A stretch of 64,000 nucleotides of DNA from Escherichia phage vB_EcoM_TU01. The stretch lies in sequence record MZ560701; one strand, given 5' to 3'. Shown here in pieces: positions 1 to 64,000 of the stretch. Positions within the stretch are counted from its first letter, which is position 1. Each line of letters starts with the position of its first letter. Made by a program: the position numbers and the translations under genes. A model generated the notes under the pieces. That model was not told the DNA's origin. It ran no database searches and saw only the letters and a program-made list of their open reading frames with translations.

Positions 1-1
1 C

Positions 2-78
<77 letters not shown>

Positions 79-96
79 ACTTTAAGTGAGGAAAAT

Positions 97-441
97 ATGA
101 AAGGCAATATTTATCTGGTAGTTCATGATTTAACGTTTTATTTTAACGAACANGATACAGTTATTTCCGACCGGTTGATTAATTCGTTATATCAACACGC
201 TGATTACGTTTATTTTAAAAATGAATTCGGACATTGGAAGTTTCTTAAAAACCGTTCCGGGTTAACTAGTTTTGAATACTTTGACCGTAAAGACCTTTTA
301 AACGAAATTCCATTACAACATCGATTCCAGAAACGCGAATCACTATACTATTGTCGCCATATACCAAATGCTGAATGTGTTTATGAAGCGATTAATCTAT
401 GGCGTCGGCGTCGAGAGCAAATTGATGATATGTCAAAATAA
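97..441 (+). CDS. hypothetical protein (115 aa)
   Basis: ORF with gaggaaa RBS before ATG 97; track ORF 49..441 trimmed because its 5' end overlaps the tRNA. Confidence 0.5.
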   Translation: MKGNIYLVVHDLTFYFNEXDTVISDRLINSLYQHADYVYFKNEFGHWKFLKNRSGLTSFEYFDRKDLLNEIPLQHRFQKRESLYYCRHIPNAECVYEAINLWRRRREQIDDMSK

Positions 442-589
442 GAAGCCGGGTCGCTACCGGCAAGTCGTCGGACTGATGTTCCCTGAGTAAGGACTGGTCT
501 TAATAAATCTTTATGATTTGTTAATATCCCCTTACATCACAGCAGAAACGGCGCANCGAATTATCGATTCGAGGAAATATCTTTGCCGT

Positions 590-705
590 AAGCCGAGTAG
601 CGTTTTTGACGGAACGTTCGGATATGGTCGAGATATGGCCTTTTAAAAATATTGAGTAGCGTCAACTACTTAATAACCGGGTTCAAATCCCGGCGTTTCG
701 TACAA
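590..705 (+). ncRNA. possible small stable RNA with tRNA-like T-arm (position analogous to T4 species 1/2 RNAs)
   Basis: Non-coding stretch 445-745; ccggg-ttcaaat-cccgg hairpin at 677-693; full fold not resolved. Confidence 0.25.
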
Positions 706-744
706 ACACTTACCTTAGTAGGTGGAAACCCCGACAAGGTATAT

Positions 745-775
745 AGCCCCTTCCGAAAGGTTGGGGCTTTTTTGT
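745..775 (+). terminator. rho-independent terminator
   Basis: agcccc...ggggct stem followed by T6; near-identical copy at 16915-16944. Confidence 0.7.
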
Positions 776-782
776 ATAAATA
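775..782 (+). promoter_or_regulatory. late promoter TATAAATA
   Basis: Exact TATAAATA about 35 nt upstream of ATG 818. Confidence 0.4.
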
Positions 783-817
783 TAGTAAACAATAAACCTA
801 CTTTCTAAGGACCATCG

Positions 818-1444
818 ATGTATACTTTTAATGAATTTTTAGCCGAAACGGAAGTAATCACCGAAGCCGGTGTACGTATGACAAAAGAGAAATGGCAAGC
901 TGCTTACGATGCTATTTCTGGTACAAAAACTAGTACAGAGTTTTTCAAAAACGTTCAAGCCATGTACGGTATCGACACTTCGAGCCAAAAAGAATATTAC
1001 AGAGCTTCTAAAGCATTCAAAGATATTGTTAGTGGTGGTGTTTCTGCTAAATCTGGTTCGCCTAAAGTAAAACCTGCTCCTACCATTCCTAAACCTGCGG
1101 CCCCTAAAGCAATAGCAAAACCTGAGCCTAAGCCTGAAGTAAAAGCAACTCCTAAAGCTCCTGCTCTTAAGTTTGATACTTCTAGCCTGGAAAAAAAATA
1201 TAAACAACTATCTTCGCTTGTTCGCGATATTGAATCCGATACATCTTCACTCGTTCGTGAATTCAATATTCTTCGCAATGGCCAACATATCAACAACCTT
1301 GATACCCCAGACCTTTATCGTCTTTATTTGACTATCGAAGGTTTGAAGTATACTCAACCACTTCACGATGCGATTAAAGAAAAACTTCGTCAGGCAGGTC
1401 GTTTGGCTGCTGACGCTGCTCAGTATGCAAAAACTCGTAAGTAA
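818..1444 (+). CDS. internal-protein-like protein with capsid-targeting-type N-terminus (MYTFNEFLAE) and Pro/Ala/Lys-rich linker
   Basis: ORF with aagga RBS; N-terminus matches the MKTYxEFxxE motif of T4 internal proteins; low-complexity KPAPTIPKPAAPK region. Confidence 0.6.
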   Translation: MYTFNEFLAETEVITEAGVRMTKEKWQAAYDAISGTKTSTEFFKNVQAMYGIDTSSQKEYYRASKAFKDIVSGGVSAKSGSPKVKPAPTIPKPAAPKAIAKPEPKPEVKATPKAPALKFDTSSLEKKYKQLSSLVRDIESDTSSLVREFNILRNGQHINNLDTPDLYRLYLTIEGLKYTQPLHDAIKEKLRQAGRLAADAAQYAKTRK

Positions 1445-1449
1445 AGAAT

Positions 1450-1470
1450 GGGGACTTCGGTCCCCTTTAG
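1450..1470 (+). terminator. UUCG-tetraloop hairpin (terminator or RNA-stability element)
   Basis: ggggac-ttcg-gtcccc then ttta; immediately after stop codon. Confidence 0.4.
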
Positions 1471-1496
1471 GGGGTCTATAACTTACTGAAAAAGTT

Positions 1497-1525
1497 GTTT
1501 ACTTCTTCCCTAGATGTGTTACTAT
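1497..1525 (+). promoter_or_regulatory. early promoter
   Basis: GTTTAC, 17 nt spacer, TACTAT, then ATAGACCTATCAA motif. Confidence 0.55.
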
Positions 1526-1553
1526 AGACCTATCAAAACATGAGGAGAATATT

Positions 1554-1859
1554 ATGAGTCTTTACACTGAACTGAATAAAAAATCTGAAGAATCTGCTGA
1601 AACTATTTTTAAAAACGTGCAAAAGCGTATTTTAGAAAAGATGTATAACACTGCAGCTAAAGGTGAAAAATCTTGCCGGTTTCCGATTAGGTGTTCTTCA
1701 GATTTATGCGCAAATACTATTGAATGGCTGGAAAGTGAAGGTCTTACGGTAGAGAAAAACCCGGCGACTTCTATTGACAGCGAATCATATATTAGTATTT
1801 CTTGGGATAAACCACGTATGAATGAAGGACACTACAAGTTGTTAAGTTGGAAAAATTAA
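1554..1859 (+). CDS. hypothetical protein (101 aa)
   Basis: ORF with gaggag RBS. Confidence 0.55.
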   Translation: MSLYTELNKKSEESAETIFKNVQKRILEKMYNTAAKGEKSCRFPIRCSSDLCANTIEWLESEGLTVEKNPATSIDSESYISISWDKPRMNEGHYKLLSWKN

Positions 1860-1869
1860 AAATAATGAT

Positions 1870-1898
1870 GTACAAGCACCAAGGATGGTGATACTATA
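1870..1898 (+). promoter_or_regulatory. early promoter
   Basis: GTACAA -35-like, 17 nt, TACTAT then AGACTTATCAA. Confidence 0.45.
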
Positions 1899-1927
1899 GA
1901 CTTATCAACTACAGAGGAGTAAACAAA

Positions 1928-2092
1928 ATGACTACTTTAATTATTTGGTTCGATGAAAATGAAGAAACATACTGTGTGAATATTGGTGAAAGTCCAATGC
2001 CTGAATTTGAATCCTCAGATAAAAACTCTGTTGTATCTTGGGCTGAAGGTTATAAAGCAGCTAAAGGTGACGTTGAAATAATTTACATCTAA
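1928..2092 (+). CDS. hypothetical small protein (54 aa)
   Basis: ORF below track cutoff; agaggag RBS before ATG 1928. Confidence 0.45.
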   Translation: MTTLIIWFDENEETYCVNIGESPMPEFESSDKNSVVSWAEGYKAAKGDVEIIYI

Positions 2093-2111
2093 GTAAGTTT
2101 ATGTTATAGTA
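2082..2111 (+). promoter_or_regulatory. early promoter
   Basis: TTTACA, 18 nt, TATAGT then AGTCCTATCAA. Confidence 0.4.
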
Positions 2112-2138
2112 GTCCTATCAAATCAAGAGGAAAACAAA

Positions 2139-2366
2139 ATGGCTACAGTTAGTATTGATGTCGTTGATTATGAATACACCGAAGAAGTTATTCGCAACCG
2201 TCACCCTGAAGTTCGTATCGATTCAGTCCAAGATTCCAAGTTCTGGACAACTGAGCTTAATCTGAGTGGTCCTTATGAAGCCGTTAAGAAGTTCATGGTT
2301 GAAGAATACTGNGAAGGCATGCACCCNGAAGACGCCGAGTTTTATGTCAATTTGATTAAAAAATAA
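2139..2366 (+). CDS. hypothetical protein (75 aa)
   Basis: ORF with agagga RBS. Confidence 0.5.
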   Translation: MATVSIDVVDYEYTEEVIRNRHPEVRIDSVQDSKFWTTELNLSGPYEAVKKFMVEEYXEGMHXEDAEFYVNLIKK

Positions 2367-2401
2367 TTTACAAACTCTTGAGAGCAGAGTATAATGCTCT
2401 C
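2367..2401 (+). promoter_or_regulatory. sigma70-type promoter TTTACA-17-TATAAT with inverted repeat gagagc/gctctc flanking the -10
   Basis: Consensus-like elements; 44-nt block 2371-2414 is repeated exactly at 32984-33027. Confidence 0.55.
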
Positions 2402-2436
2402 ATTGGATAATAAACCACCAATTGAAAGGTAATAAT

Positions 2437-3030
2437 ATGAACACACTGAAGAAACTTGTTGAATTCATCCGCACTAAACTGGGTACTGCTATGGCTAAAA
2501 ATCTGACTGTCGAAGAACAGTATAACGCAGCTGCAGATAAGTTGATTACCCAAATCAAAGAACTAAAAACGGCTTCTGTTAAATCTATTAATGAAGAAAA
2601 ACGTATTCGCGAACTTGTTAATGAAAAGAACAAGCAAGCNGCTTCTAAGGAACGTGAAATTCGTAAGCTCCTGGCTGAAGGACAAGATGTTACCATGCAT
2701 GCTAAGCTTGGTCTTCTGTATCGTCGAACTGCCGAACAACTTAATACAAAAGCTGACGGGTATGCCGCTATGCGAATTGAAATTGCTCGTAAGGTGGTTG
2801 AACTTGANGATGCTCGTCAGAATCTGGCAATCAAACTCGAATACATTCGTGAAACTCGAGCAGCCAATGCCCTTGGTATCTCTACGGCTGATGATGTAAT
2901 TGAAATCGCTGCACTGACTAAGGTTGATATCGAAGACACTCTGACTCGTGTTGAAACGTTCAATGGCACTCCAGCTGGTGTCGAAACCACTTCTGCNGAT
3001 GTACAAGAATATATTAACTCTTTGAAATAA
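2437..3030 (+). CDS. hypothetical protein (197 aa), coiled-coil-like
   Basis: ATG 2437 preceded by aaagg RBS; track start 2422 is TTG. Confidence 0.55.
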
Positions 3031-3038
3031 AATAATAC

Positions 3039-3061
3039 GGAGGACTCCGGTCCTCCTTTTG
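3039..3061 (+). terminator. rho-independent terminator
   Basis: ggaggac-tccg-gtcctcc then TTTT. Confidence 0.65.
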
Positions 3062-3079
3062 GATAATAAAGGAGTTAAC

Positions 3080-3676
3080 ATGCGAAACCAAAATAATGAT
3101 ATTGACTCAATGTTCGAAGAGTTCCGAAATAAGGTAAATCCACCTACGTCTTTAGTTGATTCATTACGATATGTTGCAACTGGACGTAAATGGTACTGGT
3201 CGTCTTCTTATGAGACAACTGAATATGCAAATAACCGAAAATCTTTATTAGCCCCAGGTATTATGATTCATGATATCGGAGCTATTGCTAAACTAGTTGC
3301 AGACCATGATATTAGATTCACTGATTTCGTTGCTCCTACATGGTCTGTTTGTTGTTTAAACACTGAATGGGACTATATCAGTGAACGTTCAGATGATTAN
3401 NTAGGCTTTAGAGATAAGCTTTTAAGGTCTAACATGTTTTATATTGATACNGAAGTTCTGGTCAATAATAAAAAATACTACTTCACTTTAATCGTCGATT
3501 CTGAAACTATGTATGAAGGCAAGCCTTTGCTTAAAAGAGTTGATGCTTTAAGTGCTATTGATGCGCTTTATGAAACCATGGTTGTTAGTCCTAATTTCAC
3601 TAACAATTTAATCCTTGAGCAATTTATTATGGAATGTAGAGAATATGTCAAAGCCAACCCTNTACATGCCAATTAA
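3080..3676 (+). CDS. hypothetical protein (198 aa)
   Basis: ATG 3080 after aaggag RBS. Confidence 0.55.
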   Translation: MRNQNNDIDSMFEEFRNKVNPPTSLVDSLRYVATGRKWYWSSSYETTEYANNRKSLLAPGIMIHDIGAIAKLVADHDIRFTDFVAPTWSVCCLNTEWDYISERSDDXXGFRDKLLRSNMFYIDXEVLVNNKKYYFTLIVDSETMYEGKPLLKRVDALSAIDALYETMVVSPNFTNNLILEQFIMECREYVKANPXHAN

Positions 3677-4040
3677 GCCCTGGGCNTANGAATACAAACG
3701 TAAATTAATCCCAAATGAAGTACTATTTGGCCCTATTTTAGCTTTAGCATTTTTAATCTTTATGATTATAGGAGCTGTTTTAGATTCTAGTGAAGTTATA
3801 TCGTCTGATGCAGNGTTTTTACTTATTATACCCGGGTCGTTTATTNTACCNTTTTTATTAATGCCTATTAACTGGGTGGGATATTGGNACCAAGGACGTC
3901 ATCACAGAGCCCGATTAAGAGAATGGAAAGTTCAGTGCGCAAAAGCCCAAGCTCAGTATGATGAAGCTGTTAAAAAGTATGAATANGAAGAAGCTATGGA
4001 ATTCGTTAAGGAAATAAGANGCAAAAGCCTCAACTCTTAA
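3666..4040 (+). CDS. hypothetical membrane protein
   Basis: Hydrophobic segments; start uncertain (ATG 3615, 3645 or 3666). Confidence 0.4.
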   Translation: MPIKPWXXEYKRKLIPNEVLFGPILALAFLIFMIIGAVLDSSEVISSDAXFLLIIPGSFIXXFLLMPINWVGYWXQGRHHRARLREWKVQCAKAQAQYDEAVKKYEXEEAMEFVKEIRXKSLNS

Positions 4041-4081
4041 CCGTACGGCCTTCTCTTGGTGAGAACATTCTAATTTTTATT

Positions 4082-4378
4082 ATGAGTATTGGCATGGGAT
4101 TTGCCTTTGGATTAGTTGGATTTCTTATTGACGGCGTTGTGTTAGGATTTATAGGGAACACTGGTGGATTCACAGACCAATGGCAGGACTTACGGTATAC
4201 CCAAGCCTTTGCATCCATCGCATCATTTTGTACTGTAGTCTATTTTTACTACGATTTTATAAACCATAACAAGAAAAATAAAAAGGTTTACGCTTCTCAA
4301 ATGATTAGTTATAATGAACTCCTAGCTAGACGTGAAAATGAAACAATCGAAAACTTTATTAAGGAATGTAGAAAATGA
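4082..4378 (+). CDS. hypothetical membrane protein (98 aa)
   Basis: Hydrophobic N-terminal half; ORF. Confidence 0.5.
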   Translation: MSIGMGFAFGLVGFLIDGVVLGFIGNTGGFTDQWQDLRYTQAFASIASFCTVVYFYYDFINHNKKNKKVYASQMISYNELLARRENETIENFIKECRK

Positions 4379-4680
4379 GTAAGATTATTGAAATTAAAGT
4401 ACCAGAGTTTAANGATGCCAAATCCGCTTCAGATGCAATTTATAAACTTCTGAATCAAGCTGAACGTATCGAAGAAGAAGCAACAAAGATCGCAGACCAA
4501 TATGCCGTATCATTTTCTGTAGGTGATTATGGTAGCGGTCGTACTTATTATCCTAAGGGTGAAATCGTATCCCAGTGGATGAAAAATGAAATTGAAAATA
4601 ATGGTGGCGATGTTAAGCGTGAAGGTAATGGTTACGTTATTACTGAAGGTGCTTGGGTTTCGTCTTCTGCGTTGTGCTAA
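4375..4680 (+). CDS. small protein, paralog family member 1 (C-terminal EGAWVSSSALC)
   Basis: Tandem ORF; conserved C-terminal tail shared with the next two ORFs. Confidence 0.55.
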   Translation: MSKIIEIKVPEFXDAKSASDAIYKLLNQAERIEEEATKIADQYAVSFSVGDYGSGRTYYPKGEIVSQWMKNEIENNGGDVKREGNGYVITEGAWVSSSALC

Positions 4681-4689
4681 GGAATCATT

Positions 4690-4962
4690 ATGTCTAAAGA
4701 ACAAACCGAACTGGCTGAAGCTGTAGCAAAAATCTATGCAGCTATTGAGGCTGCCAAAGAAATTGCTGATAAACAAAACACAACATTCGACTTGTATCCA
4801 GCTTATGGTATGGGTGGAACATATCATTCACCCGGACAGCTTAAAGCCGATCTTGAACGTTGTACAAAAAACGGCTATGCTGAATGGGCNGACGTTTACC
4901 AATACGACTACAACCTNAGCCTCGAAACNGGNGGTTGGATTGCATCTTCTCACACTTGCTAA
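4690..4962 (+). CDS. small protein, paralog family member 2 (C-terminal GGWIASSHTC)
   Basis: Tandem ORF, shared C-terminal motif. Confidence 0.55.
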   Translation: MSKEQTELAEAVAKIYAAIEAAKEIADKQNTTFDLYPAYGMGGTYHSPGQLKADLERCTKNGYAEWXDVYQYDYNXSLEXXGWIASSHTC

Positions 4963-4971
4963 GGAAACCAT

Positions 4972-5169
4972 ATGTCTCGTGAATTAGATTGTGCTGTACG
5001 TACGGCAGTAGCTGCTCTGGAAAACCTGTTCCAAATTGCAACAGAAGAACGCGAAGAAGTTACATTATGGATTGAAGATAACGCAGGNCTGAATCTCCAG
5101 AACGCAATCTCGTTATCAAATAATAGTATTACTGTTCAAGGCTGGGTATCNTCTAGTTATTCTTGCTAA
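4972..5169 (+). CDS. small protein, paralog family member 3 (C-terminal QGWVxSSYSC)
   Basis: Tandem ORF, shared C-terminal motif. Confidence 0.55.
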   Translation: MSRELDCAVRTAVAALENLFQIATEEREEVTLWIEDNAXLNLQNAISLSNNSITVQGWVXSSYSC

Positions 5170-5173
5170 AACA

Positions 5174-5203
5174 GTTTACAACAAGATAGGGCTATGTTAT
5201 AGT
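5174..5203 (+). promoter_or_regulatory. early promoter
   Basis: GTTTAC, 18 nt, TATAGT then AGnCCTATCAA. Confidence 0.5.
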
Positions 5204-5231
5204 AGNCCTATCAAATTAAATGGAGTCCACA

Positions 5232-5471
5232 ATGATTTATTANGAAAGTATTGGAACCNAAGTGGTTGCTAAAACCATTACTCGTGAAAAGTTTGCAAAG
5301 ATATTCGATATGCGTTATAAAAAATCTGAACACAAAGGCATCCGNTTCGAAGATGCACACTGNACAATTTGCCCTTATAATGAAGACATAAANGGTACAA
5401 TCGTTCCATTGGTAGAGGCTTCACACGATGACCTCTGGGATGAATATAATATCGCATGTCGTGAAATTTAA
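5232..5471 (+). CDS. hypothetical protein (79 aa)
   Basis: ATG 5232 after tggag RBS. Confidence 0.45.
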   Translation: MIYXESIGTXVVAKTITREKFAKIFDMRYKKSEHKGIXFEDAHXTICPYNEDIXGTIVPLVEASHDDLWDEYNIACREI

Positions 5472-5495
5472 GTTAATTAATCCGAGGAAAATATT

Positions 5496-6452
5496 ATGAT
5501 GTTAGTTATTGGTTCTCGTGCACTTCACTATCATGGCCTTATTGATTCTAACGCTATCAAAAATAGTGATTGGGACTTTATTGCGGACCAAGGTTCTTGG
5601 AATGCATTCAAAAATCAAATGATGGGTGTATATGTTCACCAAGATAACCCTGATGTCCAAGTTTTCAAATGCTTCCATAANGGACGCGAAACTCATTTTG
5701 AAGCATATATTGTTCCGGCAATCACTAATGTCCGTGAATTAGTAGGTGAACTCACTCCTGAAGATTTCACGTCTTCTTATGACCTTTTAAAATACGCCAA
5801 GAAAAATTTGACTAAAGACCGTTTGAACGGGTTTTACTGGGCAACTCCTGAGATATGTCTTGCAATTAAGATGTCTCATCGTTTCAAGAAAAATAATCCA
5901 TTCTTTTTAAAGACTATGAACCATATTCAGTATCTTCGTGGTAAAGGTGTTACACTGAACGATGAACTTACTGAAATTATGCTGAAACGCCAGAAAGAAA
6001 CCTTGAACTATGCTCACCCAGTTCTTGACACTTCTAAAAGTGCGTTCTTTAAAGATGANATCTATACATATGACCATGATACTATTCATGAAGCCATTGC
6101 ACTAACAGACCGTCCAGCGTATACATTTTATATGAAAGACGGTTCTGAAGTCATGACCTCACGCGAGAAGTTCGAATCGTTACCAGAAATGGTCAAATTG
6201 GCCGGTGTATATGAAGAATCATGTGTACTAGCATTAGAACGTTCTCAGATTCCTAATGACTTTAAAATTAACCCTGAAGCCAGTTTTATGATGGCATTAG
6301 AAAAAGTCTGCACAAGCATCACCTCNGGTTGGTTCCGTGAATACGCCTGGGAAAACTACAGCAAAGTAGTAAGTATGTACCAAAGCTTAGGACACGACGA
6401 TTACGTCAAACGTTTCAAACAAAATTTNCATATGGTAAAACCTTTCAAATAA
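5496..6452 (+). CDS. hypothetical protein (318 aa)
   Basis: Long ORF with gaggaaa RBS; no motif recognised. Confidence 0.6.
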   Translation: MMLVIGSRALHYHGLIDSNAIKNSDWDFIADQGSWNAFKNQMMGVYVHQDNPDVQVFKCFHXGRETHFEAYIVPAITNVRELVGELTPEDFTSSYDLLKYAKKNLTKDRLNGFYWATPEICLAIKMSHRFKKNNPFFLKTMNHIQYLRGKGVTLNDELTEIMLKRQKETLNYAHPVLDTSKSAFFKDXIYTYDHDTIHEAIALTDRPAYTFYMKDGSEVMTSREKFESLPEMVKLAGVYEESCVLALERSQIPNDFKINPEASFMMALEKVCTSITXGWFREYAWENYSKVVSMYQSLGHDDYVKRFKQNXHMVKPFK

Positions 6453-6464
6453 TTTCACAAAACT

Positions 6465-6494
6465 GTTTACAAGGTCTGTAGTTGTTGATACTAT
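6465..6494 (+). promoter_or_regulatory. early promoter
   Basis: GTTTAC, 18 nt, TACTAT then AGACCTATCAA. Confidence 0.55.
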
Positions 6495-6532
6495 AGACCT
6501 ATCAAAACAAATGAGTGAATGGAGATATAAAA

Positions 6533-6733
6533 ATGACTACTTTGAATAAACGTTTCGGTAAAGCTAAACCTGGTTGTGCAGCAGAACGTCGTTATGTTTT
6601 CGCTCAGTTAGAAGATGTAGAGTATCAGATTAATCAAGTTCACATTACTGGTATCGAGCCTATGTGTGGCCTTGAAGCTCTTCGTGAAGTTCGTGATGGG
6701 TATCGTCGTGACATCGAAGAAATGTCAAAATAA
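6533..6733 (+). CDS. hypothetical protein (66 aa)
   Basis: ATG 6533 after ggag RBS. Confidence 0.45.
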   Translation: MTTLNKRFGKAKPGCAAERRYVFAQLEDVEYQINQVHITGIEPMCGLEALREVRDGYRRDIEEMSK

Positions 6734-6763
6734 GTGTACAAACTNATAGGNCTATGTTATAGT
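6734..6763 (+). promoter_or_regulatory. early promoter
   Basis: GTGTAC, 18 nt, TATAGT then AGTCCTATnAA. Confidence 0.45.
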
Positions 6764-6789
6764 AGTCCTATNAACATGAGGAGAATATT

Positions 6790-7095
6790 ATGAAATTAAC
6801 AGAAACCAATCGAATCGGTCTTTTAACAATATTTGCATCACCTTTTTACGCAGCCCTTTCTGTTGCAGTATTACAAAAGGCTTACGATATGGATGGTGTT
6901 CCTGGTTTTGTATTCTTATCGCCGTTTTTGCTATTCGTCGGAGCATTGTTATTATATGCCACGACTAGTTTCGACCATAATGTCTGGGTCAATTATAAAT
7001 GTAAATTGTCTGAAGAAGAACACGCAGAAGCTCGTAAAAAAGCTATTGAATCTACCAATCTAGAAAATTTCATTAAAGAATGTCGAGGAAAATAA
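6790..7095 (+). CDS. hypothetical membrane protein (101 aa)
   Basis: Two hydrophobic segments; gaggag RBS. Confidence 0.5.
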   Translation: MKLTETNRIGLLTIFASPFYAALSVAVLQKAYDMDGVPGFVFLSPFLLFVGALLLYATTSFDHNVWVNYKCKLSEEEHAEARKKAIESTNLENFIKECRGK

Positions 7096-7096
7096 T

Positions 7097-7783
7097 ATGA
7101 ATAGTTCTAAAGTGTTTAATAGTCAAGCTCGTGCAGTAGGTGGTTTTGCTGGCGGTATTTCTAATGATAAAATCAAAAACGAGCCTATGTTCTTNAACTG
7201 TAGTTTAGAATTTGCTTTTAATAATGGCGGNCCNATTACTCGTAGCTTCATCATGAACTTGCCGGATGATTGGAACACTGACCAGGTTGTATTTGATTCA
7301 CGAGTCCACATGCTGATGCCTGGTTGGTATCCTGCTATTCCTGGATATCACCATGANGACGTACCACGCCCTGATATTCCAGTTGGTCAACACTTTATTA
7401 CTGCAGGACAACCTGATTATGACAATCCTCGCTATTTGTCTGAACATATTCTTGGTCTTGTTAACGCTGACGTGTGTCCTACTCATTTTGCAACAGGAAC
7501 TGCAGAGTTCAGTCAGATTCCTGATGGCGAACTTATCTATCGTCAGTGGCACAAAGAAGTCCTCGAAAAAATTGAAAAAGGTGAACTAGAGAAATGGGAA
7601 GCTCCAGATCGTACTCTTCTTCAGTTTGATTGGCAAACATGGCACACNGGTTCTCGTGCAGTAAGTAATGGATGGCGCTGGTTCGGACGTGTATCTCGTA
7701 ATACAGACCGAGTTAAAAAGATTACCAATGAAATTCGTGTCAATGCTCAAGTTTATCTGGAATTCCCTATGGAAGGCTGGTAA
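7097..7783 (+). CDS. hypothetical protein (228 aa)
   Basis: ORF; HH-x-D...H residues noted but no fold assigned. Confidence 0.5.
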   Translation: MNSSKVFNSQARAVGGFAGGISNDKIKNEPMFXNCSLEFAFNNGXXITRSFIMNLPDDWNTDQVVFDSRVHMLMPGWYPAIPGYHHXDVPRPDIPVGQHFITAGQPDYDNPRYLSEHILGLVNADVCPTHFATGTAEFSQIPDGELIYRQWHKEVLEKIEKGELEKWEAPDRTLLQFDWQTWHXGSRAVSNGWRWFGRVSRNTDRVKKITNEIRVNAQVYLEFPMEGW

Positions 7784-8274
7784 TGATTAACAAAACATAT
7801 TGGTCTAATATAGACGATGGCAATGAAGGTATTTCATACTATTCAGTAGATTGGACAGGATGTCCATCCTACTTAGTGAAACATATTTGCCAAGAATTTA
7901 AAATCGACCAGCCAGCAGGTATTATCGTGAACAGATACATTAATGGATATCAACCTATCGATGAAGTAATACGAACAACTCAAGCTGAGCTTGAAANGTT
8001 TTTCAATAAGTGCCAATGGATAACAGGATGGATTATATTTGTACCGTCTATATGGTTTTTCAGTACTAAGGTGAGTTCTTTCGGTTTTGTTGATATTATT
8101 GCTATCTTATTAGCATCTAGTATCATAAGTGTTGTTGGTGGCATCATTGGCGGCGGTACTGCAGCCATCATTATTAATCTTGTTAAAAGTAGTTTACAGG
8201 AACGTAAAGACAAGATAAANGCCAAGAATAATGAAGTTGAACGTTTTATTACCGAATGCAGGAATTTGAGATGA
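7783..8274 (+). CDS. hypothetical membrane protein (163 aa)
   Basis: Hydrophobic core segments; start overlaps upstream stop. Confidence 0.5.
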   Translation: MINKTYWSNIDDGNEGISYYSVDWTGCPSYLVKHICQEFKIDQPAGIIVNRYINGYQPIDEVIRTTQAELEXFFNKCQWITGWIIFVPSIWFFSTKVSSFGFVDIIAILLASSIISVVGGIIGGGTAAIIINLVKSSLQERKDKIXAKNNEVERFITECRNLR

Positions 8275-8507
8275 GTATAGCAATTTACATTAAATCAGAA
8301 TCATGTGATAGTTATCTGTACACATACGATAAAGATGTGTCAGAAGAAAAAATCAAAGACGACCTTAATATGGACCTTGATTTGTTCCGTCCTATTGCAG
8401 ATTACAAACTTGCGGTCTCTAATAGTGAAAGTCCATCTAAAGAAACGCGCATTGAAGAATTTATGTCCAAATTAATGGCCAAATCATGGGACCGAGATGA
8501 TGAGTAA
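8271..8507 (+). CDS. hypothetical protein (78 aa)
   Basis: ATG 8271 overlapping upstream stop. Confidence 0.45.
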   Translation: MSIAIYIKSESCDSYLYTYDKDVSEEKIKDDLNMDLDLFRPIADYKLAVSNSESPSKETRIEEFMSKLMAKSWDRDDE

Positions 8508-8955
8508 GAAAAATAAAGTGAAAGAACTATCAGCCGGTATTATTTTCCTTACCGAAGATAAAGAATTATTCATGGGGCGTGTAACTGGTTCTCGTCCTAA
8601 AGGTTCTTTAGCTCATCGGTGGGATATTCCTAAAGGTCGTGTCGAGCCCGGTGAATCTCCTATCGAAGCCGCTATTCGTGAATGCGAAGAAGAAACTGGG
8701 TTTACACAATACGACCCTGCCTTCCTGAAAGACCTAGGTGAACATCATTACTCAGACAATAAGAATATTCATCTGTTCCTATATACCATCCCTGTAGAGC
8801 ACGAGCAATTCAGAAACAGTGTTTGTAATTCCTATCATACGTTCCCAGACGGACGACAGATTCCTGAATTTGATGCATTCGCTTTAATTAAACCTTCTCA
8901 ATGGGAATATGTAATGGGCAAATCATTATATAAGGTGCTCACTACCCTCCTATAA
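8497..8955 (+). CDS. nudE: Nudix hydrolase
   Basis: Nudix box GRVEPGESPIEAAIRECEEETGF; sits immediately upstream of lysozyme as in T4. Confidence 0.85.
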   Translation: MMSKKNKVKELSAGIIFLTEDKELFMGRVTGSRPKGSLAHRWDIPKGRVEPGESPIEAAIRECEEETGFTQYDPAFLKDLGEHHYSDNKNIHLFLYTIPVEHEQFRNSVCNSYHTFPDGRQIPEFDAFALIKPSQWEYVMGKSLYKVLTTLL

Positions 8956-8989
8956 GTAATAAATACCTCCTATAAACGTGGGAGGTATT

Positions 8990-9478
8990 ATGAATATATT
9001 TGAAATGCTTCGTAATGACGAAGGTCTTAGACTGACTTTATACAAAGACACTGAAGGCTTTTGGACGATTGGCATAGGCCATTTAGTAACAAAGAACCCG
9101 TCTTTAGCCGTAGCTAAAGCTGAACTTGACAGAATGATCGGACGTAAATGCAACGGTACAATTACCCTTGATGAGGCTGAAAAGCTATTTAATGAAGACG
9201 TTGATAAAGCTGTTCGCGGAATCTTGGGTAATGCTAAACTTAAACCGGTATATGATTCTTTAGATGCGGTTCGTCGATGTGCATTGGTCAATATGGTCTT
9301 CCAAATGGGTGTAACAGGCGTCGCTGGTTTTACTAATTCTCTTCGTATGCTTCAACAGAAACGTTGGGATGAAGCGGCAGTAAATCTAGCCCAATCTAAA
9401 TGGTATCGTCAGACACCTAATCGCGCGAAACGCGTAATCTCAACATTTAAAACAGGAACTTGGAAAGCGTATATATGA
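8990..9478 (+). CDS. e: lysozyme (endolysin, T4 e type)
   Basis: [31 protein letters not shown] closely matches T4 lysozyme; ggaggt RBS; track start 8978 is GTG. Confidence 0.95.
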
Positions 9479-9756
9479 AAACATATAGTGAATTTTTATC
9501 AGAATCTATTCTTAACGAAGCTACTGACACATTTGCAACTAAGCTAGGTGCAGCTTTGGTTGAAGCTGAAAGTCTATTAGCACGTATTTCTGAACTTGCT
9601 AGTAAGATAGATACTCGCAAATTTGAACGTACCAGTGATATCGTTAAGCTTGAAGCCTTGTTGCGTATGTGCGATAAACCGGAAGAAATCGCTAAGAACG
9701 GCTCGCTGATGAAACAACGTCTTGAAAAATATATTTCAGGCGCTTCAGAAAAATAG
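9475..9756 (+). CDS. internal-protein-like protein ([11 protein letters not shown]-terminus)
   Basis: Capsid-targeting-type N-terminal motif. Confidence 0.6.
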
Positions 9757-9757
9757 T

Positions 9758-9787
9758 GTTTACTTCCTCCAAGGACTTTGATACTAT
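9758..9787 (+). promoter_or_regulatory. early promoter
   Basis: GTTTAC, 18 nt, TACTAT. Confidence 0.5.
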
Positions 9788-9814
9788 ACATTCATCAACT
9801 ACTTGGAGGAAATT

Positions 9815-10228
9815 ATGACTCGTATCAATTTAACACTTGTTTCTGAACTGACCGACCAACATCTTATGGCTGAGTATCGTGAATTACCACGCGTATTTGG
9901 TGCAGTCCGTAAACATGTTCAAAACGGTAAACGTGTAAAGGATTTTAAAATCTCTCCAACATTTATCTTAGGCACAGGTCACGTAACATTCTTTTACGAC
10001 AAACTCGAATTTTTACGTTTACGACAAATCGAGCTAATCGCTGAATGCTTGAAACGTGGTTTCAAAATCAAGGACACGACTGTCCAGGATATTTCCGACA
10101 TCCCTGCCGAATTTCGTAATAATTATGTCCCGTCCGAAGCGTCCATTGCGATAAGTCAAGCACGCTTAGATGAAAAAATTGCTCAGCGCCCGACTTGGTA
10201 CAAATACTATGGTAAACCAATTTACTAA
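9815..10228 (+). CDS. denV: endonuclease V (pyrimidine-dimer DNA glycosylase)
   Basis: [35 protein letters not shown] closely matches T4 DenV. Confidence 0.9.
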
Positions 10229-10234
10229 GGAAAA

Positions 10235-10351
10235 ATGAAAATGTATCAAGAATTTATCACTGAAGCAGATGACAAAGGTCCTAAAGTAGATGTTGACGAT
10301 ATTGGATACGATTTTAACAACTTCGGAATTATTTCTGGCGGTAAAGCTTAA
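10235..10351 (+). CDS. small internal-protein-like peptide (MKMYQEFITEA)
   Basis: 38 aa ORF with capsid-targeting-like N-terminus. Confidence 0.35.
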   Translation: MKMYQEFITEADDKGPKVDVDDIGYDFNNFGIISGGKA

Positions 10352-10354
10352 ACG

Positions 10355-10384
10355 GTTTACGCTTAAGTGTTAATATGGTATAAT
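10355..10384 (+). promoter_or_regulatory. early promoter
   Basis: GTTTAC, 18 nt, TATAAT. Confidence 0.55.
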
Positions 10385-10414
10385 TACTCTATCAAAACAA
10401 ACAAGGAAACAAAA

Positions 10415-10729
10415 ATGAAAACGTATAAAGAATTTATTGCAGAATCCGCCAACCAACGCGTTGAAGGTGGTTATATTTGGATTGAACAAGTTGAGCCACC
10501 GAGCCGCACTTCTACAGGTAAATGGAAAATTACTGTTGATGGTCCTGGTGGTAAACGTAGGACTCTTAAAGAAATTAATGGGTACTATGAAGAAGCTCTT
10601 TCGGATGCAGGAACTTACATGATGCAAATCATGATTAAAAACCCTGAAAACCGTTTTGCAGCTAAAGTCTTCCGTCGCATCGGTAATAAACTTTATGACG
10701 CATACTCTAAAAACTTCCCTAAAGAATAA
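10415..10729 (+). CDS. internal-protein-like protein (MKTYKEFIAES)
   Basis: Capsid-targeting-type N-terminus. Confidence 0.65.
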   Translation: MKTYKEFIAESANQRVEGGYIWIEQVEPPSRTSTGKWKITVDGPGGKRRTLKEINGYYEEALSDAGTYMMQIMIKNPENRFAAKVFRRIGNKLYDAYSKNFPKE

Positions 10730-10755
10730 CATAAATTAAAACAATAGGAACAAAA

Positions 10756-11058
10756 ATGAAAACNTATNAAGAATTTATNACTGAAGCGCGCGTAACTGCG
10801 GGTAAATTAGAAGCCGCTATAAATAAAAAGGCTCATTCATTTCATGATTTGTCCGATAAAGACCGTAAGAAACTTGTAAGCCTTTATATTGACAAAGAGC
10901 GTATTCTCGCTCTTCCTGGCGCTAATGAAGGTAAACAGGCCAAGCCTTTGAATGCTGTCGAAAAGAAAATTGATAACTTTGCTTCTAAATTCGGTATGTC
11001 TATGGACGACCTTCAGCAAGCGGCTATCGAAGCAGCTAAAGTAATTAAAGGTAAATAA
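10756..11058 (+). CDS. internal-protein-like protein (MKxYxEFxTEA, 100 aa)
   Basis: Capsid-targeting-type N-terminus; size fits a T4 ipII/ipIII-type gene. Confidence 0.65.
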   Translation: MKXYXEFXTEARVTAGKLEAAINKKAHSFHDLSDKDRKKLVSLYIDKERILALPGANEGKQAKPLNAVEKKIDNFASKFGMSMDDLQQAAIEAAKVIKGK

Positions 11059-11060
11059 CA

Positions 11061-11090
11061 GTTTACTTTCTCCTAAAATTGTGATAGTAT
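11061..11090 (+). promoter_or_regulatory. early promoter (diverged duplicate of the denV promoter)
   Basis: GTTTAC, 18 nt, TAGTAT; block resembles 9758-9940. Confidence 0.5.
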
Positions 11091-11115
11091 ATTCATAATT
11101 ACTTGGAGGGGTAAA

Positions 11116-11244
11116 ATGACTTATATTAATTTGACTTTAGTATCTGAACTTGCTGATCAACATTTAATCGCAGAATACCGTGAANTGCCNCGTGTTTTTG
11201 GTATAGTTCGTAAACATGTGGCAAAAATATTTACATTCAAATAA
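11116..11244 (+). pseudogene. truncated denV paralog (N-terminal 42 codons only)
   Basis: [35 protein letters not shown] then premature stop; full denV is at 9815. Confidence 0.6.
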
Positions 11245-11387
11245 CATGGGAACAACCTGGACCTCATGATTCTATGAGGGATTCCCGCCAACCTGTAATA
11301 AGGTCGAGCCCAAGTGCGGTAATGGGTAAATACAGAAATGGACAATTCATGTGCCACGGAATGGCCCCCAACCTTAAGAGAAATAAT

Positions 11388-11927
11388 ATGAGAACATTTT
11401 TAACTGGACCTTATCTATCCCTGATGAATGCTTTTACACACCATTCTGATGCTAGAGTAGAAGAAATTTGTAAGAACGGTTATGTCCCACCATTTGAAGA
11501 CGTACTCAAGCAGTACTGTACACTTCGTTTAGACGGTGGCAGACAATCCGGTAAATCAACTGCAGTAACTAATTTTGCCGCTAATTGGCTGCATGATGGT
11601 GGAACAGTTATTGTTCTTTCTAATACTTCAGCTTATTCTAAAATTTCTGCTGGCAATATTAAAAAAGAATTTTCTCGTTATTCTAGCGATGATATTCGAT
11701 TCCGTTTATTTACTGATTCTGTCCGTAGTTTTATTGGCAATGAAGGTTCTAAATTCCGTGGATTAACGCTTTCTCGTATTCTGTATATAATTGACGAGCC
11801 TATTAAAGCTCCTGATATGGATAAGATTTACAACATACATATTAAAACAGTCCAACACTGTTGCAAAAGCAAATATTGCATCGGCGGTATTGCTCGTCCT
11901 CAATTTTTTGTGATTGGAATGCAATGA
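11388..11927 (+). CDS. P-loop NTPase (Walker A GGRQSGKST, Walker B LYIIDEP)
   Basis: ORF; Walker motifs; start uncertain (in-frame ATG also at 11274). Confidence 0.5.
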   Translation: MRTFLTGPYLSLMNAFTHHSDARVEEICKNGYVPPFEDVLKQYCTLRLDGGRQSGKSTAVTNFAANWLHDGGTVIVLSNTSAYSKISAGNIKKEFSRYSSDDIRFRLFTDSVRSFIGNEGSKFRGLTLSRILYIIDEPIKAPDMDKIYNIHIKTVQHCCKSKYCIGGIARPQFFVIGMQ

Positions 11928-12232
11928 TGACCACTATTGAAGTTTTTGAATATTGTTATAATAGCCCAGTATGCAATAAAAGGGCCCTTGTAGAAAATTA
12001 TGAGATTTACCATTTTAAACCTAAACGATATCGTTTGACTAAAGGTCCATTCGCAGGTCAGCAGGTTCTTTGTACTGCTCCTAATGCACGGTTGATGACT
12101 AGTATTCCGCATTTCAAAATGGAATTTATTGATGGGCCATTTAAGGGATTAATCACTCAAAGTTTAATGGCGTTTAATTCCGTCCCATTTTTGATTAAAG
12201 AAAAAACTTGGATAAATTTATTTTCTAATTGA
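11924..12232 (+). CDS. hypothetical protein (102 aa)
   Basis: ATG overlapping upstream stop. Confidence 0.45.
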   Translation: MMTTIEVFEYCYNSPVCNKRALVENYEIYHFKPKRYRLTKGPFAGQQVLCTAPNARLMTSIPHFKMEFIDGPFKGLITQSLMAFNSVPFLIKEKTWINLFSN

Positions 12233-12238
12233 GGTTAT

Positions 12239-12601
12239 ATGAAAGCATATCAAATTCTTGAAGGTGCACATAAAGGCACTATTTATTTTGAAGACGGTGC
12301 TCAAGCCCGGATTATTGTCTCTAAGACTTTTAAAGAAGACGCTATTGTAGACCCAGAAATTTTCTACGGTTTGAATGCCCGTGAAATTGAAATTGAACAT
12401 CAACCTAAAGTTAAAATTGAAGGTGGACAACATCTGAACGTTAACGTTCTGCGTCGTGAAACTCTGGAAGATGCAGTTAAGCATCCGGAAAAATATCCGC
12501 AGCTGACCATCCGTGTATCCGGTTATGCAGTTCGCTTTAACTCTCTGACTCCAGAACAGCAGCGCGACGTTATCGCTCGTACCTTTACTGAGAGTCTATA
12601 A
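12239..12601 (+). CDS. autonomous glycyl-radical cofactor (GrcA/YfiD-like; T4 Y06I-type)
   Basis: C-terminal [25 protein letters not shown] glycine-radical motif; C-terminal half very close to the E. coli GrcA sequence as recalled. Confidence 0.8.
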
Positions 12602-12825
12602 TGGCTAAATTGATTATAGAAGGGTCTGAAGATGTTTTAAAATGTTTTGCCGCCTGGTTTAGTTGCTCAGGCGAGCAATCATTCATTGAAGCATTTAGAA
12701 CGGGTGATATTACTGGAAAATATCCGTCAACCGATATCACTGTACGCGGATATGGTATTAATGAGCCTATCCAATTGGTCGAATACGACCTTGCCACCGA
12801 TGAGGAAATTCCTTATGTCGATTGA
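12601..12825 (+). CDS. hypothetical protein (74 aa)
   Basis: ORF, ATG overlaps upstream stop. Confidence 0.45.
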   Translation: MAKLIIEGSEDVLKCFAAWFSCSGEQSFIEAFRTGDITGKYPSTDITVRGYGINEPIQLVEYDLATDEEIPYVD

Positions 12826-13081
12826 AGACATCAAAGGCTACAAGCCGCATACCGATGATAAAATCGGTAAAGTGAACGCTATTAAAGATGCTGAAGTCCG
12901 TCTTGGATTGATGTTTGATGCTCTGATTGAAGAAGCATATATCTTGAAAGAAAATGAAACAGAGCAACAAACCAAAGAAGATATGGATGCAGTGCAGGCT
13001 CTTAAGTATGCTAAGCAACATCTAAAAGAAGCTAGTATGTGGGCGTGTCGTGCAGTATTTCGACCAGAGGAAAAATACTAA
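12815..13081 (+). CDS. hypothetical protein (88 aa)
   Basis: ATG 12815; track ORF 12647 start implausible because of overlap. Confidence 0.45.
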   Translation: MSIEDIKGYKPHTDDKIGKVNAIKDAEVRLGLMFDALIEEAYILKENETEQQTKEDMDAVQALKYAKQHLKEASMWACRAVFRPEEKY

Positions 13082-13296
13082 TGGCTTCTACTATTACTGG
13101 GTTATTGGACTTTCAAGAAAAGGTCAACAAAATTTGTAGTGAATACTTAAAGTATCTTGAAGAAGACNTTGAAGATTGTAAGGAAGAAGGCGAAGAAGAC
13201 TATGCTGACCAGCGTCGTCGCCAAATCGAAGAGATGAGGCATTTCGCCGATATGGTATCTAAAGAATCTTGGGCTTTAACTCCATTTTATCAATAA
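13081..13296 (+). CDS. hypothetical acidic protein (71 aa)
   Basis: ORF. Confidence 0.45.
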   Translation: MASTITGLLDFQEKVNKICSEYLKYLEEDXEDCKEEGEEDYADQRRRQIEEMRHFADMVSKESWALTPFYQ

Positions 13297-13300
13297 AGTA

Positions 13301-13329
13301 GTTTACTTCTCCTCTAGTTGTGTTACTAT
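13301..13329 (+). promoter_or_regulatory. early promoter
   Basis: GTTTAC, 17 nt, TACTAT then AGACCTTGTCAA. Confidence 0.55.
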
Positions 13330-13357
13330 AGACCTTGTCAACTAGAGGAGAAATCAA

Positions 13358-13816
13358 ATGACTATCAATTCAGACGTTTTTATCCGCCGTAATAAACTCC
13401 GTCGAATCTTTGAAACGGAGTTCCGCAAAATAAATGCCGGTATAAAAGATGCTGCAAAGTCTCTTGGACTACCAGGCTTTCATATCAAGTATTCTCAACA
13501 TCTCTTAGATCGTGCCATCCAGAGAGAAATAGATGAGAACTACGTTTTTGAATTATTTCGTAAAGTAAAAAATCATGTTAAAGAAGTTGCAGAATTTTTA
13601 TCAATGCCGGCACGTCCAGATGTTGATGAAGATTTTGTCGAAGGCGTCGAATATCGCCCAGGCCGTTTAGAAATAACTGACGGAAATCTTTGGTTAGGAC
13701 TTACAGTTTGTCGCGAAAATCCAGCATTCAAAATGAAGACTCTTCAATGCAGAATGGCTATTATTAACAGTAAACGACTACCAGGAAAAGCTTCTAAAGC
13801 AGTGATTAAAATCTAG
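13358..13816 (+). CDS. regB: RegB site-specific endoribonuclease
   Basis: Matches T4 RegB as recalled (MTIN...FIRRNKLRR...LEITDGNLWLG...CRMAIINS..LPGKASKAVIK); correct position after denV. Confidence 0.8.
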   Translation: MTINSDVFIRRNKLRRIFETEFRKINAGIKDAAKSLGLPGFHIKYSQHLLDRAIQREIDENYVFELFRKVKNHVKEVAEFLSMPARPDVDEDFVEGVEYRPGRLEITDGNLWLGLTVCRENPAFKMKTLQCRMAIINSKRLPGKASKAVIKI

Positions 13817-13824
13817 AGGTAAAC

Positions 13825-14367
13825 ATGAGAAAAGCACTACTCGCTGGTCTATTTGCTCTTTCGTTATCAGCACATAGCTCCGAGCATACTTTTAGTAATG
13901 TCCAACTCGATAACTTGAATTATGCTTATCAGTTTGGGGAACAGTTTTCTAAGGACGGAAAATTTAAAACGCATGAAAATATGCATAAGAAAGGACTTGG
14001 ATACATAATGGCCGCAATACTATGGCAGGAATCATCTGCCGGTATTAATCTTAAAGATAAGAAAGGTCACCATGCGTATGGAATGTTCCAAAATTATCTA
14101 CCAACAATGAGGGCAAGAATTAACCAGCTTGGTTATAATATGACTGATGCCCAAATTAAGAAAATGCTATCTAAGCGGTCTAATTCAGCCAGATGGGCTT
14201 ATATCGAATTTTCTTATTGGTTAAATATACATAATGGGGATATAAGAAAAGCTATATCCTCATATAACGCGGGATGGAAGACAAGTGCTGGAAGTAAATA
14301 TGCTTCTGAAGTCCTAGAAAAGGCCAATTACCTTAAATCAAATAAACTACTGGAAATAAAAGAATGA
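13825..14367 (+). CDS. secreted lytic-transglycosylase-like protein (T4 vs.1 position)
   Basis: Signal peptide MRKALLAGLFALSLSA; WQESSAG motif resembles the SLT catalytic E-S. Confidence 0.55.
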   Translation: MRKALLAGLFALSLSAHSSEHTFSNVQLDNLNYAYQFGEQFSKDGKFKTHENMHKKGLGYIMAAILWQESSAGINLKDKKGHHAYGMFQNYLPTMRARINQLGYNMTDAQIKKMLSKRSNSARWAYIEFSYWLNIHNGDIRKAISSYNAGWKTSAGSKYASEVLEKANYLKSNKLLEIKE

Positions 14368-14711
14368 CCAAAATGTTGGCTTTAATAGTTGGCTTGGTTT
14401 CATTTAACGCTCTTGCTAATACTACATATACTGATATAACGGAGTATACAAACAGAACGGCGTCTGATTATTGTGGTCAAAGTCAAGAGTGTAAAGTAGA
14501 TTTTTCACAAAAATTGTTATATGCGTATAAAGACGGAGAAAAAGATGGGGCGTCTAGTAGGTTCAAGGCGTCTACCTTAATTAAAAGATACTATAAAAAA
14601 TGGCAAATATTAGAATGCTCGGTGGCGGAACCTAAAGATAAGGCAGCATGCAATTCTATGGTGGACCGTCTAGTTGACTCTTATAATAGAGGACTTGCAG
14701 CAAGTGATTAA
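14364..14711 (+). CDS. secreted protein, 115 aa (T4 vs position)
   Basis: Signal peptide; same size and position as T4 Vs. Confidence 0.5.
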   Translation: MTKMLALIVGLVSFNALANTTYTDITEYTNRTASDYCGQSQECKVDFSQKLLYAYKDGEKDGASSRFKASTLIKRYYKKWQILECSVAEPKDKAACNSMVDRLVDSYNRGLAASD

Positions 14712-15171
14712 AAACTATATCAAGGGCGATATTGTCGCCCTGTTTTCTAAAGGTAATAATATCGCTCATGGGTGTAATTGTTTTCATACAATGGGCGCCG
14801 GTGTGGCAGGACAATTAGCAAAGGCTTATCCAAAAATTCTAGAAGCTGATAAACTTCAAACCGAATTCGGAGACGAGTCTAAACTCGGGACTTATTCGGT
14901 TTATGAAAAATATTTTAAGACCCATAAAGCTTATTGCTTTAATCTTTATACGCAGTTTGAGCCGGGACCTAATTTTGAGTACTCTGCTTTAATGAATTGT
15001 ATAATAGAATTAAATGAATTCGGAAAGAATAAGATAACAAAGCCTGTAATTTATATGCCAAGAATTGGTGCAGGTATTGGTGGTGGAAACTGGGATGTCA
15101 TCGAAGAGATTTTAGATACGTATTCCACTAAACTAGAAATTGTGATTGTTGATTGGGAACCATTATTATGA
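14704..15171 (+). CDS. macro domain protein (TARG1/DarG-like ADP-ribose hydrolase fold)
   Basis: KGDI...AHGCNCFHTMGAGVAGQL and YMPRIGAGIGGG motifs parallel TARG1 macro domain; start uncertain (GTG 14704 or TTG 14674). Confidence 0.7.
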   Translation: MIKNYIKGDIVALFSKGNNIAHGCNCFHTMGAGVAGQLAKAYPKILEADKLQTEFGDESKLGTYSVYEKYFKTHKAYCFNLYTQFEPGPNFEYSALMNCIIELNEFGKNKITKPVIYMPRIGAGIGGGNWDVIEEILDTYSTKLEIVIVDWEPLL

Positions 15172-15380
15172 ATATACATTATCCACATCCATATGACCCA
15201 AAGAATAAGGCAGTAATTATTCGTCAATGGGAACGAATTTGTCGTACCAAATGCCCAATTAATAGTCCACATGATGTAGATAAAGACTACATCGGAACAT
15301 TCGTTGAATATACCTTTATTGATAAGAAAGGCCGTAAACAACATGTAGAAGAATATTGCTTAAAGGTGACATGGCTATGA
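15168..15380 (+). CDS. hypothetical protein (70 aa)
   Basis: ATG overlapping upstream stop. Confidence 0.45.
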   Translation: MNIHYPHPYDPKNKAVIIRQWERICRTKCPINSPHDVDKDYIGTFVEYTFIDKKGRKQHVEEYCLKVTWL

Positions 15381-15583
15381 GTCAAACAAAAATTCTTACA
15401 GGTGCTAAATGCGAAAAATGCGAATGGCCTGTAGTTTTTGCTTTATGCAATGACGAAATGGCTTGTGATTTTGATTATTGGTGTTACTGTTCGAACAAAG
15501 GTTGTAGCAATCATAAAGGTGAAGGGTTTTACTCAGGATTTTACCCTTACCCAGATTTCGTTAAAGAAGGTGAACCTAAATGA
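15371..15583 (+). CDS. hypothetical Cys-rich protein
   Basis: ORF; 10 Cys. Confidence 0.45.
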   Translation: MAMSQTKILTGAKCEKCEWPVVFALCNDEMACDFDYWCYCSNKGCSNHKGEGFYSGFYPYPDFVKEGEPK

Positions 15584-15762
15584 AATTAACTAAAGAAGAG
15601 AAAGCTAAACTGTTTGAACTTATTCATGACCTATTGGATGAGCAAGCAGCCACCAATGCGTACGATGAATATGCTCCTTTAACAGATGAAGAATATCAAG
15701 CATTGATGGAATCATTTGACAGGAAAGAACAAGAACTCATTGACTACGTGAATTCACTATAA
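15580..15762 (+). CDS. hypothetical acidic protein (60 aa)
   Basis: ORF. Confidence 0.4.
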   Translation: MKLTKEEKAKLFELIHDLLDEQAATNAYDEYAPLTDEEYQALMESFDRKEQELIDYVNSL

Positions 15763-15771
15763 GGGACTCTT

Positions 15772-16353
15772 ATGGCTAGTTTAATTTTTACATATGCCGC
15801 TATGAACGCTGGTAAGTCTGCTTCATTACTTACTGCCGCACATAACTATAAAGAACGTGGCATGGGTGTATTAGTTCTTAAACCGGCTATTGATACTCGC
15901 GATTCAAAAGGTGAAATAGTCTCTCGTATTGGTATTCGTCAGGACGCCAATATAATTACAAAAGACATGGATATCTTTGAATTCTATAAATGGGCTGCAG
16001 CACAAAAGGATATTCATTGTGTATTTGTTGACGAAGCTCAGTTCTTAACTACTGAAAAGGTGTATCAACTTAGTCGTATTGTTGACGTATACAATGTGCC
16101 GGTAATGGCATATGGACTACGAACAGATTTTAAAGGTAATCTATTTGAAGGTTCTCAAGCATTAATGGCTATTGCCGATAAGCTTGTTGAACTTAAAGGT
16201 GTCTGTCATTGTGGTAAAAAGGCCACAATGGTAGCTAGAGTCACGGAAGACGGACTTCCAATTACAGATGGCAGTCAAATTGAAATTGGTGATACCGATA
16301 GATATGTGTCATTATGCCGGAAGCATTGGAATGATTTGACAGGGTTGTTATAA
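15772..16353 (+). CDS. tk: thymidine kinase
   Basis: MASLIFTYAAMNAGKSASLL P-loop; closely matches T4 Tk (193 aa). Confidence 0.95.
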   Translation: MASLIFTYAAMNAGKSASLLTAAHNYKERGMGVLVLKPAIDTRDSKGEIVSRIGIRQDANIITKDMDIFEFYKWAAAQKDIHCVFVDEAQFLTTEKVYQLSRIVDVYNVPVMAYGLRTDFKGNLFEGSQALMAIADKLVELKGVCHCGKKATMVARVTEDGLPITDGSQIEIGDTDRYVSLCRKHWNDLTGLL

Positions 16354-16380
16354 ATACTAATATCTAACCAAGAGGTATAT

Positions 16381-16593
16381 ATGCAGCAATTAAACGAAAG
16401 ACAACTTCGTAATCTTACTGTAACCCAATTGGATGAAATCCGAAGAGAATTAGGACATTCTATTTCTCATTTAAACGAGGATATCCGTCAAACTGGTTCT
16501 AAAGCTGATTATACACGCAAGCGCAAGCTGGAAAAATACCTCACAGATGTTAAGGCCGTCCAAAGGCGAAAAATAAATACTGGCCAAAATTAA
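16381..16593 (+). CDS. hypothetical protein (70 aa)
   Basis: ORF with gagg RBS. Confidence 0.45.
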
Positions 16594-16605
16594 CAGGAGG
16601 CCTAT

Positions 16606-16908
16606 ATGGCCTTAAGAGCGATAGCTGTCATGGCGATGCTGGGGTTTTTTGCAGCAACAACTCCTAACGTTGGTACTGCGTACACCGACCCATATTTTGA
16701 TAACTTTATGGAATCAGGGATTAAAAACGTATATACTTTGTTTGAAATTCAAAATGTCGAGAATTCTGAAAAATTCTATAAGTATATGGCAAAGCATTAC
16801 AAAAATAGCCCCTGTGACGATGCATTTGAATGTCATGAACAAGGCATAAAAACTGCCAGACAATTTGCCGAGTTCATGAAAATAAAATTAGAGCCTACAT
16901 CTATCTAA
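16606..16908 (+). CDS. rI: lysis-inhibition regulator RI (antiholin)
   Basis: MALRAIAVMAMLGFF signal-anchor and FMESGI...KNSPCDD..FEC resemble T4 RI. Confidence 0.8.
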   Translation: MALRAIAVMAMLGFFAATTPNVGTAYTDPYFDNFMESGIKNVYTLFEIQNVENSEKFYKYMAKHYKNSPCDDAFECHEQGIKTARQFAEFMKIKLEPTSI

Positions 16909-16914
16909 TTTACT

Positions 16915-16944
16915 AGCCCCTTCCTTACGGTTGGGGCTTTTTTG
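16915..16944 (+). terminator. rho-independent terminator
   Basis: agcccc...ggggct then T6; duplicate of 745-775. Confidence 0.7.
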
Positions 16945-16953
16945 CATTTAGCA

Positions 16954-16982
16954 GTTTACTTCTCCTCAGGTTGTGTTATAGT
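16954..16982 (+). promoter_or_regulatory. early promoter
   Basis: GTTTAC, 17 nt, TATAGT. Confidence 0.55.
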
Positions 16983-17009
16983 AGTCCTTACTTACTAGAG
17001 GAGAACGTT

Positions 17010-17189
17010 ATGTCACGTAAAGAAAAAATTTCTAAGTTAATGTTTTTGATTGAAGAGTACGCTAATGCGGTATCTGATTGGGAAAATGCTCATGGTTGCG
17101 AAGATGGAGACATCGACATTAACAGAGCTATGAAAAAGATGGCCGATGCCCACACCGAATTGCAAATGTATGTTAACGAGATTATGTGA
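17010..17189 (+). CDS. hypothetical protein (59 aa)
   Basis: ATG 17010 after gaggag RBS. Confidence 0.45.
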   Translation: MSRKEKISKLMFLIEEYANAVSDWENAHGCEDGDIDINRAMKKMADAHTELQMYVNEIM

Positions 17190-17196
17190 GGATATT

Positions 17197-17361
17197 ATGC
17201 TTTACGATTATACTGGAAAATCTGAAGACGGTGTACTTGAACTTTTACCTGAAAGCGCTGAAGATGATATGGTAGTGATGTTTTGTGTTGGTTGTCAATC
17301 AATGCGTGATGAAATTTTTAAACGTGAACCAAGAAACTGTTGGCACAGGAGCATGAGATGA
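17197..17361 (+). CDS. small protein, MLYD family copy 1
   Basis: N-terminus MLYDYTGKSEDGVLELLPE, paralog of 17453 ORF. Confidence 0.5.
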   Translation: MLYDYTGKSEDGVLELLPESAEDDMVVMFCVGCQSMRDEIFKREPRNCWHRSMR

Positions 17362-17453
17362 TTTATTATCTTGAACCTTGGGCTTGGTTAACAATGGCTG
17401 TAGGACCTGTTTTAATTGGTTTATTCTTTTCATGGTTAGCGAGGAAACTGTAA
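17358..17453 (+). CDS. small hydrophobic peptide (31 aa)
   Basis: ORF between the two MLYD paralogs. Confidence 0.3.
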   Translation: MIYYLEPWAWLTMAVGPVLIGLFFSWLARKL

Positions 17454-17668
17454 TGTTATATGACCCAAGCGGNNNTTNTGAAGATGGTGTGATTGTTCTG
17501 GAGCCTGAGCATCCAGTTGGTGATGTATATCGCNCNGTTGAAGTATGCGAATGTAATTTCGTTGAAGGTAATACTGGCGGAATTTCCATTGAGCAAGATG
17601 ATGATGTTATTTACCTGGATGCAAGCCAAGTAGAAGCTCTTTATAGCATTTTAAAACACAATCGGTAG
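17453..17668 (+). CDS. small protein, MLYD family copy 2
   Basis: N-terminus MLYDPSxxxEDGVIVLEPE. Confidence 0.5.
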   Translation: MLYDPSXXXEDGVIVLEPEHPVGDVYRXVEVCECNFVEGNTGGISIEQDDDVIYLDASQVEALYSILKHNR

Positions 17669-17697
17669 TTTACGTCTTGGTAGGACTATGATATAGT
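17668..17697 (+). promoter_or_regulatory. early promoter
   Basis: GTTTAC, 18 nt, TATAGT. Confidence 0.5.
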
Positions 17698-17725
17698 AAT
17701 CCTACCAAAACAAATGGAGAACAAA

Positions 17726-17835
17726 ATGAAACTTTTGCTTATCGCTTATGTTGTAGTACAATACAATTATCCGATGTTTACTTATAACATGGTAAACGGC
17801 ATAGTGAATCTTATTGAAACGAGTATGGTAAAATG
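17726..17835 (+). CDS. small hydrophobic peptide (36 aa)
   Basis: ORF with ggag RBS. Confidence 0.3.
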
Positions 17836-18012
17836 ACCCGTGAACAAGCTAATAAATTGATGGACCTTATCCATGACTTACGTGAAGCCGATTCAGATTT
17901 GAATGATGTAGCTTATCATGCGGTAAATGATAACGGAGACTTTTATGAAAATCAGGTTGATGCTTGCCAGAATGCTTTGGTGAATTTTGTTGAAACTTTA
18001 ATTGGTGAATAA
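17832..18012 (+). CDS. hypothetical protein (59 aa)
   Basis: ORF. Confidence 0.45.
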
Positions 18013-18013
18013 T

Positions 18014-18544
18014 ATGAAAACTGTAATTGAAACAACCGAGTTGTTTGGTGATTTATGTATCGAAAAACGTGGNNATGTGTATGTTCTGACACAAGAAGAT
18101 GATGCTGCTACTATTCTTCCTATGGAACTGGACAAGATTTTGAAACTCAATCCACCCGGCCATGCATCTGTAATTAACATTAATGAAGACCTTCAAGTTC
18201 GTTTTTATCACGGACTTTATAGTGGGGTTAATATCGAAACTGAAGACGAATGTTTTTCTATTAATAATTGGAAAACATTCGTCGCTAAAGTGAAAGAATT
18301 CATGGAATCTGAAACAGCCAAAAAGGCCAAACTTCAATGGGCTAAATGCCGTAATGCTTTTATTACAAATCAGGACCGCCCTGACTATACAACAGTCCTA
18401 GGCGTTAATCCTTCGTATGAAGATGGTGATGTCGTAGTTATTCGTCAAATTGATGACCTTCGTCAACATATCATTACATTAGACAAAGATGAAGCAGTTG
18501 CTCTTAAAGCTTATCTTGATTCTATTATCCCGACTTTGAAATAA
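18014..18544 (+). CDS. hypothetical protein (176 aa)
   Basis: ORF. Confidence 0.55.
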   Translation: MKTVIETTELFGDLCIEKRXXVYVLTQEDDAATILPMELDKILKLNPPGHASVININEDLQVRFYHGLYSGVNIETEDECFSINNWKTFVAKVKEFMESETAKKAKLQWAKCRNAFITNQDRPDYTTVLGVNPSYEDGDVVVIRQIDDLRQHIITLDKDEAVALKAYLDSIIPTLK

Positions 18545-18553
18545 GGAATTATT

Positions 18554-19027
18554 ATGATTATCAATGAAAACTCTTGGCACTTTAAAATTTATGCCGCGTT
18601 CAATAGTACATGGAATCGTCCGAAAACGTTGTGTGCTTATTTTTGGAAAACGTTAATCCCNGTATTGGCTGTTTCAATTATTGGATTTGCGATTTTAGCA
18701 GGTGCCGTAATCATTGGCCAGGAAATTTTAACTANATTCTTTGTTTTTAGCAGTCTATGGACATTAGTTCCGGCCTCAATTGGTGTAGGCATTTTAANNG
18801 TAGCAGTCATGGCTCTTATTGCTGTCGGGTTGGTAATTGGCCCGTCTTGGTTGTTAGACAAATATAACGACAGAAAATATTATAAAGAAATTGAGTTCAT
18901 TGCACAAAACCAAGAACGAATTAAAAATGGACTTGAGCCTATTGAACGTAAGAAATCATTAATAGGTGAATACCTTAAAGCTCGTAAAGAAAAAGTCTGT
19001 CCTACTCTTGAATATAAGGCTAAATGA
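18554..19027 (+). CDS. hypothetical membrane protein (157 aa)
   Basis: Multiple hydrophobic segments. Confidence 0.5.
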   Translation: MIINENSWHFKIYAAFNSTWNRPKTLCAYFWKTLIXVLAVSIIGFAILAGAVIIGQEILTXFFVFSSLWTLVPASIGVGILXVAVMALIAVGLVIGPSWLLDKYNDRKYYKEIEFIAQNQERIKNGLEPIERKKSLIGEYLKARKEKVCPTLEYKAK

Positions 19028-20013
19028 TGAAAACAATTATGAAGGCTTACTTTGGTAGTCACCTTTATGGAACGTCTACTCCTGAATCTGACGTCGATTT
19101 TAAAGAAATTTATGTCCCTCATGCTCGTGATATTTTGACCGGTAACGTTAAAGAACATATGAGCAAGAACACGAATAACACATCTTCTAAGAACACAAAA
19201 GACGACGTGGACCATGAGTTGTATAGTCTCAAATATTTCTTTAAACTAGCTGCAGATGGTGAAACCGTCGCATTAGATATGCTTCACACTCCACAAAGTC
19301 TAGTAGTTAAATCTGATTTGCCTGANGTNTGGAAGTATATTCAAGACAACAGGTCTCGTTTCTATACTACTAACATGAAATCTTATTTAGGGTATGTCCG
19401 TAAGCAAGCTTCTAAATACGGTGTCAAGGGTTCTCGACTGGCTGTTCTTCGACAAGCCCTTAAACGTTCTAATGAATGGGGACAATACTTTGATAATGGT
19501 GCAGTAATTCGTTTATCACATATGAAGAATGTTCTGCCTGTAGGTGAATTTGCTTCGTGGGTTGAAACCGAAAACGAGAAAACAGGTAAGCAAACATTCT
19601 ATAATCTGTTAGACCGTAAATTCCAAGACACATTAACCAATAAAGAGTTCAATGCCATCCTTGTTAAACTAGAAGAGAACTATGGCGAACGTGCTCGTAA
19701 GGCAGAAGCTAACGAAGGTATTGACTGGAAAGCATTGAGTCATGCATGTCGTGGTGGACTTCAATTATTGGAAATTTACAAAACAGGCGACCTGGTTTAC
19801 CCACTTCAGGATGCTCCATTTATTCTCGATGTTAAGCTTGGTAAACATACGTTTAAAACTGTACAAGAATTCCTAGAAGATATCGTTGACCAAGTTGAAC
19901 ATGCGTCAGAACAAGCTGCCAAGAACGGTATGCAACAAAAAGTAGATATGAGTTTCTGGGATGACTTCCTTGAACAAGTCTATCTCGAAAATCATAATTC
20001 TTACTATAAATAA
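19024..20013 (+). CDS. nucleotidyltransferase-fold protein (Pol-beta superfamily motif GS-x11-DVD)
   Basis: N-terminal GSHLYGTSTPESDVDF plus downstream acidic residue (VALDM). Confidence 0.55.
   Translation: MMKTIMKAYFGSHLYGTSTPESDVDFKEIYVPHARDILTGNVKEHMSKNTNNTSSKNTKDDVDHELYSLKYFFKLAADGETVALDMLHTPQSLVVKSDLPXXWKYIQDNRSRFYTTNMKSYLGYVRKQASKYGVKGSRLAVLRQALKRSNEWGQYFDNGAVIRLSHMKNVLPVGEFASWVETENEKTGKQTFYNLLDRKFQDTLTNKEFNAILVKLEENYGERARKAEANEGIDWKALSHACRGGLQLLEIYKTGDLVYPLQDAPFILDVKLGKHTFKTVQEFLEDIVDQVEHASEQAAKNGMQQKVDMSFWDDFLEQVYLENHNSYYK
20005..20012 (+). promoter_or_regulatory. possible late promoter TATAAATA
   Basis: Exact motif but it overlaps the stop codon region of the upstream ORF; may be coincidental. 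Confidence 0.25.
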
Positions 20014-20044
20014 GTAGATAAATAACCCTTAACTTGAGGTAAAT

Positions 20045-20311
20045 ATGAAAAAATTAGTAATTGGTTTATTCGCAGTAATGATGGCATTCTCTGTTGGTGC
20101 TACCACGGGTGCAGGAGCTGGTGGTAACCAGTCTTCTGGGCCTTCTAATGGTTCTGTAAATGCATCACATTCTCAGGGTATTGAGAACATTAAATCAAGC
20201 TATATTAATAGCACGGCCGGACAAGCAACTGAAGCATGGTCAAAGGGCCGAGTAGTTACTCGCTCCGTATTCTGTGATATGCCTAATTATGTTGCTAAGT
20301 GCGATAAGTAA
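20045..20311 (+). CDS. secreted Gly/Ser-rich protein (88 aa)
   Basis: Signal peptide MKKLVIGLFAVMMAFSVGA. Confidence 0.5.
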   Translation: MKKLVIGLFAVMMAFSVGATTGAGAGGNQSSGPSNGSVNASHSQGIENIKSSYINSTAGQATEAWSKGRVVTRSVFCDMPNYVAKCDK

Positions 20312-20315
20312 ATGT

Positions 20316-20336
20316 GGGGACCTTCGGGTCCCTTTA
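20316..20336 (+). terminator. UUCG-tetraloop hairpin
   Basis: gggacc-ttcg-ggtccc then ttta. Confidence 0.4.
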
Positions 20337-20363
20337 GGGGGTTAAAATATTTTTAAAAAAGTA

Positions 20364-20393
20364 GTGTACATGCTTTTAGGATATGTTATTATA
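20364..20393 (+). promoter_or_regulatory. early promoter
   Basis: GTGTAC, 18 nt, TATTAT then AGACCTATCGAA. Confidence 0.5.
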
Positions 20394-20430
20394 GACCTAT
20401 CGAAACGAAATGAGTAAATTGGAGAATAAA

Positions 20431-21411
20431 ATGTTCAACGTTCAAATCAAAAAAGGTATCTATCGTAATAACGAAATCTCTGGTTCTTATGTTGCCACAA
20501 AGACCTGGTTCCCGGCAAAGCTTAATCCTGAATGTTCCCACTTAGGTGATGGTAAAATTTTCGTTATGATTGATGGTTCTGAACGTGGAGTATGGGTCTT
20601 CAAATCAGACATCGTAATGGAAGGAGTTGAGACATCTCCAGTTGCAGTTGTTGAAAGCACTGAAGATATGAAAACTCGTATCAACAAACGCTTTAAAGTA
20701 ATGAACATGATGACGAATGGCATTATCGATGGCAAAATTCGTTCACTCATTATTTCAGGTGCTGCTGGTATTGGTAAGACGTATTCTCTGGATAAAGCAC
20801 TTAATAATGCTAATGATAACGGTTTCATCAAATACAAAAGCATTAATGGTAAAATCTCTGGTATTGGCCTTTACGAACAACTTTGGCTCAACCGTGATGC
20901 AGATAGCGTTCTCTTAATCGACGACGTTGACGTATTCTCAGATATGGACATCTTGAACCTTCTTAAAGCAGCATTAGATACCGGAGATAAACGCAAAGTT
21001 TGTTGGAGCACTGCGTCATCTTATCTCGATGATAAGGGTATTGATAAAGAATTTGAGTTTGAAGGTACTATCGTTTTCATTACAAACGTTGATATCGATA
21101 AAGAGTTAGAACGCGGTTCGAAACTTGCTCCACACCTTCAAGCTTTAGTATCTCGTTCAGTGTATCTCGACCTTGGAGTACACTCTAATGAAGAGATTAT
21201 GGTTCGAGTTGAAGATGTAATATTATCTACTGACATGATGCAGAAACGTGGTCTGACGGATGCAGAAACGTATAAAGCATTGTCCTGGATGAAGGCTAAC
21301 GTATCTCGTCTTCGCAATGTATCATTACGTACGGCTCTTTATGTAGCAGATTTTATTTCAACTGATAAAGACGGTTGGGAGGAAATCTCCGAAGTAACTT
21401 TACTGAAATAA
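20431..21411 (+). CDS. AAA+/P-loop ATPase
   Basis: Walker A GAAGIGKT, Walker B LLIDDVD; ATG 20431 after ggag RBS. Confidence 0.65.
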   Translation: MFNVQIKKGIYRNNEISGSYVATKTWFPAKLNPECSHLGDGKIFVMIDGSERGVWVFKSDIVMEGVETSPVAVVESTEDMKTRINKRFKVMNMMTNGIIDGKIRSLIISGAAGIGKTYSLDKALNNANDNGFIKYKSINGKISGIGLYEQLWLNRDADSVLLIDDVDVFSDMDILNLLKAALDTGDKRKVCWSTASSYLDDKGIDKEFEFEGTIVFITNVDIDKELERGSKLAPHLQALVSRSVYLDLGVHSNEEIMVRVEDVILSTDMMQKRGLTDAETYKALSWMKANVSRLRNVSLRTALYVADFISTDKDGWEEISEVTLLK

Positions 21412-21549
21412 GCTTATAGGAAGTTCTGAGGTAACAAAAGCCATAAAGATGAATAATCATATGGCTTACCTCAAAGAAGGACACCAGGAACCTACTGAGG
21501 GCATAGAAATATTTAAAAATAATGATGTACAAATCAAAGAGGATATGTT

Positions 21550-21837
21550 ATGGATTTTATGCAAAAAATTAAAGCCGCAGTCGAACTGTATGCTCATCGT
21601 ATGGTTAGTTCTACGATGCAATATAGCGAGGAGGTTCGCCAGGACTCTTCCTTGAAAGGAAAAACTAAAGCCTTAATTACCTTAGACCGTCTGCAAAAGA
21701 ATGCCATAGAGTTGTTCCAGTACGACAAGGATGCATATAAGAAAGAACAGGAAGAGAAACTTAAATCCGAAAAATTACAGAAAATNCCGAAGTCGGTTTG
21801 GTTCAGTGGAAAAAATACCGAAAAAAGTTTCTTTTAG
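21550..21837 (+). CDS. hypothetical protein (95 aa)
   Basis: ORF. Confidence 0.45.
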   Translation: MDFMQKIKAAVELYAHRMVSSTMQYSEEVRQDSSLKGKTKALITLDRLQKNAIELFQYDKDAYKKEQEEKLKSEKLQKXPKSVWFSGKNTEKSFF

Positions 21838-21839
21838 TT

Positions 21840-21868
21840 GTTTACAAGGTCTATGGTTATGTTATTAT
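21840..21868 (+). promoter_or_regulatory. early promoter
   Basis: GTTTAC, 17 nt, TATTAT then AGACCTATCAA. Confidence 0.55.
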
Positions 21869-21895
21869 AGACCTATCAACTACTGGAGGTAAAAC

Positions 21896-22423
21896 ATGAA
21901 CGCTAAAGATATTTTCAACCTGGTAAATTATAACGACGGTAAATTTAAATCTGAAGCACAAAGCAAGTTCTTTAATGACGTTGCTTATGGTAATGAGATT
22001 ACCGTGGACGGAGGTCAGATTTTCAAATCTCGCTGGAATTGGATTGCTATCATCGATTCAGTTGGAATTGTAGAAGTCTACAAAAACACTAACAAAAAAC
22101 GTACATTATTCTGGTCTCGTGAAACTAACGAGCAGTACAAAAAGGATAAAGCATCTCGTTTATCCAAAGTAACCCAGGAAGATATCGAGTTTATCAAGAA
22201 AGATATCGAGATGTACGAAAATTTAATCGCTGAAGACCAGGCAGTACTCGATAAGTTTGATGAAATTAAAGCTTCTCGTGAAATCCCTGACTTCATGAAA
22301 GAAACAGTAAACGAACGATACGCTCTCACTTCAGAACGTATTGCAAACTATACAAAACAGAAAGCAGAACGTATTAGTACTCTTCGGAAATTTGAAGAAC
22401 GTTTAAAGACGGTTCACGCATAA
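21896..22423 (+). CDS. hypothetical protein (175 aa)
   Basis: ORF with ggaggt RBS. Confidence 0.55.
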   Translation: MNAKDIFNLVNYNDGKFKSEAQSKFFNDVAYGNEITVDGGQIFKSRWNWIAIIDSVGIVEVYKNTNKKRTLFWSRETNEQYKKDKASRLSKVTQEDIEFIKKDIEMYENLIAEDQAVLDKFDEIKASREIPDFMKETVNERYALTSERIANYTKQKAERISTLRKFEERLKTVHA

Positions 22424-22450
22424 ACGCTTTACCCAAGGACGGGTTATAAT
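22423..22450 (+). promoter_or_regulatory. middle-type promoter (MotA-box-like GCTTTA, about 13 nt, TATAAT)
   Basis: Box and spacing match the T4 middle-promoter architecture. Confidence 0.4.
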
Positions 22451-22485
22451 GGTTTTGAGTTCCAATTCAATCTGAGGAAATAGTT

Positions 22486-23481
22486 ATGAGCATTACATCT
22501 GATGCGGTAAAACATGAAATTAACGGTTTATGTGCTTCACAGATTAAAGTGTGGTTTAAAGACCATAATGATCGCAGAGCACTTAATTATGAACAAATTG
22601 CTATCCAAGTTCATCAATTACTGACTAGTAAATTTGATTTTCATATGCCGTCTGAAATCTATACTAATCTGCCGCGAGCGCTTATTAAAGCGTGTAAAGG
22701 TTACGGAAAATCAATGGCTGATGGAATCTTCAGCGCGCTGAATAAACTTAACGTTCTGTCGATGATTAACTCTAACAACATTCTGCGTAATCTAGGACGT
22801 ACTGATTTGTTCGGTCGTGAACAGTGTAAAATGCCTTTGAAATGGATTGTTGCTCATCTTAACGAGAACCAAACACGTTTTATGGCCGTATCAGCACGCT
22901 TACAAATGGGCCTAGATCGTCAGATGAACTTTAAAACTCATCCACGTTATTCAGGTTCAACAGACTTTTATAAATGTGAGCTTCAAAAGGTTGCAGGTAA
23001 AACTGTCTTAGTAGTTCGTGTAACGTTTGAAGGACGACGTCAAGGATATTTTGACCTAATCGGCTCTGGTCTTAAACATTGTGGATTTATTGACGAAGTT
23101 GATATCAAGCGAGACGGCATTGGATACCGTATTGGATATGTTTGTACTCTTAAAGAAGAGATTTCAGGACCAGCACCAGGACTAAAAGACGTTAGATATA
23201 AAGACGAGCTCGTTGAAGAAATAAAAGAAGTTGAATATGATATCAACCAAGAAGATGCTCTTAAAGACCTTATTGATGAACTAAACCAAGACGTTATTCC
23301 GGTTCAGAAATTTGAATCAAAACATGCTGAGCAAATCAAATACTTTGAAGCTTTGATTAACGAACTTAATGTAACTATTCAACAGACTGACGATGAAATC
23401 TCACGATTAGCAGGCTTAAACGGTAAAAATAAAACAGAACGAGCTAATCTTATTCAAGTAGTAAAACTTCTTAAGGAATGA
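22486..23481 (+). CDS. hypothetical protein (331 aa) with C-terminal coiled coil
   Basis: Long ORF; heptad-like C-terminus. Confidence 0.6.
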   Translation: MSITSDAVKHEINGLCASQIKVWFKDHNDRRALNYEQIAIQVHQLLTSKFDFHMPSEIYTNLPRALIKACKGYGKSMADGIFSALNKLNVLSMINSNNILRNLGRTDLFGREQCKMPLKWIVAHLNENQTRFMAVSARLQMGLDRQMNFKTHPRYSGSTDFYKCELQKVAGKTVLVVRVTFEGRRQGYFDLIGSGLKHCGFIDEVDIKRDGIGYRIGYVCTLKEEISGPAPGLKDVRYKDELVEEIKEVEYDINQEDALKDLIDELNQDVIPVQKFESKHAEQIKYFEALINELNVTIQQTDDEISRLAGLNGKNKTERANLIQVVKLLKE

Positions 23482-23536
23482 TGTACAACCAAGGATGGTT
23501 GGAGTATAATAAATTTTTCAACATGAGGAATATAAA

Positions 23537-24472
23537 ATGGCTTCTATTACACGTAGAGAACTTATCAAAGAATTTACCTCGAACGCATATACCCCAGGTC
23601 CTAATCCTATCCGTATGCCTGTAAAGACTCCTGAAGAGATTGAGGAAATTTGTTCATATTATGGGATTACTTCTCGTAAGTTTACTCAATTTGAATGCGT
23701 TACTAACACACCCGTTAAAGAGTTCATTAAAAATGGTGAGTTCAGCCGTTTATTGGCCAAACAGAAACTTCGTAATTTTTGTATCGGCGGNNAAGGACAA
23801 TATTTCGCTAAACAGTTCAGGAATAACCTTAACAATCTGATGGCCATTGCTTCTCGTATTCGTCCTCAAGCAATTAACATGAAACATTTGAAATATACTT
23901 ACGATAAGTTAGAAATCATGGTTATCAGTGAGAACGAGTTCACTCTTACGTATAAACCTAAGAATGATAACGTTGCTCGTGTATTCCACCAAGCGTTGGA
24001 AGTGTTAGGTGATAATATTCACGAGATTAAAGCAATTTATTCTCGTGAGCTTAATATTATCAACCCTATCAAGAATAAGGGCCATATCGCTATCCAGGCC
24101 CGTGTATCTATTGGTAAAAAGGTTCCTGCGCCATGGTGGCACAAAGACTCTGAATACTATCAAAATCTTAAAAAGGAAAATGCAACGTTCGAAGCGTCAA
24201 TTACTGCAACCCCAATTGGCAATGCTGAAGTTCTAGGTGCATATTCTACTGCTCCATCTATACACACTTCACCGTCGACTAAACTGGAAATCTCTAACGG
24301 TCTTCTTCCTGCCGAAGATTACTATTATAATCAAATCAAGGCCACTATGGACCAACTGTCTGTTGAACTTGACAAAGCACAAGCTAAGCTTCGTGATGCT
24401 CAAAGTGTTGTAACCAAGCTCCAGTTGCAGTACTCTAAACTTTTTAATGCAATGAATGCATTAAAATCATAA
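23537..24472 (+). CDS. hypothetical protein (311 aa) with C-terminal coiled coil
   Basis: Long ORF; upstream promoter tacaaccaaggatggttggagtataat. Confidence 0.6.
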   Translation: MASITRRELIKEFTSNAYTPGPNPIRMPVKTPEEIEEICSYYGITSRKFTQFECVTNTPVKEFIKNGEFSRLLAKQKLRNFCIGXXGQYFAKQFRNNLNNLMAIASRIRPQAINMKHLKYTYDKLEIMVISENEFTLTYKPKNDNVARVFHQALEVLGDNIHEIKAIYSRELNIINPIKNKGHIAIQARVSIGKKVPAPWWHKDSEYYQNLKKENATFEASITATPIGNAEVLGAYSTAPSIHTSPSTKLEISNGLLPAEDYYYNQIKATMDQLSVELDKAQAKLRDAQSVVTKLQLQYSKLFNAMNALKS

Positions 24473-24534
24473 AANAGTTTACAACCAAGGACGGTTGGAG
24501 TATAATCTTTCTATCTTAACGAGAGGAAAATATT

Positions 24535-25485
24535 ATGACACGTTCACATTACATTGATTATTTTGCAGGTCTTATCGCTAACGTTCATGCTCAGCGTGCT
24601 TCTGGTTCATTAGGATTTGATGTTCCACACCGAAATGTAGTAAGTGGTATTCTTCGAGATTTTGGTACATACACAGGTCAAGAAAATCATATCTGTAAAG
24701 ATACTCAGAATGCGTATTCTCATTCATTAGGGACATTGCTTCAATGGTTCAAACGTTCTCGTTTATTATCTTCTACTGTGGCTCGTGATAACATTAAAAA
24801 CTTTATGAAGCCGAGCTTTATTAAATCTGTGACATCTAAAACTGATTTGGTTGAATTTACTATTATTAACGATGTTAAAAAGACTCATTTAGCTGATTGG
24901 TTATCTACCATTCCTGAAACTAAATTTGCTGATAAATTTGCTTGTGAATTCAATAACCAAGTGAATATGCTTTTTAAACATTCACGTAAATTATTCACAG
25001 GCGGCGATGACCGTACAAATACGGTTCATGTTAAGGATTGGGTTACTGCAGTATTCAAACCAACTGGTAATGGTAACGCATCATTGTCAATTGATATCCA
25101 GGTTCCGTATTACTACTCACGTAATCTCGGTACAATGAAAGCCGAAGAAATTAATAAGCGCAACAAAACCGTTCGTTCGCTATCTTATAAACTTCGTATG
25201 ATGTTACGGACTATGGACGTAGTAGAAATGTTCAGCGAAACCGAAGATAACGGTTCAATGTTATTCAGTTCTCGTATTAAAATTAAGCTGAAGAACCCTA
25301 ATACGTATAAACCTAAGCCTATTAAAGAGCCTAAAGCAGAAAAAGTTGATAATTTAAGAGAAGAACGTGAATACCTCAAATCTCGTCTGAAAGAAGTCGA
25401 AGCCCAGATTGCAGAACAAACTAAATCGTTAAAAGCTCTGAATGCGAAAGCGGACGGTTTACGAAATGCCATTGAGGTGTTATAA
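24535..25485 (+). CDS. hypothetical protein (316 aa) with C-terminal coiled coil
   Basis: Long ORF; near-identical upstream promoter tacaaccaaggacggttggagtataat. Confidence 0.6.
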   Translation: MTRSHYIDYFAGLIANVHAQRASGSLGFDVPHRNVVSGILRDFGTYTGQENHICKDTQNAYSHSLGTLLQWFKRSRLLSSTVARDNIKNFMKPSFIKSVTSKTDLVEFTIINDVKKTHLADWLSTIPETKFADKFACEFNNQVNMLFKHSRKLFTGGDDRTNTVHVKDWVTAVFKPTGNGNASLSIDIQVPYYYSRNLGTMKAEEINKRNKTVRSLSYKLRMMLRTMDVVEMFSETEDNGSMLFSSRIKIKLKNPNTYKPKPIKEPKAEKVDNLREEREYLKSRLKEVEAQIAEQTKSLKALNAKADGLRNAIEVL

Positions 25486-25790
25486 TGAAACTACGTCTTT
25501 TAGAGGATATTGATATGAGCACTAATCATGGCTTGGTTAAGTTTATTGACGATAGTTCAAAGATTGAATTTGTTCAGCGAGATAAAATCCACGGTGAAGA
25601 AGAGTTCGTTCCTCCGGCATGGAACGAAATCATGAAAATGGTTGAACGACGTGAAAATGCTGCCAAATCGGCAGCAAAACATCCATGCCCGGAATGTGGA
25701 ACTATCCAAGTCCAACTGGTTAACTGGACCACTGATAACTTGAAATTGAAATGCCGTAAATGCTTCCACAAATTTGAGAGAACATTATAA
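25485..25790 (+). CDS. zinc-ribbon protein (CPECG...CRKC)
   Basis: CxxC...CxxC pair near C-terminus. Confidence 0.5.
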   Translation: MKLRLLEDIDMSTNHGLVKFIDDSSKIEFVQRDKIHGEEEFVPPAWNEIMKMVERRENAAKSAAKHPCPECGTIQVQLVNWTTDNLKLKCRKCFHKFERTL

Positions 25791-26203
25791 TGAGATATAG
25801 CCTTCGTTGTTTTATTGTAGCTTTAGTTTTTGCCATCATTCCATTCATTTGGAACAGCCAGAATACTTACATGGAAACTAAAGTAATTCCTGTGGAGGTA
25901 GTGGAATTAATCTCAGGCCAATCTACAGGAAAATATTCTAAATTAGAATTTATTGCAGTCTATAAAGATGAGCAAGGACGAGTTTTTGACAGGCATGTAT
26001 CTCCATCATTTTATACGCTTCTGAATAAAGGTGATACGATAGCTATAGAAATTCGTGAGATGGATATCAAACAAACTACTAAAGATAACTTGATTTGGTT
26101 CTTTGGTACAGTGTTGTTGGTTTCTATCTGTATCACAGGTTTTATTACATGTATTGTATTTGGCGTTGCATATTTAATTGATGAAAGGAAAAATAATGTT
26201 TAA
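25790..26203 (+). CDS. hypothetical membrane protein (137 aa)
   Basis: N- and C-terminal hydrophobic segments. Confidence 0.5.
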   Translation: MRYSLRCFIVALVFAIIPFIWNSQNTYMETKVIPVEVVELISGQSTGKYSKLEFIAVYKDEQGRVFDRHVSPSFYTLLNKGDTIAIEIREMDIKQTTKDNLIWFFGTVLLVSICITGFITCIVFGVAYLIDERKNNV

Positions 26204-26459
26204 AGTGTATGGGTATGACTCTACTATTCATAAATGCATTTATTGTGATAATGCGAAACGATTGCTGACTGTTAAGAAACAGCCATTCGAATTCATTAAT
26301 GTTATGCCAGAAAAAGGTGTGTTCGATGATGAGAAAATTGCTGAGCTTCTGGTTAAGCTTGGACGTGAATCACAAGTCGGATTGACTATGCCTCAAGTGT
26401 TTGCTCCTGATGGAANTTCGATTGGTGGATTTGACCAACTACGAGAATATTTTAAATGA
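26196..26459 (+). CDS. nrdC: glutaredoxin/thioredoxin NrdC
   Basis: MFKVYGYDSTIHKCIYCDNAKRLL with CxxC; closely matches T4 NrdC. Confidence 0.9.
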   Translation: MFKVYGYDSTIHKCIYCDNAKRLLTVKKQPFEFINVMPEKGVFDDEKIAELLVKLGRESQVGLTMPQVFAPDGXSIGGFDQLREYFK

Positions 26460-26812
26460 CATATTCATTAAATCTTAAAGATTTCCAAGATGTATACGAA
26501 GTTTGTGCCAATGAACTTGGTCCTGATGCTCCAACTATTATTGAAGTTTTAAATGTGCTCCCTTCATCATTAGCTTACGAAGCCAAATCATGGGGTTGGA
26601 ACGACACTGTCGTTCGTGATGACCTTTACGTCCTGATGAACGATATGATGGTTAAAAAGGCAGAACCGGTTGCACCAATGGTTACCATTACCGTTGAAGA
26701 ATATAATCGCCTGCAAGCCATTGAAGAGCTTCTGTGGAACATTGAATGTGACCTGCCTTCAGGGCTAGAATCCTGGATTGATTATGAAGAGCTCAATAAA
26801 CTCCGGGGTTAA
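26456..26812 (+). CDS. hypothetical protein (118 aa)
   Basis: ORF. Confidence 0.5.
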   Translation: MTYSLNLKDFQDVYEVCANELGPDAPTIIEVLNVLPSSLAYEAKSWGWNDTVVRDDLYVLMNDMMVKKAEPVAPMVTITVEEYNRLQAIEELLWNIECDLPSGLESWIDYEELNKLRG

Positions 26813-26940
26813 ACCGTGGTATTCTGCTCGATGGGAGACTGTCGAGCCAGACGTCGAAACGGTTTACAACGACGAAGAANCATGTTATGATGAACCTTCA
26901 ATAAATGAATTAATTGATATGGAAATGGGAAGAGATTATT

Positions 26941-27111
26941 ATGCAAGTTAAATTATTGTACCGTTTATTAAAAAATGGCAAACATGATTGGTATTTGCTT
27001 ATTAAAACCGATCCGAATTTTTTCTCTGGACAACCATTTACAGTTCGTCCTACTAAACGTCAGCTTCGCAAAGCTAAACGTTCTCATCGTAACTTTTATA
27101 GAGGATATTGA
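26941..27111 (+). CDS. small basic protein, RPTKRQ-tail family copy 1
   Basis: C-terminal TVRPTKRQLRKAKRSHRNFY shared with 27536 and 55512 ORFs. Confidence 0.5.
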   Translation: MQVKLLYRLLKNGKHDWYLLIKTDPNFFSGQPFTVRPTKRQLRKAKRSHRNFYRGY

Positions 27112-27112
27112 T

Positions 27113-27526
27113 ATGAATATTTCTGAAACTCGCGGTAAATGGTTCAAGATTGTTAAAGAAGACGAAGAACTACAAGNNAAGTTTCCTGAATTAAAGAAAG
27201 NTACAATCGTCAAGGTAATTGGTACTACTACCGAAGATGGTTATGGCGACCACGGCATTATCGAAGTGATGTTGAACACAGGTGAGAAACTTTGCATCTA
27301 TGACCGTGATACTTCTCTTTGGTGCTTCTGGGAATCCCATTCAATAGATGAACTCGAAGAAATTGACCAAGTAGTTTGTGATNGTGGACTTGGCGAATTT
27401 GAAGGTGAACGTATTTCTTATGCTTTAGCTAAATTAGCAGCCCAAGAAAATAATGACGGTTATGAAGGTAATCTGATGCAAGCCGCAGCGGAATACATTG
27501 AATATTTAGAAAGACGTTTAAGTTAA
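27113..27526 (+). CDS. hypothetical acidic protein (137 aa)
   Basis: ORF with gagga RBS. Confidence 0.5.
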   Translation: MNISETRGKWFKIVKEDEELQXKFPELKKXTIVKVIGTTTEDGYGDHGIIEVMLNTGEKLCIYDRDTSLWCFWESHSIDELEEIDQVVCDXGLGEFEGERISYALAKLAAQENNDGYEGNLMQAAAEYIEYLERRLS

Positions 27527-27535
27527 GGGCTTATT

Positions 27536-27715
27536 ATGAAAACTGCATTATTTTTTGGCGAAAGAACAAACGGTCAAAAATCTTGGAAATTTGTTATAAT
27601 TGGTGCTCCAAACAATCCGAACATGAGGACTTCAATCATTTCGGTAACACGTCCTACTAAAAGAATGATTCGTCAATATAAACGTTTTCATCGAGACTTT
27701 TATAACGTTTACTAA
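27536..27715 (+). CDS. small basic protein, RPTKRQ-tail family copy 2
   Basis: C-terminal VTRPTKRMIRQYKRFHRDFY. Confidence 0.5.
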   Translation: MKTALFFGERTNGQKSWKFVIIGAPNNPNMRTSIISVTRPTKRMIRQYKRFHRDFYNVY

Positions 27716-27717
27716 AT

Positions 27718-27753
27718 TATAAATACCCTTATCTANTANGGTAAGGGTTTATC
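27718..27753 (+). promoter_or_regulatory. late promoter TATAAATA plus hairpin overlapping the gene 49 RBS
   Basis: TATAAATA at 27718-27725; inverted repeat ccctta/taaggg just before ATG 27754. Confidence 0.45.
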
Positions 27754-28227
27754 ATGTTATTATCAGGCAAATTATANAAAGAAGAAAAACAAAAATTTTA
27801 TGATGCACAGAACGGTAAGTGTCCTATTTGCCACCGTGAATTAGACCCTGATGTTCAAGGTAACCATCTTGACCACGACCACGAATTAAACGGGCCAAAA
27901 GCAGGTAGAGTTCGTGGGTTACTCTGTAATCTGTGCAACGCAGCAGAAGGTCAAATGAAGCATAAGTTCAACCGTTCCGGTCTTAAAGGACGTGATGTCG
28001 ACTACCTCGAATGGCTTGAAGCTCTTCTTGCTTATTTGAAACAAGATTATTCTGATAATAATATCCATCCTAATTTTGTTCCAGACAAAACTAAAGAGTT
28101 CTCAAGACTAGGTAAAGAGGAAATGATGGCTGAGATGCTTCAAAGAGGATTTGAATATAATGAATCTGATACCAAAACACAATTAATAGCTTCATTCAAA
28201 AAGCAGCTTAGAAAGAGTTTAAAATGA
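27754..28227 (+). CDS. 49: endonuclease VII (Holliday-junction resolvase)
   Basis: MLLSGKLxKEEKQKFYDAQNGKCPICHRELDPDVQGNHLDHDHELNG closely matches T4 gp49 (157 aa). Confidence 0.95.
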   Translation: MLLSGKLXKEEKQKFYDAQNGKCPICHRELDPDVQGNHLDHDHELNGPKAGRVRGLLCNLCNAAEGQMKHKFNRSGLKGRDVDYLEWLEALLAYLKQDYSDNNIHPNFVPDKTKEFSRLGKEEMMAEMLQRGFEYNESDTKTQLIASFKKQLRKSLK

Positions 28228-30041
28228 AAATTGAAAAAGAAATTGAAGGATTAATTCATAAAACTAATAAAGATCTTTTGAACGAGAATGCTAATAAAGA
28301 TTCTCGTGTTTTTCCAACTCAACGGGACCTTATGGCTGGTATTGTGTCTAAGCACATTGCCAAAAATATGGTCCCGTCTTTTATTATGAAAGCGCATGAA
28401 AGCGGAATTATCCATTTCCATGATATTGATTATTCCCCTGCTCTTCCGTTTACTAATTGCTGTTTAGTCGATTTAAAAGGNATGCTTGAGAACGGATTTA
28501 ANNTAGGCAATGCTCAAATTGAAACGCCTAAATCGATTGGTGTTGCTACTGCAATTATGGCACAAATTACCGCACAGGTTGCTTCACATCAGTACGGCGG
28601 AACGACTTTTGCTAATGTAGATAAAGTACTTTCTCCTTATGTTAAACGCACCTATGCAAAACATATTGAGGATGCAGAAAAATGGCAAATCGCTGATGCG
28701 TTGAATTATGCCCAATCTAAAACAGAAAAAGATGTATACGATGCATTCCAAGCTTATGAATATGAAGTAAATACTCTCTTTAGTTCAAACGGACAAACGC
28801 CTTTTGTAACAATTACATTTGGTACTGGAACTGACTGGACTGAACGAATGATTCAGAAAGCAATTCTGAAAAATCGTATTAAAGGTCTTGGTCGTGATGG
28901 GATAACTCCTATTTTCCCTAAACTTGTTATGTTCGTTGAAGAAGGTGTCAATCTTTATAAAGACGACCCGAACTACGATATTAAGCAGCTTGCTCTAGAG
29001 TGTGCAAGCAAAAGAATGTATCCTGATATTATTTCAGTTAAGAACAATAAAGCTATCACGGGTTCATCTATTCCTGTTTCTCCAATGGGTTGCCGTAGTT
29101 TCTTAAGTGTATGGAAAGATTCGACTGGTAATGAAATTCTTGATGGACGTAATAATCTTGGTGTTGTAACACTGAATCTTCCTCGTATTGCATTAGATTC
29201 TTATATTGGAACACAGTTCAATGAACAGAAATTTNTCGANNTNTTNAATGAACGAATGGATCTGTGTTTTGAAGCTTTGATGTGTAGAATTAGTTCTTTA
29301 AAGGGAGTTAAAGCAACTGTTGCTCCTATTCTTTACCAAGAAGGTGCATTCGGGGTTCGTCTTAAACCTGATGACGACATAATTGAGTTATTTAAAAACG
29401 GTAGAAGTTCAGTGTCTTTAGGATACATTGGTATTCACGAATTGAATATTCTTGTCGGACGTGATATTGGACAGGAAATTTTAACTAAAATGAATGCTCG
29501 TCTTAAGCAGTGGACTGAAAGAACTGGTTTTGCTTTTAGCTTGTATTCTACACCTGCTGAAAACCTNTGNTATCGCTTCTGTAAACTTGATACTGAGAAA
29601 TATGGAAGTGTAAANGATGTTACTGATAAAGGCTGGTACACTAACAGTTTCCACGTTTCAGTAGAAGAAAATATCACTCCGTTTGAAAAGATTTCTCGCG
29701 AAGCCCCATATCATTTCATTGCGACAGGCGGNCACATTTCTTATGTTGAACTTCCTGATATGAAAAATAACCTAAAAGGTCTTGAGGCTGTCTGGGATTA
29801 TGCTGCGCAACATTTAGATTATTTTGGTGTTAATATGCCAGTAGATAAATGTTTTACGTGTGGAAGTACCCATGAAATGACTCCTACTGAAAACGGATTT
29901 GTTTGTTCTATTTGTGGAGAAACTGATCCTAAAAAGATGAACACAATAAGAAGAACTTGTGGTTATNTTGGAAATCCGAACGAACGCGGATTTAATCTCG
30001 GCAAAAATAAAGAAATCATGCATAGGGTTAAACACCAATGA
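28224..30041 (+). CDS. nrdD: anaerobic ribonucleoside-triphosphate reductase
   Basis: 605 aa uninterrupted ORF; C-terminal glycyl-radical region RTCGYxG; matches T4 NrdD. Confidence 0.95.
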   Translation: MKIEKEIEGLIHKTNKDLLNENANKDSRVFPTQRDLMAGIVSKHIAKNMVPSFIMKAHESGIIHFHDIDYSPALPFTNCCLVDLKXMLENGFXXGNAQIETPKSIGVATAIMAQITAQVASHQYGGTTFANVDKVLSPYVKRTYAKHIEDAEKWQIADALNYAQSKTEKDVYDAFQAYEYEVNTLFSSNGQTPFVTITFGTGTDWTERMIQKAILKNRIKGLGRDGITPIFPKLVMFVEEGVNLYKDDPNYDIKQLALECASKRMYPDIISVKNNKAITGSSIPVSPMGCRSFLSVWKDSTGNEILDGRNNLGVVTLNLPRIALDSYIGTQFNEQKFXXXXNERMDLCFEALMCRISSLKGVKATVAPILYQEGAFGVRLKPDDDIIELFKNGRSSVSLGYIGIHELNILVGRDIGQEILTKMNARLKQWTERTGFAFSLYSTPAENXXYRFCKLDTEKYGSVXDVTDKGWYTNSFHVSVEENITPFEKISREAPYHFIATGXHISYVELPDMKNNLKGLEAVWDYAAQHLDYFGVNMPVDKCFTCGSTHEMTPTENGFVCSICGETDPKKMNTIRRTCGYXGNPNERGFNLGKNKEIMHRVKHQ

Positions 30042-30508
30042 ATTATGATAGATTTTATCCTTGTGATTTTGTGAATGGCCCTGGATGCAGGGTCGTTCTT
30101 TTCGTTACAGGTTGTTTGCATAAATGCGAAGGGTGTTATAATAAATCAACATGGAACGCTAGAAATGGTATTCCATTCACTGGTGAAACACTAGAGCAAT
30201 TAATTGAATGTTTGAATAATGATTATATAGAAGGATTAACTATAACTGGAGGAGACCCTCTCTATCCTGATAACCGAGATGTTGTTCATTGCATTGCTCA
30301 AACAGTAAAAAATCTTTATCCNAATAAAAGCATTTGGTTGTGGACAGGATATAAGTTTGAAGATATTAAACAACTAGAAATGCTTAAATATGTTGATGTT
30401 ATTATTGATGGGAAGTATGAGAAAAATCTTCCGACCAAAAAGCTGTGGCGAGGATCAGATAATCAGCGACTTTGGTCAAATACCGATGGGGTGTGGAAAC
30501 ATGATTAA
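30038..30508 (+). CDS. nrdG: anaerobic RNR activating enzyme (radical SAM)
   Basis: CLHKCEGCYNK CxxxCxxC motif; 156 aa as in T4. Confidence 0.9.
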   Translation: MNYDRFYPCDFVNGPGCRVVLFVTGCLHKCEGCYNKSTWNARNGIPFTGETLEQLIECLNNDYIEGLTITGGDPLYPDNRDVVHCIAQTVKNLYXNKSIWLWTGYKFEDIKQLEMLKYVDVIIDGKYEKNLPTKKLWRGSDNQRLWSNTDGVWKHD

Positions 30509-30618
30509 ATTGAATTATATTATGGATACTATAAATGATATGATTTTTCATTTTGGTCCAGAGTTTTATTCGCAATATAGTTTAGTGTTTATCAATGCTT
30601 GGTTAATTAAGGGTAAAT

Positions 30619-30834
30619 ATGTGTAAATTTCGTAAAGGTTTAGCTGATTTTCTTACAACTGTAACGTTCTTTTTGTTTATGGCAGTTGGAGCTATTTTTC
30701 TTATTCCTTTTACTGTTGTATTTTTCGTGATTAGTTTAATTTCTCCTGAAAAGGGTTTATCCTCCAGCGAATTCAATGAACGTTTGGACAAAATTACTAA
30801 TAAACTGAATTCTGTTCTTGATAAAAAGGNTTAA
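30619..30834 (+). CDS. hypothetical membrane protein (71 aa)
   Basis: Hydrophobic N-terminal half. Confidence 0.45.
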   Translation: MCKFRKGLADFLTTVTFFLFMAVGAIFLIPFTVVFFVISLISPEKGLSSSEFNERLDKITNKLNSVLDKKX

Positions 30835-30836
30835 TT

Positions 30837-31154
30837 ATGATTAGTTTTGANCGNTATGTGGTAGAGAGTTGGAATGGTTTTGATATGTTCGGTAATGACT
30901 ATTATTTCTATGAATGTAGTCTAAATCCTAGTTTTTGGGCNGGACGTGAACGNGAACTCGAAGAAATTAATAATCGTGCTGAATTGTTAGGTGAATTACC
31001 TACGGTTTATTTTACCTTTGATGCATCTGGATTTGTTATCCAGGTTTATTTTCCTGAAGAAAATTCTGGNGATGATTCTGTTAANCCGCCATATTGGGCT
31101 TATCAAGGAATTATTTCTCGTGGAACAAAACTCGAACTTAAAGAACAAGATTGA
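30837..31154 (+). CDS. hypothetical protein (105 aa)
   Basis: ORF. Confidence 0.45.
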   Translation: MISFXXYVVESWNGFDMFGNDYYFYECSLNPSFWXGREXELEEINNRAELLGELPTVYFTFDASGFVIQVYFPEENSXDDSVXPPYWAYQGIISRGTKLELKEQD

Positions 31155-31443
31155 AATTTATGGCATCCCTGAAGAAGTAGGACGTTGTCCAGGATGTTAT
31201 ACTGTTACAAAACTTTTAAAGGAGCTCAATGCTCCTTATACATTTTATAAAGTCCTCACTAATAATGGTAAGATTGAATATGACCGTCCTTTAATCGTAT
31301 CTCTTGCTAAACGTGCAGGATTCACTTCACTTAATATTCGTTATCCTGTCATATTTTTAAATGATAAGAAACAAAAGAATATTGCAGAGTTTAAAAAGTC
31401 CTTGATTTCATTAGGATATGACTCTGATATCATAGAAGATTGA
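31120..31443 (+). CDS. glutaredoxin-like protein (NrdH-like, CPGC)
   Basis: KIEIYGIPEEVGRCPGCY thioredoxin-fold start; no in-frame ATG, GTG 31120 assumed. Confidence 0.5.
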   Translation: MEQNSNLKNKIEIYGIPEEVGRCPGCYTVTKLLKELNAPYTFYKVLTNNGKIEYDRPLIVSLAKRAGFTSLNIRYPVIFLNDKKQKNIAEFKKSLISLGYDSDIIED

Positions 31444-31468
31444 CCAGGTGCCGCCTGGTCTTCTTTAT
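31442..31468 (+). terminator. rho-independent terminator
   Basis: gaccagg-tgccg-cctggtc then T-rich. Confidence 0.55.
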
Positions 31469-31551
31469 CTCATTTCTAATATAATCCATTGGAATCTTCA
31501 CTTCACTATCTCCTTGTGCCCCTCTCAAATCGAAAATATTTTCATAAAACA

Positions 31552-31580
31552 GTTTACATCCTCAATAGATGTGTTAAGAT
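31552..31580 (+). promoter_or_regulatory. early promoter
   Basis: GTTTAC, 17 nt, TAAGAT. Confidence 0.45.
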
Positions 31581-31608
31581 TAAACCATCTACTATAGAGG
31601 AAAATAAA

Positions 31609-31791
31609 ATGACAATTGAAGATAAAGAAATTAAGGTCGACCAGTACTATTCTGTCAACGGTAATGCAGTACAGATAACCAGAGTTTCAAGCCTGGATGT
31701 TTGGTACCGTTCAATCAAATATCCAGAAATTGGTGAAATGCTTTGTGACCGTGGTATCTTCTGTTCAATTGCGAAGGAAATTAAGCCATGA
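31609..31791 (+). CDS. hypothetical protein (60 aa)
   Basis: ORF with agagga RBS. Confidence 0.45.
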   Translation: MTIEDKEIKVDQYYSVNGNAVQITRVSSLDVWYRSIKYPEIGEMLCDRGIFCSIAKEIKP

Positions 31792-32036
31792 TTAGTTTAG
31801 ATTCAAAGAAAGTTGTTCTAACCCTTAAAGTTGATGACGAGCGTCTAGTATTCGTTACCATTTCCGATTTGCATGTTGAAATTGCTAATGGCGTCCGTAC
31901 TTATCAAACGTCTAAAACACAATGGGACTATATCCCAATGTTGACGCTTACTCAGCGTTTAGAATCAATCGGTCTTAAAGACCTTTCAGTAAGTGAAGTG
32001 AATTTTATCAAACGCATTGTATCAATCAACCTCTGA
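31788..32036 (+). CDS. hypothetical protein (82 aa)
   Basis: ORF. Confidence 0.45.
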   Translation: MISLDSKKVVLTLKVDDERLVFVTISDLHVEIANGVRTYQTSKTQWDYIPMLTLTQRLESIGLKDLSVSEVNFIKRIVSINL

Positions 32037-32043
32037 GGTACTT

Positions 32044-32337
32044 ATGGGTAAAACGTATCGTCGTAAAGATTTGAAAGTTCGTGATTACGACTATTTTGGT
32101 AAACGTAAAGCTCCTGACGGTGTTAGCCACAAAGACATGGTTGAAAACATATTCCGCTCAGATAAATGGAAACGTATGAAAGGCGTTGATTCCGAAGTCA
32201 AGAACGAAATGAATCGACAACTCCGCAAAGAAGTTCGTAAGTTGAAAAAAGATGTTTACAGTAAAGAAGATTATGATTATAATACTTCTCATACTGAAGC
32301 CAAACGTAAAGCCAACGAATGTTATCGTTACAGTTGA
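32044..32337 (+). CDS. hypothetical basic protein (97 aa)
   Basis: ORF with gagg RBS. Confidence 0.45.
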   Translation: MGKTYRRKDLKVRDYDYFGKRKAPDGVSHKDMVENIFRSDKWKRMKGVDSEVKNEMNRQLRKEVRKLKKDVYSKEDYDYNTSHTEAKRKANECYRYS

Positions 32338-32344
32338 GGAAATT

Positions 32345-32479
32345 ATGAATATCAAACGAATGCTTTTTAAGCAGGGATTATATACTTTAAATGTTAATCC
32401 AAAGGGTGATACAACTAAATGGTCTGTAAATGACTGGATTAAGTTCATCGACGAAAATGGGGCGTGGAACACAAAATGA
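32345..32479 (+). CDS. hypothetical protein (44 aa)
   Basis: Short ORF with gagga RBS. Confidence 0.35.
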   Translation: MNIKRMLFKQGLYTLNVNPKGDTTKWSVNDWIKFIDENGAWNTK

Positions 32480-32676
32480 ATCCTGAAAATATTGTGTCAT
32501 GGCAACTTCGTGAAGAACGTGCCAAATTCTTTGCCAACATGAAACTCAACGGTGTTGAGGATGAAGACTTTTTACGTTGGTTCTGGATTTACAAATACAA
32601 AGAATGCCAACATGCTGTGCTATTGACTTGCGCAGCTATGTACGAAGGCTGGAAAGGCGCTAAAAAGTTCGGTTAA
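32476..32676 (+). CDS. hypothetical protein (66 aa)
   Basis: ORF. Confidence 0.45.
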   Translation: MNPENIVSWQLREERAKFFANMKLNGVEDEDFLRWFWIYKYKECQHAVLLTCAAMYEGWKGAKKFG

Positions 32677-32979
32677 TAATGTACAACGATAGGAAGACAT
32701 GTTATTATCTTCCTATCGTCTTAAAATGAGGAAAATATCATGGCCCAAGAATTAGANNNNNNNNNNNNNNNNNNNNNNNNNNNNNNNNNNNNNNNNNNNN
32801 NNNNNNNNNNNNNNNNNTATGACATTTTAACAGATGCTATTACTGTTAGTTGTGGTGGAAANNNNNNNNNNNNNNNNNNNACTGAAAACAAATACCCAAT
32901 CTATAAAGGCATCTTTGATATGGGTGTTGATATTAGNNNNNNNNNNNNNNNNNNNNNNNNNNNNNNNNNNNNNAAATAA

Positions 32980-33014
32980 TGCACAAACTCTTGAGAGCAG
33001 AGTATAATGCTCTC
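32980..33014 (+). promoter_or_regulatory. sigma70-type promoter with inverted repeat around TATAAT (second copy of the 2371-2414 element)
   Basis: Exact 44-nt repeat 32984-33027. Confidence 0.55.
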
Positions 33015-33045
33015 ATTGGATAATAAAATAACCGAGGAAAATAAT

Positions 33046-33378
33046 ATGTCTACTAAAATCAAAAACGTAGTTAATTCTTTCGCTTTCGATAAAGTTGTTG
33101 CTCTTCTGGAATCCGGCAATATTGTTACTCCTCAAGTTCTTGACGCGTGGGAATTCCGTCTTTATGAAATCATGCAAAAACACGACCAGAAAATTGGACG
33201 TAATTCTATTCGTGAAATTCTAGTACAATATATTCTTTCTGAATTTGACGTTGCTGCATTTGGTGTTGAATCTAAAGCTTATCAGAAACATGAAATCTCT
33301 GAAAAGACTATCCGTCGTATGAAAAATCAACGTAAGAAAAAATTCGTTGACCTGAAAATTGTTAAGGCGGTAAAATGA
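33046..33378 (+). CDS. hypothetical protein (110 aa)
   Basis: ATG 33046 after gagga RBS. Confidence 0.55.
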   Translation: MSTKIKNVVNSFAFDKVVALLESGNIVTPQVLDAWEFRLYEIMQKHDQKIGRNSIREILVQYILSEFDVAAFGVESKAYQKHEISEKTIRRMKNQRKKKFVDLKIVKAVK

Positions 33379-33602
33379 GCGTATTAACAGAAACTTTGAT
33401 TAATGACCTGCGTCTAGCTGGTTACGAAGTTGGTACAAATAGTCTAGGTCTTTCTCAGATTGAAGGGCTTGGATTTATCCTAGAATATGAATTCAAACAA
33501 TGGTGGCTATATGCTACGGCTGACGATGCGTTGAATATTGATTTCGTTGACCAATTTGATTCGTTGGATGCTGCTCTTGAAGCAGCAAAGGAACTAGAAT
33601 GA
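33375..33602 (+). CDS. hypothetical acidic protein (75 aa)
   Basis: ORF. Confidence 0.45.
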   Translation: MSVLTETLINDLRLAGYEVGTNSLGLSQIEGLGFILEYEFKQWWLYATADDALNIDFVDQFDSLDAALEAAKELE

Positions 33603-33868
33603 AATTAACTCGAATCAGTATAACTGAAGAAAAGCTGGGCGAATTTTATGTTGACGAATACATGAAAGTCACGTATTTTCCATTCGTTAAAGGTGTTGGT
33701 TTTTGGGAAACTCATGTATCTCAATTAAACGAAGGCGACTATAACGAAACACATGAGAACTTTTTAGATTTTCTTTATAATGCCGGTCTTACTGAGCTTT
33801 ATATCGATATCCATGAGTTCAAACGTTTAATGGAAAAAGTGTTTCAGGCTTATTGTTTGCTCCGATAG
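33599..33868 (+). CDS. hypothetical protein (89 aa)
   Basis: ORF. Confidence 0.45.
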   Translation: MKLTRISITEEKLGEFYVDEYMKVTYFPFVKGVGFWETHVSQLNEGDYNETHENFLDFLYNAGLTELYIDIHEFKRLMEKVFQAYCLLR

Positions 33869-33940
33869 TATCTCGTGCTTTAAGATAGGTCTCTAAATAT
33901 TATGATATAATAGACCTATGAATTGAGCCAAGAGGTACTT

Positions 33941-34498
33941 ATGACTGAACAAAAACCTAAAAATAACTATGTGAATAATAAAGAGCTTCTCGCCGCTATA
34001 ATCGAGTGGAAAAAGGAGCTCTTAAATAATAAAGACCCAAACAAAATTATTCGTCAGAATGATACCATCGGTTTAGCAATTATGCTTATCGCCGAAGGCC
34101 TGTCCAAACGTTTCAACTTTTCAGGATATACCCAGTCTTGGAAGCAGGAGATGATTGCAGATGGGATTGAAGCCTCTATTAAGGGACTTCATAATTTCGA
34201 CGAAACTAAGTACAATAACCCACATGCATACATAACTCGAGCTTGTTTTAATGCTTTTGTCCAACGTATCAAAAAAGAACGTAAGGAAGTTGCAAAGAAA
34301 TATAGTTACTTCGTTCATAATGTCTACGACAGTCATGACGATGATATGGTAGCGTTGGTAGATGAAACGTTTATTCAAGACATCTACGATAAAATGACGC
34401 ATTATGAAGAATCCGCTTATAAAGCTCCTGGGGCTGAAAAGAAGGAAGTTGTTAGCGATTCGCCTAGTTTGGATTTTTTATATGAGGATGACAATTGA
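33941..34498 (+). CDS. 55: late-transcription sigma factor gp55
   Basis: [51 protein letters not shown] closely matches T4 gp55. Confidence 0.95.
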
Positions 34499-34697
34499 CA
34501 TCTCTAACTACTTAGAAGAACCTTTTGACGAAGCAATCCCTTATTTGGTAAAACTGTTGGGTCGTGAATTTAAAATTAATTTTGACATCGACCCTTTGAA
34601 CCCACATGACGTGTCATTTTCGATAAATGGGACTCCGGTTGAGTATGAGTTCTGTATTGAAGAGGACGGACGTTTTTATTTTAATTTAATGAGATAA
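34482..34697 (+). CDS. hypothetical protein
   Basis: ORF overlapping the end of gene 55. Confidence 0.4.
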
Positions 34698-34698
34698 T

Positions 34699-35022
34699 AT
34701 GACTACCGAGATTATTGAAAATAAAGAAGCAGAAGATGCAGTAGCTAAAATGCTACAAGAAATCCAAANGAAAAATGAAGCTGAAGCACGTAAAAAATCC
34801 GAAAAGATTCTTAAAAAGAATCGTTTTGAACTAAACCGTCTTTATGCTCATGCTCAAGAAGCAGCAATTCAAAACAACTTCGAAGCTTACGAATATGCTA
34901 TTAAGAAATCTCGGGATATTCTACGACAACCATATAATGACAAGTTAATTAAAATCCAGTGGATTACTACTCGTCAGGCTATTGAGGACATCATTAATGG
35001 CGCTAGTTCAAACAAAGTTTAA
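34699..35022 (+). CDS. hypothetical protein (107 aa)
   Basis: ORF. Confidence 0.45.
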   Translation: MTTEIIENKEAEDAVAKMLQEIQXKNEAEARKKSEKILKKNRFELNRLYAHAQEAAIQNNFEAYEYAIKKSRDILRQPYNDKLIKIQWITTRQAIEDIINGASSNKV

Positions 35023-35203
35023 ACGTCTGAAGCTGAACGCAGGGTTCACCCTTAAATTGGGAGGTCCTCTTTGTGTTAAAATTTCTGAAAAGGAATATCA
35101 CGACGGTTCTATTACAGAAATTTGTCCGCCTATTGTAAAGGCAGACCCAAAACAACTCGTGTGGGTTGATTCATTTCAAGTTAAGAAATGGTGGAAACGA
35201 TGA
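34997..35203 (+). CDS. hypothetical protein (68 aa)
   Basis: ORF. Confidence 0.4.
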   Translation: MALVQTKFKRLKLNAGFTLKLGGPLCVKISEKEYHDGSITEICPPIVKADPKQLVWVDSFQVKKWWKR

Positions 35204-35242
35204 GAGAAATCGATTTAGGNNTTTTCTGAGAGGTGCTTATGC

Positions 35243-35416
35243 ATGACGAACGACCCGACCTCTGAAAATTTCGATAAAATCCGTAAAGGCAAAGCAGAAA
35301 GAATGAGACGTTTTAAAGAGTCTTATGATAAAGCTAAAGCCGAAGGAACTATTACATACAAGCCCATTCGATTTAAAAGTTCAAATGAGCCTCTGTACGG
35401 TGTACTATGTGGATAG
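35243..35416 (+). CDS. hypothetical small basic protein (57 aa)
   Basis: ORF below track cutoff, followed directly by a terminator. Confidence 0.35.
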   Translation: MTNDPTSENFDKIRKGKAERMRRFKESYDKAKAEGTITYKPIRFKSSNEPLYGVLCG

Positions 35417-35440
35417 GAACTCTTCGGAGTTCCTTTTTTG
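35416..35440 (+). terminator. rho-independent terminator
   Basis: ggaactc-ttcg-gagttcc then T6. Confidence 0.7.
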
Positions 35441-35462
35441 CTTTATAAACGGATGATAGAAT
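35436..35462 (+). promoter_or_regulatory. middle-type promoter (TGCTTTA, 11 nt, TAGAAT)
   Basis: MotA-box-like TGCTTTA at 35439-35445 upstream of gene 47. Confidence 0.45.
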
Positions 35463-35485
35463 GAATTAACTAATGAGGAAATAAT

Positions 35486-36505
35486 ATGAAAATTTTAAAT
35501 TTAGGTGATTGGCATTTAGGTGTTAAAGCCGATGATGAGTGGGTTCAATCCATTCAGTTGGATGGAATTAAACAAGCAATAGAATATTCTAAGAAAAANG
35601 GAATTACTACATGGATTCAATACGGCGATATTTTTGATGTGCGAAAAGCAATCACNCATAAAACTATGGANTTCGCNCGTGAAATAGTTCAAATGCTTGA
35701 TGATGCTGGTATTACCCTACATACTGTNGTAGGAAACCATGATATGCACTTTAAAAATACTTTAACTCCAAATGCTTCTACTGAGCTTTTGGCTAAATAT
35801 CCTAATGTTAAAGTATATGATAAGCCNACTACNGTAGATTTTGATGGATGTTTGATTGATTTAATTCCATGGATGTGTGAAGAAAATACAGGTGAAATCT
35901 TAGAGCACATCAAGACTTCTTCAGCAGCGTATTGTGTTGGGCACTGGGAACTGAATGGCTTTTATTTCTATAAAGGAATGAAGTCTCATGGGCTTGAACC
36001 TGATTTCTTAAAGACCTATAAACAAGTCTGGTCTGGCCACTTCCACACAATCTCTGAAGCTGCTAACGTCAAATATATTGGGACACCATGGACCCTTACT
36101 GCAGGCGATGAGAACGACCCTCGAGGATTCTGGGTATTTGACACTGATGTTGAACGTATGGAATTTATTCCTAATGAAACAACATGGCATCGACGAATCA
36201 CTTATCCGTTTAAAGGCAAAATCAATTATTCTGATTATACTAATCTAGCCGTACGTGTTATAGTATCAGAAATTGATTCAGAGTTGACTAAGTTTGAATC
36301 TGAACTTGAAAAAGTAGTTCACTCTCTTCGTATGGTTTCTAAAGTTGATAACAGTGTTGAATCTGATGATGACCAGGAAATCGAGATTAAATCACTTCAA
36401 GATATCATTAAAGAATATATTGACGCGATTCCAGATATCTCAGACGAAGACAGAGAAGCGCTGGTCAAATATTCCAACGAACTTTATATTGAGGCAACAC
36501 AATGA
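35486..36505 (+). CDS. 47: recombination nuclease subunit gp47 (Mre11-like)
   Basis: MKILNLGDWHLG phosphoesterase start; 339 aa; directly upstream of gp46. Confidence 0.9.
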   Translation: MKILNLGDWHLGVKADDEWVQSIQLDGIKQAIEYSKKXGITTWIQYGDIFDVRKAIXHKTMXFXREIVQMLDDAGITLHTXVGNHDMHFKNTLTPNASTELLAKYPNVKVYDKXTXVDFDGCLIDLIPWMCEENTGEILEHIKTSSAAYCVGHWELNGFYFYKGMKSHGLEPDFLKTYKQVWSGHFHTISEAANVKYIGTPWTLTAGDENDPRGFWVFDTDVERMEFIPNETTWHRRITYPFKGKINYSDYTNLAVRVIVSEIDSELTKFESELEKVVHSLRMVSKVDNSVESDDDQEIEIKSLQDIIKEYIDAIPDISDEDREALVKYSNELYIEATQ

Positions 36506-36759
36506 CTTTAGATGAATTTAACAATGCTGGACTCAGGCTTGAAGTTGAAATGGACGTTAAAGATGATGATGGATTCGAGAACACTATCAAGTATTGGATT
36601 GAGCCATTACGCGTTGAAGGCAATGAAGTTAAAGCAGTTCATGTCTGCACCGACTGGGCTATTGAATTTAGCTTTAATATAATGGACAACGATACTCCTG
36701 GCTCTATTCTTAAAATGGCTGAAGCGTGTATTGAGGATGCGTATAATGACGAAGACTGA
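36502..36759 (+). CDS. hypothetical acidic protein (85 aa)
   Basis: ORF between 47 and 46. Confidence 0.45.
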   Translation: MTLDEFNNAGLRLEVEMDVKDDDGFENTIKYWIEPLRVEGNEVKAVHVCTDWAIEFSFNIMDNDTPGSILKMAEACIEDAYNDED

Positions 36760-36985
36760 TTATGAAATCCATCGTCATGAATTTAGTATTGGTGACGGTT
36801 ATATTGGTATCGTTGAATGGACTGAGAATTACGAGGAATCAACTCCTCGTTTCTTTGGAACAATGTATGTTACCTGTGAGTACGCACCAGGTGTTGTTAT
36901 GTATGCAGAACTAGATGAATATTTTGCTGATAGAGATGACATGTTAAAATATGTAGAGGACTTCATTCGAAGAGAATACATATGA
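36746..36985 (+). CDS. hypothetical protein (79 aa)
   Basis: ORF between 47 and 46. Confidence 0.45.
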   Translation: MTKTDYEIHRHEFSIGDGYIGIVEWTENYEESTPRFFGTMYVTCEYAPGVVMYAELDEYFADRDDMLKYVEDFIRREYI

Positions 36986-38670
36986 AATCATTTAAATTAA
37001 ATCGTGTTCGTTATCAAAATATCATGTCGGTAGGCGGGAATCCTATTGATATCCAATTAGATAAAGTCCAAAAGACATTAATCACTGGTAAAAATGGCGG
37101 TGGTAAATCTACGATGTTAGAAGCCATTACTTTCGGACTTTTCGGTAAACCATTTCGTGATGTTAAGAAAGGGCAAATCATTAATAGCACGAACAAGAAA
37201 GAGCTCTTAGTTGAGCTTTGGATGGAATTCGATGGTAAAAAATACTTCATTAAACGTGGCCAAAAGCCCAATATTTTCGAAATCTCCGTTGACGGTGTTC
37301 GTCTTGATGAATCTGCCAGCAGTCGTGACTTCCAAGAAGAATTTGAACGTAGCATCGGAATGTCATACGCGTCTTTTAAACAAATCGTTGTGCTTGGGAC
37401 GGCAGGGTATACCCCTTTCATGGCTCTTAGCACCCCTGCTCGTAGAAAACTTGTCGAAGACCTTTTAGAAGTCGGCACACTCGCTGAAATGGATAAAATC
37501 AATAAGTCTCAAGTTCGAGAACTTAATTCCCAGGGACAAGTTCTCGATGCCAAGAAAGATGGTGTTATCCAACAAATTAAGATTTATAACGAGAATATCG
37601 AACGTCAAAAGAAATTATCTGGTGATAATGTAGCGCGTCTACAGAATATGTATGACGACCTAGCCAAAGAAGCTCGTTCATTAAAAGCAGAAATTGAAGA
37701 AGCTAACGAGCGTCTACTTAATATCGTTCTTGACGAAGACCCTACTGAGGCATTCAACAAGATCGGACAAGAAGCACTCTTGATTAAATCTAAAATTGAC
37801 TCATATAACAAAGTTATTAAGATGTATCATGATGGTGGTACATGTCCTACTTGTGCATCACAGTTGCACCAGGGTGATCCTATTGTCTCTAAGATTACCA
37901 ATAAGCTTCACGAATGTAATCACTCATTCGAGCAACTTACATGTCACAGAGATAATCTGAGTGTCCTAGTGGACGAATATAGAGCTAATGTTAAGACTAA
38001 ACAGGACCTTGCATCTGATATTCGTACCAAGAAACAAGCAATGATTGCCACTATTGATAAAGCTAAGAAAGTTAAAGCTGCAATAGAACAAGCCTCGGCG
38101 GAATTTATCGACCATGCCGATGAGATAGCTTTGCTTCAAAAAGAACTTGATAAAATCATTAAAACAAAATCAGATATCGTTCTTGAAAAATACCATCGTG
38201 GTATTATCACAGATATGTTAAAAGATTCTGGTATTAAAGGTGCTATCATTAAAAAATATGTGCCTCTGTTCAACAAGCAGATTAACCATTATCTTAAAAT
38301 CATGGAAGCTGATTACGTGTTTTCTATTGACGAAGAATTCAATGAATCTATAAAATCACGTGGTCGTGAAGATTTTAGTTATGCTTCATTTAGTCAAGGT
38401 GAAAAAGCACGTATCGATATCGCATTGTTGTTTACATGGCGAGATATTGCTGAAAAGGTCTCTGGCGTTAAAATCAACACTCTGATTCTTGATGAGGTTT
38501 TTGACGGCGCTGTTGATTCTGAGGCTGTTAAGGCTATAGATACCATTCTTGGAAGTTTACAAAACACTAATGTGTTCATTATCTCTCATCGAGACCATGA
38601 CCCTCAACGGTATGGACAGCATCTTCAGATGAGCAAAGTTGGACGATTTACGGTAATGACTGTTTCATAA
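36982..38670 (+). CDS. 46: recombination nuclease subunit gp46 (Rad50/SbcC-like ATPase)
   Basis: Walker A GKNGGGKST, coiled-coil middle with CPTC zinc hook, C-terminal LILDEVF; 562 aa. Confidence 0.9.
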   Translation: MKSFKLNRVRYQNIMSVGGNPIDIQLDKVQKTLITGKNGGGKSTMLEAITFGLFGKPFRDVKKGQIINSTNKKELLVELWMEFDGKKYFIKRGQKPNIFEISVDGVRLDESASSRDFQEEFERSIGMSYASFKQIVVLGTAGYTPFMALSTPARRKLVEDLLEVGTLAEMDKINKSQVRELNSQGQVLDAKKDGVIQQIKIYNENIERQKKLSGDNVARLQNMYDDLAKEARSLKAEIEEANERLLNIVLDEDPTEAFNKIGQEALLIKSKIDSYNKVIKMYHDGGTCPTCASQLHQGDPIVSKITNKLHECNHSFEQLTCHRDNLSVLVDEYRANVKTKQDLASDIRTKKQAMIATIDKAKKVKAAIEQASAEFIDHADEIALLQKELDKIIKTKSDIVLEKYHRGIITDMLKDSGIKGAIIKKYVPLFNKQINHYLKIMEADYVFSIDEEFNESIKSRGREDFSYASFSQGEKARIDIALLFTWRDIAEKVSGVKINTLILDEVFDGAVDSEAVKAIDTILGSLQNTNVFIISHRDHDPQRYGQHLQMSKVGRFTVMTVS

Positions 38671-38696
38671 ACGCTTTAACACGATGTGGTTATAAT
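38670..38696 (+). promoter_or_regulatory. middle-type promoter (GCTTTA, 12 nt, TATAAT)
   Basis: MotA-box-like element and spacing. Confidence 0.4.
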
Positions 38697-38724
38697 GACC
38701 ACATCAAATTAAATGGAGAACAAC

Positions 38725-38913
38725 ATGGAGTATTCAACCGGACAACATCTTCTCGTTGTCCCTGAAATTAAAAAATATGTTTTGACCAACACGTTTTCAG
38801 GTGAAGAACATATTGTTACTGAACAAATGCTCAAATCTGCTTTTAAAGATGAGTATAATAAAATAATGTCTAATCGCAATTCCGCATGGACAGTTACCGA
38901 CTTCTACGAATAA
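38725..38913 (+). CDS. hypothetical protein (62 aa)
   Basis: ATG 38725 after ggag RBS. Confidence 0.45.
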   Translation: MEYSTGQHLLVVPEIKKYVLTNTFSGEEHIVTEQMLKSAFKDEYNKIMSNRNSAWTVTDFYE

Positions 38914-38925
38914 GAGAGAAATAAT

Positions 38926-39342
38926 ATGTTTACTACTGCTAAAGGTTTCACTGCTGCTGATCTGAAAGTTACTTCTATCCGTACTGACGCTAACCCACAT
39001 AACCATAATCGTGTTCGTAAAGCATGGGTCCTGCATTGTGATGACGCAAGTGCTAAAAAACTCCAATCTTTGCCACAAGAAACTCGTTTTATGATTTATG
39101 GTTTTATTGATAACGATGTATCTGATATGTGGATTCATCTGATGCGTAAGCACTATAAAGATTCTATTGAAGCCGGCGGAAAAATCGTTCTTGATAAAGA
39201 TGGTTCTGAGCGTCTGGAAGATCTCTACTGTGTTGATGCCGACGAACAACTAATTGCAGCTGGCGAAATTGTTGCTTCTAAAATTCCAGAATATATTGAA
39301 TCACTGCCTGAAGCTATTAAAAAGCAGATGGTTGCTGCATAA
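38926..39342 (+). CDS. rpbA: RNA polymerase-binding protein RpbA-like
   Basis: Position between 46 and 45 and similar size to T4 rpbA; sequence not independently recognised. Confidence 0.5.
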   Translation: MFTTAKGFTAADLKVTSIRTDANPHNHNRVRKAWVLHCDDASAKKLQSLPQETRFMIYGFIDNDVSDMWIHLMRKHYKDSIEAGGKIVLDKDGSERLEDLYCVDADEQLIAAGEIVASKIPEYIESLPEAIKKQMVAA

Positions 39343-39384
39343 TAAATTTGTTATAAACTTTGAATTGTCTTGAAAGGAAATAAA

Positions 39385-40071
39385 ATGAAACTGTCTAAAG
39401 ATACTATCGCTATTCTGAAAAACTTTGCCTCTATTAACTCCGGCATTCTGCTGAGTCAAGGTAAATTTATTATGACTCGTGCAGTTAATGGCACCACTTA
39501 TGCGGAAGCAAATATCTCTGATGAAATTGATTTTGACGTAGCACTTTATGATTTGAATAGCTTCTTAAGCATTTTGAGTTTAGTGTCTGATGATGCTGAA
39601 ATTTCAATGCACACCGATGGCAATATTAAAATTGCAGATACACGTTCCACAGTTTATTGGCCTGCCGCTGACAAGAGCACCATTGTTTTTCCTAATAAGC
39701 CAATTCAATTCCCAGTGGCTTCTGTGATTACTGAAATTAAAGCCGAAGACCTTCAACAATTGCTTCGAGTTTCACGCGGTCTTCAGATTGATACAATTGC
39801 TATTACAAATAAAGATGGTAAAATTGTTATCAATGGCTATAATAAAGTTGAAGATTCTGGACTAACTCGTCCTAAGTATTCTTTGACTCTTACCGATTAT
39901 GATGGTTCTAACAATTTTAACTTCGTAATCAATATGGCTAATATGAAAATCCAGCCAGGTAACTATAAAGTAATGTTGTGGGGAGCTGGTGATAAAGTTG
40001 CAGCCAAGTTTGAAAGCTCTCAAGTAAGTTATGTTATTGCGATGGAAGCCGATTCTACTCACGACTTCTAA
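39385..40071 (+). CDS. 45: sliding clamp gp45
   Basis: MKLSKDTIAILKNFASINSGILLSQGKFIMTRAVNG closely matches T4 gp45. Confidence 0.95.
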   Translation: MKLSKDTIAILKNFASINSGILLSQGKFIMTRAVNGTTYAEANISDEIDFDVALYDLNSFLSILSLVSDDAEISMHTDGNIKIADTRSTVYWPAADKSTIVFPNKPIQFPVASVITEIKAEDLQQLLRVSRGLQIDTIAITNKDGKIVINGYNKVEDSGLTRPKYSLTLTDYDGSNNFNFVINMANMKIQPGNYKVMLWGAGDKVAAKFESSQVSYVIAMEADSTHDF

Positions 40072-40146
40072 GTCAAAGCTTTACGTTTAATGTGATACTA
40101 TTATGGAGGAGAAATCCTCCAGTTTAATGATAATGAGGAAAATTAC

Positions 40147-41109
40147 ATGATTACTATCAATTCCAAAGAACACATTCTAGAACAGAAATATCGTCCTTCT
40201 TCCATTGACGAATGTATTCTGCCTGCGTATGACCATGAAACATTCAAGTCTTTAGTATCTAAAGGAAAACTTCCTCATATTATTTTGCACTCTCCTTCTC
40301 CTGGCACAGGTAAAACAACCGTAGCAAAAGCATTATGTAATGATATCAATGCCGAAATGATGTTCGTCAATGGTTCTGATTGTAAGATTGATTTTGTGCG
40401 GGGTCCGTTAACCGCATTCGCTCGTTCAGTCTCAATGGAAGGCAAGCCTAAAGTTATTGTTATTGATGAATTTGACCGTAGTGGCCTCGCCGAATCACAA
40501 CGTCACCTTCGTACGTTTATGGAAGAATTCTCTAGTAACTGCTCTATTGTTATTACGGCTAACAACATCGATGGAATTATTGAACCATTACGTAGTCGTT
40601 GTCGAGTTATCGAATTCGGACGTCCAACCGAAGAAGATAAAATCTCGATGATGAAGAAAATGATTCATCGTATGGTTGAAATCTGTAAGAACGAAAATAT
40701 CGAAATCGCTGATATGAAAGTTGTTGCAGCTCTGGTTAAAAAGAACTTCCCAGACTTTCGTCGTACAATTGGTCAATTAGACCAGTACTCGTCTAAAGGT
40801 GTTCTTGATGCGGGTATTTTGTCTATCGTAACTAATGACCGTGGCACAGTCTCTGATGTTATCGAAGCAATGAAGAACAAAGATATCAAACAGCTTCGTG
40901 CATTAGCTCCAAAATATGCCGCAGATTATTCATGGTTCATCGATAAATTAGTTTCAGAATGTTATGACCAAGTTGCACCTGGTAAAAGTATTATTTCGCT
41001 TTATGAAATTGCAGGCGAAAACAATAAGTTTCATGGATTAGCAAGTAATATTGAATTACATGTTATGTATATGCTTCTTCAACTGACCTGCGAACTGACT
41101 TGGAAATAA
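40147..41109 (+). CDS. 44: clamp loader large subunit gp44
   Basis: [15 protein letters not shown] Walker A; VIVIDEFDR; closely matches T4 gp44. Confidence 0.95.
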
Positions 41110-41110
41110 T

Positions 41111-41674
41111 ATGAACTTATTCGATGATGACGTCCGGCTTAACGAGCACCAAATTGCATGGAAGTCTAATGACGCTGATGCGATTCAAAAATGTGCTGAT
41201 ATGTTTAAAGAAAAACCTGAGAATGAATTCTTTAAAATCATTAATGCTATTAATGAAAAGAAATCTATGTCAATTGCTCAGGTCGACTACTCAAAATTTA
41301 TGGTTGAGAACTCATTATCCCAGTTCCCAGAATGTATGCCAGCTGTTTACATGATGAACTTAGTCGGTTCTGAATTAAGTGATGAAGCGCACTTCAACTA
41401 TATGATGGCGGCAATTCCGCGTGGTCGTCGATTCTCTAAATGGGCTAAACTAGTCGAAGACACTTCAGAGTTACTAGTTATCAAACTGTTGATGAAACGT
41501 TACACAATCAACATGAATGATGCTACCGAGTATAAGCGGCTCCTTGAAAAAAATAACAAGTTGCCAATAGTCCTTAAAGAACTGAAGGCCATGGTCACTG
41601 ATGAGTTTCTCAAAGAAGTTACAAAAAATGTGAAAGAACAAAAACAATTTAAAAAATTAGCATTGGAATGGTAA
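41111..41674 (+). CDS. 62: clamp loader small subunit gp62
   Basis: 187 aa ORF immediately after gp44 and overlapping regA start, as in T4. Confidence 0.85.
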
Positions 41675-41676
41675 AA

Positions 41677-42045
41677 ATGATTGAAATTAAATTGAAGAAC
41701 CCTGAAGATTTTCTGAAAGTCAAAGAGACTTTGACCCGTATGGGCATCGCTAATAACAAGGATAAAGTCCTTTACCAGTCTTGTCATATCCTCCAAAAGC
41801 AAGGTAAATATTACATCGTCCACTTTAAAGAAATGCTGCGTATGGACGGACGACAGGTTGATATTGATGGTGAAGACTATCAGCGACGTGATTCGATTGC
41901 TCAGTTGCTTGAAGACTGGGGATTGATTGTTATTGAAGACTCTGCTCGTGAAGATCTGTTTGGCCTGACTAATAACTTCCGTGTTATCTCTTTTAAACAG
42001 AAAGATGACTGGACTTTGAAAGCAAAATATACAATTGGTAATTAA
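41677..42045 (+). CDS. regA: translational repressor RegA
   Basis: MIEIKLKNPEDFLKVKETLTRMGIANNKDKVLYQSCHILQK closely matches T4 RegA. Confidence 0.95.
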   Translation: MIEIKLKNPEDFLKVKETLTRMGIANNKDKVLYQSCHILQKQGKYYIVHFKEMLRMDGRQVDIDGEDYQRRDSIAQLLEDWGLIVIEDSAREDLFGLTNNFRVISFKQKDDWTLKAKYTIGN

Positions 42046-42048
42046 AGC

Positions 42049-42067
42049 AATGGGACTTCGGTCCCAT
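42049..42067 (+). other. UUCG-tetraloop hairpin upstream of gene 43 (terminator-like; possible gp43 translational operator)
   Basis: tgggac-ttcg-gtccca; T4 gp43 autoregulates via an RNA hairpin upstream of its start. Confidence 0.4.
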
Positions 42068-42126
42068 TTGGAGTATAATAAGTTCATCAACAAACAAAAG
42101 ACAATAACTCGTCTAAAGGAAATTAA

Positions 42127-44838
42127 ATGAAAGAATTTTACTTAACGGTTGAACAGATTGGTGATTCAATTTTTGAACGTTACATCGATTCTAATGGCCG
42201 TGAACGTACTCGTGAAGTAGAATATAAACCATCACTGTTTGCTCATTGTCCAGAAAGTCAGGCTACGAAATATTTCGATATCTACGGTAAGCCGTGTACT
42301 CGTAAGTTGTTCGCTAATATGCGTGATGCCTCCCAATGGATTAAACGCATGGAAGATATCGGACTTGAAGCACTTGGCATGGACGATTTCAAATTGGCGT
42401 ATTTGTCTGACACTTATAACTATGAAATCAAATACGACCATACAAAAATTCGTGTGGCTAACTTCGACATCGAAGTAACATCTCCGGACGGGTTCCCTGA
42501 GCCGTCACAAGCAAAACATCCGATTGATGCTATCACCCATTATGACTCAATTGACGACAGGTTCTACGTATTTGATCTATTGAATTCTCCATATGGTAAT
42601 GTAGAAGAATGGTCTATCGAAATCGCTGCTAAGCTTCAAGAACAAGGCGGTGATGAAGTTCCATCCGAAATTATCGATAAAATCATTTATATGCCGTTCG
42701 ATAACGAAAAAGAATTGTTGATGGAATATCTCAACTTCTGGCAACAGAAAACTCCTGTCATTTTGACTGGATGGAACGTTGAGTCATTTGATATTCCATA
42801 TGTGTATAACCGAATCAAGAATATTTTTGGCGAATCTACTGCGAAACGTTTATCACCACATCGTAAAACTCGTGTTAAAGTTATCGAAAACATGTATGGT
42901 TCTCGTGAAATCATTACATTGTTCGGTATCTCTGTTCTTGATTACATTGACCTTTACAAAAAATTCTCTTTTACCAATCAACCGTCGTATTCTCTGGATT
43001 ACATTTCAGAATTTGAATTGAACGTTGGTAAACTGAAATATGACGGCCCTATTTCTAAGCTTCGTGAAAGCAATCACCAACGATACATTTCTTATAACAT
43101 TATCGACGTGTATCGTGTATTGCAAATTGATGGTAAACGTCAGTTCATTAACTTGAGCTTGGACATGGGTTATTATGCTAAGATACAGATTCAATCTGTG
43201 TTTAGCCCAATTAAAACATGGGATGCTATTATTTTTAATAGCCTTAAAGAGCAGAACAAGGTGATTCCACAAGGTCGTTCTCACCCGGTTCAACCTTATC
43301 CTGGCGCTTTTGTTAAGGAACCTATTCCAAATCGATACAAATATGTGATGAGCTTCGACCTCACATCTCTGTATCCAAGTATTATTCGCCAAGTGAATAT
43401 TAGCCCAGAAACAATAGCAGGAACGTTTAAAGTAGCTCCATTGCATGATTATATTAACGCTGTTGCTGAACGTCCTTCTGATGTGTACAGTTGTTCTCCT
43501 AACGGCATGATGTATTATAAAGACCGTGACGGTGTTGTTCCAACTGAAATCACTAAGGTCTTTAATCAACGTAAAGAACATAAAGGTTANATGCTTGCAG
43601 CTCAACGTAATGGTGAAATAATTAAAGAGGCATTGCATAATCCTAATCTTTCTGTTGACGAACCATTAGATGTTGATTATCGTTTCGACTTCAGTGATGA
43701 GATTAAAGAAAAGATTAAAAAGTTGTCTGCTAAATCTCTTAATGAAATGTTGTTTAGAGCTCAACGTACTGAAGTTGCAGGTATGACTGCACAGATTAAC
43801 CGTAAATTGCTTATCAACTCNCTTTATGGTGCACTTGGAAACGTNTGGTTCCGTTATTANGATTTGCGTAATGCTACTGCAATCACAACATTCGGGCAAA
43901 TGGCTTTACAGTGGATTGAACGTAAAGTTAATGAATATCTGAATGAAGTTTGTGGCACAGAAGGTGAAGCTTTCGTTCTTTATGGTGATACAGACTCTAT
44001 TTACGTATCTGCNGATAAAATTATCGATAAGGTTGGTGAATCTAAATTCCGTGATACCAACCATTGGGTAGACTTCTTAGATAAGTTTGCACGTGAACGT
44101 ATGGAACCAGCTATTGATAGAGGTTTCCGTGAAATGTGTGAATATATGAACAATAAACAACACTTAATGTTCATGGACCGAGAAGCTATCGCTGGTCCTC
44201 CGCTCGGTTCTAAAGGTATTGGTGGATTCTGGACTGGTAAGAAACGTTATGCATTAAACGTGTGGGATATGGAAGGTACTCGTTACGCTGAACCTAAGCT
44301 TAAAATCATGGGTCTCGAGACGCAGAAATCTTCGACTCCTAAAGCAGTACAGAAAGCTCTTAAAGAATGTATTCGTCGTATGCTTCAAGAAGGTGAAGAA
44401 TCATTACAAGAATATTTTAAAGAGTTTGAAAAAGAATTCCGTCAATTGAATTATATTAGCATCGCGTCGGTATCTTCTGCGAATAACATTGCTAAATATG
44501 ATGTAGGTGGATTCCCTGGTCCCAAATGTCCGTTCCATATTCGTGGAATTCTGACGTATAACCGGGCTATCAAAGGTAATATCGATGCACCGCAAGTTGT
44601 AGAAGGTGAAAAAGTATATGTTCTGCCTTTACGTGAAGGAAACCCATTCGGTGATAAATGTATCGCATGGCCTTCTGGTACTGAAATCACAGATTTAATT
44701 AAAGACGACGTACTTCATTGGATGGACTACACTGTTCTCCTTGAGAAGACATTTATTAAACCACTTGAAGGATTCACATCAGCAGCGAAACTCGATTACG
44801 AGAAGAAAGCATCTCTGTTCGATATGTTCGATTTTTGA
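42127..44838 (+). CDS. 43: DNA polymerase gp43 (family B)
   Basis: 903 aa; exonuclease and polymerase motifs (DIE, YGDTDS); sequence matches the RB69 gp43 I recall. Confidence 0.97.
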   Translation: MKEFYLTVEQIGDSIFERYIDSNGRERTREVEYKPSLFAHCPESQATKYFDIYGKPCTRKLFANMRDASQWIKRMEDIGLEALGMDDFKLAYLSDTYNYEIKYDHTKIRVANFDIEVTSPDGFPEPSQAKHPIDAITHYDSIDDRFYVFDLLNSPYGNVEEWSIEIAAKLQEQGGDEVPSEIIDKIIYMPFDNEKELLMEYLNFWQQKTPVILTGWNVESFDIPYVYNRIKNIFGESTAKRLSPHRKTRVKVIENMYGSREIITLFGISVLDYIDLYKKFSFTNQPSYSLDYISEFELNVGKLKYDGPISKLRESNHQRYISYNIIDVYRVLQIDGKRQFINLSLDMGYYAKIQIQSVFSPIKTWDAIIFNSLKEQNKVIPQGRSHPVQPYPGAFVKEPIPNRYKYVMSFDLTSLYPSIIRQVNISPETIAGTFKVAPLHDYINAVAERPSDVYSCSPNGMMYYKDRDGVVPTEITKVFNQRKEHKGXMLAAQRNGEIIKEALHNPNLSVDEPLDVDYRFDFSDEIKEKIKKLSAKSLNEMLFRAQRTEVAGMTAQINRKLLINXLYGALGNXWFRYXDLRNATAITTFGQMALQWIERKVNEYLNEVCGTEGEAFVLYGDTDSIYVSXDKIIDKVGESKFRDTNHWVDFLDKFARERMEPAIDRGFREMCEYMNNKQHLMFMDREAIAGPPLGSKGIGGFWTGKKRYALNVWDMEGTRYAEPKLKIMGLETQKSSTPKAVQKALKECIRRMLQEGEESLQEYFKEFEKEFRQLNYISIASVSSANNIAKYDVGGFPGPKCPFHIRGILTYNRAIKGNIDAPQVVEGEKVYVLPLREGNPFGDKCIAWPSGTEITDLIKDDVLHWMDYTVLLEKTFIKPLEGFTSAAKLDYEKKASLFDMFDF

Positions 44839-44878
44839 TATAATGACATGGACGGTAAACTAATTAAATGAGAGAAAT

Positions 44879-45514
44879 ATGAAAACTACTCCTATTACTA
44901 TCGCTATTGACGCAATCATAAAACAAGCTTCTTCTTTGGCCGCTATGGCCAAAGTAATTAGTCAAAACCCTGCTCGTTATAATGCTATTCTAGAAACTCT
45001 TCGACGCCCAGGACTTAGNAATTANGAAAGCCGAGTAATTATTACAGGTGTTGGTAAGAATGCTAATATTGCAACTAAAGCTTCTGAGACATTTGCTTCA
45101 CTCGGTATCCCGAGTATGTACTTGAACACCGGGCATTATTCTCACGGTGATGCAGGATTCATTGCGCCTAATGATGTGTTGATTCATATTAGTCGTTCTG
45201 GTAAAACTGAAGAAATGATAGGCGTTGCTAAGCATCTTAAAATGATTCGTCCGAACGTCAAACAGATTCTGTTGCATTGTAACCCAGACATTCCACAAGA
45301 AAATGAAGCCCTTTTTGATTACTCTTTCTGTACAGGCATCGCAGTAGAGGTTGATGAGAATTCTCTGGCTCCGACTATGTCCACTACATTGTTGTTAGCG
45401 CTTATCGATACTTTTGCTATCAACCTTTCGTCTGAGCGTGGATTTACCTCTAATGACTTCCTTAAGTTCCACCCTGGTGGTGCACTAGGTGCCATGTTAC
45501 GAGGCGAACAATGA
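44879..45514 (+). CDS. SIS-domain sugar-phosphate isomerase (arabinose-5-phosphate isomerase KdsD/GutQ-like, no CBS domains)
   Basis: ITGVGKN...HGDAG...SRSGKTEE...APTMSTT...FHPGGALG parallel the E. coli KdsD SIS domain. Confidence 0.8.
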   Translation: MKTTPITIAIDAIIKQASSLAAMAKVISQNPARYNAILETLRRPGLXNXESRVIITGVGKNANIATKASETFASLGIPSMYLNTGHYSHGDAGFIAPNDVLIHISRSGKTEEMIGVAKHLKMIRPNVKQILLHCNPDIPQENEALFDYSFCTGIAVEVDENSLAPTMSTTLLLALIDTFAINLSSERGFTSNDFLKFHPGGALGAMLRGEQ

Positions 45515-45654
45515 AAGCAATAACAATAGGACTTTTACTATTGATGCTTGTCATGACTATCTACTGGAGCTTAACGGCTCCAGTAATGATTCCAACACTT
45601 GTAATTGGATGGATTATGATTGGACTACAAGCAAAGTATGAATGCTTTAACTAG
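45511..45654 (+). CDS. small membrane peptide (47 aa)
   Basis: Hydrophobic ORF overlapping upstream stop. Confidence 0.35.
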   Translation: MKAITIGLLLLMLVMTIYWSLTAPVMIPTLVIGWIMIGLQAKYECFN

Positions 45655-45695
45655 AATAGTGTACAATACTCCTACTTACCAATGAGGACNNCAAC

Positions 45696-47381
45696 ATGAA
45701 AAAAGCTGTTATTCTTGGTGCTGGACTGGCAACTCGTTTGTATCCAATAACGCATCATATTCCTAAGGTGCTTGTTAACTATAAACAAGACACTATTCTG
45801 AGCAATTTGTATACAATTTATTCTGACCTTGGCGCAGATGAAATTATTGTAGTAGTTCATTCAAAATTTGCTGAAACTGTTCGAGCTTATTGTGAGCAAG
45901 AAGGGTTCAATGTGACTATTCGTACAGTTGATGAAGCGTATGGTTCTGCTTATGCTCTTGCTAAATTACACAAAGATTTAGACGGCCATAATGTAATTGT
46001 TAACTGGTGTGATATTATTCCTGATTTTGGTTCATGGTCTTGGAATGTTAACGCAATCTATGTTAAGGGTGATGAATGTCGATATAATTTCGACGGTGAA
46101 AATATCACTAACGTAGGTTCAACAGGTGGTAATGTTGTAGGAATTTATCAGTTCAAAGACTGGGAATTCTATATGGGTTCTACTGATGAGGAAATTCATG
46201 AATACTGCAAAGGACGTGATTTCGTAGAATTCCTTTACGGCAGCGCATTCAATAAATCAGAGCTTATGAATCTAATTGATTTAGGTGATATGCCTAAACT
46301 TGAAAAAGCTCATGAAGTTCGTGAACTTAATCGTAGTTTTAATGCAGTTGAAATTGGTGAAGAAACTGTAACTAAATTCGCATTAACCGAACAGGGTCGA
46401 GCTCTTCAGAAAGATGAGATTTCATGGTATCTTAAAGTGAAATCAGATTCAGTTCCTCAGTTAGTTTCTGTTAATGAAAATAACTTTGAAATGGAACGCA
46501 TTAAAGGTAAGCCGGCATTTGAATATATTAAATCCAAATCGAGTCTTGCTCGTCCACAAATTGTTGATGCAATTTTAGATGCACTGAAATTCAGCACAGA
46601 CACTTATTTTGTAAGTCCTGAAACTGTTCGTCGTGATTTCACTAAAGAATTCTATACGAAAGTTATTGATCGTTGTGAAAGTATTCAACCATTGATTGAT
46701 TCATTTGGTAAAATCACACATGTGAACTACACTAAGATTGGACGTCTGAAGCCAATGCTGAAACAAGCTTTAGAACACCTTATTCGTTATCATAACCGTT
46801 CTCAGGGACAGTACTCTGTTATTCATGGCGACCCGAACTTCAGTAATACTATGATTACTGATAACGGCGAAGTCAAGTTTATCGACCCTCGTGGATATTT
46901 TGGTGAAACCAAGATTTACGGGCCAAAATTGTACGATGAAGCTAAAGTGCTTTATGCTGTTTCAGGTTATGATGAATTCAACGCTAATCCGACCTGGGGA
47001 CAGTTTACTATTGACGAAACAACTTGTAATGTGACTATTAACATCAATCCATTAATTTACAAATATGGAAAGCTGAGTTCGTTTAACGAGTATCATCATT
47101 TGGCCGTAGCAATTATCTGGATTGCATTAGGTGGTTATTTCAAGAATAATCCACTTAAAGCGGTAGCCGCATATTATAAAGGTATGGAACTTCTGACTAA
47201 GCAATTACGTAACATGGGCCGTGTACTTCAAGACGGCTCTATTAGTTATGACGTAGCAGAACCTGTAACGGCTACTCTGATTACAAAAAATCCTGGTAAA
47301 TGGGTACTAACTGATAAAGAAACTGGTGTTTCCTATCGTCCAATCGGTGGCGATATCACTCATCAATGGGAACGAATCTAA
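45696..47381 (+). CDS. bifunctional sugar-1-phosphate nucleotidyltransferase / APH-ChoK-like kinase
   Basis: N-terminal ILGAGLATRL (GxGTRL sugar-NTase motif); C-terminal HGDPNFSN...KFIDP (kinase catalytic loop). Confidence 0.75.
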   Translation: MKKAVILGAGLATRLYPITHHIPKVLVNYKQDTILSNLYTIYSDLGADEIIVVVHSKFAETVRAYCEQEGFNVTIRTVDEAYGSAYALAKLHKDLDGHNVIVNWCDIIPDFGSWSWNVNAIYVKGDECRYNFDGENITNVGSTGGNVVGIYQFKDWEFYMGSTDEEIHEYCKGRDFVEFLYGSAFNKSELMNLIDLGDMPKLEKAHEVRELNRSFNAVEIGEETVTKFALTEQGRALQKDEISWYLKVKSDSVPQLVSVNENNFEMERIKGKPAFEYIKSKSSLARPQIVDAILDALKFSTDTYFVSPETVRRDFTKEFYTKVIDRCESIQPLIDSFGKITHVNYTKIGRLKPMLKQALEHLIRYHNRSQGQYSVIHGDPNFSNTMITDNGEVKFIDPRGYFGETKIYGPKLYDEAKVLYAVSGYDEFNANPTWGQFTIDETTCNVTININPLIYKYGKLSSFNEYHHLAVAIIWIALGGYFKNNPLKAVAAYYKGMELLTKQLRNMGRVLQDGSISYDVAEPVTATLITKNPGKWVLTDKETGVSYRPIGGDITHQWERI

Positions 47382-47767
47382 TGCACCGTGTAGAAAACAT
47401 GCTTAATCTTTGTTTTGATGTCGATGATTGTATAACAGAGTGGAATAACAATCGTGATTACGTGAACTTCAAGCCGGACGTCGAAATGGTGAATGCCATT
47501 AATGCCCTGTATGATGCAGGGCACACAATAACGCTTTACACTGCTCGCGGTATGAAGTCAGTAGGTCCTGGTCGTATAGCAATTGACATTCTCCCAAGTC
47601 TTATTCAGAACTTGGCAAACATTGGCTTGAAGTACCATAATTTGCTAACACATAAACCAGTATATGATTGGATTATCGACGACAAAGCTATGCGTCCTGA
47701 CGAATTCAAAGCTCTTATGAATAAAGGCGAATTCGAAACATTTAAATCATATAAACCGAATCTATAA
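47380..47767 (+). CDS. HAD-family phosphatase
   Basis: DxDx motif CFDVDDCIT near N-terminus; small KdsC-like size. Confidence 0.65.
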
Positions 47768-47821
47768 TAATTTAAGTAAGACCTGCAAAAACCATCGCAT
47801 CAATTAACGCGAGATGCAAAA

Positions 47822-48982
47822 ATGAATACTTTTAAAATCGGAACGAATTTTGATTTAGCTCTTCTTGATAAAATCGTAGAGCTCAATAAAACTTATCCTA
47901 ATAGCTTGATAAACGAAGTATATGGCTCTACAAGAGAAATGGCTTTTGTAGCAGCCAGACCTGATTTTAGGCTTCCTGACGTTGACAAAAAGATGTTAGA
48001 AGATTACGTTAAACGTTGTAACGAATTAGGTATTTGCTTTAACTATACACTCAACACGATAAATCCTGGTTCAAAAAGAGAACTAGTTGAGTGGAAGAAG
48101 AAAGCTATTCAGGACTATGTTCAGTATCTTTGGTCAATAGGCGTATGGCGTATTACTATCGCTAACCCTGTTGTTATGGAAATTGTTCGTGAAGTCAATA
48201 AAGACATTGAGATTGAAGTTTCAACAATTTTACATGTCGATGCTGTAACTCAAATCAAATACTTACATGACCAGTATAATATCAAAAAGGTCTGCTGTGG
48301 AATTCATAAGAACCGTTCAGTTTCTTTCCTGAAGCGTGCAGCAGAGTTTTGCAATAAGAACAATATAATATTTGAAGTTCTTGTAAATGAGTTCTGTTCT
48401 AATGCTGGTAAAGGGTATACAACACATTGTAGCTATCGTGACTCTTGCTATATTTTCCATAGTACTGATGTTACAGCTGATGATGCTAAATCCTTAAATG
48501 GATATCCTATGCAGCACTGTATTAAAGCTCGTGATACAGACCCATTTAACTGGTTGAGAACTCGTTTTGTTCGTCCACAAGATTTGAAACTTTATAATGA
48601 TATTGGTATCACTCAATTTAAAGTTTCGGGACGTACAGGTAGCACCGACTACATTTTGAAAGTTCTTGAAGCTTATGCTTCTGAAAAGTTTGAAGGTAAT
48701 TTGTTGGAATTGTGGAAGCCTTTAGAGACCATTTTCACTCTTGAAAATGAGACCGAGTTTTCACATACGGTAAATATTGAAACCTCTTTGTTAGACGGCT
48801 TTTTAGAAAAAAGGTGGTTCAGACATCCGGATTTCGATTGTGCTAATGAAATCTGCGGGACGACGTGTACATATTGTGAAAGATATTATAAACGTCAGTT
48901 ATCTAAAAATGGGTTATCAGAAAATTCTATATCTATTATTGATATAACTAACTCTGACGACGCTTTGAGGTACCCAGAATGA
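47822..48982 (+). CDS. Cys-rich enzyme of unknown function (386 aa)
   Basis: Long ORF; Cys clusters EFCSNAGKGYTTHCSYRDSC and CANEICGTTCTYC. Confidence 0.6.
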   Translation: MNTFKIGTNFDLALLDKIVELNKTYPNSLINEVYGSTREMAFVAARPDFRLPDVDKKMLEDYVKRCNELGICFNYTLNTINPGSKRELVEWKKKAIQDYVQYLWSIGVWRITIANPVVMEIVREVNKDIEIEVSTILHVDAVTQIKYLHDQYNIKKVCCGIHKNRSVSFLKRAAEFCNKNNIIFEVLVNEFCSNAGKGYTTHCSYRDSCYIFHSTDVTADDAKSLNGYPMQHCIKARDTDPFNWLRTRFVRPQDLKLYNDIGITQFKVSGRTGSTDYILKVLEAYASEKFEGNLLELWKPLETIFTLENETEFSHTVNIETSLLDGFLEKRWFRHPDFDCANEICGTTCTYCERYYKRQLSKNGLSENSISIIDITNSDDALRYPE

Positions 48983-49216
48983 TTTCTAGAAAAACTTTTA
49001 ACCACCAACTTAATGAAGAGATTTTGACTATAAAAATTAACAGCAACGAACAAATTCTTAAAAAGGCCCTTATGGGCCTGTTTGAAACTAAAGCGGCTAA
49101 AGCGATTAAAGAAACCTGTTCAACTAGAATACTATGCCGACGCATTCCTTCATAGTGTCCTTGGAAGTATTGATGCCGAAGCTCTACGTTATATCAACAT
49201 CGCTAAGAAATTCAAA

Positions 49217-49242
49217 TAAGCTTTATGAATTGAGTATATAAT
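49217..49242 (+). promoter_or_regulatory. middle-type promoter (GCTTTA, 11 nt, TATAAT)
   Basis: Upstream of gene 42. Confidence 0.45.
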
Positions 49243-49261
49243 AAACTGTATTGAGGTAAAC

Positions 49262-49978
49262 ATGGGAAAACATAACACAATGAAATATATTAAAGCCGCA
49301 GATTTTCAATCCGCATTTAAAGCTGTCAATCGTGAAATTTTAGAAAACCCAGAATTCGTAACTGATTCTCGTATTGGACGTTGTAATGAAATTGGGTCTA
49401 TGACAGTAGTTGTTGACACTCCATCATCATTCAAAATGACCGACCCACGTATTAACCGCATCTCTTATGAATATGCCGAAGATTTCTGGAAATTTATGAT
49501 TTCTGGCGGNACTGANGCAGAAGAAGCATTTAAGGCATATCCTAATGTCGCTAAATTTATTTCTAAACCAAAATCAGACGCTTTGCCTGCGAACTTCAAC
49601 ACTTTCTATGGTCCTCGCATTGCGGCCCAATTACCAGCTCTTCTAAAAGAACTTAAAGAGAAGCCTAACTCTCGAAGAGTTGTGTTCCAAATTCTTGAAA
49701 GTTCTGATCAGGCTTTGCTTGATTCGGACGAAACGCTTGAATATCCATGTACTGACTCAGTGACTTATTATATTCGTGATGGTAAGCTTTATACCCACTG
49801 TCATATGCGTTCCCAGAACTGTGCTGTTGTTATGCAGTTGGATTTTTATCTCCAAGGAAAATTACTTCATTATATCGCTAAAGAATGCGGTGTAGAAGTT
49901 GGTGATTATACTCATACCATGGTAAGTGCCCATGTGTTTGAACGTGATTTTGATTATGTTAAAGGATTCCTTGACTAA
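49262..49978 (+). CDS. 42: dCMP hydroxymethylase (thymidylate-synthase fold)
   Basis: Syntenic with T4 gene 42; candidate nucleophile in EYPCTDSVTYY; diverged from T4. Confidence 0.75.
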   Translation: MGKHNTMKYIKAADFQSAFKAVNREILENPEFVTDSRIGRCNEIGSMTVVVDTPSSFKMTDPRINRISYEYAEDFWKFMISGXTXAEEAFKAYPNVAKFISKPKSDALPANFNTFYGPRIAAQLPALLKELKEKPNSRRVVFQILESSDQALLDSDETLEYPCTDSVTYYIRDGKLYTHCHMRSQNCAVVMQLDFYLQGKLLHYIAKECGVEVGDYTHTMVSAHVFERDFDYVKGFLD

Positions 49979-50877
49979 TGGCTATTTTCCGCGTACCTAT
50001 CTTGAGTATGCGGTCTTATGAAACCGGACAGTATGCTATCCTTAAGGATGGCAACTTCCAACTTCATTTGCACCGTGCTAATCCGGGTGATGTGATTACA
50101 TATCCACGTAATGCATCTGATATTAAAGAATGTGAACGTCTTTTCCCAGAATTTAAGTTTGTTCCATTATGGTATAAAGATAACGCGTATAACACTCGTA
50201 AATATTTCTGGTCTGAAAATGAATTTGTGGTTGATTCATTAATTGCTTATTATGATTGTGATTTTCTAATCACAGATATCACTGGATATGACGGAGCTTT
50301 TGATGTAGAATTCAATTTCAATATCACTGCAGACCCTAATAAACCACGTTTTTATATTGACGAATTCTTAAAAACCGACATGTTGTCGGTTAATCGTTCA
50401 CTTCAAACTACTGTGTTGAATGAACGTCAAAAAGAAGTGCTGGTTAACGCTGGTGCAGATGGTAATAAGATTATCGTAACCCAGAAAGTTATACGTCCTT
50501 CCATCATGCAGCGTCTTGTAGGTGATTTGGCTCCTATTCATCTAGATGGTATTTTTCATCCATTTCGAATTAGTGACCCGTGCTATCGTTTTGAACAAGT
50601 GGTTGAATGTGCAATTCAATTAGGTCAACCGCTTTATGTAACCGATCCAAATAATAGTTTCGATAGAAATAAGTATCCTGAAGAAGCGCTGATTCGAATT
50701 TTTAAACCAACTAAAACTGAGTACTATCAAATTCTTAAAGGACGGCCGAAGATTCAATATTTCGAAAATCCTGAAGAAGTATTCCATCCAGGTCTTGGCG
50801 AGTTCATCTACTTTAATGCTTTAATTTCTTCACCGTATAATATACCTAAATACGAAGATGTCGTAATCGAGGAATAA
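49978..50877 (+). CDS. hypothetical protein at the beta-glucosyltransferase position (candidate DNA sugar transferase)
   Basis: 299 aa ORF directly after gene 42; no similarity to T4 beta-gt recognised. Confidence 0.5.
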   Translation: MAIFRVPILSMRSYETGQYAILKDGNFQLHLHRANPGDVITYPRNASDIKECERLFPEFKFVPLWYKDNAYNTRKYFWSENEFVVDSLIAYYDCDFLITDITGYDGAFDVEFNFNITADPNKPRFYIDEFLKTDMLSVNRSLQTTVLNERQKEVLVNAGADGNKIIVTQKVIRPSIMQRLVGDLAPIHLDGIFHPFRISDPCYRFEQVVECAIQLGQPLYVTDPNNSFDRNKYPEEALIRIFKPTKTEYYQILKGRPKIQYFENPEEVFHPGLGEFIYFNALISSPYNIPKYEDVVIEE

Positions 50878-50878
50878 A

Positions 50879-51427
50879 ATGGCTAAAATTATTTTAGTAG
50901 ATGGCCCGGATAATGCTGGTAAAACAACTTTCATTAATGATATAATGGAAATTAGTGAAAGATATGTAAAGATTGATTTCCCTAAACGAACAGTTGATGG
51001 ACGTTTCGATGTTAAGTCTCGAAATGAAGTTGGCTGTTTCGAAACGATGTTGAATTATTTAGACCCTACTAAGATTTATCTGTTAGACCGTGGATATATT
51101 AGTAACTGGGTTTATGGACGTATTCGACAAGATGCGGACTCGGTTCTTGACGTTTATGAACAGGATTATGTTCGTCTTTGCCAAAACCATGATGTGTTCA
51201 CAATTATTTTAACACGTAACGAAATGACTGAAAGTTTTGAAGACGACCTTATTACTTTGTCTTCATTCGGTTTTAATACAGTCATTTCACATTTTGAAGA
51301 GTTTGCAATTCATAACAAAATCCAAACGTATCAATTACTTAATCATGATGGTGCTAACAAAGTTATAGGATTTAATGCAAGCGAACGTAATTATTTGATT
51401 ACAGAAATTATCAAATGGGCTCGTTAA
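50879..51427 (+). CDS. P-loop kinase-like protein
   Basis: Walker A GPDNAGKTT at N-terminus; 182 aa. Confidence 0.55.
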   Translation: MAKIILVDGPDNAGKTTFINDIMEISERYVKIDFPKRTVDGRFDVKSRNEVGCFETMLNYLDPTKIYLLDRGYISNWVYGRIRQDADSVLDVYEQDYVRLCQNHDVFTIILTRNEMTESFEDDLITLSSFGFNTVISHFEEFAIHNKIQTYQLLNHDGANKVIGFNASERNYLITEIIKWAR

Positions 51428-51446
51428 GAGCCTGTTTAAAGTTTTT

Positions 51447-51474
51447 AAATGCTGTATAACCCTTAGTATATAAT
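51447..51474 (+). promoter_or_regulatory. middle-type promoter (TGCTGTA, 12 nt, TATAAT)
   Basis: Upstream of uvsX. Confidence 0.4.
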
Positions 51475-51527
51475 CGTCTTATCTTTTAAACATGAGTAAA
51501 ATATAATGATGCCTATGGAAAAATACA

Positions 51528-52700
51528 ATGTCTGATTTAAAATCTCGTCTGATTAAAGCTTCTACTTCTAAAATGACTGCAGACTTGACTAAGTCTAAGC
51601 TGTTTAATAATCGTGATGAAGTCCCTACTCGTATTCCGATGTTGAATATTGCATTAGGTGGTGCACTGAATGCCGGGTTGCAATCAGGCTTAACTATTTT
51701 TGCTGCTCCTTCTAAACACTTTAAAACGTTGTTTGGACTGACCATGGTTGCAGCATATATGAAGAAATATAAAGATGCAATTTGTTTGTTCTATGATTCA
51801 GAATTTGGTGCTTCAGAATCTTATTTTCGTTCAATGGGTGTTGATTTAGACCGTGTAGTTCATACTCCGATTCAATCTGTCGAACAACTTAAAGTTGATA
51901 TGACTAATCAGCTTGACGCGATTGAACGTGGTGATAAAGTTATTATCTTTATCGATTCAATCGGTAATACTGCATCTAAGAAAGAAACTGAAGATGCGTT
52001 GAACGAGAAAGTTGTAGGTGATATGTCTCGTGCTAAGGCACTTAAATCTCTGTTCCGCATTGTGACTCCTTATCTGACTATTAAAGATATTCCATGTGTT
52101 GCAATCAACCATACAGCAATGGAAATCGGCGGACTATATCCTAAAGAGATTATGGGCGGTGGTACAGGTATTCTTTACTCTGCTAACACTGTATTCTTTA
52201 TCTCTAAACGTCAGGTTAAAGAAGGTACAGAATTGACCGGNTANGANTTCACGTTGAAAGCAGAAAAATCTCGTACAGTTAAAGAGAAATCTACTTTCCC
52301 GATCACGGTTAATTTTGATGGCGGTATTGACCCATTCAGTGGCTTGTTAGAAATGGCAACTGAAATTGGTTTTGTAGTTAAGCCTAAAGCCGGTTGGTAC
52401 GCTCGCGAATTCCTTGACGAAGAAACAGGCGAAATGATTCGTGAAGAAAAATCATGGCGTGCTAAAGCTACTGATTGTGTAGAATTCTGGGGACCATTGT
52501 TTAAACACAAACCTTTCCGAGATGCAATTGAAACTAAATATAAACTAGGTGCTATCTCTTCTATTAAAGAAGTTGATGACGCTGTTAATGACCTTATTAA
52601 TTGCAAAGCAACAACTAAAGTTCCGGTTAAAACTTCTGATGCTCCGTCTGCAGCAGATATAGAAAACGACCTTGACGAAATGGAAGATTTCGATGAATAA
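51528..52700 (+). CDS. uvsX: UvsX recombinase (RecA-like)
   Basis: 390 aa; matches T4 UvsX. Confidence 0.95.
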   Translation: MSDLKSRLIKASTSKMTADLTKSKLFNNRDEVPTRIPMLNIALGGALNAGLQSGLTIFAAPSKHFKTLFGLTMVAAYMKKYKDAICLFYDSEFGASESYFRSMGVDLDRVVHTPIQSVEQLKVDMTNQLDAIERGDKVIIFIDSIGNTASKKETEDALNEKVVGDMSRAKALKSLFRIVTPYLTIKDIPCVAINHTAMEIGGLYPKEIMGGGTGILYSANTVFFISKRQVKEGTELTXXXFTLKAEKSRTVKEKSTFPITVNFDGGIDPFSGLLEMATEIGFVVKPKAGWYAREFLDEETGEMIREEKSWRAKATDCVEFWGPLFKHKPFRDAIETKYKLGAISSIKEVDDAVNDLINCKATTKVPVKTSDAPSAADIENDLDEMEDFDE

Positions 52701-53034
52701 TCTCGATGATTTAAATCTAGAAATCGTTGATGAATCCCCTTCTTCGGAAGGGGAAGACATTCGCAAAGAACGAGTGTTTAATGAATCTCTTAAAATTGTC
52801 CGTTCAGCAATGGAAAATGTCATTCAAGAGATTCTGATTACGCTTGAAGATGGTTCTCATCATATAGTCTATATTACAAAACTAGACTGGGTTGATGGTA
52901 AAATCGTAATGGACTTTGCAGTTCTTGACCAGGACAGAAAAGCAGAACTTGCACCACATGTTGAAAAATGTGTTACAATGCAAGTACAACAAGCTTTTAA
53001 TGAACGGACCAAGAAAAAATTTAAATTCTTTTAA
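52693..53034 (+). CDS. gp40-like protein (head vertex assembly chaperone position)
   Basis: 113 aa ORF between uvsX and 41 as in T4. Confidence 0.45.
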   Translation: MNNLDDLNLEIVDESPSSEGEDIRKERVFNESLKIVRSAMENVIQEILITLEDGSHHIVYITKLDWVDGKIVMDFAVLDQDRKAELAPHVEKCVTMQVQQAFNERTKKKFKFF

Positions 53035-53043
53035 GGAGTTATC

Positions 53044-54486
53044 GTGGTAGAAATTATTTTGTCTCATCTAGTATATGACCAGGCTTATTTTTCTAAGGTC
53101 TGGCCTTATATGGATTCTGAGTATTTTGAGCGTGGACCGGCAAAAAACGTCTTTAAAATTATAAAGAGCCACGTTAACGAATATAATGCAATGCCATCTA
53201 TCAACGCGTTAAAGGTGGCTTTAGATAACAGTTCTTTAACTGAAGCCGAATATAAAGGAACTTCAGACCTAATTGAAAAATTGGCTGATACTCCTGAAGA
53301 CCACGAATGGTTGGTTAAAGAAACTGAGAAATATGTCCAGCAAAAAGCGATGTATAATGCTACATCCAAAATCATTGAGATTCAGTCTAATGCTGAACTA
53401 CCTCCAGAACAACGTAACAAGAAAATGCCTGACGTAGGAGCTATTCCTGATATTATGCGTCAAGCACTTTCAATTTCGTTTGATAGTTATGTTGGACATG
53501 ACTGGATGGAAGACTACGAAGCACGCTGGCTTTCTTATCTGAACAAAGCACGTAAGGTCCCGTTCAAATTAAACATTCTGAATAAAATCACTAAAGGCGG
53601 TGCAGAAACAGGTACACTGAACGTTTTAATGGCCGGTGTTAACGTCGGTAAATCTTTAGGCCTTTGTTCACTTGCTGCAGATTATCTTCAAACAGGTCAT
53701 AATGTTCTTTATATTTCCATGGAAATGGCCGAAGAAGTTTGCGCTAAGCGTATAGATGCAAACATGCTTGACGTATCACTTGACGATATTGATGATGGTA
53801 ACGTATCTTATGCTGAATATAAAGCCAAGATGGAAAAATGGCGTTCAAAAACAACATTAGGACGTTTAGTAGTTAAACAGTATCCTACTGGTGGAGCTAA
53901 TGCTAATACATTCCGTGCATTGCTTAATGAATTGAAACTCAAGAAGAACTTTGTGCCATCTGTAATCATGGTTGATTACTTAGGTATTTGTGGGTCTTGT
54001 CGTATCAGAGTTTACACTGAAAATAGTTACACATTAGTTAAAGCTATCGCAGAAGAACTTCGTGCATTAGCAGTAGAATCTGAAACAGTTCTATGGACTG
54101 CAGCTCAAGTAGGACGTGCAGCATGGGATGCTTCGGATATGAACATGAGCGATATTGCAGAATCAGCAGGTTTACCAGCAACGGCGGATTTCATGTTGGC
54201 CGTAATTGAAACAGAAGAACTTGCACAAGCTGAACAACAACTTATCAAACAAATCAAATCACGATACGGTGATAAGAATAAGTGGAATAAATTCCTGATG
54301 GGTGTACGTAAAGGCAACCAGAAATGGATTGAGATTGAGCAAGAAGGCATGAACACACCTAACACAGTAAATGAAAACGCAGGTGCTCAGATGCGTCAGG
54401 CAGAGGTGAATCGTACGGAACGCGTAGGTAAAGCCAAAACAACACGTGCTGACCTAGATAGCTTAGCCAATGAGTTAAAATTTTAA
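53044..54486 (+). CDS. 41: replicative DNA helicase gp41
   Basis: GTG start; MVEIILSHL...; Walker A GVNVGKS; matches T4 gp41. Confidence 0.95.
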   Translation: MVEIILSHLVYDQAYFSKVWPYMDSEYFERGPAKNVFKIIKSHVNEYNAMPSINALKVALDNSSLTEAEYKGTSDLIEKLADTPEDHEWLVKETEKYVQQKAMYNATSKIIEIQSNAELPPEQRNKKMPDVGAIPDIMRQALSISFDSYVGHDWMEDYEARWLSYLNKARKVPFKLNILNKITKGGAETGTLNVLMAGVNVGKSLGLCSLAADYLQTGHNVLYISMEMAEEVCAKRIDANMLDVSLDDIDDGNVSYAEYKAKMEKWRSKTTLGRLVVKQYPTGGANANTFRALLNELKLKKNFVPSVIMVDYLGICGSCRIRVYTENSYTLVKAIAEELRALAVESETVLWTAAQVGRAAWDASDMNMSDIAESAGLPATADFMLAVIETEELAQAEQQLIKQIKSRYGDKNKWNKFLMGVRKGNQKWIEIEQEGMNTPNTVNENAGAQMRQAEVNRTERVGKAKTTRADLDSLANELKF

Positions 54487-54492
54487 TAAAAA

Positions 54493-54512
54493 GGAGACTT
54501 CGGTCTCCTTTC
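54493..54512 (+). terminator. UUCG-tetraloop hairpin after gene 41
   Basis: ggagac-ttcg-gtctcc then tttcgggg. Confidence 0.45.
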
Positions 54513-54574
54513 GGGGTTTACATCTTCCTCTAGGCATGATATGATGTACTTACACCAACCAAGAGGAAAACATT

Positions 54575-54949
54575 ATGAATATGTCTCAAGCAATTTTTAC
54601 TGCAATCACCGAAAACACAACTGTTGAAGTAGTTTCTCCGCTGGCAACCTACGTTATTCTTGCTCCTAAAACTATTGTATCTCGTATGGAAAACATGGGC
54701 AAACGTATCGTACAAATTGTTGGAGCCGGAAATCAAAAACTTGATTATCTGCGAACCATCAAAGCTTATGAACATTTCCAACTCGAAAAAGGTTCTCCTA
54801 TCCAGGTAGAACTCGTAAATGGTGATATCGTTCGAGCAATGTTCCATCATTTCTATGCATTGAATGACCCATCTAAAGCGGTTCGTTTAATTGCATATGA
54901 CGCAAACCAAAACGAAATCAACGCAGATATATCTAAATTACGTTTTTAA
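54575..54949 (+). CDS. hypothetical protein (124 aa)
   Basis: ORF with agagga RBS. Confidence 0.5.
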   Translation: MNMSQAIFTAITENTTVEVVSPLATYVILAPKTIVSRMENMGKRIVQIVGAGNQKLDYLRTIKAYEHFQLEKGSPIQVELVNGDIVRAMFHHFYALNDPSKAVRLIAYDANQNEINADISKLRF

Positions 54950-54978
54950 GTTTACTTCTCCAGTAGTTGTGTTATTAT
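54950..54978 (+). promoter_or_regulatory. early promoter
   Basis: GTTTAC, 17 nt, TATTAT then AGACCTATCAA. Confidence 0.55.
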
Positions 54979-55004
54979 AGACCTATCAACTACTGGAGAA
55001 CAAA

Positions 55005-55322
55005 ATGAAAACCATCGATTGTAAAGCAGAATTTAAGATTTTTTATCACGGTTCAAGTAGTTCAGCTAACATCGAAAACATGCTTTGTCCTCCTGAAGAA
55101 ACAGGAGTTCTGTCTGAAACTGGACGTAAGAAAAACTTGGATCGTGTGTTCTTTACTGAAGATATCGGTTTAGCAAAGATTTATGCAGGACGAGCAGCAC
55201 GCTCTTATGGAGGTGAACCACGACTCTATCGAGTAATTTCTCCGGTAGACGTAGTTCAAATGAATAATACTAAAGGTGCTACAGTTTATCACGCTGAATG
55301 GGCATTTTGCGAGGAAATATGA
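55005..55322 (+). CDS. hypothetical protein (105 aa)
   Basis: ORF. Confidence 0.5.
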   Translation: MKTIDCKAEFKIFYHGSSSSANIENMLCPPEETGVLSETGRKKNLDRVFFTEDIGLAKIYAGRAARSYGGEPRLYRVISPVDVVQMNNTKGATVYHAEWAFCEEI

Positions 55323-55510
55323 GCAAATTAACTAAAGTTACTTTTATCGGTTGGTTTAAAAGCGGTGAGATGTTCACTAAAGATATCATGTTATCAGGTG
55401 ATCGCGAAGAAATCGAGTGGGTTACGGTACAACTTGCTGAAGTGAACAAAGCATTAGTTAAAGCATTTGTTAATGACGAGAAAGTTTTTGAAGCTGATTT
55501 CAGAGGATAA
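55319..55510 (+). CDS. hypothetical protein (63 aa)
   Basis: ORF. Confidence 0.45.
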   Translation: MSKLTKVTFIGWFKSGEMFTKDIMLSGDREEIEWVTVQLAEVNKALVKAFVNDEKVFEADFRG

Positions 55511-55511
55511 T

Positions 55512-55724
55512 ATGTATTCAACTGTGTTTAAACCATCAACATACGAATTTGCATCAACTACACAATGGAAAGCTCTTATTCTGGAAGGATGGGAACTAAT
55601 GATGGATTGTGAAGCATCTGAAAAGTTTCCACACGGCAAAGTGGACTTCGTTAAATTTGCTGTACGTCCGACTAAACGACAGATTCGTCAAGAAAAACGC
55701 AAATTTCGCAAAAGTTTAAAATAA
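55512..55724 (+). CDS. small basic protein, RPTKRQ-tail family copy 3
   Basis: C-terminal AVRPTKRQIRQEKRKFRKSLK. Confidence 0.5.
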   Translation: MYSTVFKPSTYEFASTTQWKALILEGWELMMDCEASEKFPHGKVDFVKFAVRPTKRQIRQEKRKFRKSLK

Positions 55725-55726
55725 CT

Positions 55727-55756
55727 GTTTACAAGCACCACATACTGTGTTACTAT
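55727..55756 (+). promoter_or_regulatory. early promoter
   Basis: GTTTAC, 18 nt, TACTAT. Confidence 0.5.
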
Positions 55757-55784
55757 CTTTCTATCAACTACAGAGGAAATTGAA

Positions 55785-56153
55785 ATGAAAAAATTAATCG
55801 CTTTAGCAATGGTATTTGGATTAACCGGATGTGGTGCCCATGGCTTTATCCCTAATAACGTTGGCCAACTGATTTACAATCCGAATGTTAAACAGTATGA
55901 CCAACCTAAAGTTGAAGTGGAAGACCCGGTTACTGTAGGTAATCGAATGATTCAAGCTGATGCACATGCTCAACGTTATCGTGATTCTGATACTGTAGCA
56001 TTGTCAAAAGAACAACGCGTTAAAGAACATTGTCTACAGGCTACTGAAATCGCATTCATTCGCTATGTTGAAACAACTGGTAAAGAGCCTACCCAGAAAC
56101 AAATCGCGAATAACTACGTCCAGTGTATTGAACGTTTAAACAAATTTAATTAA
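55785..56153 (+). CDS. lipoprotein
   Basis: Signal peptide with lipobox LTGC (MKKLIALAMVFGLTGC). Confidence 0.65.
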   Translation: MKKLIALAMVFGLTGCGAHGFIPNNVGQLIYNPNVKQYDQPKVEVEDPVTVGNRMIQADAHAQRYRDSDTVALSKEQRVKEHCLQATEIAFIRYVETTGKEPTQKQIANNYVQCIERLNKFN

Positions 56154-56214
56154 TTGGTTTACGCCAAAGTTAAAACAAGATATTATAAACATAACAAATC
56201 AAGAGGAAATTAAC

Positions 56215-56463
56215 ATGGAATTATTCGTAGCTAGTTCAGTAGCGGTTTTAATTGCAGGTATTGGTTCAATCATCATTTACATGTTGCCTTGGGTAATCGC
56301 ACTTATTCGTGGCACAAAAAGCACAACAGCAATCTTCTTTGTATCTTTACTCTTTAACTGGACGATGGTTGGTTGGATTGGAACTTTAATTTGGTCTATC
56401 GTTGCCGAAAAGAAATCTGCTCAGCAGCCTCAACAAGTAATTATTATTCGCGAAAAAGAATAA
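56215..56463 (+). CDS. membrane protein (2 TM)
   Basis: Two long hydrophobic segments. Confidence 0.55.
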   Translation: MELFVASSVAVLIAGIGSIIIYMLPWVIALIRGTKSTTAIFFVSLLFNWTMVGWIGTLIWSIVAEKKSAQQPQQVIIIREKE

Positions 56464-56467
56464 ACTT

Positions 56468-56497
56468 GTTTACATTATAGATGGACTATAGTATAGT
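56468..56497 (+). promoter_or_regulatory. early promoter
   Basis: GTTTAC, 18 nt, TATAGT then AGTCCTATCAA. Confidence 0.5.
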
Positions 56498-56526
56498 AGT
56501 CCTATCAAATCAACTAAGGAGTTAAA

Positions 56527-56820
56527 ATGAAAAAGTTATCATTGGCAGCAATCTTACTTGCAGTATCATGTGCACCAGCTCCAGTTACGGCAGGTTATGA
56601 TAAAGACCTCTGTGAGTGGTCAATGACTGCAAATCAAGAAGATGTTGAACAACAAATCTTCTCTGATATCATGAACATCACTAAACGAGACCGTCCTAAT
56701 ATGGTTAATAAAGTTGTTGAACAACTTAAGTCTGGCGGTATCATGCAGTACAATTATGTTTTGTATTGTGACCCTAATTTCGATAACAAAGATATCGTAA
56801 CCGAAATCACAGGTGAATAA
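56527..56820 (+). CDS. secreted protein (97 aa)
   Basis: Signal peptide MKKLSLAAILLAVSCAPAPVTA. Confidence 0.55.
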   Translation: MKKLSLAAILLAVSCAPAPVTAGYDKDLCEWSMTANQEDVEQQIFSDIMNITKRDRPNMVNKVVEQLKSGGIMQYNYVLYCDPNFDNKDIVTEITGE

Positions 56821-56821
56821 T

Positions 56822-57472
56822 ATGATTTATTATATGCACAAAAATGCGCCATTTAAATATGGTAAATTTCCTAATGCACAATGTTATAATATAACGCCGA
56901 ATGAAAATAATAACGGATACCATATTGGTGTAATTTTTGTAATTGTTAAAGATAACGAAATCGTTGCCTGGGCAGATTTTAAAGGTACAACATATGATGT
57001 TAATCCAGTGCCTTTCACATATTACAACATAATGGATTTGGCATATGATTATAACTGGTTTAATCATGACGCGTTGGCTCATATTGAAGGTGTAGGATTT
57101 GACATCTCTTATTCTAGCTATTCATTATGTCCTATGAGCCGAGCTCACGGTAAAGATGCATCATATCTTTCAATTCGGAAACGTGTAAACTTCAAACGTA
57201 GCACAGAGTATGTTGGTGGACTCTTTGTTAAAGATAATAAAATAACCCGTATTAGTTATCCTTTAAGTGTAGGTCAAAAAGATGTTGATGTTGATTTAGA
57301 CTTAACCGAAAATAACATTAATCATATTGCTTCTGTATATTTTGATATCGATGAAAAAATTGTAGTGTGTGGATACGAATTACCACCTGAAGAAAAGGCT
57401 GAAGCAATTGAAGTCGAATTAGAAATTTCTGTTGATGACCAAATATTTAATGCATTTATGAATCGAGGTTAA
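56822..57472 (+). CDS. hypothetical protein (216 aa)
   Basis: ATG 56822; ORF. Confidence 0.5.
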   Translation: MIYYMHKNAPFKYGKFPNAQCYNITPNENNNGYHIGVIFVIVKDNEIVAWADFKGTTYDVNPVPFTYYNIMDLAYDYNWFNHDALAHIEGVGFDISYSSYSLCPMSRAHGKDASYLSIRKRVNFKRSTEYVGGLFVKDNKITRISYPLSVGQKDVDVDLDLTENNINHIASVYFDIDEKIVVCGYELPPEEKAEAIEVELEISVDDQIFNAFMNRG

Positions 57473-57473
57473 A

Positions 57474-57671
57474 ATGACTACTGCAATTTGCACTGGTTCT
57501 AAAATTAGTGTTTTTACAAGTTTTGAAGATTATGAAGTTGTTTCAAAACACCAATACCATATTAGCGTAAAAGCTAATGACGGTGTAATTTGGAATATTC
57601 CGCAGTATGAAGGCACTACATATGAAGTCACAGATATAAATGGTGACAAAGCAATCTTTGTAATTGATTAA
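57474..57671 (+). CDS. hypothetical protein (65 aa)
   Basis: ORF. Confidence 0.45.
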   Translation: MTTAICTGSKISVFTSFEDYEVVSKHQYHISVKANDGVIWNIPQYEGTTYEVTDINGDKAIFVID

Positions 57672-57690
57672 ATATACTCAGGAGGTACCT

Positions 57691-58158
57691 ATGGGTATTA
57701 TTAACACTGCAATAGATTCTGTTTATGCATATAAGTTTATTAGACTAATGCAAAAACCTTTTACCGAATGGAAAGCGTACGAAGCCAAAATCATAGATGA
57801 ACGTGGAAGTGTTCTTAAACGTCCTTCTACTCCCGAAGAGAAAGCGGCGTATACACCTTTTCATGCTTCAGTTCGTTCAATGAAGCGAATGATGAGCACT
57901 GTTCCAGGTCTTAATGGAATGGCCTCAATGATGTCTGCCTGGAGTGCTGTAGCTTCACGCTATAACATTACGGAAGAACAACAGAAAGAAATATTTAAAG
58001 AACTCCCTTTATTTGAGGATATGGTTGCTGGTGATTCAGGCGGTANTCCTCAAGCTATTGCATCAGGAACAACTACAGGTGCAGTCGTAAATAAAGGTCC
58101 AGAACAAATTCCTTCCAAGAAAAGAAAGCGAATTAAAGTAAATATTAATAAGTTGTGA
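57691..58158 (+). CDS. hypothetical protein (155 aa)
   Basis: ATG 57691 after ggagg RBS. Confidence 0.5.
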   Translation: MGIINTAIDSVYAYKFIRLMQKPFTEWKAYEAKIIDERGSVLKRPSTPEEKAAYTPFHASVRSMKRMMSTVPGLNGMASMMSAWSAVASRYNITEEQQKEIFKELPLFEDMVAGDSGGXPQAIASGTTTGAVVNKGPEQIPSKKRKRIKVNINKL

Positions 58159-58197
58159 TATGATGGCCTTATTAATTTAAGGCCTCTGGAGAATACT

Positions 58198-59220
58198 ATG
58201 GCTGAATGGATAGATAATGAATTTGCTTATCGTGCGTTTTCTCACCTACCTCGTTTTAGACAAATCAATAATTCAAGCACATTTAAATTAACATTTCGAT
58301 GTCCAGTTTGTGGCGACTCCCAGACAGATGCAATGAAAGCTCGCGGATGGTATTATGGCGGTACTCCTGGTAATGTACATTGCTATAATTGCCAATACCA
58401 CAATACAATTTCCGGATACTTAAAAGAGTATGATGAAGAGCTTTATCGCGAATATCTAATGGAAGTTCGTAAAGAAAAAGCTAGAATGGAACCAAAGATT
58501 GAAAAGGTTCCTGAACATAAACCAGAACCGGAGAAAAAGACTATAAATTCTTTGCCGTCTTGTTCTCGTCTGGACAAGCTGCCTGAAGAGCATCCTATTG
58601 TGAAATATGTTAAGACTCGATGCATTCCTAAAGAATCATGGAACAGATTATGGTTCACATTAGAATGGCCCAAATTGGTCAACAAGATTCAACCTGGTAC
58701 GTATAAGAAAGAGATTCCCGAACCACGTTTAGTGATTCCTATTTTTAATAAAGATGGGAAGGCTGAGTCATTCCAAGGACGTGCACTTCGTAAAGATGCT
58801 CCTCAGAAATATATCACTATTAAAGCGTTTGAGTCTGCAACAAAAATTTATGGTGTTGAACGTGTTAAGGAAGGAGACGTCTGGGTAATGGAAGGCCCTA
58901 TTGATAGTTTATTCATACCCAATGCAATCGCTATTACAGGCGGCTCAATAGATTTAGATGTGGTACCATTTAAAGAACGTCGTGTATGGGTAATGGATAA
59001 TGAACCTAGGCATCCGGATACTATAGCTCGCATGAAGCGATTAGTTGATGCAGGCGAACGTGTCATGTTCTGGGACCGAGCTCCATGGAGATCAAAGGAT
59101 GTGAATGATATGGTAATGAAAGAAAATGCAACACCACAAGAAATTTTAGAATATATGAAACAGAATATTTCAAGTGGGTTGCATGCTAAAATGAGATTAT
59201 CTCGTTATTCGAAGATTTAA
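58198..59220 (+). CDS. 61: DNA primase gp61
   Basis: Zinc-binding CPVCGDS...CYNC N-terminus, Toprim-like core; 340 aa. Confidence 0.9.
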   Translation: MAEWIDNEFAYRAFSHLPRFRQINNSSTFKLTFRCPVCGDSQTDAMKARGWYYGGTPGNVHCYNCQYHNTISGYLKEYDEELYREYLMEVRKEKARMEPKIEKVPEHKPEPEKKTINSLPSCSRLDKLPEEHPIVKYVKTRCIPKESWNRLWFTLEWPKLVNKIQPGTYKKEIPEPRLVIPIFNKDGKAESFQGRALRKDAPQKYITIKAFESATKIYGVERVKEGDVWVMEGPIDSLFIPNAIAITGGSIDLDVVPFKERRVWVMDNEPRHPDTIARMKRLVDAGERVMFWDRAPWRSKDVNDMVMKENATPQEILEYMKQNISSGLHAKMRLSRYSKI

Positions 59221-59414
59221 ACAAGCCCTATAATAGCAAAGGCCAAATCAACTACAGTATCCAATGGAACAGAAGGAACCATAACACCATTAGCAACTAA
59301 CAATGGTGCAATCCCGAAGTTCCATGAAATAATGCCACCTACAACTATTGCAGCGATAGCAGTTTTCTTTTTATTGCCTTTAATAGCGTTGATTAACGAT
59401 GGAAGTTTAAACAT
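59217..59414 (-). CDS. small membrane protein on the opposite strand (65 aa, 2 TM)
   Basis: Minus-strand ORF with strong aaggagat RBS 5 nt before ATG; no + strand ORF occupies this interval. Confidence 0.55.
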   Translation of the reverse strand: MFKLPSLINAIKGNKKKTAIAAIVVGGIISWNFGIAPLLVANGVMVPSVPLDTVVDLAFAIIGLV

Positions 59415-59442
59415 AATATCTCCTTAGTTACCTATTATTTAT

Positions 59443-59469
59443 TACGCTTTATAAAATTAATGTTAGAAT
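59443..59469 (+). promoter_or_regulatory. middle-type promoter (GCTTTA, 12 nt, TAGAAT)
   Basis: Upstream of gene 56. Confidence 0.4.
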
Positions 59470-59502
59470 TAACTCTCTTATACTGAATTGAAAGGAAAAA
59501 TA

Positions 59503-60024
59503 ATGGCACACTTTAACGAATGTTCACAACTTATTTCTGGTGTTGATAAAGCAGAAGAAGCTTATTTTAATGCTCTGATTCACGAAGATAAAGACCCACT
59601 GCAGGTAATGCTTGATATGCAGAAATCTTTACAGGTTCGTCTGGCAAATGACAAGCCTGAACATAACAAACATCCTGATGAATTGGCCACTGCTGGTGAT
59701 GTTGTTGATTGGCTGCGTAATCAGAAAGATTATATTGATGATGAATTCCGTGAACTGCTGACTTCACTTGGTGGTATGAGCAATGGCGAAAAAGCCGCTA
59801 GCTCTGTATGGAAGCCGTGGAAAGCACAACATGCTGAATATCGAAATCGTCGTATCGATGAACTGTCTCCTGAAGACCAGCTTGAAATTAAATTCGAGAT
59901 GATTGATATNCTGCACTTTGTTCTGAATATGTTCCAAGGTCTGGGTCTTTCGGCTGAAGAAATCTTTAAACTTTACTACTTGAAAAACCAACACAACTTT
60001 GAACGCCAGGATAATGGTTACTGA
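59503..60024 (+). CDS. 56: dCTPase/dUTPase gp56 (MazG-like)
   Basis: MAHFNEC...DPLQVMLDMQ...DELATAGDVVDWLR...IDDEFRELLTSLG closely matches T4 gp56. Confidence 0.9.
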   Translation: MAHFNECSQLISGVDKAEEAYFNALIHEDKDPLQVMLDMQKSLQVRLANDKPEHNKHPDELATAGDVVDWLRNQKDYIDDEFRELLTSLGGMSNGEKAASSVWKPWKAQHAEYRNRRIDELSPEDQLEIKFEMIDXLHFVLNMFQGLGLSAEEIFKLYYLKNQHNFERQDNGY

Positions 60025-60030
60025 TTAAGT

Positions 60031-60038
60031 TATAAATA
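60031..60038 (+). promoter_or_regulatory. late promoter TATAAATA
   Basis: Exact motif about 30 nt upstream of the soc start, as expected for a capsid gene. Confidence 0.5.
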
Positions 60039-60069
60039 CACCTGTAATTAAACAACAAAGGAGTTAATT

Positions 60070-60306
60070 ATGGGTGGTTATGTTAACATCAAAACCTTTA
60101 CGCATCCTGCTGGTGAAGGCAAAGAAGTTAAAGGTATGGAAGTTTCTGTACCGTTTGAGATTTATTCAAACGAACATCGGATTGCAGATTCTCATTACCA
60201 AATCTTTCCGTCAGAAAANGCAGCTTATTCTNNTGTAGTTTCTGATGCAGCNACTTGGAAAACTAAGAACGCTGCAATGTTTACGCCTACANNANTAGGT
60301 GGTTAA
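60070..60306 (+). CDS. soc: small outer capsid protein Soc
   Basis: GYVNIKTF...HYQIFPSExAAYS resembles T4 Soc; about 78 aa. Confidence 0.8.
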   Translation: MGGYVNIKTFTHPAGEGKEVKGMEVSVPFEIYSNEHRIADSHYQIFPSEXAAYSXVVSDAXTWKTKNAAMFTPTXXGG

Positions 60307-60313
60307 ATAATTC

Positions 60314-60344
60314 AAGGAATCCTTCGGGATTCCTTTTTTTTTTG
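60314..60344 (+). terminator. rho-independent terminator
   Basis: ggaatcc-ttcg-ggattcc then T11. Confidence 0.8.
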
Positions 60345-60352
60345 TTTCTACA

Positions 60353-60382
60353 GTTTACAACCACTAAAAACTGTGTTAAGAT
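60353..60382 (+). promoter_or_regulatory. early promoter
   Basis: GTTTAC, 18 nt, TAAGAT. Confidence 0.45.
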
Positions 60383-60410
60383 ATTCTTACTTACTCAAGA
60401 GGAGAACAAT

Positions 60411-60638
60411 ATGTTAAATCGTTGGATTAAACCTAATAACACATTAGGTGCTTTGATTGCTCAAGAAGTTTCGTTGAAATACGGTCTTGGATATTACGAT
60501 GATGTAGTCGTACACTCATTCATGATGGATGGTGAAGACGTCAAATTTAATGCCGAAATCCGTTGGGATGACGGTGGTGTTCGTTTTGTTCGAGGAACAA
60601 TTAATGCTTACGATGCTGAAGAAGTTGTTTGCTGTTAA
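60411..60638 (+). CDS. hypothetical protein (75 aa)
   Basis: ORF with agaggag RBS. Confidence 0.5.
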   Translation: MLNRWIKPNNTLGALIAQEVSLKYGLGYYDDVVVHSFMMDGEDVKFNAEIRWDDGGVRFVRGTINAYDAEEVVCC

Positions 60639-60651
60639 ACCAGGCGAAGGT

Positions 60652-60840
60652 ATGATGCCTATTCCTGATACACNCGAAAAGNCTTGGGAATATATCGGCG
60701 ACGGAATGATGGAAGAAGTTGTTCGTCCAAAGTCTGCTTCAAGCTCTTCAAGTTATAATCATTCATACGTATCGTCTTGGCCTGGTGATTCTGGGTCAAG
60801 TTATTCTGATTGTGGTTCAAGCTCAGGGAGCTGCGAATGA
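60652..60840 (+). CDS. hypothetical Ser-rich protein (62 aa)
   Basis: ORF; low-complexity Ser-rich C-terminus. Confidence 0.4.
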   Translation: MMPIPDTXEKXWEYIGDGMMEEVVRPKSASSSSSYNHSYVSSWPGDSGSSYSDCGSSSGSCE

Positions 60841-61016
60841 ACANGATAGTAAAATGGTTTAAAAGCTGGGACGATGGTGTCGGTCCGGAAGATTGGCTGG
60901 ATGTTCTTGAAGAGAATATGGCTAAAGAATTCCAGAAACACGAAGAGAAGCTCGTCGAAGATGAAGGCGAACGTATTGTAAAACTTTATATGGGTGAACC
61001 ATCGAGGAAATTATAA
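60837..61016 (+). CDS. hypothetical acidic protein (59 aa)
   Basis: ORF. Confidence 0.4.
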   Translation: MNXIVKWFKSWDDGVGPEDWLDVLEENMAKEFQKHEEKLVEDEGERIVKLYMGEPSRKL

Positions 61017-61480
61017 TGGATGCTATGTTATTTAAAATGTATTTGCTTGAAGCCAAGTCGTTTAAACATATACCAGTAGAAGATAAGACTCCACTAGAAA
61101 TAGCTATTCTCATTAACAAAAGTCTAAATAATCCGCAATATATCGTAGAAGAATTCTGCAAATTGCAGATTCCTAAAGGTTATAAAATTCGTGTAGAGCG
61201 AGTTGGAGCTATTACTCATTCTAAAAATTCTCCGTTTAGTCTTGAAGAAGGCATAAAGGACTTAGGTTATGAATCTACGGAAAATGCAGTTTATGTGAAT
61301 CCAGAAAAGCGTTTAGACCTGTTTGAAAAGCGAGACCATAAGTATTTTGCCAAAAAATACTTTATTACATCATTAGCAGATTTAANCCATTTGCAACGAG
61401 CTATTTGGAAATTTTTTAAGACAAAAGGTGTAGCACTAGAAACATTCTCTGAACCTGCTAGTTTTTATCTTGGTGAATAA
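61016..61480 (+). CDS. hypothetical protein (154 aa)
   Basis: ORF. Confidence 0.5.
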   Translation: MDAMLFKMYLLEAKSFKHIPVEDKTPLEIAILINKSLNNPQYIVEEFCKLQIPKGYKIRVERVGAITHSKNSPFSLEEGIKDLGYESTENAVYVNPEKRLDLFEKRDHKYFAKKYFITSLADLXHLQRAIWKFFKTKGVALETFSEPASFYLGE

Positions 61481-61481
61481 T

Positions 61482-61661
61482 ATGGACNTNATGAGTATGT
61501 TTGATGAGCCTGAAGTTGAGGCTCCTAAAGTGCATCGTAGTGAACTTGTTGATGAACTAGATAGTATTATACAACGTCACGGCTTTAGTTTACCTGTTGA
61601 AGCCCTGAAAGACCTTGCCTCTTATTATGACGACCCTCCACCATGGAGTCCTTGGAAATGA
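61482..61661 (+). CDS. hypothetical protein (59 aa)
   Basis: ORF. Confidence 0.4.
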   Translation: MDXMSMFDEPEVEAPKVHRSELVDELDSIIQRHGFSLPVEALKDLASYYDDPPPWSPWK

Positions 61662-61822
61662 AAGAGAAATTTAAAGAGAAATTCTTACTAGAAATCAAGG
61701 AAAAAGACTTTGAGACATGGTATCGAATGGTGAAAGGGTTGACATTGCTTTTTAAAGCATCCTTATTCATGTTAGAACAACCTGGACCTGATGGACCTTT
61801 AGTAGGAAAGCTTAAAAAGTAG
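61658..61822 (+). CDS. hypothetical protein (54 aa)
   Basis: ORF below track cutoff. Confidence 0.35.
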   Translation: MKEKFKEKFLLEIKEKDFETWYRMVKGLTLLFKASLFMLEQPGPDGPLVGKLKK

Positions 61823-61850
61823 TTTACATTCCCTCCTCTCGTGTTATGAT
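61822..61850 (+). promoter_or_regulatory. early promoter
   Basis: GTTTAC, 17 nt, TATGAT. Confidence 0.45.
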
Positions 61851-61877
61851 AGGCTTATCTTTAAATGGAGGTCTATC

Positions 61878-62459
61878 ATGACATGTCAATCTGAACTTCA
61901 AGAACGTGAATACCTAACAAATCTGATTGATAGCAAATTCACCCGCCAAGAACAAAACATTCTCTGGGCTTGCACCGATTCTAAGGAAGACCCGGATTTC
62001 CACTATGAATTAGACCATCTTGTTCGTAAGCATATGACTTCTACAGTACCAGTAGAACTCTACCGTGGTGTAACTCCAGAAGAAGTAGAACGTCTTTCAC
62101 TTCTTTCTGTTGGATGCCATTGGTCTCCTGGACGAGTAACATCGTTCACAACTGATTTCAGTACAGCTCGTCAATTCTCCGGGAGATGGGAATATCAGAC
62201 GTACACTATTCTTAGTCTCAGGAATGCTCCATTCATTTTTGATTACTACCAAAACATGGTTAACATTGTACTTGCCGGAAAGAACCCTAAGCATGTTATG
62301 GAAGAAACTCGTNTNGATGTCCTAGATATGATTGAATCTGAACAAGAGTACATGGTCTCAGGTATCTCTAGATTTGAGATTGTGGAAATTGAAGACTTAG
62401 AATATGACCCTTTATCTCGATTATACAAAATCATTCATTTAAAAATGTTGAATTTTTAG
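61878..62459 (+). CDS. ADP-ribosyltransferase, ModA/ModB-like (R-S-ExE type), copy 1
   Basis: YRGV, FSTAR and ESEQEYM motifs; paralog of the next ORF. Confidence 0.6.
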   Translation: MTCQSELQEREYLTNLIDSKFTRQEQNILWACTDSKEDPDFHYELDHLVRKHMTSTVPVELYRGVTPEEVERLSLLSVGCHWSPGRVTSFTTDFSTARQFSGRWEYQTYTILSLRNAPFIFDYYQNMVNIVLAGKNPKHVMEETRXDVLDMIESEQEYMVSGISRFEIVEIEDLEYDPLSRLYKIIHLKMLNF

Positions 62460-62488
62460 TGTACAAACTCTACNGACGATGATACTAT
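62459..62488 (+). promoter_or_regulatory. early promoter
   Basis: GTGTAC, 18 nt, TACTAT. Confidence 0.45.
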
Positions 62489-62516
62489 ACTTTTATCAAC
62501 CACAGGAGAAACCTAA

Positions 62517-63125
62517 ATGTTTATGCCGTATAATGAATGTGAAATTGAGGAAATGGTTCGACGTGCNCAAAACCCCGAATATCAAGATGTATTGCAGTAC
62601 GAAATNGATAGTCAATTCAGCGACATTGAACAAAGTGTACTGTGGCAATGTATGGAAAACAAGCCAGACAGCATCCAACAAGATTTAAGTGCAATTGTTC
62701 GTAGAAATTGGTCNTCTTCNGTTCCTGAGACAATGTATCGTGGAATCTCTAAGAAAACTATGGCCACACTCGACGATAAAGGCNTTGGTAGTATTATTAA
62801 ATTTGACAGAGTAATGAGCTTTAGTCCGGTGTTCGGTGTAGCACGTAACTTCGCTTCATATAATTTTTATGGAACATTTAATATGTTCTGCATCAAAGAT
62901 GCACCATTTGCTTTCAACTTCCGTGAACATATGCTTAATATGATTCTGGCTGCACCATCTTGTGAGTTCAATGGAGCTTTCCCTGAAGCGACAAGACGGT
63001 CTAATGCTAGACTTATATCTGACGAATGTGAATTTATGCTCCCTATAGGGACTACACTGCGTGTAGATTCTATTATTCAAGATGGACGTTATACAATCTG
63101 GAATCTGTCTATTGTCAGTTACTGA
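62517..63125 (+). CDS. ADP-ribosyltransferase, ModA/ModB-like (R-S-ExE type), copy 2
   Basis: YRGI, SFSPVFGVAR and SDECEFM motifs. Confidence 0.6.
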   Translation: MFMPYNECEIEEMVRRXQNPEYQDVLQYEXDSQFSDIEQSVLWQCMENKPDSIQQDLSAIVRRNWXSXVPETMYRGISKKTMATLDDKGXGSIIKFDRVMSFSPVFGVARNFASYNFYGTFNMFCIKDAPFAFNFREHMLNMILAAPSCEFNGAFPEATRRSNARLISDECEFMLPIGTTLRVDSIIQDGRYTIWNLSIVSY

Positions 63126-63277
63126 CTGGATTGGAATAACCGGATGGAACTCAGAACCATTATAACACATAAAAAATTAAAGCATTTTACGAAAAAAGAG
63201 TGTACACTACCTGAGGGCATGATATTATANACCNATCAGCTAAATGACCTAACGTCCGTAAGACAGAGGAAAATATT

Positions 63278-64000
63278 ATGTTATCAAATAATAAAATTAA
63301 CAAAATCAATCGTCGTCTTGACCACACCAGAGCTTCTGCGAAGAGACGCTCTAAGGATTTTAACTTAGACTTTAATTACCTTAAAAACATTCTTGATCAA
63401 AAGGTCTGCGCTTACTCAGGTGAATCTTTCAATAACTCTGTTGAAGGTGAGAAATTATCCTTAGAACGTTTTAATAATGATATAGGCTACATTAAAGGTA
63501 ATGTCATCCCAGTTAAGAAAAAATATAACACGGCTCGTTCTGATTTAACATTAGAAGAACTTATTGAGAAACGTGACGCNATTGCAAGACGTATCGCTAA
63601 TCCTTCTGCCCGTAAAGTAGAGAAACTTAATCTCGACGAGAAGAAATGGGCCCAAATTAAAAAGGTTTATGGTACTATTTTAAAAATCCGAGCAAAACGT
63701 GAAAATCGTGTTAAGCATATGGCGAACATGATGAAAAATCAACCTTTATCTAACGAATCTAAACTTAGAATTGTTGCTTTGAAAGCACGCATTAATGGAT
63801 CACATCAAGCAGAAGGCCATGAACTTACTAAACTCAANGTTCTTCTTAAAGGCTCTGACTGGAAAACTAAAACTAAATTAACTGACGCTGAATCGCTTTT
63901 CGATACATATGATAAAGTTATCCAAGGTCTGCAACGTTTTGAAAAGATCGGTTTCATNGGTAAATTAAAATTGAAACGTGGCTTACCACTTAGCGCATCN
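63278..64000 (+). CDS. HNH-family endonuclease-like protein (Mob-like), partial at window end
   Basis: LERFNNDIGYIKGNVIPV resembles the DRxxNxxGYxxxNV signature of phage HNH homing endonucleases; ORF runs off the window. Confidence 0.4.
   Translation, partial: MLSNNKINKINRRLDHTRASAKRRSKDFNLDFNYLKNILDQKVCAYSGESFNNSVEGEKLSLERFNNDIGYIKGNVIPVKKKYNTARSDLTLEELIEKRDXIARRIANPSARKVEKLNLDEKKWAQIKKVYGTILKIRAKRENRVKHMANMMKNQPLSNESKLRIVALKARINGSHQAEGHELTKLXVLLKGSDWKTKTKLTDAESLFDTYDKVIQGLQRFEKIGFXGKLKLKRGLPLSAX

Follow-up and report, generated by a model that had tools for sequence, protein, structure and literature searches.

NrdC.11 of a T-even coliphage as a long-subtype RlaP nucleotidyltransferase with a possible role in RNA 3'-end restoration

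T4 Pnkp and Rnl1, set against PrrC, are the textbook case of phage counter-defence through RNA repair. On its own, the Pnkp/Rnl1 pathway cannot undo the action of nucleases that also remove a nucleotide. A different outcome of nucleotidyl transfer is known from HalB, an oligodeoxyadenylate-synthesising nucleotidyltransferase (NTase) whose products are DNA oligomers, not repaired RNA.

The idea that a lost nucleotide is restored is already in the literature: it is credited to Burroughs and Aravind 2016, and is found also in Iyer et al. 2021 and Carruthers et al. 2025. Phage RlaPs track RNA ligases and were predicted to restore the nucleotides excised by RloC (PMC7824862). According to one preprint that is not yet peer-reviewed (10.64898/2025.12.29.696909), two short Pseudomonas RlaPs add one to two NMPs onto the 3'-OH of RNA, favour Mn2+ and cleaved-tRNA mimics, and act on neither DNA nor protein. 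The same preprint counts T4 NrdC.11 among the RlaP family, and its SSN puts T4 NrdC.11 in cluster 5 and canonical RlaP in cluster 1a. T4 NrdC.11 (tk.-11; 'putative 38.9 kDa protein') has carried a COG3541 nucleotidyltransferase prediction since 2006 (PMC1524935), and the nrdC.11-mobD.3 segment can be deleted in T4 (PMC9825161).

We analysed a 64,000-nucleotide stretch of DNA, hereafter the window, from Escherichia phage vB_EcoM_TU01 (MZ560701). The source is a Mosigvirus whose DNA is 98% identical to that of phages JN02 and JS09, and the same ORFs are named nrdC.11 and nrdC.10 in the JS09 annotation. The locus is the already-catalogued nrdC.11/nrdC.10 pair of an RB69-like T-even coliphage, which is an ordinary finding; annotations of nrdC.11, of the NTase fold of its product and of the neighbouring AAA fold go back to 2006. 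A phage tRNA gene is found at the start of the window. The novelty of our analysis is confined to two modest points, namely that the phage enzyme is of a long subtype, separate from the biochemically studied short RlaPs, and that the AAA+ ATPase and the secreted protein lie outside the system of NrdC.11. The gene for the NTase and its parts are as follows.

19024..20013, plus strand: nrdC.11 homologue, a 329-aa RlaP-family (PF10127) NTase of the Pol-beta fold, assigned to the 'long' subtype (profile, alignment, structure model)
19054..19098, plus strand: NTase signature, G11-S12 (19054-19059) and D23-V24-D25 (19090-19098) (alignment, hhalign)
19204..19212, plus strand: D61-V62-D63, at the predicted beta-strand 62-68 (AF2 model; alignment)
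19276..19278, plus strand: D85 in a DMLH motif, the fourth conserved acidic residue (alignment)
19426..20010, plus strand: C-terminal half, about residues 135-329, specific to the long subtype (model, alignment)

The start of nrdC.11 overlaps the stop codon of an upstream membrane-protein gene (ATGA), and some records use the second ATG (19027), giving a protein of 328 aa. The NrdC.11 sequence is MMKTIMKAYFGSHLYGTSTPESDVDF, in which the ambiguous base N at positions 19326 and 19330 affects two codons (L-P-X-X-W). F10-G11-S12, ten residues and then D23-V24-D25-F26 fit the pattern hG[GS]-x(9-13)-[DE]h[DE]h. A plain homologue search returned near-identical T-even sequences only; the diverse relatives came from a search of 50% clusters and from a distant Vibrio-phage query. 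In an alignment of NrdC.11 with 78 relatives of 34-52% identity (79 sequences), G11, S12, D23 and D25 are invariant, so the motif is more than a chance match, and D61, D63 and D85 are conserved in at least 90%. The sequence-only reading had recognised this GS-x(9-13)-[DE]h[DE]h signature in the 329-aa protein, and the alignment bears it out. It had also named the absence of the second and third catalytic acidic residues as an argument against its assignment; because D61, D63 and D85 are conserved, that argument falls away, with D25 and D63 both retained. Profile alignment by hhalign pairs the GS and DxD elements with those of canonical RlaP (probability 93.6%), D63 with the invariant Asp of the canonical short RlaPs, and D85 with their invariant Glu. 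V62-D63-H64, on the predicted strand 62-68, fits the h[DE]h pattern of the third carboxylate, and D63 is likely the third catalytic carboxylate of NrdC.11.

[quoted passage not shown] NrdC.11 also matches phrog_388, 'nucleotidyltransferase', at 2.6e-125. The AlphaFold model (pLDDT 94) contains the minimal NTase alpha/beta fold, and a structure search showed its resemblance to HalB, 3c18 and NTases of the KNTase/LinB/ANT type. Taken with the GS/DxD/D residues, these matches uphold the placement of the 329-aa protein in the Pol-beta superfamily. The searches suggested earlier for placing the fold, and for revealing a non-NTase family, returned NTase-type structural neighbours and the RlaP profile. 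The function had been described as open among several activities: the NTase part of that statement stands, and the openness is narrowed by membership in the RlaP family, since RlaPs of bacteria extend an RNA 3'-OH by one or two NMPs. Sequence searches of the PDB with the single proteins and with profiles of the long NrdC.11 type and the short RlaPs found nothing relevant in a copy of the PDB that does not contain PfRlaP.

By its sequence, NrdC.11 represents a distinct long RlaP subtype. Characterised RlaPs consist of an NTase domain and a C-terminal helical domain, with the last helix packed against the NTase domain. With hhalign, canonical RlaP could be aligned with NrdC.11 only over residues 1 to about 131. 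The C-terminal half, confidently modelled, comprises a helical domain, a three-stranded beta insertion (177-201) and a long final helix. It carries a conserved YGxRA...DWKAxSHAxR motif, and Y132, R223, K236, R243 and G273 are invariant in the NrdC.11 alignment. No Pfam match was found for this half, and hhalign detected no homology to canonical RlaP. T-even phages have the long RlaP only, and jumbo phages such as phiKZ have the short type.

A scan of genome contigs uncovered full-length cellular homologues of NrdC.11 with 33-51% identity. In bacteria the long and the short type are often neighbours, as separate genes: in 22 of 71 cellular loci the long homologue adjoins a canonical short RlaP. 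RtcB is nearby in seven of 80 loci and Ro60 in four of 80, with about 70 of the 80 having neither within 5 kb; one locus holds a complete Ro60-YrlA-RtcB-RtcA-longRlaP-shortRlaP operon. A Nitrosospira operon (locus L031) contains both long and short RlaP genes. Two ORFs that appeared to fuse long and short RlaP (L070 and L074) were rejected as ORF-calling artefacts in high-GC DNA, as the domains lie in different frames.

The reading we favour, with a probability of roughly 0.6, is that NrdC.11 is an RlaP-family accessory that restores RNA 3' ends and works with PseT and RnlA, and that NrdC.10 is independent of it and not its functional partner. NrdC.11 would use NTPs to extend broken RNA at its 3'-OH by one or a few NMPs, with D23, D25 and D63 presumably holding two divalent metals for catalysis. 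Its most plausible substrate would be tRNA halves left short of a nucleotide after the action of RloC-type host anticodon nucleases; PseT (polynucleotide kinase/phosphatase) and RnlA (RNA ligase 1), encoded elsewhere, would then reseal a functional tRNA. NrdC.11 would act as a conditional, dispensable accessory in counter-defence or RNA repair, and nrdC.10 would be transcribed independently. If NrdC.11 makes up for what the Pnkp/Rnl1 pathway lacks, that would account for the retention of a dispensable NTase by more than 1500 sequenced T4-like phages. In favour of the repair reading stand the gene identity, the family assignment and catalytic residues, the biochemistry of the Pseudomonas RlaPs, the repair genes beside some cellular homologues, the position of the Rheinheimera phage Barba19A homologue behind a CCA-adding enzyme gene, the presence of RnlA and PseT in JS09, and the deletable nrdC.11-mobD.3 segment of T4. 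Against it count the C-terminal half, which would govern substrate choice and has no detectable homology to canonical RlaP; the origin of the biochemistry in short RlaPs and one preprint; the distance of about 80 kb to rnlA and pseT; the roughly 70 of 80 cellular loci with neither RtcB nor Ro60 close by; and HalB, a maker of DNA oligomers, as the closest solved fold. An extension of the idea, possible but rather doubtful, is that long RlaPs form a functionally distinct class, in bacteria usually a separate partner encoded just upstream of short RlaP in Ro60/Y-RNA/RtcB/RtcA operons and in T-even phages acting alone, with a unique C-terminal domain that may confer specificity for the RloC-excised nucleotide; NrdC.11 would in that case be the third enzyme still lacking from the classical T4 tRNA-repair counter-defence by Pnkp and Rnl1.

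NrdC.11 could instead add tails to RNA 3' ends for a purpose other than repair, as marks of transcript decay or stability or as a touch-up of phage tRNA 3' ends, without Pnkp/Rnl1. In its favour, RlaPs have little specificity for NTP or RNA sequence, and in total RNA they label both rRNA and full-length tRNAs. RnlA and PseT are encoded in JS09 about 80 kb from nrdC.11, so nrdC.11 has no operonic link to rnlA or pseT in the window, and this lack of linkage in the phage also suits tailing outside repair. The homologue in Rheinheimera phage Barba19A lies just after the gene for a CCA-adding enzyme, which acts on tRNA 3' ends, and the window itself opens with a phage tRNA gene. However, the homologues of this subtype associate with repair operons containing RtcB, RtcA, Ro60 and YrlA, and RlaPs prefer cleaved-tRNA mimics, which makes this explanation unlikely.

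Transfer of a nucleotide to a protein or a small molecule, as in AMPylation by DrrA, GlnE and MntA or in the aminoglycoside NTases, and serving for instance as a means of inactivating a host defence protein, is very unlikely. NCBIfam gave only sub-threshold matches to MntA and to a bacteriocin-like family, neither of which we took as evidence; for MntA, the antitoxin of type VII HEPN/MNT toxin-antitoxin systems, the match (NF047752) scored 13.4 bits where the cut-off is 60. No HEPN toxin gene adjoins nrdC.11, whose neighbours code for a membrane protein and for the 88-aa predicted secreted protein. Moreover, E. coli proteins are not labelled by short RlaPs, and the Pfam assignment is RlaP.

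That NrdC.11 produces free nucleotides as a signal or decoy, whether cyclic as in CD-NTases or an oligodeoxyadenylate as in HalB, against CBASS or Hailong, is highly improbable. The structure match lists contained no cGAS, CD-NTase or OAS, and the PADLOC defence models matched neither the NTase nor the 88-aa protein (the ATPase gave only a chance-level match to SspF), so the reading of NrdC.11 as a CD-NTase or as part of a defence system was rejected. HalB of Hailong (PDB 9dbh) is the closest solved fold to NrdC.11, but the two share 15% identity without a profile-level sequence match, HalB lacks the long C-terminal domain of NrdC.11 and, unlike in Hailong, no gene for a HalA-like channel is found near nrdC.11. 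With neither a sequence-level match nor a HalA partner, NrdC.11 was not assigned to the HalB family.

The remaining question is whether the genes downstream belong with nrdC.11. The relevant features are listed below.

20045..20311, plus strand: 88-aa predicted secreted protein, phrog_2243 (ORF, PHROG match)
20316..20336, plus strand: hairpin GGGGACC-UUCG-GGUCCC followed by a T-rich tail (overlapped by a terminator-like scan site, stem reported as 20327-20343)
20365..20392, plus strand: promoter-like TGTACA-16-TATTAT with an upstream TG and an A/T-rich tract (scan, 9 of 12 matches)
20431..21411, plus strand: nrdC.10 homologue, a 326-aa AAA+ ATPase, phrog_1250 (profile, model; the mechanical ORF begins at 20410)
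20758..20781, plus strand: Walker A GAAGIGKT, residues 117-124 of the ORF (G117, G120, G122 and K123 invariant in 55 sequences)
20920..20925, plus strand: Walker B LLIDDVD, D171-D172 (invariant in 55 relatives)

The 88-aa protein has a high content of Gly, Ser and Asn and a Cys pair at its C terminus, and its N terminus, MKKLVIGLFAVMMAFSVGA followed by TT, appears signal-peptide-like when read by eye; the secreted protein announced in the sequence-only reading thus corresponds to a predicted one. The gene occurs in 102 phage records, all of Escherichia or Shigella phages, and is absent between nrdC.11 and nrdC.10 in RB51; it is a lineage-specific, Mosigvirus-restricted insertion between these two genes.

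The intergenic region was compared with that of the Tequatrovirus RB51. The Mosigvirus of the window and RB51 share the UUCG hairpin, the A/T-rich tract, the element GT(G/T)TACA-16/17-TA(T/C)TAT, the Shine-Dalgarno sequence and the ATG. In RB51 the hairpin is kept with compensatory changes in the stem (GGGAGCC-TTCG-GGCTCCC) and is followed by a stronger T-run. It is likely an intrinsic terminator or an RNA-stabilising hairpin closing the nrdC.11/ORF88 transcript. The promoter element reads GTTTACA-17-TACTAT in RB51. An early promoter of its own had been ascribed to the ATPase gene: the simple consensus scan lends this no weight, with 14 sites against 13.5 expected, which is not distinguishable from chance, and it is the conservation across genera that supports a candidate promoter of the T4 early type at 20365..20392.

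The distance from the NTase stop to the ATPase start, about 400-420 bp, agrees with the 400 bp given previously. From the sequence, the start of nrdC.10 is almost certainly the ATG at 20431, not that at 20410, because the PHROG match begins at residue 8, the JS09 annotation uses this start and GGAG-N7-ATG is kept in RB51, which lacks the equivalent of the upstream ATG. Beyond the Walker motifs, N226 (sensor 1), R249 and R307 are also invariant in the 55-sequence alignment. The model (pLDDT 94) shows an alpha/beta domain with a helical lid, and all 163 PDB chains that resemble it at E <= 1e-3 in Foldseek are AAA+ proteins, among them ClpA, RuvB, NSF/Sec18, ORC, RFC and BrxL at E = 1e-5 to 1e-6; Cdc6 and RFC appear as weak profile matches (E = 0.002-0.006). 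The earlier identification of an AAA+ ATPase with clear Walker A and B motifs is confirmed by the invariance of these motifs and by the uniform structural matches. NrdC.10 has Walker A/B, sensor 1 and arginines in common with the initiator/clamp-loader and RuvB/ClpA AAA+ ATPases, but its N-terminal beta-rich domain (residues 9-71), for which no Pfam match was found, is unique, and no specific AAA+ clade can be assigned.

The least probable explanation, a single three-gene system of NrdC.11, the 88-aa secreted protein and NrdC.10, as the title of the sequence-only reading implied, is favoured by same-strand adjacency in Mosigvirus and, minus the 88-aa gene, in Tequatrovirus, but is already largely refuted by distribution: 1558 phage records contain the NTase, 1311 the ATPase and 102 the 88-aa gene (102 of about 1500 nrdC.11-carrying records), the NTase and ATPase genes are not neighbours in Aeh1, Va3, K471 and GAP32, a NrdC.10 homologue is missing from all 80 cellular NrdC.11-type loci, and the hairpin and a separate conserved promoter divide nrdC.10 from the genes upstream.

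Among known systems, T4 NrdC.11 and its Straboviridae orthologues are the same gene as the ORF at 19024..20013. The Tequatrovirus orthologues share 77-78% amino-acid identity with NrdC.11 of the window, mobD.1/ORF104c and nrdC.10 flank nrdC.11 in both, and there is no difference of substance, apart from the extra 88-aa gene after nrdC.11 in Mosigvirus. KNTase (1kny), LinB (3jyy) and ANT(3'')(9) resemble NrdC.11 in combining an N-terminal Pol-beta core with a C-terminal helical domain. Compared with the canonical short RlaPs (about 250-270 aa; for example those of P. fluorescens and P. aeruginosa RtcB operons), NrdC.11 is about 60-70 residues longer, and its beta insertion and DWKAxSHAxR motif have no detectable homology in them. 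The short RlaPs and NrdC.11 nevertheless share PF10127, the GS/DxD/D residues and an acidic residue after the NTase core, and a minority of the cellular NrdC.11-type homologues lie, like short RlaPs, in or near RtcB-type RNA-repair operons.

The region at 18000-22500 shares 98% identity with Escherichia phages JN02 and GADS24 and 97.5% with Mosigvirus JS09, and the window is a genome segment of a T-even phage. JS09 has the same gene order: mobD.1, RB69ORF104c (membrane protein), nrdC.11 ('nucleotidyltransferase'), VR7ORF099c (hypothetical), nrdC.10, nrdC.9, and nrdC.8. Because the ORFs and their order are the same in JS09, the three ORFs that the sequence-only reading had assigned to a nucleotidyltransferase (NTase), a secreted protein, and an AAA+ ATPase can be identified as follows:

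19024-20013, + strand, nrdC.11 (ORF call, JS09 annotation)
20045-20311, + strand, small lineage-specific gene of 88 aa (ORF call)
20410-21411, + strand, nrdC.10, mechanical ORF (ORF call, JS09 annotation)

The ORFs and their motifs were confirmed, and the interpretation placed on them is partly supported. The nrdC.11/nrdC.10 pair is already known and widely annotated. Nolan et al. (2006) matched nrdC.11 orthologues to the COG3541 nucleotidyltransferase and nrdC.10 orthologues to an AAA ATPase (PMC1524935), and the nrdC.11-mobD.3 segment of T4 can be deleted with viability kept (PMC9825161). Orthologues of both genes are labeled 'thioredoxin' or 'glutaredoxin nrdC' in many GenBank phage genomes. 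No thioredoxin fold or match was found for NrdC.11 or NrdC.10, and the 'thioredoxin' labels look like an error propagated from the nrdC.x gene names. A mobD.1/y05I-like putative transcription factor is encoded upstream at 18002-18544 (PF24449, E = 1.8e-39; PF24448, E = 2.2e-19), and a tRNA-Arg(TCT) gene occupies the window's first bases (2-78). Scattered single N bases (e.g. 19326 and 19330) appear as X in the translations of many ORFs at 17299-23900; the examined frames are intact.

NrdC.11 carries the NTase signature as F10-G11-S12, a ten-residue spacer, and D23-V24-D25-F26. Searching all 1.84 billion cluster representatives retrieved 3306 relatives with E <= 1e-3, of which 753 reached E <= 1e-30; the majority of the relatives were full-length (about 320 aa). 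When NrdC.11 was aligned with 78 relatives (34-52% identity), G11, S12, S22, D23, D25, N57, Y132, R223, K236, R243, and G273 were invariant and D61, D63, and D85 were at least 90% conserved; the further catalytic acids, the absence of which would have spoken against an NTase, are present. D23, D25, and D63 form a conserved candidate metal-binding triad. The Pfam family PF10127 ('RlaP, RNA repair pathway DNA polymerase beta family') matches residues 4-152 over profile positions 20-148 of 249, scoring 49.8 bits where the gathering cut-off is 23 (E = 4.9e-13), and also matches 78 of the 79 aligned relatives. In PHROGs, phrog_388 'nucleotidyltransferase' matches at 2.6e-125. PADLOC defence models gave no match, and NCBIfam gave MntA alone, below threshold (13 bits vs 60). 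The alignment-based AlphaFold2 model (pLDDT 93.9, pTM 0.84) had only weak Foldseek matches in the PDB (E >= 2.5e-3, TM about 0.3), the top ones being NTases, namely KNTase/ANT(4'), 3c18, Hailong HalB, LinB, Tam41, AadA, and MNT. The cGAS, DncV, CD-NTase, and OAS structures were absent from both structural match lists, and NrdC.11 is accordingly classed as a two-domain NTase of the KNTase/HalB-like type, not as a cyclic-nucleotide synthase. NrdC.11 has the Pol-beta NTase fold, belongs to PF10127, and is almost certainly an RlaP-family Pol-beta NTase. The proposed NTase assignment is therefore upheld; the function, which had been called open, is narrower than stated given the RlaP placement.

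The AAA+ assignment of NrdC.10 likewise stands. Among 55 sequences, G117, G120, G122, and K123 of Walker A, D171 and D172 of Walker B, and N226, R249, and R307 are invariant. Its start is placed at 20431 instead of 20410 (326-aa protein), because the PHROG match begins at residue 8 of the mechanical ORF, JS09 nrdC.10 is annotated from the ATG equivalent to 20431, RB51 lacks the upstream ATG yet keeps TTGGAGAATAAAATG exactly, and GGAG-N7-ATG is conserved at 20431. The model (pLDDT 94) shows an AAA+ core with a lid, plus a beta-rich domain at the N-terminus (residues 9-71). With Foldseek matches to ClpA, RuvB, Sec18/NSF, ORC/Cdc6, RFC, and BrxL (E = 1e-5 to 1e-6) and profile matches to Cdc6/RFC (E = 0.002-0.006), NrdC.10 resembles many AAA+ proteins and falls into no specific clade.

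The grouping of the three genes into a module did not hold. The 88-aa protein (phrog_2243) was found in 102 phage records, all from Escherichia or Shigella phages (Mosigvirus-like and related), and RB51 lacks the gene, nrdC.11 being followed directly by a hairpin and then nrdC.10. In total, 1311 phage records have a NrdC.10 homologue. Among more distant phages, Aeh1 and Va3 have nrdC.11 without an adjoining nrdC.10, and the homologues in K471 (between dUTPase and DNA helicase) and GAP32 (amid methyltransferase, HNH, and membrane-protein genes) are not beside nrdC.11. No NrdC.10 homologue was found in 80 cellular NrdC.11-type loci. This distribution argues strongly against the 88-aa protein and NrdC.10 as NrdC.11 partners. 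In Vibrio phage K471, the NrdC.10 homologue (L007:3989-5002) sits within a DNA-replication block ordered sliding clamp, clamp loader, regA, dUTPase, NrdC.10, and DNA helicase, a context that weakly suggests a DNA-metabolism function. The N-terminus of the 88-aa protein resembles a Sec-type signal, its middle is rich in Gly, Ser, and Asn, and two cysteines lie in its C-terminal part; the protein matches the NCBIfam model BLB8/JUQZ-1 below threshold (E = 0.016, 15.5 bits vs 40), and the model's short name, JUQZ_fam_ocin, hints at bacteriocins.

An early promoter of its own had also been proposed for nrdC.10. A consensus promoter scan alone is uninformative, since the 14 promoter-like sites that it returned barely exceed the 13.5 that chance predicts. 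The intergenic regions of the Mosigvirus and of Tequatrovirus RB51 tell more when aligned: they share conserved elements in the order UUCG-loop hairpin, T-run, A/T-rich tract, promoter-like element, Shine-Dalgarno, and ATG. The hairpin (20316-20336; RB51 L003:5015-5045) has compensatory stem changes (GGGGACC/GGTCCC vs GGGAGCC/GGCTCCC), and the T-run 3' of it is stronger in RB51 and weaker in the window. The promoter-like element is kept as GT(G/T)TACA, 16-17 nt, TA(T/C)TAT. T4 early promoters have GTTTAC at -35, TAtAAT at -10, and an A-rich upstream tract, a class that the conserved array fits; on the strength of this conservation, an early promoter for nrdC.10 is plausible. The start of nrdC.11 overlaps the stop of the upstream membrane-protein gene (ATGA), which makes co-translation and co-transcription with upstream genes probable.

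Some cellular homologues of NrdC.11 are associated with RNA-repair genes. A genome scan with the NrdC.11 family alignment yielded 80 bacterial and archaeal loci with full-length homologues (33-51% identity), in which ORFs were called, clustered, and searched with phmmer and Pfam. RtcB lies within 5 kb of the NrdC.11-type protein (long RlaP) in 7/80 loci and Ro60/TROVE in 4/80 (nine loci in union), and genes for RtcB, RtcA, Ro60, Y-RNA, and canonical RlaP recur alongside the long subtype in the cellular loci. An uncultured Nitrosospira contig (CAADGK010000054.1, locus L031) carries a complete RNA-repair operon at 558-6746:

558-2180, Ro60/TROVE
2398-2509, YrlA Y-RNA-like (Rfam RF02553, 80.2 bits vs gathering score 69)
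2712-3941, RtcB
3958-4974, RtcA (PF01137, 4.3e-80)
5004-5975, long RlaP, about 40% identical to the window's NrdC.11
5979-6746, short RlaP

In Rheinheimera phage vB_RspM_Barba19A, an 85-kb phage that is not T4-like, genes for a CCA-adding tRNA nucleotidyltransferase and for a 139-aa 'hydrolase' lacking any Pfam match precede a NrdC.11 homologue, and this three-gene cluster (L006:2247-4900) suggests a tRNA end-repair module. The Mosigvirus lineage has the partner enzymes, but distant from nrdC.11: RnlA (30626-31750) and PseT (33704-34603) of JS09 are both about 80 kb away. T4 Pnkp (PseT) and Rnl1 (RnlA) repair PrrC-cleaved tRNA-Lys.

Iyer et al. (2021) found RlaP to be the commonest NTase in jumbo phages, with a distribution mirroring that of RNA ligases, and predicted that, ahead of ligation, it puts back nucleotides that RloC and other such nucleases have taken (PMC7824862). 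In a preprint, Carruthers, Fatma and Huang described two RlaPs from Pseudomonas whose genes lie between rtcB and rtcA. Both add 1 or 2 NMPs (or dNMPs) to RNA 3'-OH ends, act only where the 3'-OH is free, work best with Mn2+/Co2+ and on mimics of cleaved tRNA, are inactive on DNA or proteins, and partially rescue aminoacylation of tRNA without one anticodon-loop nucleotide; the preprint places T4 NrdC.11 in the RlaP family as SSN cluster 5, of unknown function (10.64898/2025.12.29.696909). The assayed short RlaPs and the T4 tRNA-Lys repair suggest, by analogy, that a host nuclease would cut a tRNA and trim a nucleotide, Pnkp would take off the 2',3'-cyclic or 3'-phosphate, NrdC.11 would add NMP(s) to the 3'-OH, and Rnl1 would seal the break, with part of the products functional. 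We give such RNA 3'-end nucleotide addition, serving RNA repair or counter-defence, a probability of roughly 0.6.

Only two points are new, and mildly so: RlaPs divide into a long and a short type, and the two types are paired in bacterial RNA-repair operons. Among the 71 cellular loci whose downstream sequence extends for at least 800 bp, 22 contain a second, shorter PF10127 gene (about 255-275 aa), which in 19 of the 22 lies directly downstream of long RlaP and on the same strand. Loci with the pair include L015, L019, L023, L027, L031, L035, L045, L051, L058, L063, L067, L073, L076, L081, L087, and L089, among others. The shorter proteins cover the entire Pfam profile (E = 1e-51 to 1e-73) and are of the canonical RlaP type. 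The pair suggests a two-NTase cassette in bacteria, whose enzymes may form a heteromer or divide the labour. Among phages, long RlaP occurs in 1558 records, mostly Straboviridae and nearly always in single copy, and short RlaP in 78; the matches listed for short RlaP come mostly from phiKZ and its relatives, jumbo phages with about 260-350 kb of DNA, and include no T-even phages. T-even phages carry the long gene alone, and jumbo phages such as phiKZ the short gene. Profile-profile comparison of the two types gave 93.6% probability, limited to NrdC.11 residues 1 to about 131, where the GS, DxD, D63, and D85 of NrdC.11 pair with invariant short-RlaP positions. The C-terminal half (about 135-329), with a three-stranded beta insertion and a YGxRA...DWKAxSHAxR motif, has no Pfam match and no similarity to short RlaP detectable by profile-profile comparison. 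This divergent domain could serve a different acceptor, which is the main uncertainty of the repair reading. NrdC.11 is a distinct long RlaP subtype, sharing the N-terminal ~131 residues with the canonical short RlaP and differing from it in the C-terminal half.

Follow-up and report, generated by a model that had tools for sequence, protein, structure and literature searches.

The RB69-type lineage very probably carries arabinosylated 5-hydroxycytosine in its DNA instead of the hmC-glucose chemistry of T4, with a different gene cassette at the place of T4 gene 42 and beta-gt. Both T4 glucosyltransferase genes thus appear to be missing because the cytosines are 5-hydroxylated and arabinosylated by that cassette. 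That RB69 and its relatives lack the T4 glucosyltransferases and have arabinosyl chemistry is already known (published in 2018 and in 2025-2026). RB69 DNA contains arabinose, not glucose, and the T4 glucosyltransferases are absent (PMC6024577); the modified base, as determined by NMR, is beta-D-Araf-(1-3)-alpha-D-Araf-5-hydroxy-dC (PMC13326640), and the same base chemistry occurs in Mosigvirus NP (PMC13390438). Our own observations concern the gene content and synteny, the absence of T4 glucosyltransferases, the fold of a 299-aa protein, the D169N signature, and the near-identity to an HY126 enzyme. The base chemistry and the activities of RB69 gp48, AfhE, and AfhF are from the literature on homologs, not from the DNA of this phage, and would apply to it by analogy.

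The window, which is the whole stretch of DNA that was analyzed, comprises 64 kb of the roughly 169-kb genome of Escherichia phage vB_EcoM_TU01. Judged by its sequence, the source phage is a Mosigvirus, a T-even phage of the RB69/JS09 type. The gene order is collinear with that of RB69, and across both regions described below the DNA is 98 to 99% identical to that of JS09 and about 98% identical to that of RB69; JS09 is the closest genome (98.8% identical).

T4 has three genes, mobB, a-gt (400 aa), and 47.1, in the space from a-gt.2 to gene 47. The corresponding interval of the window, all on the + strand, is as follows.

33941-34498, +: gene 55, late sigma factor, bounding the alpha-gt slot on the left (ORF; annotated as gene 55 in records that are 95 to 98% identical and in RB69)
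34482-34697, +: a-gt.5 ortholog, 71 aa, DUF5491 (47% identical to T4 a-gt.5; Pfam DUF5491 E = 5.8e-13)
34699-35022, +: a-gt.4 ortholog, 107 aa, DUF2654 (58% identical to T4 a-gt.4; Pfam DUF2654 E = 9e-28)
34997-35203, +: a-gt.3 ortholog, 68 aa (71% identical to T4 a-gt.3)
35243-35416, +: a-gt.2 ortholog, 57 aa, DUF5486 (76% identical to T4 a-gt.2; Pfam DUF5486 E = 4.5e-28)
35415-35441, +: intrinsic-terminator-like hairpin, AGGAACTC-TTCG-GAGTTCCT then TTTTT (sequence and terminator scan)
35486-36505, +: gene 47, SbcD-like nuclease subunit, bounding the alpha-gt slot on the right (84% identical to T4 gp47)

As the preliminary description had stated, the interval between genes 55 and 47 holds four small ORFs of 57 to 107 aa and no others; all four are orthologs of T4 a-gt.5, a-gt.4, a-gt.3, and a-gt.2. 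In the window, a-gt.2 and gene 47 are not separated by any gene of some 400 aa. The place of mobB, a-gt, and 47.1 is taken by 70 bp, from the end of a-gt.2 at 35416 to the start of gene 47 at 35486, and these consist of the terminator hairpin plus about 45 bp and nothing else. The PhAPEC2 records also carry an annotated "terminator" feature. The claim that neither T4 position has a gene the size of a glucosyltransferase was therefore correct for the alpha-gt slot but misleading for the beta-gt position, at which a 299-aa GT-B glycosyltransferase is encoded.

A tblastn search of the 64-kb window with T4 alpha-gt and beta-gt gave nothing better than E = 1.7 to 3 (3.0 was the best value for alpha-gt). 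The window is 64 kb out of roughly 169 kb, which leaves room for a T4-type alpha-gt or beta-gt gene elsewhere in the phage genome. However, when the remaining 105 kb of JS09 were searched along with the window, nothing better than E = 1.4 was found, and the RB69 gp3 homolog, used as a positive control, was recovered at 99.7% identity; in addition, RB69 has no alpha-gt or beta-gt homologs (PMC6024577, PMC13326640). The probability that such a gene lies beyond the window is therefore vanishingly small, and the earlier view that T4-type enzymes do not glucosylate this DNA is supported for the window and the rest of JS09.

In place of the whole T4 segment from gene 43 to uvsX (imm.1, imm, 42, beta-gt, and segA), the window has a cassette of 6.6 kb at 44879-51427. 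Its genes, together with gene 56, are listed below.

44879-45514, +: arabinose-5-phosphate isomerase, RB69 gp55 homolog, first cassette gene after gene 43 (Pfam SIS; NCBIfam KpsF/GutQ E = 2e-32 and KdsD E = 6e-31; RB69 annotation)
45696-47381, +: bifunctional sugar-1-phosphate nucleotidyltransferase and kinase, 561 aa, RB69 gp52:53, like AfhE of HY126 (Pfam and NCBIfam matches)
47366-47767, +: HAD-type sugar phosphatase, 133 aa, RB69 gp51, AfhF-like (NCBIfam EcbF-BcbF capsule biosynthesis phosphatase E = 2.8e-13, which falls short of the curated cutoff; PMC13326640)
47822-48982, +: U32-family protein, 386 aa, RB69 gp50, candidate prephenate-dependent, O2-independent hydroxylase (Pfam Peptidase_U32 E = 7e-11)
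48979-49155, +: gp49-like small ORF (DNA alignment with Bas46 and RB69)
49262-49978, +: ThyA-family protein, 238 aa, RB69 gp48 homolog, previously "gene 42", putative 5-hydroxy-dCMP synthase (25% identical to T4 gp42; about 99% identical to PDB 9iqc/9ir2/9iqu)
49978-50877, +: GT-B glycosyltransferase, 299 aa, RB69 gp46:47 homolog, at the T4 beta-gt position, proposed first (alpha) arabinosyltransferase on 5-hydroxycytosine
50879-51427, +: P-loop nucleotide kinase, 182 aa, RB69 gp45, thymidylate-kinase-like (only weak P-loop and dTMP-kinase matches; RB69 annotation)
about 59503-60024, +: gene 56, dCTPase/dUTPase (Pfam dUTPase_2 at the C terminus; collinear with RB69p028, gene 56)

The window thus has, grouped together from gene 43 to uvsX, the arabinose-5-phosphate isomerase, the bifunctional kinase/nucleotidyltransferase, the HAD phosphatase, the ThyA homolog with D169N, the GT-B enzyme, and the P-loop kinase. 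This is the arabinosyl-5-hydroxycytosine cluster of RB69 and other Mosigvirus phages, which is represented by RB69 gp45-gp55 plus gp3, by the Afh genes of HY126, and by Bas46 and Bas47. The DNA is 98 to 99% identical, and the genes run in the same order from gene 43 to uvsX; common to the cluster and the window are the ThyA homolog (D169N), the 299-aa glycosyltransferase, the kinase, the U32 protein, the HAD phosphatase, the bifunctional enzyme, and the isomerase. The window differs in that gp3 lies outside it and the gp49-like ORF is frameshifted: an extra A near 49112 shortens this ORF, which in relatives encodes 79 aa and ends at the equivalent of 49218. In the RB69 GenBank record the genes for the 299-aa and 561-aa proteins are split, reportedly by sequencing errors, whereas both are intact in the window.

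The preliminary description had taken the gene at 49262-49978 for a retained dCMP hydroxymethylase, with hmC still being made; this did not hold up. The product shares 25% identity with T4 gp42, whereas its neighbors gp47 and UvsX share 84% and 67%, respectively, with the corresponding T4 proteins. With PDB 9iqc/9ir2/9iqu its identity is about 99% (E = 5e-160 to 9iqc/9ir2), and these entries belong to the same deposit series as the "phage HY126 glycosyltransferase" structures 9iqz/9ir0. Asp169 of E. coli ThyA, an Asp that S. aureus TS likewise has in the alignment, is replaced by Asn ("MRSQN...LD" in the window protein versus "MRSND...ND" in T4 gp42; the E. coli ThyA motif is "QRSCD...FN"), and N177D is present as well. 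The D169N replacement also occurs in the distant homologs of contigs L006 and L007, whereas T4 gp42 and E. coli ThyA keep the Asp. Replacement of Asp169 by Asn is diagnostic of flavin-dependent 5-hydroxy-dCMP synthases (PMC13326640). The gene is collinear with RB69p048, the gene that was assayed; its product, the near-identical gp48, makes 5hodC (243 Da) in vivo, using O2 and flavin and deriving the oxygen from O2 (PMC13326640). The low identity to gp42, the near-identity to the HY126-series structures, and D169N together indicate that, as judged by homology, the enzyme is a 5-hydroxy-dCMP synthase, and hence that 5-hydroxycytosine, not hmC, would be made.

The enzyme nevertheless resembles T4 gp42 in its ThyA fold, dCMP substrate, N177D, and map position. 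Membership in the thymidylate synthase family (Pfam E = 1.8e-15), the N177D change, which is common to dCMP-specific enzymes, and the label "dCMP hydroxymethylase" in many GenBank records would all fit a true hydroxymethylase, with hmC left bare or modified in a way unlike that of T4; indeed, arabinosyl-hmC was the base originally inferred in 2018 (PMC6024577). T4 gp42 hydroxymethylates with methylene-tetrahydrofolate, whereas enzymes of the window type hydroxylate with flavin and O2 (PMC13326640). The low identity to gp42, the D169N signature, and the in vivo product of RB69 gp48, however, all argue against hmC. Furthermore, NMR gave an ether link directly to C5, and the hmC assignment has been termed erroneous (PMC13390438). 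An hmC-making enzyme is already contradicted by published chemistry, and we consider it highly improbable here. "Gene 42" of Mosigvirus phages, which is routinely labeled dCMP hydroxymethylase or thymidylate synthase, should then be read as a 5-hydroxy-dCMP synthase, and this is a warning for annotators. Likewise, predictions of sensitivity to restriction or CRISPR should assume arabinosyl-5-hydroxycytosine, not hmC or glucosyl-hmC; BrxU, an enzyme of the GmrSD family, cleaves arabinosyl-5-hydroxycytosine DNA (PMC13390438).

Immediately downstream of the ThyA-family gene is the gene for the GT-B-fold enzyme, a real and intact ORF of 299 aa. Its family could not be assigned by sequence, since searches of Pfam and NCBIfam and a PDB sequence-profile search gave no match; the fold was identified by structure prediction only. 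In the predicted model, which is of high confidence, the protein has a GT-B fold, and its best matches are retaining GT4-type enzymes. The top structural matches, 6kih and 3c4q, are also those of RB69 gp46:47 (PMC13326640). That the protein might be a diverged beta-gt was ruled out at the sequence and profile levels by tblastn and hhalign, the latter giving the 299-aa family a probability of 0.1 to 0.2% against beta-gt and alpha-gt (0.2% for alpha-gt). In fold, the protein lies nearer to GT4-type retaining enzymes and to alpha-gt, and beta-gt does not rank among its best matches. The protein was first described as having no resemblance to T4 beta-gt; this is true of its sequence and profile, but it is still a GT-B glycosyltransferase at the beta-gt position.

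The 299-aa protein shares with T4 beta-gt (CAZy GT63) and alpha-gt (CAZy GT72) the GT-B fold and, in its proposed role, dependence on a UDP-sugar and decoration of the C5 substituent of cytosine in phage DNA; like beta-gt, it is encoded immediately downstream of a ThyA-family gene. It has no detectable sequence or profile similarity to either enzyme, and the donor and acceptor, according to the literature, would be UDP-arabinofuranose and the 5-hydroxyl instead of the UDP-glucose and 5-hydroxymethyl of T4. We propose that it fills the role of beta-gt but uses another sugar and another acceptor. Both gp46:47 and gp3 have been proposed as arabinosyltransferases, the first transfer might take place on either the nucleotide or DNA, and single DLP3 glycosyltransferases had no activity on 5hoC DNA (PMC13326640). 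We infer that the 299-aa protein performs the first arabinosyl transfer, which may take place on DNA or on the nucleotide. The "hypothetical protein" adjoining gene 42 is thus a candidate DNA glycosyltransferase.

The same protein could instead be a UDP-pentose pyrophosphorylase, which would activate the sugar, with transfer to the base made by another protein, for example by gp3 alone. Its homolog TH1_063 of phage Thanatos, 47% identical over the full length, reportedly yielded a mass peak of UDP-xylose when supplied in vitro with UTP and xylose-1-phosphate (PMC12838424). But the fold is GT-B, and the top matches are all glycosyltransferases or epimerases, with no nucleotidyltransferases. A dedicated nucleotidyltransferase domain is already present in the cassette, and HY126 AfhE, the homolog of that nucleotidyltransferase, makes UDP-arabinose (PMC13326640). 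Thanatos DNA has one pentose, and TH1_063 is the sole glycosyltransferase encoded; moreover, the trio of ThyA, glycosyltransferase, and kinase genes is kept in jumbo-phage contigs. We therefore regard a pyrophosphorylase as unlikely and retain the arabinosyltransferase assignment. The P-loop kinase gene follows the glycosyltransferase gene in L006 and L007.

In the proposed pathway, dCMP would be supplied by the gene 56 dCTPase, which, as had been claimed, is retained (Pfam dUTPase_2 match). The ThyA-like enzyme (49262-49978) would convert dCMP to 5-hydroxy-dCMP by C5 hydroxylation with flavin and O2, and the product would be phosphorylated and then enter DNA in place of dC. UDP-arabinofuranose would come from the arabinose-5-phosphate isomerase, the bifunctional kinase/uridylyltransferase, and the HAD phosphatase. 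The bifunctional protein has a Pfam NTP_transferase match at residues 3 to 99 and weak APH/kinase matches at 308 to 409; by analogy with its homolog (PMC13326640), it would make UDP-arabinofuranose. The first alpha-arabinofuranose would be placed on the 5-hydroxyl by the 299-aa GT-B enzyme (49978-50877), and the second arabinose would be added by a second glycosyltransferase, the homolog of RB69 gp3. No gp3 homolog is encoded in the 64-kb window; in JS09 it is located at 167653-168753, between gene 39 and rIIA.1, about 7.6 kb past the right end of the window. From its relatives, this phage would be expected to have it at the same place.

The U32-family protein of the cassette suggests a further possibility. 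It is 79 to 87% identical across phage genera, had no match in a PDB search, and has homologs in huge phage contigs among genes of deoxynucleotide metabolism. A CM_2 chorismate mutase gene immediately follows the U32 gene in 51 related phage records and separates it from the ThyA-like gene, and DAHP synthase occurs in 212 phage records with host-genus counts that almost match those of the U32 gene; both are absent from the window. Chorismate mutase makes prephenate, and DAHP synthase is the enzyme through which the shikimate pathway is entered. Among the Acinetobacter phages with the rest of the modification pathway, whose hosts are strict aerobes, the U32 gene is absent or very rare. The link to chorismate mutase and DAHP synthase in related phages suggests that the U32 protein could be a prephenate-dependent, oxygen-independent hydroxylase.

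The E. coli O2-independent hydroxylases RlhA, TrhP, and UbiU/UbiV share the Pfam U32 domain with the phage protein, and the chorismate mutase neighbor in related phages may point to a link to prephenate. Of the cysteines of the phage protein, C192 and C209 line up with two Fe-S ligands of UbiU, C169 and C176. The other two, C203 and C233, do not vary in the phage family, but their positions do not correspond to C193 and C232 of UbiU (for the four-cysteine U32 Fe-S motif, see PMC6747719). The phage protein also differs in its low identity to the E. coli enzymes (18 to 19%), its cysteine spacing, and an extra C-terminal CX4CX3CX2C. RlhA makes 5-hydroxycytidine in 23S rRNA (PMC5727448).

It is possible, although we put this forward tentatively, that the cassette has two alternative routes to 5-hydroxycytosine, one through the ThyA-like synthase with O2 and flavin and the other through an O2-independent, prephenate-dependent U32 hydroxylase. 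If so, there would be a parallel with E. coli, which has paired pathways both in ubiquinone synthesis (UbiI/H/F versus UbiU/V) and in the formation of tRNA ho5U (TrhO versus TrhP), and gut phages could maintain full modification of their DNA when the host is anoxic. The U32 enzyme would then be the first prephenate-dependent hydroxylase with a nucleotide or DNA substrate, and the shikimate-pathway genes in these phages would be explained. The connection among U32, chorismate mutase, and DAHP synthase may be new.

The gp49-like ORF was considered as a diverged chorismate mutase and rejected, having neither a CM_2 match nor similarity to the chorismate mutase of Klebsiella phages. Because the gp49-like and chorismate mutase genes are in tandem in Yersinia phage TG1 and Serratia phage 92A1, the two are different proteins.

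Searching the window with tblastn for T4 alpha-gt and beta-gt gave a best E value of 1.7. The search was extended to the three parts of the genome of JS09, the closest relative, that lie outside the window's coverage; the best E value for the window plus these parts was 1.4. The observation of the preliminary description, that neither T4 position holds a T4-type glucosyltransferase gene, is confirmed. The positive control, the second glycosyltransferase of RB69 (gp3), was recovered in JS09 at 167653-168753 with 99.7% identity. This gene lies ∼7.6 kb beyond the window's right end, and no gp3 homolog was found in the window. The alpha-gt and beta-gt regions of the window are both 98 to 99% identical to those of JS09 and ∼98% identical to those of RB69 and many other Mosigvirus genomes, and the genes from 55 to srd are collinear with those of RB69. 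RB69 likewise lacks the T4 glucosyltransferases (Thomas et al. 2018, PMC6024577; Lee et al. 2026, PMC13326640), and the biology of RB69 and its relatives is already published.

The alpha-gt position lies between the end of gene 55 (34498) and the start of gene 47 (35486). The earlier account of four small ORFs in this interval was accurate: all are orthologs of T4 genes, namely a-gt.5, a-gt.4, a-gt.3, and a-gt.2 (47%, 58%, 71%, and 76% identity, respectively), and three of the four match the corresponding Pfam DUF families. The T4 transcript order is 55, a-gt.5, a-gt.4, a-gt.3, a-gt.2, mobB, a-gt, 47.1, 47. The last three T4 genes ahead of 47 (mobB, a-gt, and 47.1) are missing from the window's interval, and their slot is reduced to 70 bp with a strong terminator-like hairpin (35415-35441).

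In T4, the segment containing beta-gt has the order 43, imm.1, imm, 42, b-gt, segA, uvsX. In contrast, the entire gene 43-uvsX interval of the window is filled by an arabinosyl-5-hydroxycytosine cassette. segA is absent, and imm and imm.1, which in T4 separate gene 43 from gene 42, are relocated near sp and gene 61 in RB69-type phages.

Genes of the cassette between gene 43 and uvsX (positions in the window)
44879-45514, arabinose-5-phosphate isomerase
45696-47381, nucleotidyltransferase plus kinase, 561 aa
47366-47767, HAD-type phosphatase
47822-48982, U32-family protein
48979-49155, gp49-like small ORF
49262-49978, ThyA homolog
49978-50877, 299-aa protein
50879-51427, P-loop kinase

Compared with Bas46 and RB69, which read AAAGAACC, the gp49-like ORF (48979-49218) has one additional A near 49112 (AAAGAAACC) and is consequently shortened (58 aa versus 79 aa). 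The extra A could be a genuine frameshift or a homopolymer sequencing error.

The ThyA homolog, which had been taken for gene 42, has 25% identity to T4 gp42 over 218 residues; for gp47 and UvsX, identity to the T4 proteins is 84% and 67%, respectively. It is ∼99% identical to PDB chains 9iqc, 9ir2, and 9iqu, whose codes are in one series with the "phage HY126 glycosyltransferase" entries 9iqz and 9ir0, and Lee et al. refer to a flavin-bound crystal structure of the HY126 enzyme (PMC13326640). An Asp169-to-Asn change (E. coli ThyA numbering) is diagnostic of 5-hydroxy-dCMP synthases and was validated on nine further enzymes (PMC13326640). The motif at position 169 is MRSQN in the window protein versus MRSND in T4 gp42 and QRSCD in E. 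coli ThyA. The window's protein has the N177D change as well. RB69 gp48, its homolog, produces 5-hydroxy-dC in vivo, O2 being the oxygen source, and NMR placed an alpha-arabinofuranose at the C5 oxygen (PMC13326640); the earlier hmC assignment has been termed erroneous (PMC13390438). Given these results, the D169N signature, and the low identity to gp42, the earlier inference of continued hmC synthesis is unsupported. The retention of dCTPase was correctly noted, gene 56 being present.

The 299-aa protein at the beta-gt position had no match in Pfam or NCBIfam, and its hhalign probabilities against the T4 alpha-gt and beta-gt profiles were 0.1 to 0.2%, i.e., no similarity. However, a confident AlphaFold2 model (44 homologs as input; pLDDT, 94.7; pTM, 0.89) predicts a GT-B glycosyltransferase, and the top-ranked Foldseek match was the retaining enzyme MshA (3c4q). 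RB69 gp46:47, its homolog, has the same top structural matches and is the proposed "arabinosyltransferase 1" (PMC13326640). Thus, the lack of resemblance to beta-gt stands, but the position holds a predicted glycosyltransferase after all, of the same fold superfamily and a different family. The 47% identity to Thanatos TH1_063, reported to be a UDP-xylose pyrophosphorylase in vitro, would suggest instead a UDP-pentose pyrophosphorylase, but this role is unlikely because the modeled fold is GT-B and a dedicated nucleotidyltransferase is already encoded in the cassette; the HY126 homolog of that enzyme, AfhE, produces UDP-arabinose (PMC13326640). The preliminary interpretation is therefore partly supported: T4-type glucosyltransferases are absent, but the base is probably 5-hydroxycytosine rather than hmC, and a predicted glycosyltransferase occupies the beta-gt position.

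The family of this putative glycosyltransferase was found in 348 phage records, nearly always adjoining the ThyA homolog. Two homologs (35 to 37% identity) come from a 383-kb and a 356-kb contig, which both retain the trio of ThyA homolog (Asn at 169), glycosyltransferase, and P-loop kinase. Near the trio on these jumbo-phage contigs is a Flavodoxin_2 (FMN reductase-like) gene (L006:6426-6932 and L007:1-523), which might provide the hydroxylase with reduced flavin and fits a flavin-dependent enzyme; the window's cassette has no Flavodoxin_2 gene. Lee et al. could not tell whether the first arabinosyl transfer is to the nucleotide or to DNA (PMC13326640).

The U32-family protein (47822-48982) appears in Lee et al. 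only under the label "sugar or heterocycle reductase" and is never discussed (PMC13326640); it was seemingly termed an epimerase in PMC13390438. The U32 family includes the O2-independent, prephenate-dependent hydroxylases UbiU/UbiV, TrhP, and RlhA, the last of which produces 5-hydroxycytidine in 23S rRNA (PMC5727448, PMC6599085, PMC6747719, PMC10990095). Five observations link the phage protein to this chemistry. First, its conservation greatly exceeds that of the remaining cassette (79 to 87% identity across genera versus 47 to 70% for the glycosyltransferase). Second, a type II chorismate mutase gene is directly downstream of the U32 gene in 51 phage records (e.g., related loci L012:5001-6403 and L008:36927-38317), with hosts in Klebsiella, Serratia, Yersinia, Edwardsiella, Enterobacter, Erwinia, Pectobacterium, Providencia, Morganella, and Shewanella; the two mutases scanned gave Pfam CM_2 scores of 39.5 and 34.7 bits, and in Thanatos the U32 gene is elsewhere in the cluster with the adjacency kept. 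This adjacency points to prephenate-dependent, O2-independent hydroxylation; in the literature searched, no paper was found that connects phage U32 proteins with chorismate mutase. Third, DAHP synthase, the first shikimate-pathway enzyme, is encoded beside dCMP deaminase in JS09 and 211 other phage records, and its host-genus counts (Escherichia, 124; Klebsiella, 25; Shigella, 12; Proteus, 7; Serratia, 6; Enterobacter, 4) almost match those of the U32 gene (136, 26, 14, 7, 7, and 4, respectively). Fourth, Acinetobacter is a strict aerobe, and its phages have 57 glycosyltransferase records versus ≤3 U32 records. The published DLP3 cluster is also without the U32 gene (PMC13326640). Fifth, U32 homologs with 50 to 58% identity on very large phage-like contigs neighbor genes for dCMP deaminase, thymidylate kinase, UDG, NT5C, deoxynucleoside kinase, and nucleoside deoxyribosyltransferase.

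The UbiU Fe-S ligands C169 and C176 each have an aligned cysteine in the U32 protein; two further cysteines of this protein are invariant in the phage family with a spacing unlike that of UbiU, and there is an additional C-terminal four-cysteine motif. The gene is not obligatory, since ∼40 Escherichia phages have the glycosyltransferase without it. We tentatively put the U32 protein forward as a candidate for an O2-independent route to 5-hydroxycytosine.

The JS09 DAHP synthase gene (L016:35700-36692) is outside the window, immediately upstream of dCMP deaminase. A metagenomic contig (L010) has two U32-family genes (7001-8098 and 12227-13360) among genes for NT5C, deoxynucleoside kinase, a radical SAM/SPASM protein, and a nucleoside deoxyribosyltransferase-like protein, and may be another nucleotide-modification island.

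In total, 270 positions of the window are N. Runs at 32757-32817, 32862-32880, and 32937-32973 are all within one small ORF of the 55.x region, which precedes gene 55; single Ns are scattered, many inside genes (e.g., 47, uvsX, and the ThyA homolog). Arabinosylated DNA is published to give poor nanopore base calls, to which the Ns might be linked. Finally, the T4 gp61.2 homolog, a 219-aa ORF at 56813-57472, has a Pfam match to AdfA (anti-DarT factor A; E = 3e-120) and is a counter-defense gene unrelated to the glucosyltransferase finding.

Follow-up and report, generated by a model that had tools for sequence, protein, structure and literature searches.

A probable cytosine arabinosylation cluster of the RB69/HY126 type in a T4-like phage, and a U32-family protein that may offer a candidate route to 5-hydroxycytosine

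The window is a 64,000-nucleotide stretch of Escherichia phage vB_EcoM_TU01 (sequence record MZ560701). Positions 44879-51427 hold seven co-oriented genes on the + strand, and every ORF lies where the original prediction had placed it, with the domains it had named. The region contains only 6 N bases, and its minus-strand ORFs are short (<70 aa) and lack support. We count a distant dCTPase gene in the same system because its product would remove dCTP, leaving only modified nucleotide for incorporation. The features are as follows:

42127-44838: DNA polymerase, upstream of the cluster
44879-45514, + strand: single-domain SIS protein, putative arabinose-5-phosphate isomerase (Ru5P to Ara5P), RB69 gp55 homologue, 211 aa
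45489-45641, + strand: small ORF between the SIS and fusion genes, from the ORF list, in the slot of RB69 ORF054c
45696-47381, + strand: predicted bifunctional kinase/nucleotidyltransferase, RB69 gp52:53 / HY126 AfhE type, 561 aa
47366-47767, + strand: small HAD-type phosphatase (Ara-1,5-P2 to Ara1P), RB69 gp51 / HY126 AfhF type, 133 aa
47822-48982, + strand: U32-family Fe-S protein (PF01136), RB69 gp50 homologue, 386 aa
48979-49220, + strand: gp49-like small ORF, frameshifted (58-aa ORF at 48979-49155, remainder in the +1 frame)
49262-49978, + strand: thymidylate-synthase-fold flavin- and O2-dependent dCMP 5-hydroxylase (5hodCMP synthase), RB69 gp48 homologue, 238 aa
49978-50877, + strand: compact GT-B DNA glycosyltransferase, RB69 gp46:47 homologue ('arabinosyltransferase 1'), 299 aa
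50879-51427, + strand: P-loop thymidylate-kinase-like nucleotide kinase, RB69 gp45 homologue, 182 aa
51528-52700: uvsX, downstream of the cluster
59503-60024, + strand: dCTPase of T4 gp56 / RB69 gp28 type, outside 44879-51427 (phrog_173 nucleoside triphosphate pyrophosphohydrolase, 7.1e-45; RB69 gp28 is listed as dCTPase in Table 1 of Lee et al. 2026, PMC13326640)

RB69 is 97.8% identical to positions 44879-51427 at the nucleotide level across the entire 6.5 kb, and 151 phage records cover at least 80% of this segment; the source of the window is a Mosigvirus, a T4-like phage of the RB69/HY126 type. Synteny of the gene set extends to each of the 11 Straboviridae loci inspected: nine in a phage collection, representing different genera or hosts, that of LC53 and a locus on a single metagenomic contig. 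In each of them the sugar module lies invariably between DNA polymerase and uvsX, adjoining the hydroxylase and the DNA glycosyltransferase. RB69 (ORF054c), LC53 and NHEP36 likewise have small genes annotated in the position that follows the SIS gene. The frameshifted ORF between the U32 gene and the thymidylate synthase (ThyA) homologue, absent from the original prediction, has one A more than its counterparts in RB69 and NHEP36 and matches phrog_8601 (unknown function). It fills the slot held by chorismate mutase in other genera, and comparison with phage chorismate mutases revealed no similarity.

The three sugar-nucleotide genes carry the domains predicted for them. Firstly, the SIS protein matches PF01380 (7.8e-11) and phrog_5670 'arabinose 5-phosphate isomerase' (1.9e-114), and its KdsD/GutQ character is seen in matches to KpsF/GutQ TIGR00393 (2e-32) and KdsD (5.9e-31); consisting of one SIS domain, it falls short of the full-length cutoff in both. 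RB69 gp55 was assigned as the isomerase by structure comparison (Lee et al. 2026, PMC13326640), and the same role here is suggested by homology and structure comparison. Secondly, the fusion protein combines an NTP_transferase domain (PF00483, 8.5e-10, aa 3-99) with weak kinase-family matches at aa 308-409 (fructosamine kinase, EcKL, RIO1) and an HGDPNFSN (HxDxxxxN) motif; it also matches NCBIfam sugar-1-P nucleotidyltransferases (down to 6.9e-14) and phrog_4098 (9e-295), and its ORF is intact at 561 aa, like the corrected RB69 sequence (PMC6024577). Its C-terminal half is predicted to be an APH/ChoK-like kinase converting Ara5P to Ara-1,5-P2, and its N-terminal half a sugar-1-P nucleotidyltransferase converting Ara1P and UTP to UDP-Araf. 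Thirdly, the HAD protein matches the capsule-biosynthesis phosphatase family TIGR01689 (2.8e-13), shows a DVDD motif and aligns with PDB chains 9iqw_A (E 2.1e-87) and 1xpj (4.9e-10). AfhE activities and AfhF phosphatase function have been reported for HY126, as summarised in Lee et al. 2026 (PMC13326640). The order given there (kinase from Ara5P to Ara-1,5-P2, removal of the 5-phosphate by the HAD enzyme, uridylyl transfer) reverses the proposed sequence, which had placed dephosphorylation before anomeric phosphorylation.

The gene originally read as gene 42, a dCMP hydroxymethylase, proved to be something else. Its product is a ThyA homologue (Thymidylat_synt PF00303, 1.8e-15) in which the residue at E. 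coli ThyA position 169 is Asn (RSQN), against Asp in T4 gp42 (RSND); N177D, L143E and Cys146 are present as well. Published work identifies 5-hydroxy-dCMP synthases by the D169N signature (Lee et al. 2026, PMC13326640). The protein is also nearly identical to PDB entries 9iqc/9ir2 (E 5.3e-160, 4 differences over 238 aligned residues), which, like 9iqw, belong to the 9iq series; one member of this series, 9iqz, is titled 'phage HY126 glycosyltransferase'. By these sequence marks it is a dCMP 5-hydroxylase, not a hydroxymethylase, and the modified base is therefore 5-hydroxycytosine rather than 5-hydroxymethylcytosine (5-hmC).

Structure comparison places the 299-aa protein in the GT-B fold; the 386-aa protein, for which a glycosyltransferase fold had also been considered, has a U32 protein as its top PDB match. 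We predict, on the basis of homology or fold in Mosigvirus, that the 299-aa enzyme puts the first arabinose on 5-hydroxycytosine in DNA. Mono- and di-arabinosylation cannot be told apart from the window, because a second arabinosyltransferase is encoded outside it. The 182-aa protein, rightly predicted to be P-loop kinase-like, matches phrog_761 'thymidylate kinase' (2.4e-45) and, weakly, a dTMP kinase P-loop; homology or fold points to the role of its RB69 counterpart gp45, to which Lee et al. 2026 (PMC13326640) gave the name 'nucleotide kinase' from structure comparison.

These genes, 98-99% identical to those of studied phages, very probably form the cytosine arabinosylation cluster of RB69/HY126-type Mosigviruses, by which RB69-type phages swap DNA cytosine for arabinose-decorated 5-hydroxycytosine. 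In the base branch, the 49262-49978 enzyme would hydroxylate dCMP at C5 using flavin and O2, phage kinases would take 5-hydroxy-dCMP to the triphosphate and, with dCTP removed by the dCTPase, the phage polymerase would incorporate 5-hydroxy-dC. In the sugar branch, the SIS isomerase would convert ribulose-5-P to arabinose-5-P, the kinase half of the fusion enzyme would form arabinofuranose-1,5-bisphosphate, the small HAD phosphatase would take off the 5-phosphate and the nucleotidyltransferase half would yield UDP-arabinofuranose. The 299-aa GT-B enzyme would then transfer the first arabinose to the cytosine 5-hydroxyl in DNA, and a homologue of RB69 gp3, encoded outside the window, would add the next. 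The original proposal that such a cluster makes an NDP-arabinose and transfers it to modified cytosine agrees with the literature, as do the roles of the SIS, fusion, HAD and 299-aa proteins (PMC13326640, PMC6024577). It had left open whether the genes were already assigned experimentally; most were, in 2025-2026. For near-identical phages, Lee et al. 2026 (PMC13326640) gives the structure of the nucleoside, shows that the hydroxylase is active and takes its oxygen from O2, and covers the activities of AfhE and AfhF; the isomerase and the 299-aa transferase in Mosigvirus are assigned by homology or fold. The cluster is thus already published, and only the role of the U32 protein remains as a lead.

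The U32 gene is present where a 'Cys-rich enzyme' of the sugar module had been predicted; its membership of the sugar pathway did not hold up. The published pathway has no U32 step, related phages that make arabinosyl-5-hydroxycytosine lack the gene (PMC13326640), and the protein is dispensable for modification as such. It matches Peptidase_U32 (PF01136, 7.3e-11) over the gathering score, and its AF2 model (pLDDT 92.3) has the U32 protein 5d88, a TIM-barrel fold, as top PDB match. In RlhA and TrhP a Glu-Cys-Cys triad is essential, and homologues of the phage protein keep it without exception; in hhalign, E190, C203 and C209 of the phage protein align with E161, C169 and C176 of RlhA. Nine Cys residues, including a C-terminal CX4CX3CX2C, are invariant in 67 homologues. 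Similarity to the four E. coli U32 proteins is weak (hmmsearch scores <16 bits; hhalign probability 81% to RlhA, the best match, and <=15% to the others), marking the phage protein by sequence as a separate, very divergent U32 subfamily.

We propose that this protein may be a prephenate-dependent, O2-independent pyrimidine C5 hydroxylase, a candidate route to 5-hydroxycytosine that, if true, would supply this base in an anoxic host. The alternative that it is unrelated to hydroxylation (a peptidase, a 'sugar or heterocycle reductase' or an accessory protein of another role) is possible, although we consider it the less probable. It draws on the family name, on the Table 1 label 'sugar or heterocycle reductase' for RB69 gp50 (Lee et al. 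2026, PMC13326640), on the weak similarity to RlhA, TrhP and UbiU/V, and on the fact that direct hydroxylase activity was undemonstrated for RlhA or TrhP as of 2024; moreover, Dhakavirus coliphages such as JS98 keep the rest of the cluster without U32, and no recognisable chorismate mutase was found in Mosigviruses. However, the reductase label comes without stated reasoning, and every characterised U32 subfamily is linked to hydroxylation that depends on prephenate and not on O2, in two cases at pyrimidine C5; the phage protein retains the triad. Neither a peptidase nor a reductase would explain why chorismate mutase adjoins the U32 gene in 54 phage genomes, in three different gene orders, or why DAHP synthase adjoins it in contig L014.

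If the protein is a hydroxylase, it likely acts on a deoxynucleotide or on DNA, not on RNA or a quinone. T4-like phages encode tRNAs. This, the best match to RlhA and the fact that both characterised pyrimidine-directed U32 enzymes work on RNA would favour a hydroxylase of phage or host tRNA or rRNA; we nonetheless find this unlikely. The gene lies inside the DNA-modification cluster in 7/7 U32-bearing T4-like loci read; its neighbours in non-T4 contigs are nucleotide-metabolism genes (dCMP deaminase, thymidylate-kinase-like genes, dNK, NT5C, nucleoside deoxyribosyltransferase), DNA glycosyltransferases and sugar-nucleotide genes; and the long C-terminal region that RlhA has, associated with RNA, is missing from the protein. 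In other phage-like contigs the U32 gene adjoins the same glycosyltransferase family, and no thymidylate-synthase-type hydroxylase was found within 4-8 kb on each side of it.

That the ThyA homologue is instead a T4-gp42-type hydroxymethylase, with arabinose on 5-hmC (Thomas et al. 2018, PMC6024577), is very improbable. The gene does occupy the gene 42 position, several records annotate it as dCMP hydroxymethylase, and ara-hmC was the first report on RB69 DNA. Against this stand the Asn at position 169 and published data that contradict it: RB69 gp48 made 5-hydroxy-dC, incorporated 18O from 18O2 and bound FMN, and RB69 DNA carries mono- and di-arabinosyl-5-hydroxycytosine whose ether link lies directly at C5 of cytosine by NMR and MS (Lee et al. 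2026, PMC13326640). 5-ara-dC was independently reported in Mosigvirus NP, in a paper that termed the ara-hmC assignment erroneous (PMC13390438). The acceptor and product named in the original prediction, 5-hmC and arabinosyl-hmC, fall accordingly, while its genetic basis, the arabinosylation cluster of RB69-type phages, stands. A sugar module for capsule or LPS chemistry (a KDO- or capsule-type pathway), as the database names 'capsule biosynthesis protein', 'phosphoheptose isomerase' and 'KpsF/GutQ' might imply, is contradicted by its fixed synteny beside the hydroxylase and DNA glycosyltransferase, by arabinose on virion DNA (PMC13326640, PMC13390438) and by UDP-arabinose as the outcome of AfhE and AfhF activities (PMC13326640), and can be dismissed almost entirely.

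The closest known system is the RB69 gp45-gp55 / HY126 Afh cluster, with the same genes in the same order and isolate-level differences only: the window's hydroxylase and phosphatase are all but identical to solved chains of the 9iq series, its fusion and 299-aa ORFs are intact where the RB69 GenBank record splits them, and its gp49-like ORF is frameshifted, unlike that of RB69. Biosynthesis of arabinofuranosyl-5-hydroxycytosine by this cluster was reportedly described by Mahler et al. 2025 in Cell Host Microbe and by He et al. 2026 in Nat Chem Biol. The T4 gene 42 system uses folate-dependent hydroxymethylation, whereas the window has flavin/O2 hydroxylation (D169N); T4 alpha- and beta-glucosyltransferases place glucose on CH2OH, whereas here the pentose is ether-linked. 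According to Lee et al. 2026 (PMC13326640), Enterobacteriaceae are not known to contain NDP-arabinose, which obliges the phage to produce the sugar nucleotide itself.

Among cellular U32 factors for O2-independent hydroxylation, RlhA forms ho5C2501 in 23S rRNA, TrhP forms ho5U34 in tRNA and UbiU/UbiV act on ubiquinone; the phage protein shares their Pfam domain, 5d88-like TIM barrel and Glu-Cys-Cys triad and, with RlhA, extra essential-looking C-terminal cysteines. The prephenate link is a genetic requirement for the cellular factors and a matter of gene neighbourhood for the phage protein; the O2-dependent partners are TrhO and UbiI/H/F in the former and the adjacent flavin hydroxylase in the latter. 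The phage protein differs in its CX4CX3CX2C tail, in its gene, which is carried by phages in every context read, and in its candidate deoxynucleotide or DNA substrate. The hexosyl-5-hydroxycytosine system of Rhizobium phage RL38J1 and Pootjesviridae, with its D169N ThyA-type hydroxylase, DNA glycosyltransferases and UDP-galactopyranose mutase (PMC13326640), shares with the window a D169N hydroxylase, DNA glycosyltransferases and a sugar-nucleotide enzyme, and differs in using hexoses rather than arabinose. Rhizobium phages yielded no U32 gene; metagenomic contig L024, like RL38J1, combines mutase and glycosyltransferases, and carries a U32 gene in place of the ThyA-type enzyme.

Seven co-oriented ORFs, with one small frameshifted ORF among them, occupy positions 44879–51427 of the window between the DNA polymerase gene (42127–44838) and uvsX (51528–52700), and are given here with their RB69 counterparts:

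44879–45514, + strand: SIS-domain protein (gp55)
45696–47381, + strand: nucleotidyltransferase/kinase fusion protein (gp52:53)
47366–47767, + strand: HAD-family protein (gp51)
47822–48982, + strand: U32-family protein (gp50)
48979–49220, + strand: gp49-like ORF, frameshifted
49262–49978, + strand: ThyA homologue (gp48)
49978–50877, + strand: 299-aa putative glycosyltransferase (gp46:47)
50879–51427, + strand: thymidylate-kinase-like protein (gp45)

The GC content of the cluster is even (0.34–0.40) and only six N bases fall in this region; the whole window holds 270, of which 127 lie within 32000–36000, and these leave X in several translations, such as those of DNA polymerase and UvsX. The stretch shares 97.8% identity with RB69 and 98.4% with phage NHEP36, a near-identity that makes the window a Mosigvirus, and matches spanning at least 80% of the stretch occur in 151 phage records. 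A dCTPase homologue is found further along (59503–60024), and, extrapolating from RB69 coordinates, a homologue of the second arabinosyltransferase, RB69 gp3, should lie past the window end. A scan for sigma-70 promoters returned 22, against 27 expected from shuffled sequence, and thus no excess. Directly upstream of the ThyA homologue gene, AAGCTTTA is followed after 11 nt by TATAAT (49218–49242), an element resembling a T4 MotA-dependent middle promoter. At the other end, shortly ahead of uvsX, a terminator-like hairpin of 10 pairs with a T-rich tail (51413–51437) shares sequence with the 3' terminus of the thymidylate-kinase-like gene, and may mark the 3' end of the cluster transcript.

The arabinosylation cluster as such is already published. 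Arabinose was reported on RB69 DNA by Thomas et al. (2018; PMC6024577), who put forward ORF055c and ORF53_52c as the genes for UDP-arabinose and demonstrated that ORF053c and ORF052c are a single gene of 561 aa. In the revised chemistry of Lee et al. (2026; PMC13326640), cytosine C5 bears the arabinose through a direct ether link via the oxygen of 5-hydroxycytosine (5hoC): gp48, which binds FMN, makes 5-hydroxy-dCMP with oxygen from 18O2; gp55 is assigned as an arabinose-5-P isomerase, gp52:53 as a kinase and UDP-arabinose pyrophosphorylase, gp51 as a phosphatase removing the 5-phosphate from Ara-1,5-P2 and gp45 as a nucleotide kinase; and gp46:47, a putative transferase, is listed in their Table 1 as arabinosyltransferase 1. 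The AfhE and AfhF steps come from work on phage HY126 (He et al., 2026), as summarised by Lee et al. (2026; PMC13326640). Mosigvirus NP carries 5-ara-dC and 5-ara-ara-dC, and the earlier ara-hmC assignment has been called erroneous (PMC13390438). The cluster gives phages fully substituted, sugar-coated cytosines, which in vitro protect against many restriction enzymes, and which affect the responses of defence systems.

Profile searches agree with the location and every domain call of the original prediction: the SIS protein is of the KpsF/GutQ type (TIGR00393, 2e-32; KdsD, 5.9e-31); the fusion protein joins an N-terminal sugar-1-phosphate nucleotidyltransferase (PF00483, aa 3–99) to a C-terminal APH/ChoK-like kinase (family matches at aa 308–409; HGDPNFSN motif) in one ~560-aa ORF, the layout of AfhE; the small HAD phosphatase is confirmed, with a match to PDB 9iqw at E 2e-87; the thymidylate-synthase homologue holds, as does the P-loop kinase-like protein, which matches a phage thymidylate-kinase family; and the 'Cys-rich enzyme' is real, and is a member of the Peptidase_U32 family. 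At 211 aa the SIS protein consists of the SIS domain only, lacks the full KdsD/GutQ architecture (SIS plus tandem CBS), and scores under the equivalog cutoffs (112.9 bits against 203.7; 107.9 against 505); by its sequence it would work like an arabinose-5-P isomerase, yet it is no KdsD/GutQ equivalog. HY126 AfhE is a UTP-using Ara5P 1-kinase and UDP-Ara pyrophosphorylase (He et al., 2026, as summarised in Lee et al., 2026; PMC13326640), and both activities are predicted from it for the fusion protein of the window. The stretches read from Marfavirus F48, Klebsiella phage Clarke_MM3, Proteus phage PM2 and JS98 (loci L003, L005, L019 and L022) hold no SIS isomerase gene, and these phages presumably draw Ara5P from host KdsD/GutQ. 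A small ORF (45489–45641) overlaps the end of the SIS gene, and small genes are annotated at the same spot in RB69, NHEP36 and LC53, that of LC53 as 'transmembrane segment'.

The ThyA homologue has the ThyA fold (PF00303, 1.8e-15), keeps the catalytic Cys146, and at E. coli ThyA positions 169, 177 and 143 carries Asn, Asp and Glu (D169N, N177D, L143E). In the alignment around position 169 the window reads HMRSQNCAVVMQLDF, against NMRSNDVVFGFRNDY in T4 gp42, which retains Asp169, and YQRSCDVFLGLPFNI in E. coli. The published criterion combines D169N, diagnostic of the hydroxylase branch, with N177D, linked to dCMP specificity, and L143E (Lee et al., 2026; PMC13326640). The protein is 98.3% identical to RB69 gp48 (tblastn) and differs from PDB 9iqc/9ir2 at 4 of 238 aligned residues; the PDB names of 9iqc and 9iqw make no mention of HY126, and both entries share a deposition series with 9iqz, 'phage HY126 glycosyltransferase'. 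From the matches of the ThyA homologue and the HAD protein to this series, we infer that HY126 is a near-identical Mosigvirus. As predicted from RB69 gp48, the ThyA homologue would catalyse flavin-dependent hydroxylation of dCMP with oxygen derived from O2. Its earlier label, dCMP hydroxymethylase, therefore has to be given up, and the pathway first proposed for the cluster stands in part: its sugar-nucleotide module and transferase logic survive, while 5-hmC as the base is displaced by 5hoC, and dephosphorylation ahead of anomeric phosphorylation is at odds with a phosphatase that acts on Ara-1,5-P2. Three jumbo-phage-like contigs that pair a glycosyltransferase gene with a D169N ThyA homologue carry a Flavodoxin_2 (PF02525) gene upstream of the two, close by in L028 (8426–8932) and L029 (8739–9293) and about 6 kb away in L027 (1978–2523), and its product is a candidate flavin reductase partner of the flavin-dependent dCMP hydroxylase.

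The U32 protein is the one part of the cluster without a published function: RB69 gp50 is only tabulated, as 'sugar or heterocycle reductase', by Lee et al. (2026; PMC13326640), whose discussion covers RNA pyrimidine-hydroxylation pathways without tying gp50 to them. It matches Pfam Peptidase_U32 at 42.2 bits (gathering cutoff 22.4), and its AlphaFold model (pLDDT 92.3) has the U32 TIM-barrel fold, the best Foldseek match in the PDB being the U32 protein 5d88 (E 1.4e-6; TM 0.69, target-normalised); a sequence search of the PDB gave no match. The protein belongs to a separate subfamily, for which a search of 1.84 billion proteins gave 480 cluster representatives at E≤1e-30. Searches showed no orthology to characterised U32 subfamilies, the only NCBIfam match being to UbiU (18.5 bits, where the cutoff is 440), and its profile scores each of the four E. 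coli U32 proteins below 16 bits; none of these is its orthologue.

Characterised U32 proteins offer a chemical precedent. RlhA is required, along with prephenate and Fe-S biogenesis, for 5-hydroxycytidine at 23S rRNA position 2501, and among its residues C169, C176 and two cysteines near the C-terminus proved essential, and E161 almost essential (PMC5727448). TrhP makes prephenate-dependent ho5U in tRNA in parallel to the O2-dependent TrhO, the counterpart of the RlhA triad (E162/C170/C177) is essential in vivo, and its authors consider the U32 motif "strongly implicated" in pyrimidine C5 hydroxylation (PMC6599085). Prephenate serves as oxygen donor in the UbiU/V pathway, which is the anaerobic equivalent of the flavin hydroxylases UbiI/H/F; direct hydroxylase activity of RlhA and TrhP was undemonstrated as of 2024 (PMC10990095), which counts against reading the phage protein as a hydroxylase. 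Across 67 homologues of the phage protein (47–87% identity), E190 and nine cysteines (158, 192, 203, 209, 233, 340, 345, 349, 352) are invariant. Alignment with hhalign (81% probability, E 1.2e-5) sets E190, C203 and C209 opposite the RlhA triad E161, C169 and C176, pairing NEF...HC-SYRDSCYIFH with EF...LCVAYSGQCYISH; MAFFT shifts the cysteines by one cysteine register relative to this, and the equivalence of the triads is therefore alignment-dependent. The C-terminal CX4CX3CX2C of the phage protein is reminiscent of the cysteines that are essential at the C-terminus of RlhA.

In all, 221 phage records carry the U32 gene, each at no less than 80% identity, and the hosts among the matches listed are Enterobacterales or Shewanella. 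A chorismate mutase (CM) gene (PF01817, 1.7e-11) is present in 54 of these records; relative to the E. coli enzyme, its product keeps R11, R28, K39, E52, S84 and, in most cases, Q88, and lacks D48 and R51. It lies at most about 1 kb from the U32 gene, and directly adjacent in most loci read, in three arrangements:

Gene order around U32 and CM
U32, CM, ThyA: LC53, F48, TG1, Proteus phage PM2
ThyA, glycosyltransferase, kinase, U32, CM: Shewanella phage Thanatos-1
CM, U32, ThyA: metagenomic contig L015

A small ORF or homing-endonuclease insertion separates U32 from CM in TG1 and Proteus phage PM2. Homing endonuclease genes lie in the HAD/U32 gap of LC53 (L001, 4352–4990) and the U32/CM gap of PM2 (L005, 4932–5615). 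A recognisable CM is absent from Mosigviruses, which carry the small, unrelated gp49 in its slot, and this counts against a hydroxylase role for U32. RB69 gp49 was considered as a degenerate CM and rejected (no Pfam or NCBIfam match; 13–20% identity to phage CMs; BLASTP E = 8). In the window, one A more than in RB69 and NHEP36 (AAAGAAACC, about 49110–49116) shifts the frame of the gp49-like ORF (phrog_8601) and leaves 58 aa; either a sequencing error in the homopolymer or a genuine inactivation could account for this. The ORF also contains a GC-rich hairpin, GGCCC-TTAT-GGGCC (49065–49078), followed by TGTTTG, which is identical in RB69 and differs by one loop base in NHEP36.

More distant U32 homologues (48–58% identity) are all found in phage-like contexts. 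On the non-T4 contigs, about 8 kb was read on each side of U32, with about 4 kb downstream at the contig ends of L025 and L026:

U32 neighbourhoods on non-T4 contigs (GT, glycosyltransferase of the 299-aa family)
L014: GT, SIS, nucleotidyltransferase/kinase fusion, U32, DAHP synthase, epimerase; no ThyA homologue in the stretch read
L024: thymidylate-kinase-like, GT, U32, TET-associated glycosyltransferase, dUTPase/DCD, with UDP-galactopyranose mutase further on; no ThyA homologue in the stretch read
L025, L026: radical SAM, GT, U32, DNA polymerase III alpha; no ThyA homologue in the stretch read
L010, L013: dCMP deaminase, U32, with thymidylate kinase and UDG nearby
L011: U32 with NT5C, dNK, nucleoside deoxyribosyltransferase and a second U32-like gene

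The DAHP synthase adjoining U32 in L014 is identified at 2.6e-70, against 2.9e-17 for KDO8P synthase. The gene after U32 in the megaphage-like L010 and L013 was tried as a DAHP synthase of this type and rejected. A ThyA homologue could lie beyond the stretches read on these contigs, which again counts against U32 as a hydroxylase. Radical SAM genes, often SPASM, accompany U32 in L010 (1–249), L011 (12160–13185), L025 (5972–7000) and L026 (5980–7011), and most such contigs have a PolIII-alpha-type polymerase nearby; the second U32-like gene of L011 (13227–14360) is divergent. This company suggests a multi-component, oxygen-sensitive system.

The 299-aa protein has a two-Rossmann-domain GT-B fold, and gave no family match in domain searches and no match in a PDB sequence search. 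In the loci read, members of its family always stand beside a D169N hydroxylase or a U32 gene, neighbours whose constancy supports the prediction that it transfers arabinose to 5hoC in DNA. On contigs L027–L029 the family gene follows closely on a D169N ThyA homologue (immediately in L028 and L029, after one 200-aa ORF in L027), and a U32 gene is absent within the 10 kb read on each side. Taken in both directions, the neighbourhoods indicate that this family travels with a ThyA-type hydroxylase, a U32 protein, or both, which is what non-orthologous enzymes with the same job would produce.

The cluster occurs without U32 in Dhakavirus coliphages (JS98), Pseudomonas phage PspYZU05 and Acinetobacter phage Maestro; U32 is thus dispensable for the modification as such, and one coliphage clade manages without it. 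Among hydroxylase-bearing phage records, none of 57 from Acinetobacter and none of 20 from Rhizobium was seen to carry U32, and it is absent from Pseudomonas phages. Absence from phages of strict aerobes fits an anaerobic hydroxylase; the correlation is not strong evidence, however, since U32 is also absent from Dhakavirus coliphages, and it may reflect one or two events of gain or loss.

We tentatively propose, as a possibility that falls somewhat short of even odds, that the U32 protein is an O2-independent pyrimidine C5 hydroxylase feeding DNA modification, with prephenate as oxygen donor. The phage-borne subfamily would hydroxylate C5 of a pyrimidine deoxynucleotide or of DNA, prephenate replacing O2. 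T4-like phages of enterobacteria would use it as the anaerobic partner to their flavin/O2-dependent dCMP hydroxylase, so that cytosine replacement could continue in the anoxic gut, and in many phages it would be fed by a phage-encoded CM; in other lineages, it may be the sole hydroxylase feeding DNA glycosylation. Dependence on prephenate and Fe-S is proposed from the adjacent CM (54 records) and DAHP synthase (L014) genes. In the literature searched, no paper links U32, chorismate mutase or prephenate to phage DNA modification; the Thanatos paper modelled TH1_065 and reports nothing on it, and a phage transposon-mutagenesis preprint has no essentiality data on the cluster genes.

The sole demonstrated route to 5-hydroxy-dCMP needs O2, yet the hosts are often-anoxic gut bacteria, and these phages destroy dCTP. 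The recurrent link of U32 to CM, DAHP synthase and a DNA glycosyltransferase makes one question testable with assays that already exist: how is an O2-requiring DNA modification kept in anoxic hosts? If correct, our proposal would explain how 5hoC phages replicate under anoxia, provide the first DNA-directed role for U32/prephenate chemistry, offer a small, soluble phage enzyme with a simple candidate substrate for in vitro study of a still-unreconstituted chemistry, and be relevant to phage therapy in anaerobic niches. The proposed pairing of U32 with a flavin hydroxylase parallels those of TrhP with TrhO and of UbiUV with UbiIHF, and finds a further parallel in the NrdAB/NrdDG pair that T4-like phages carry.
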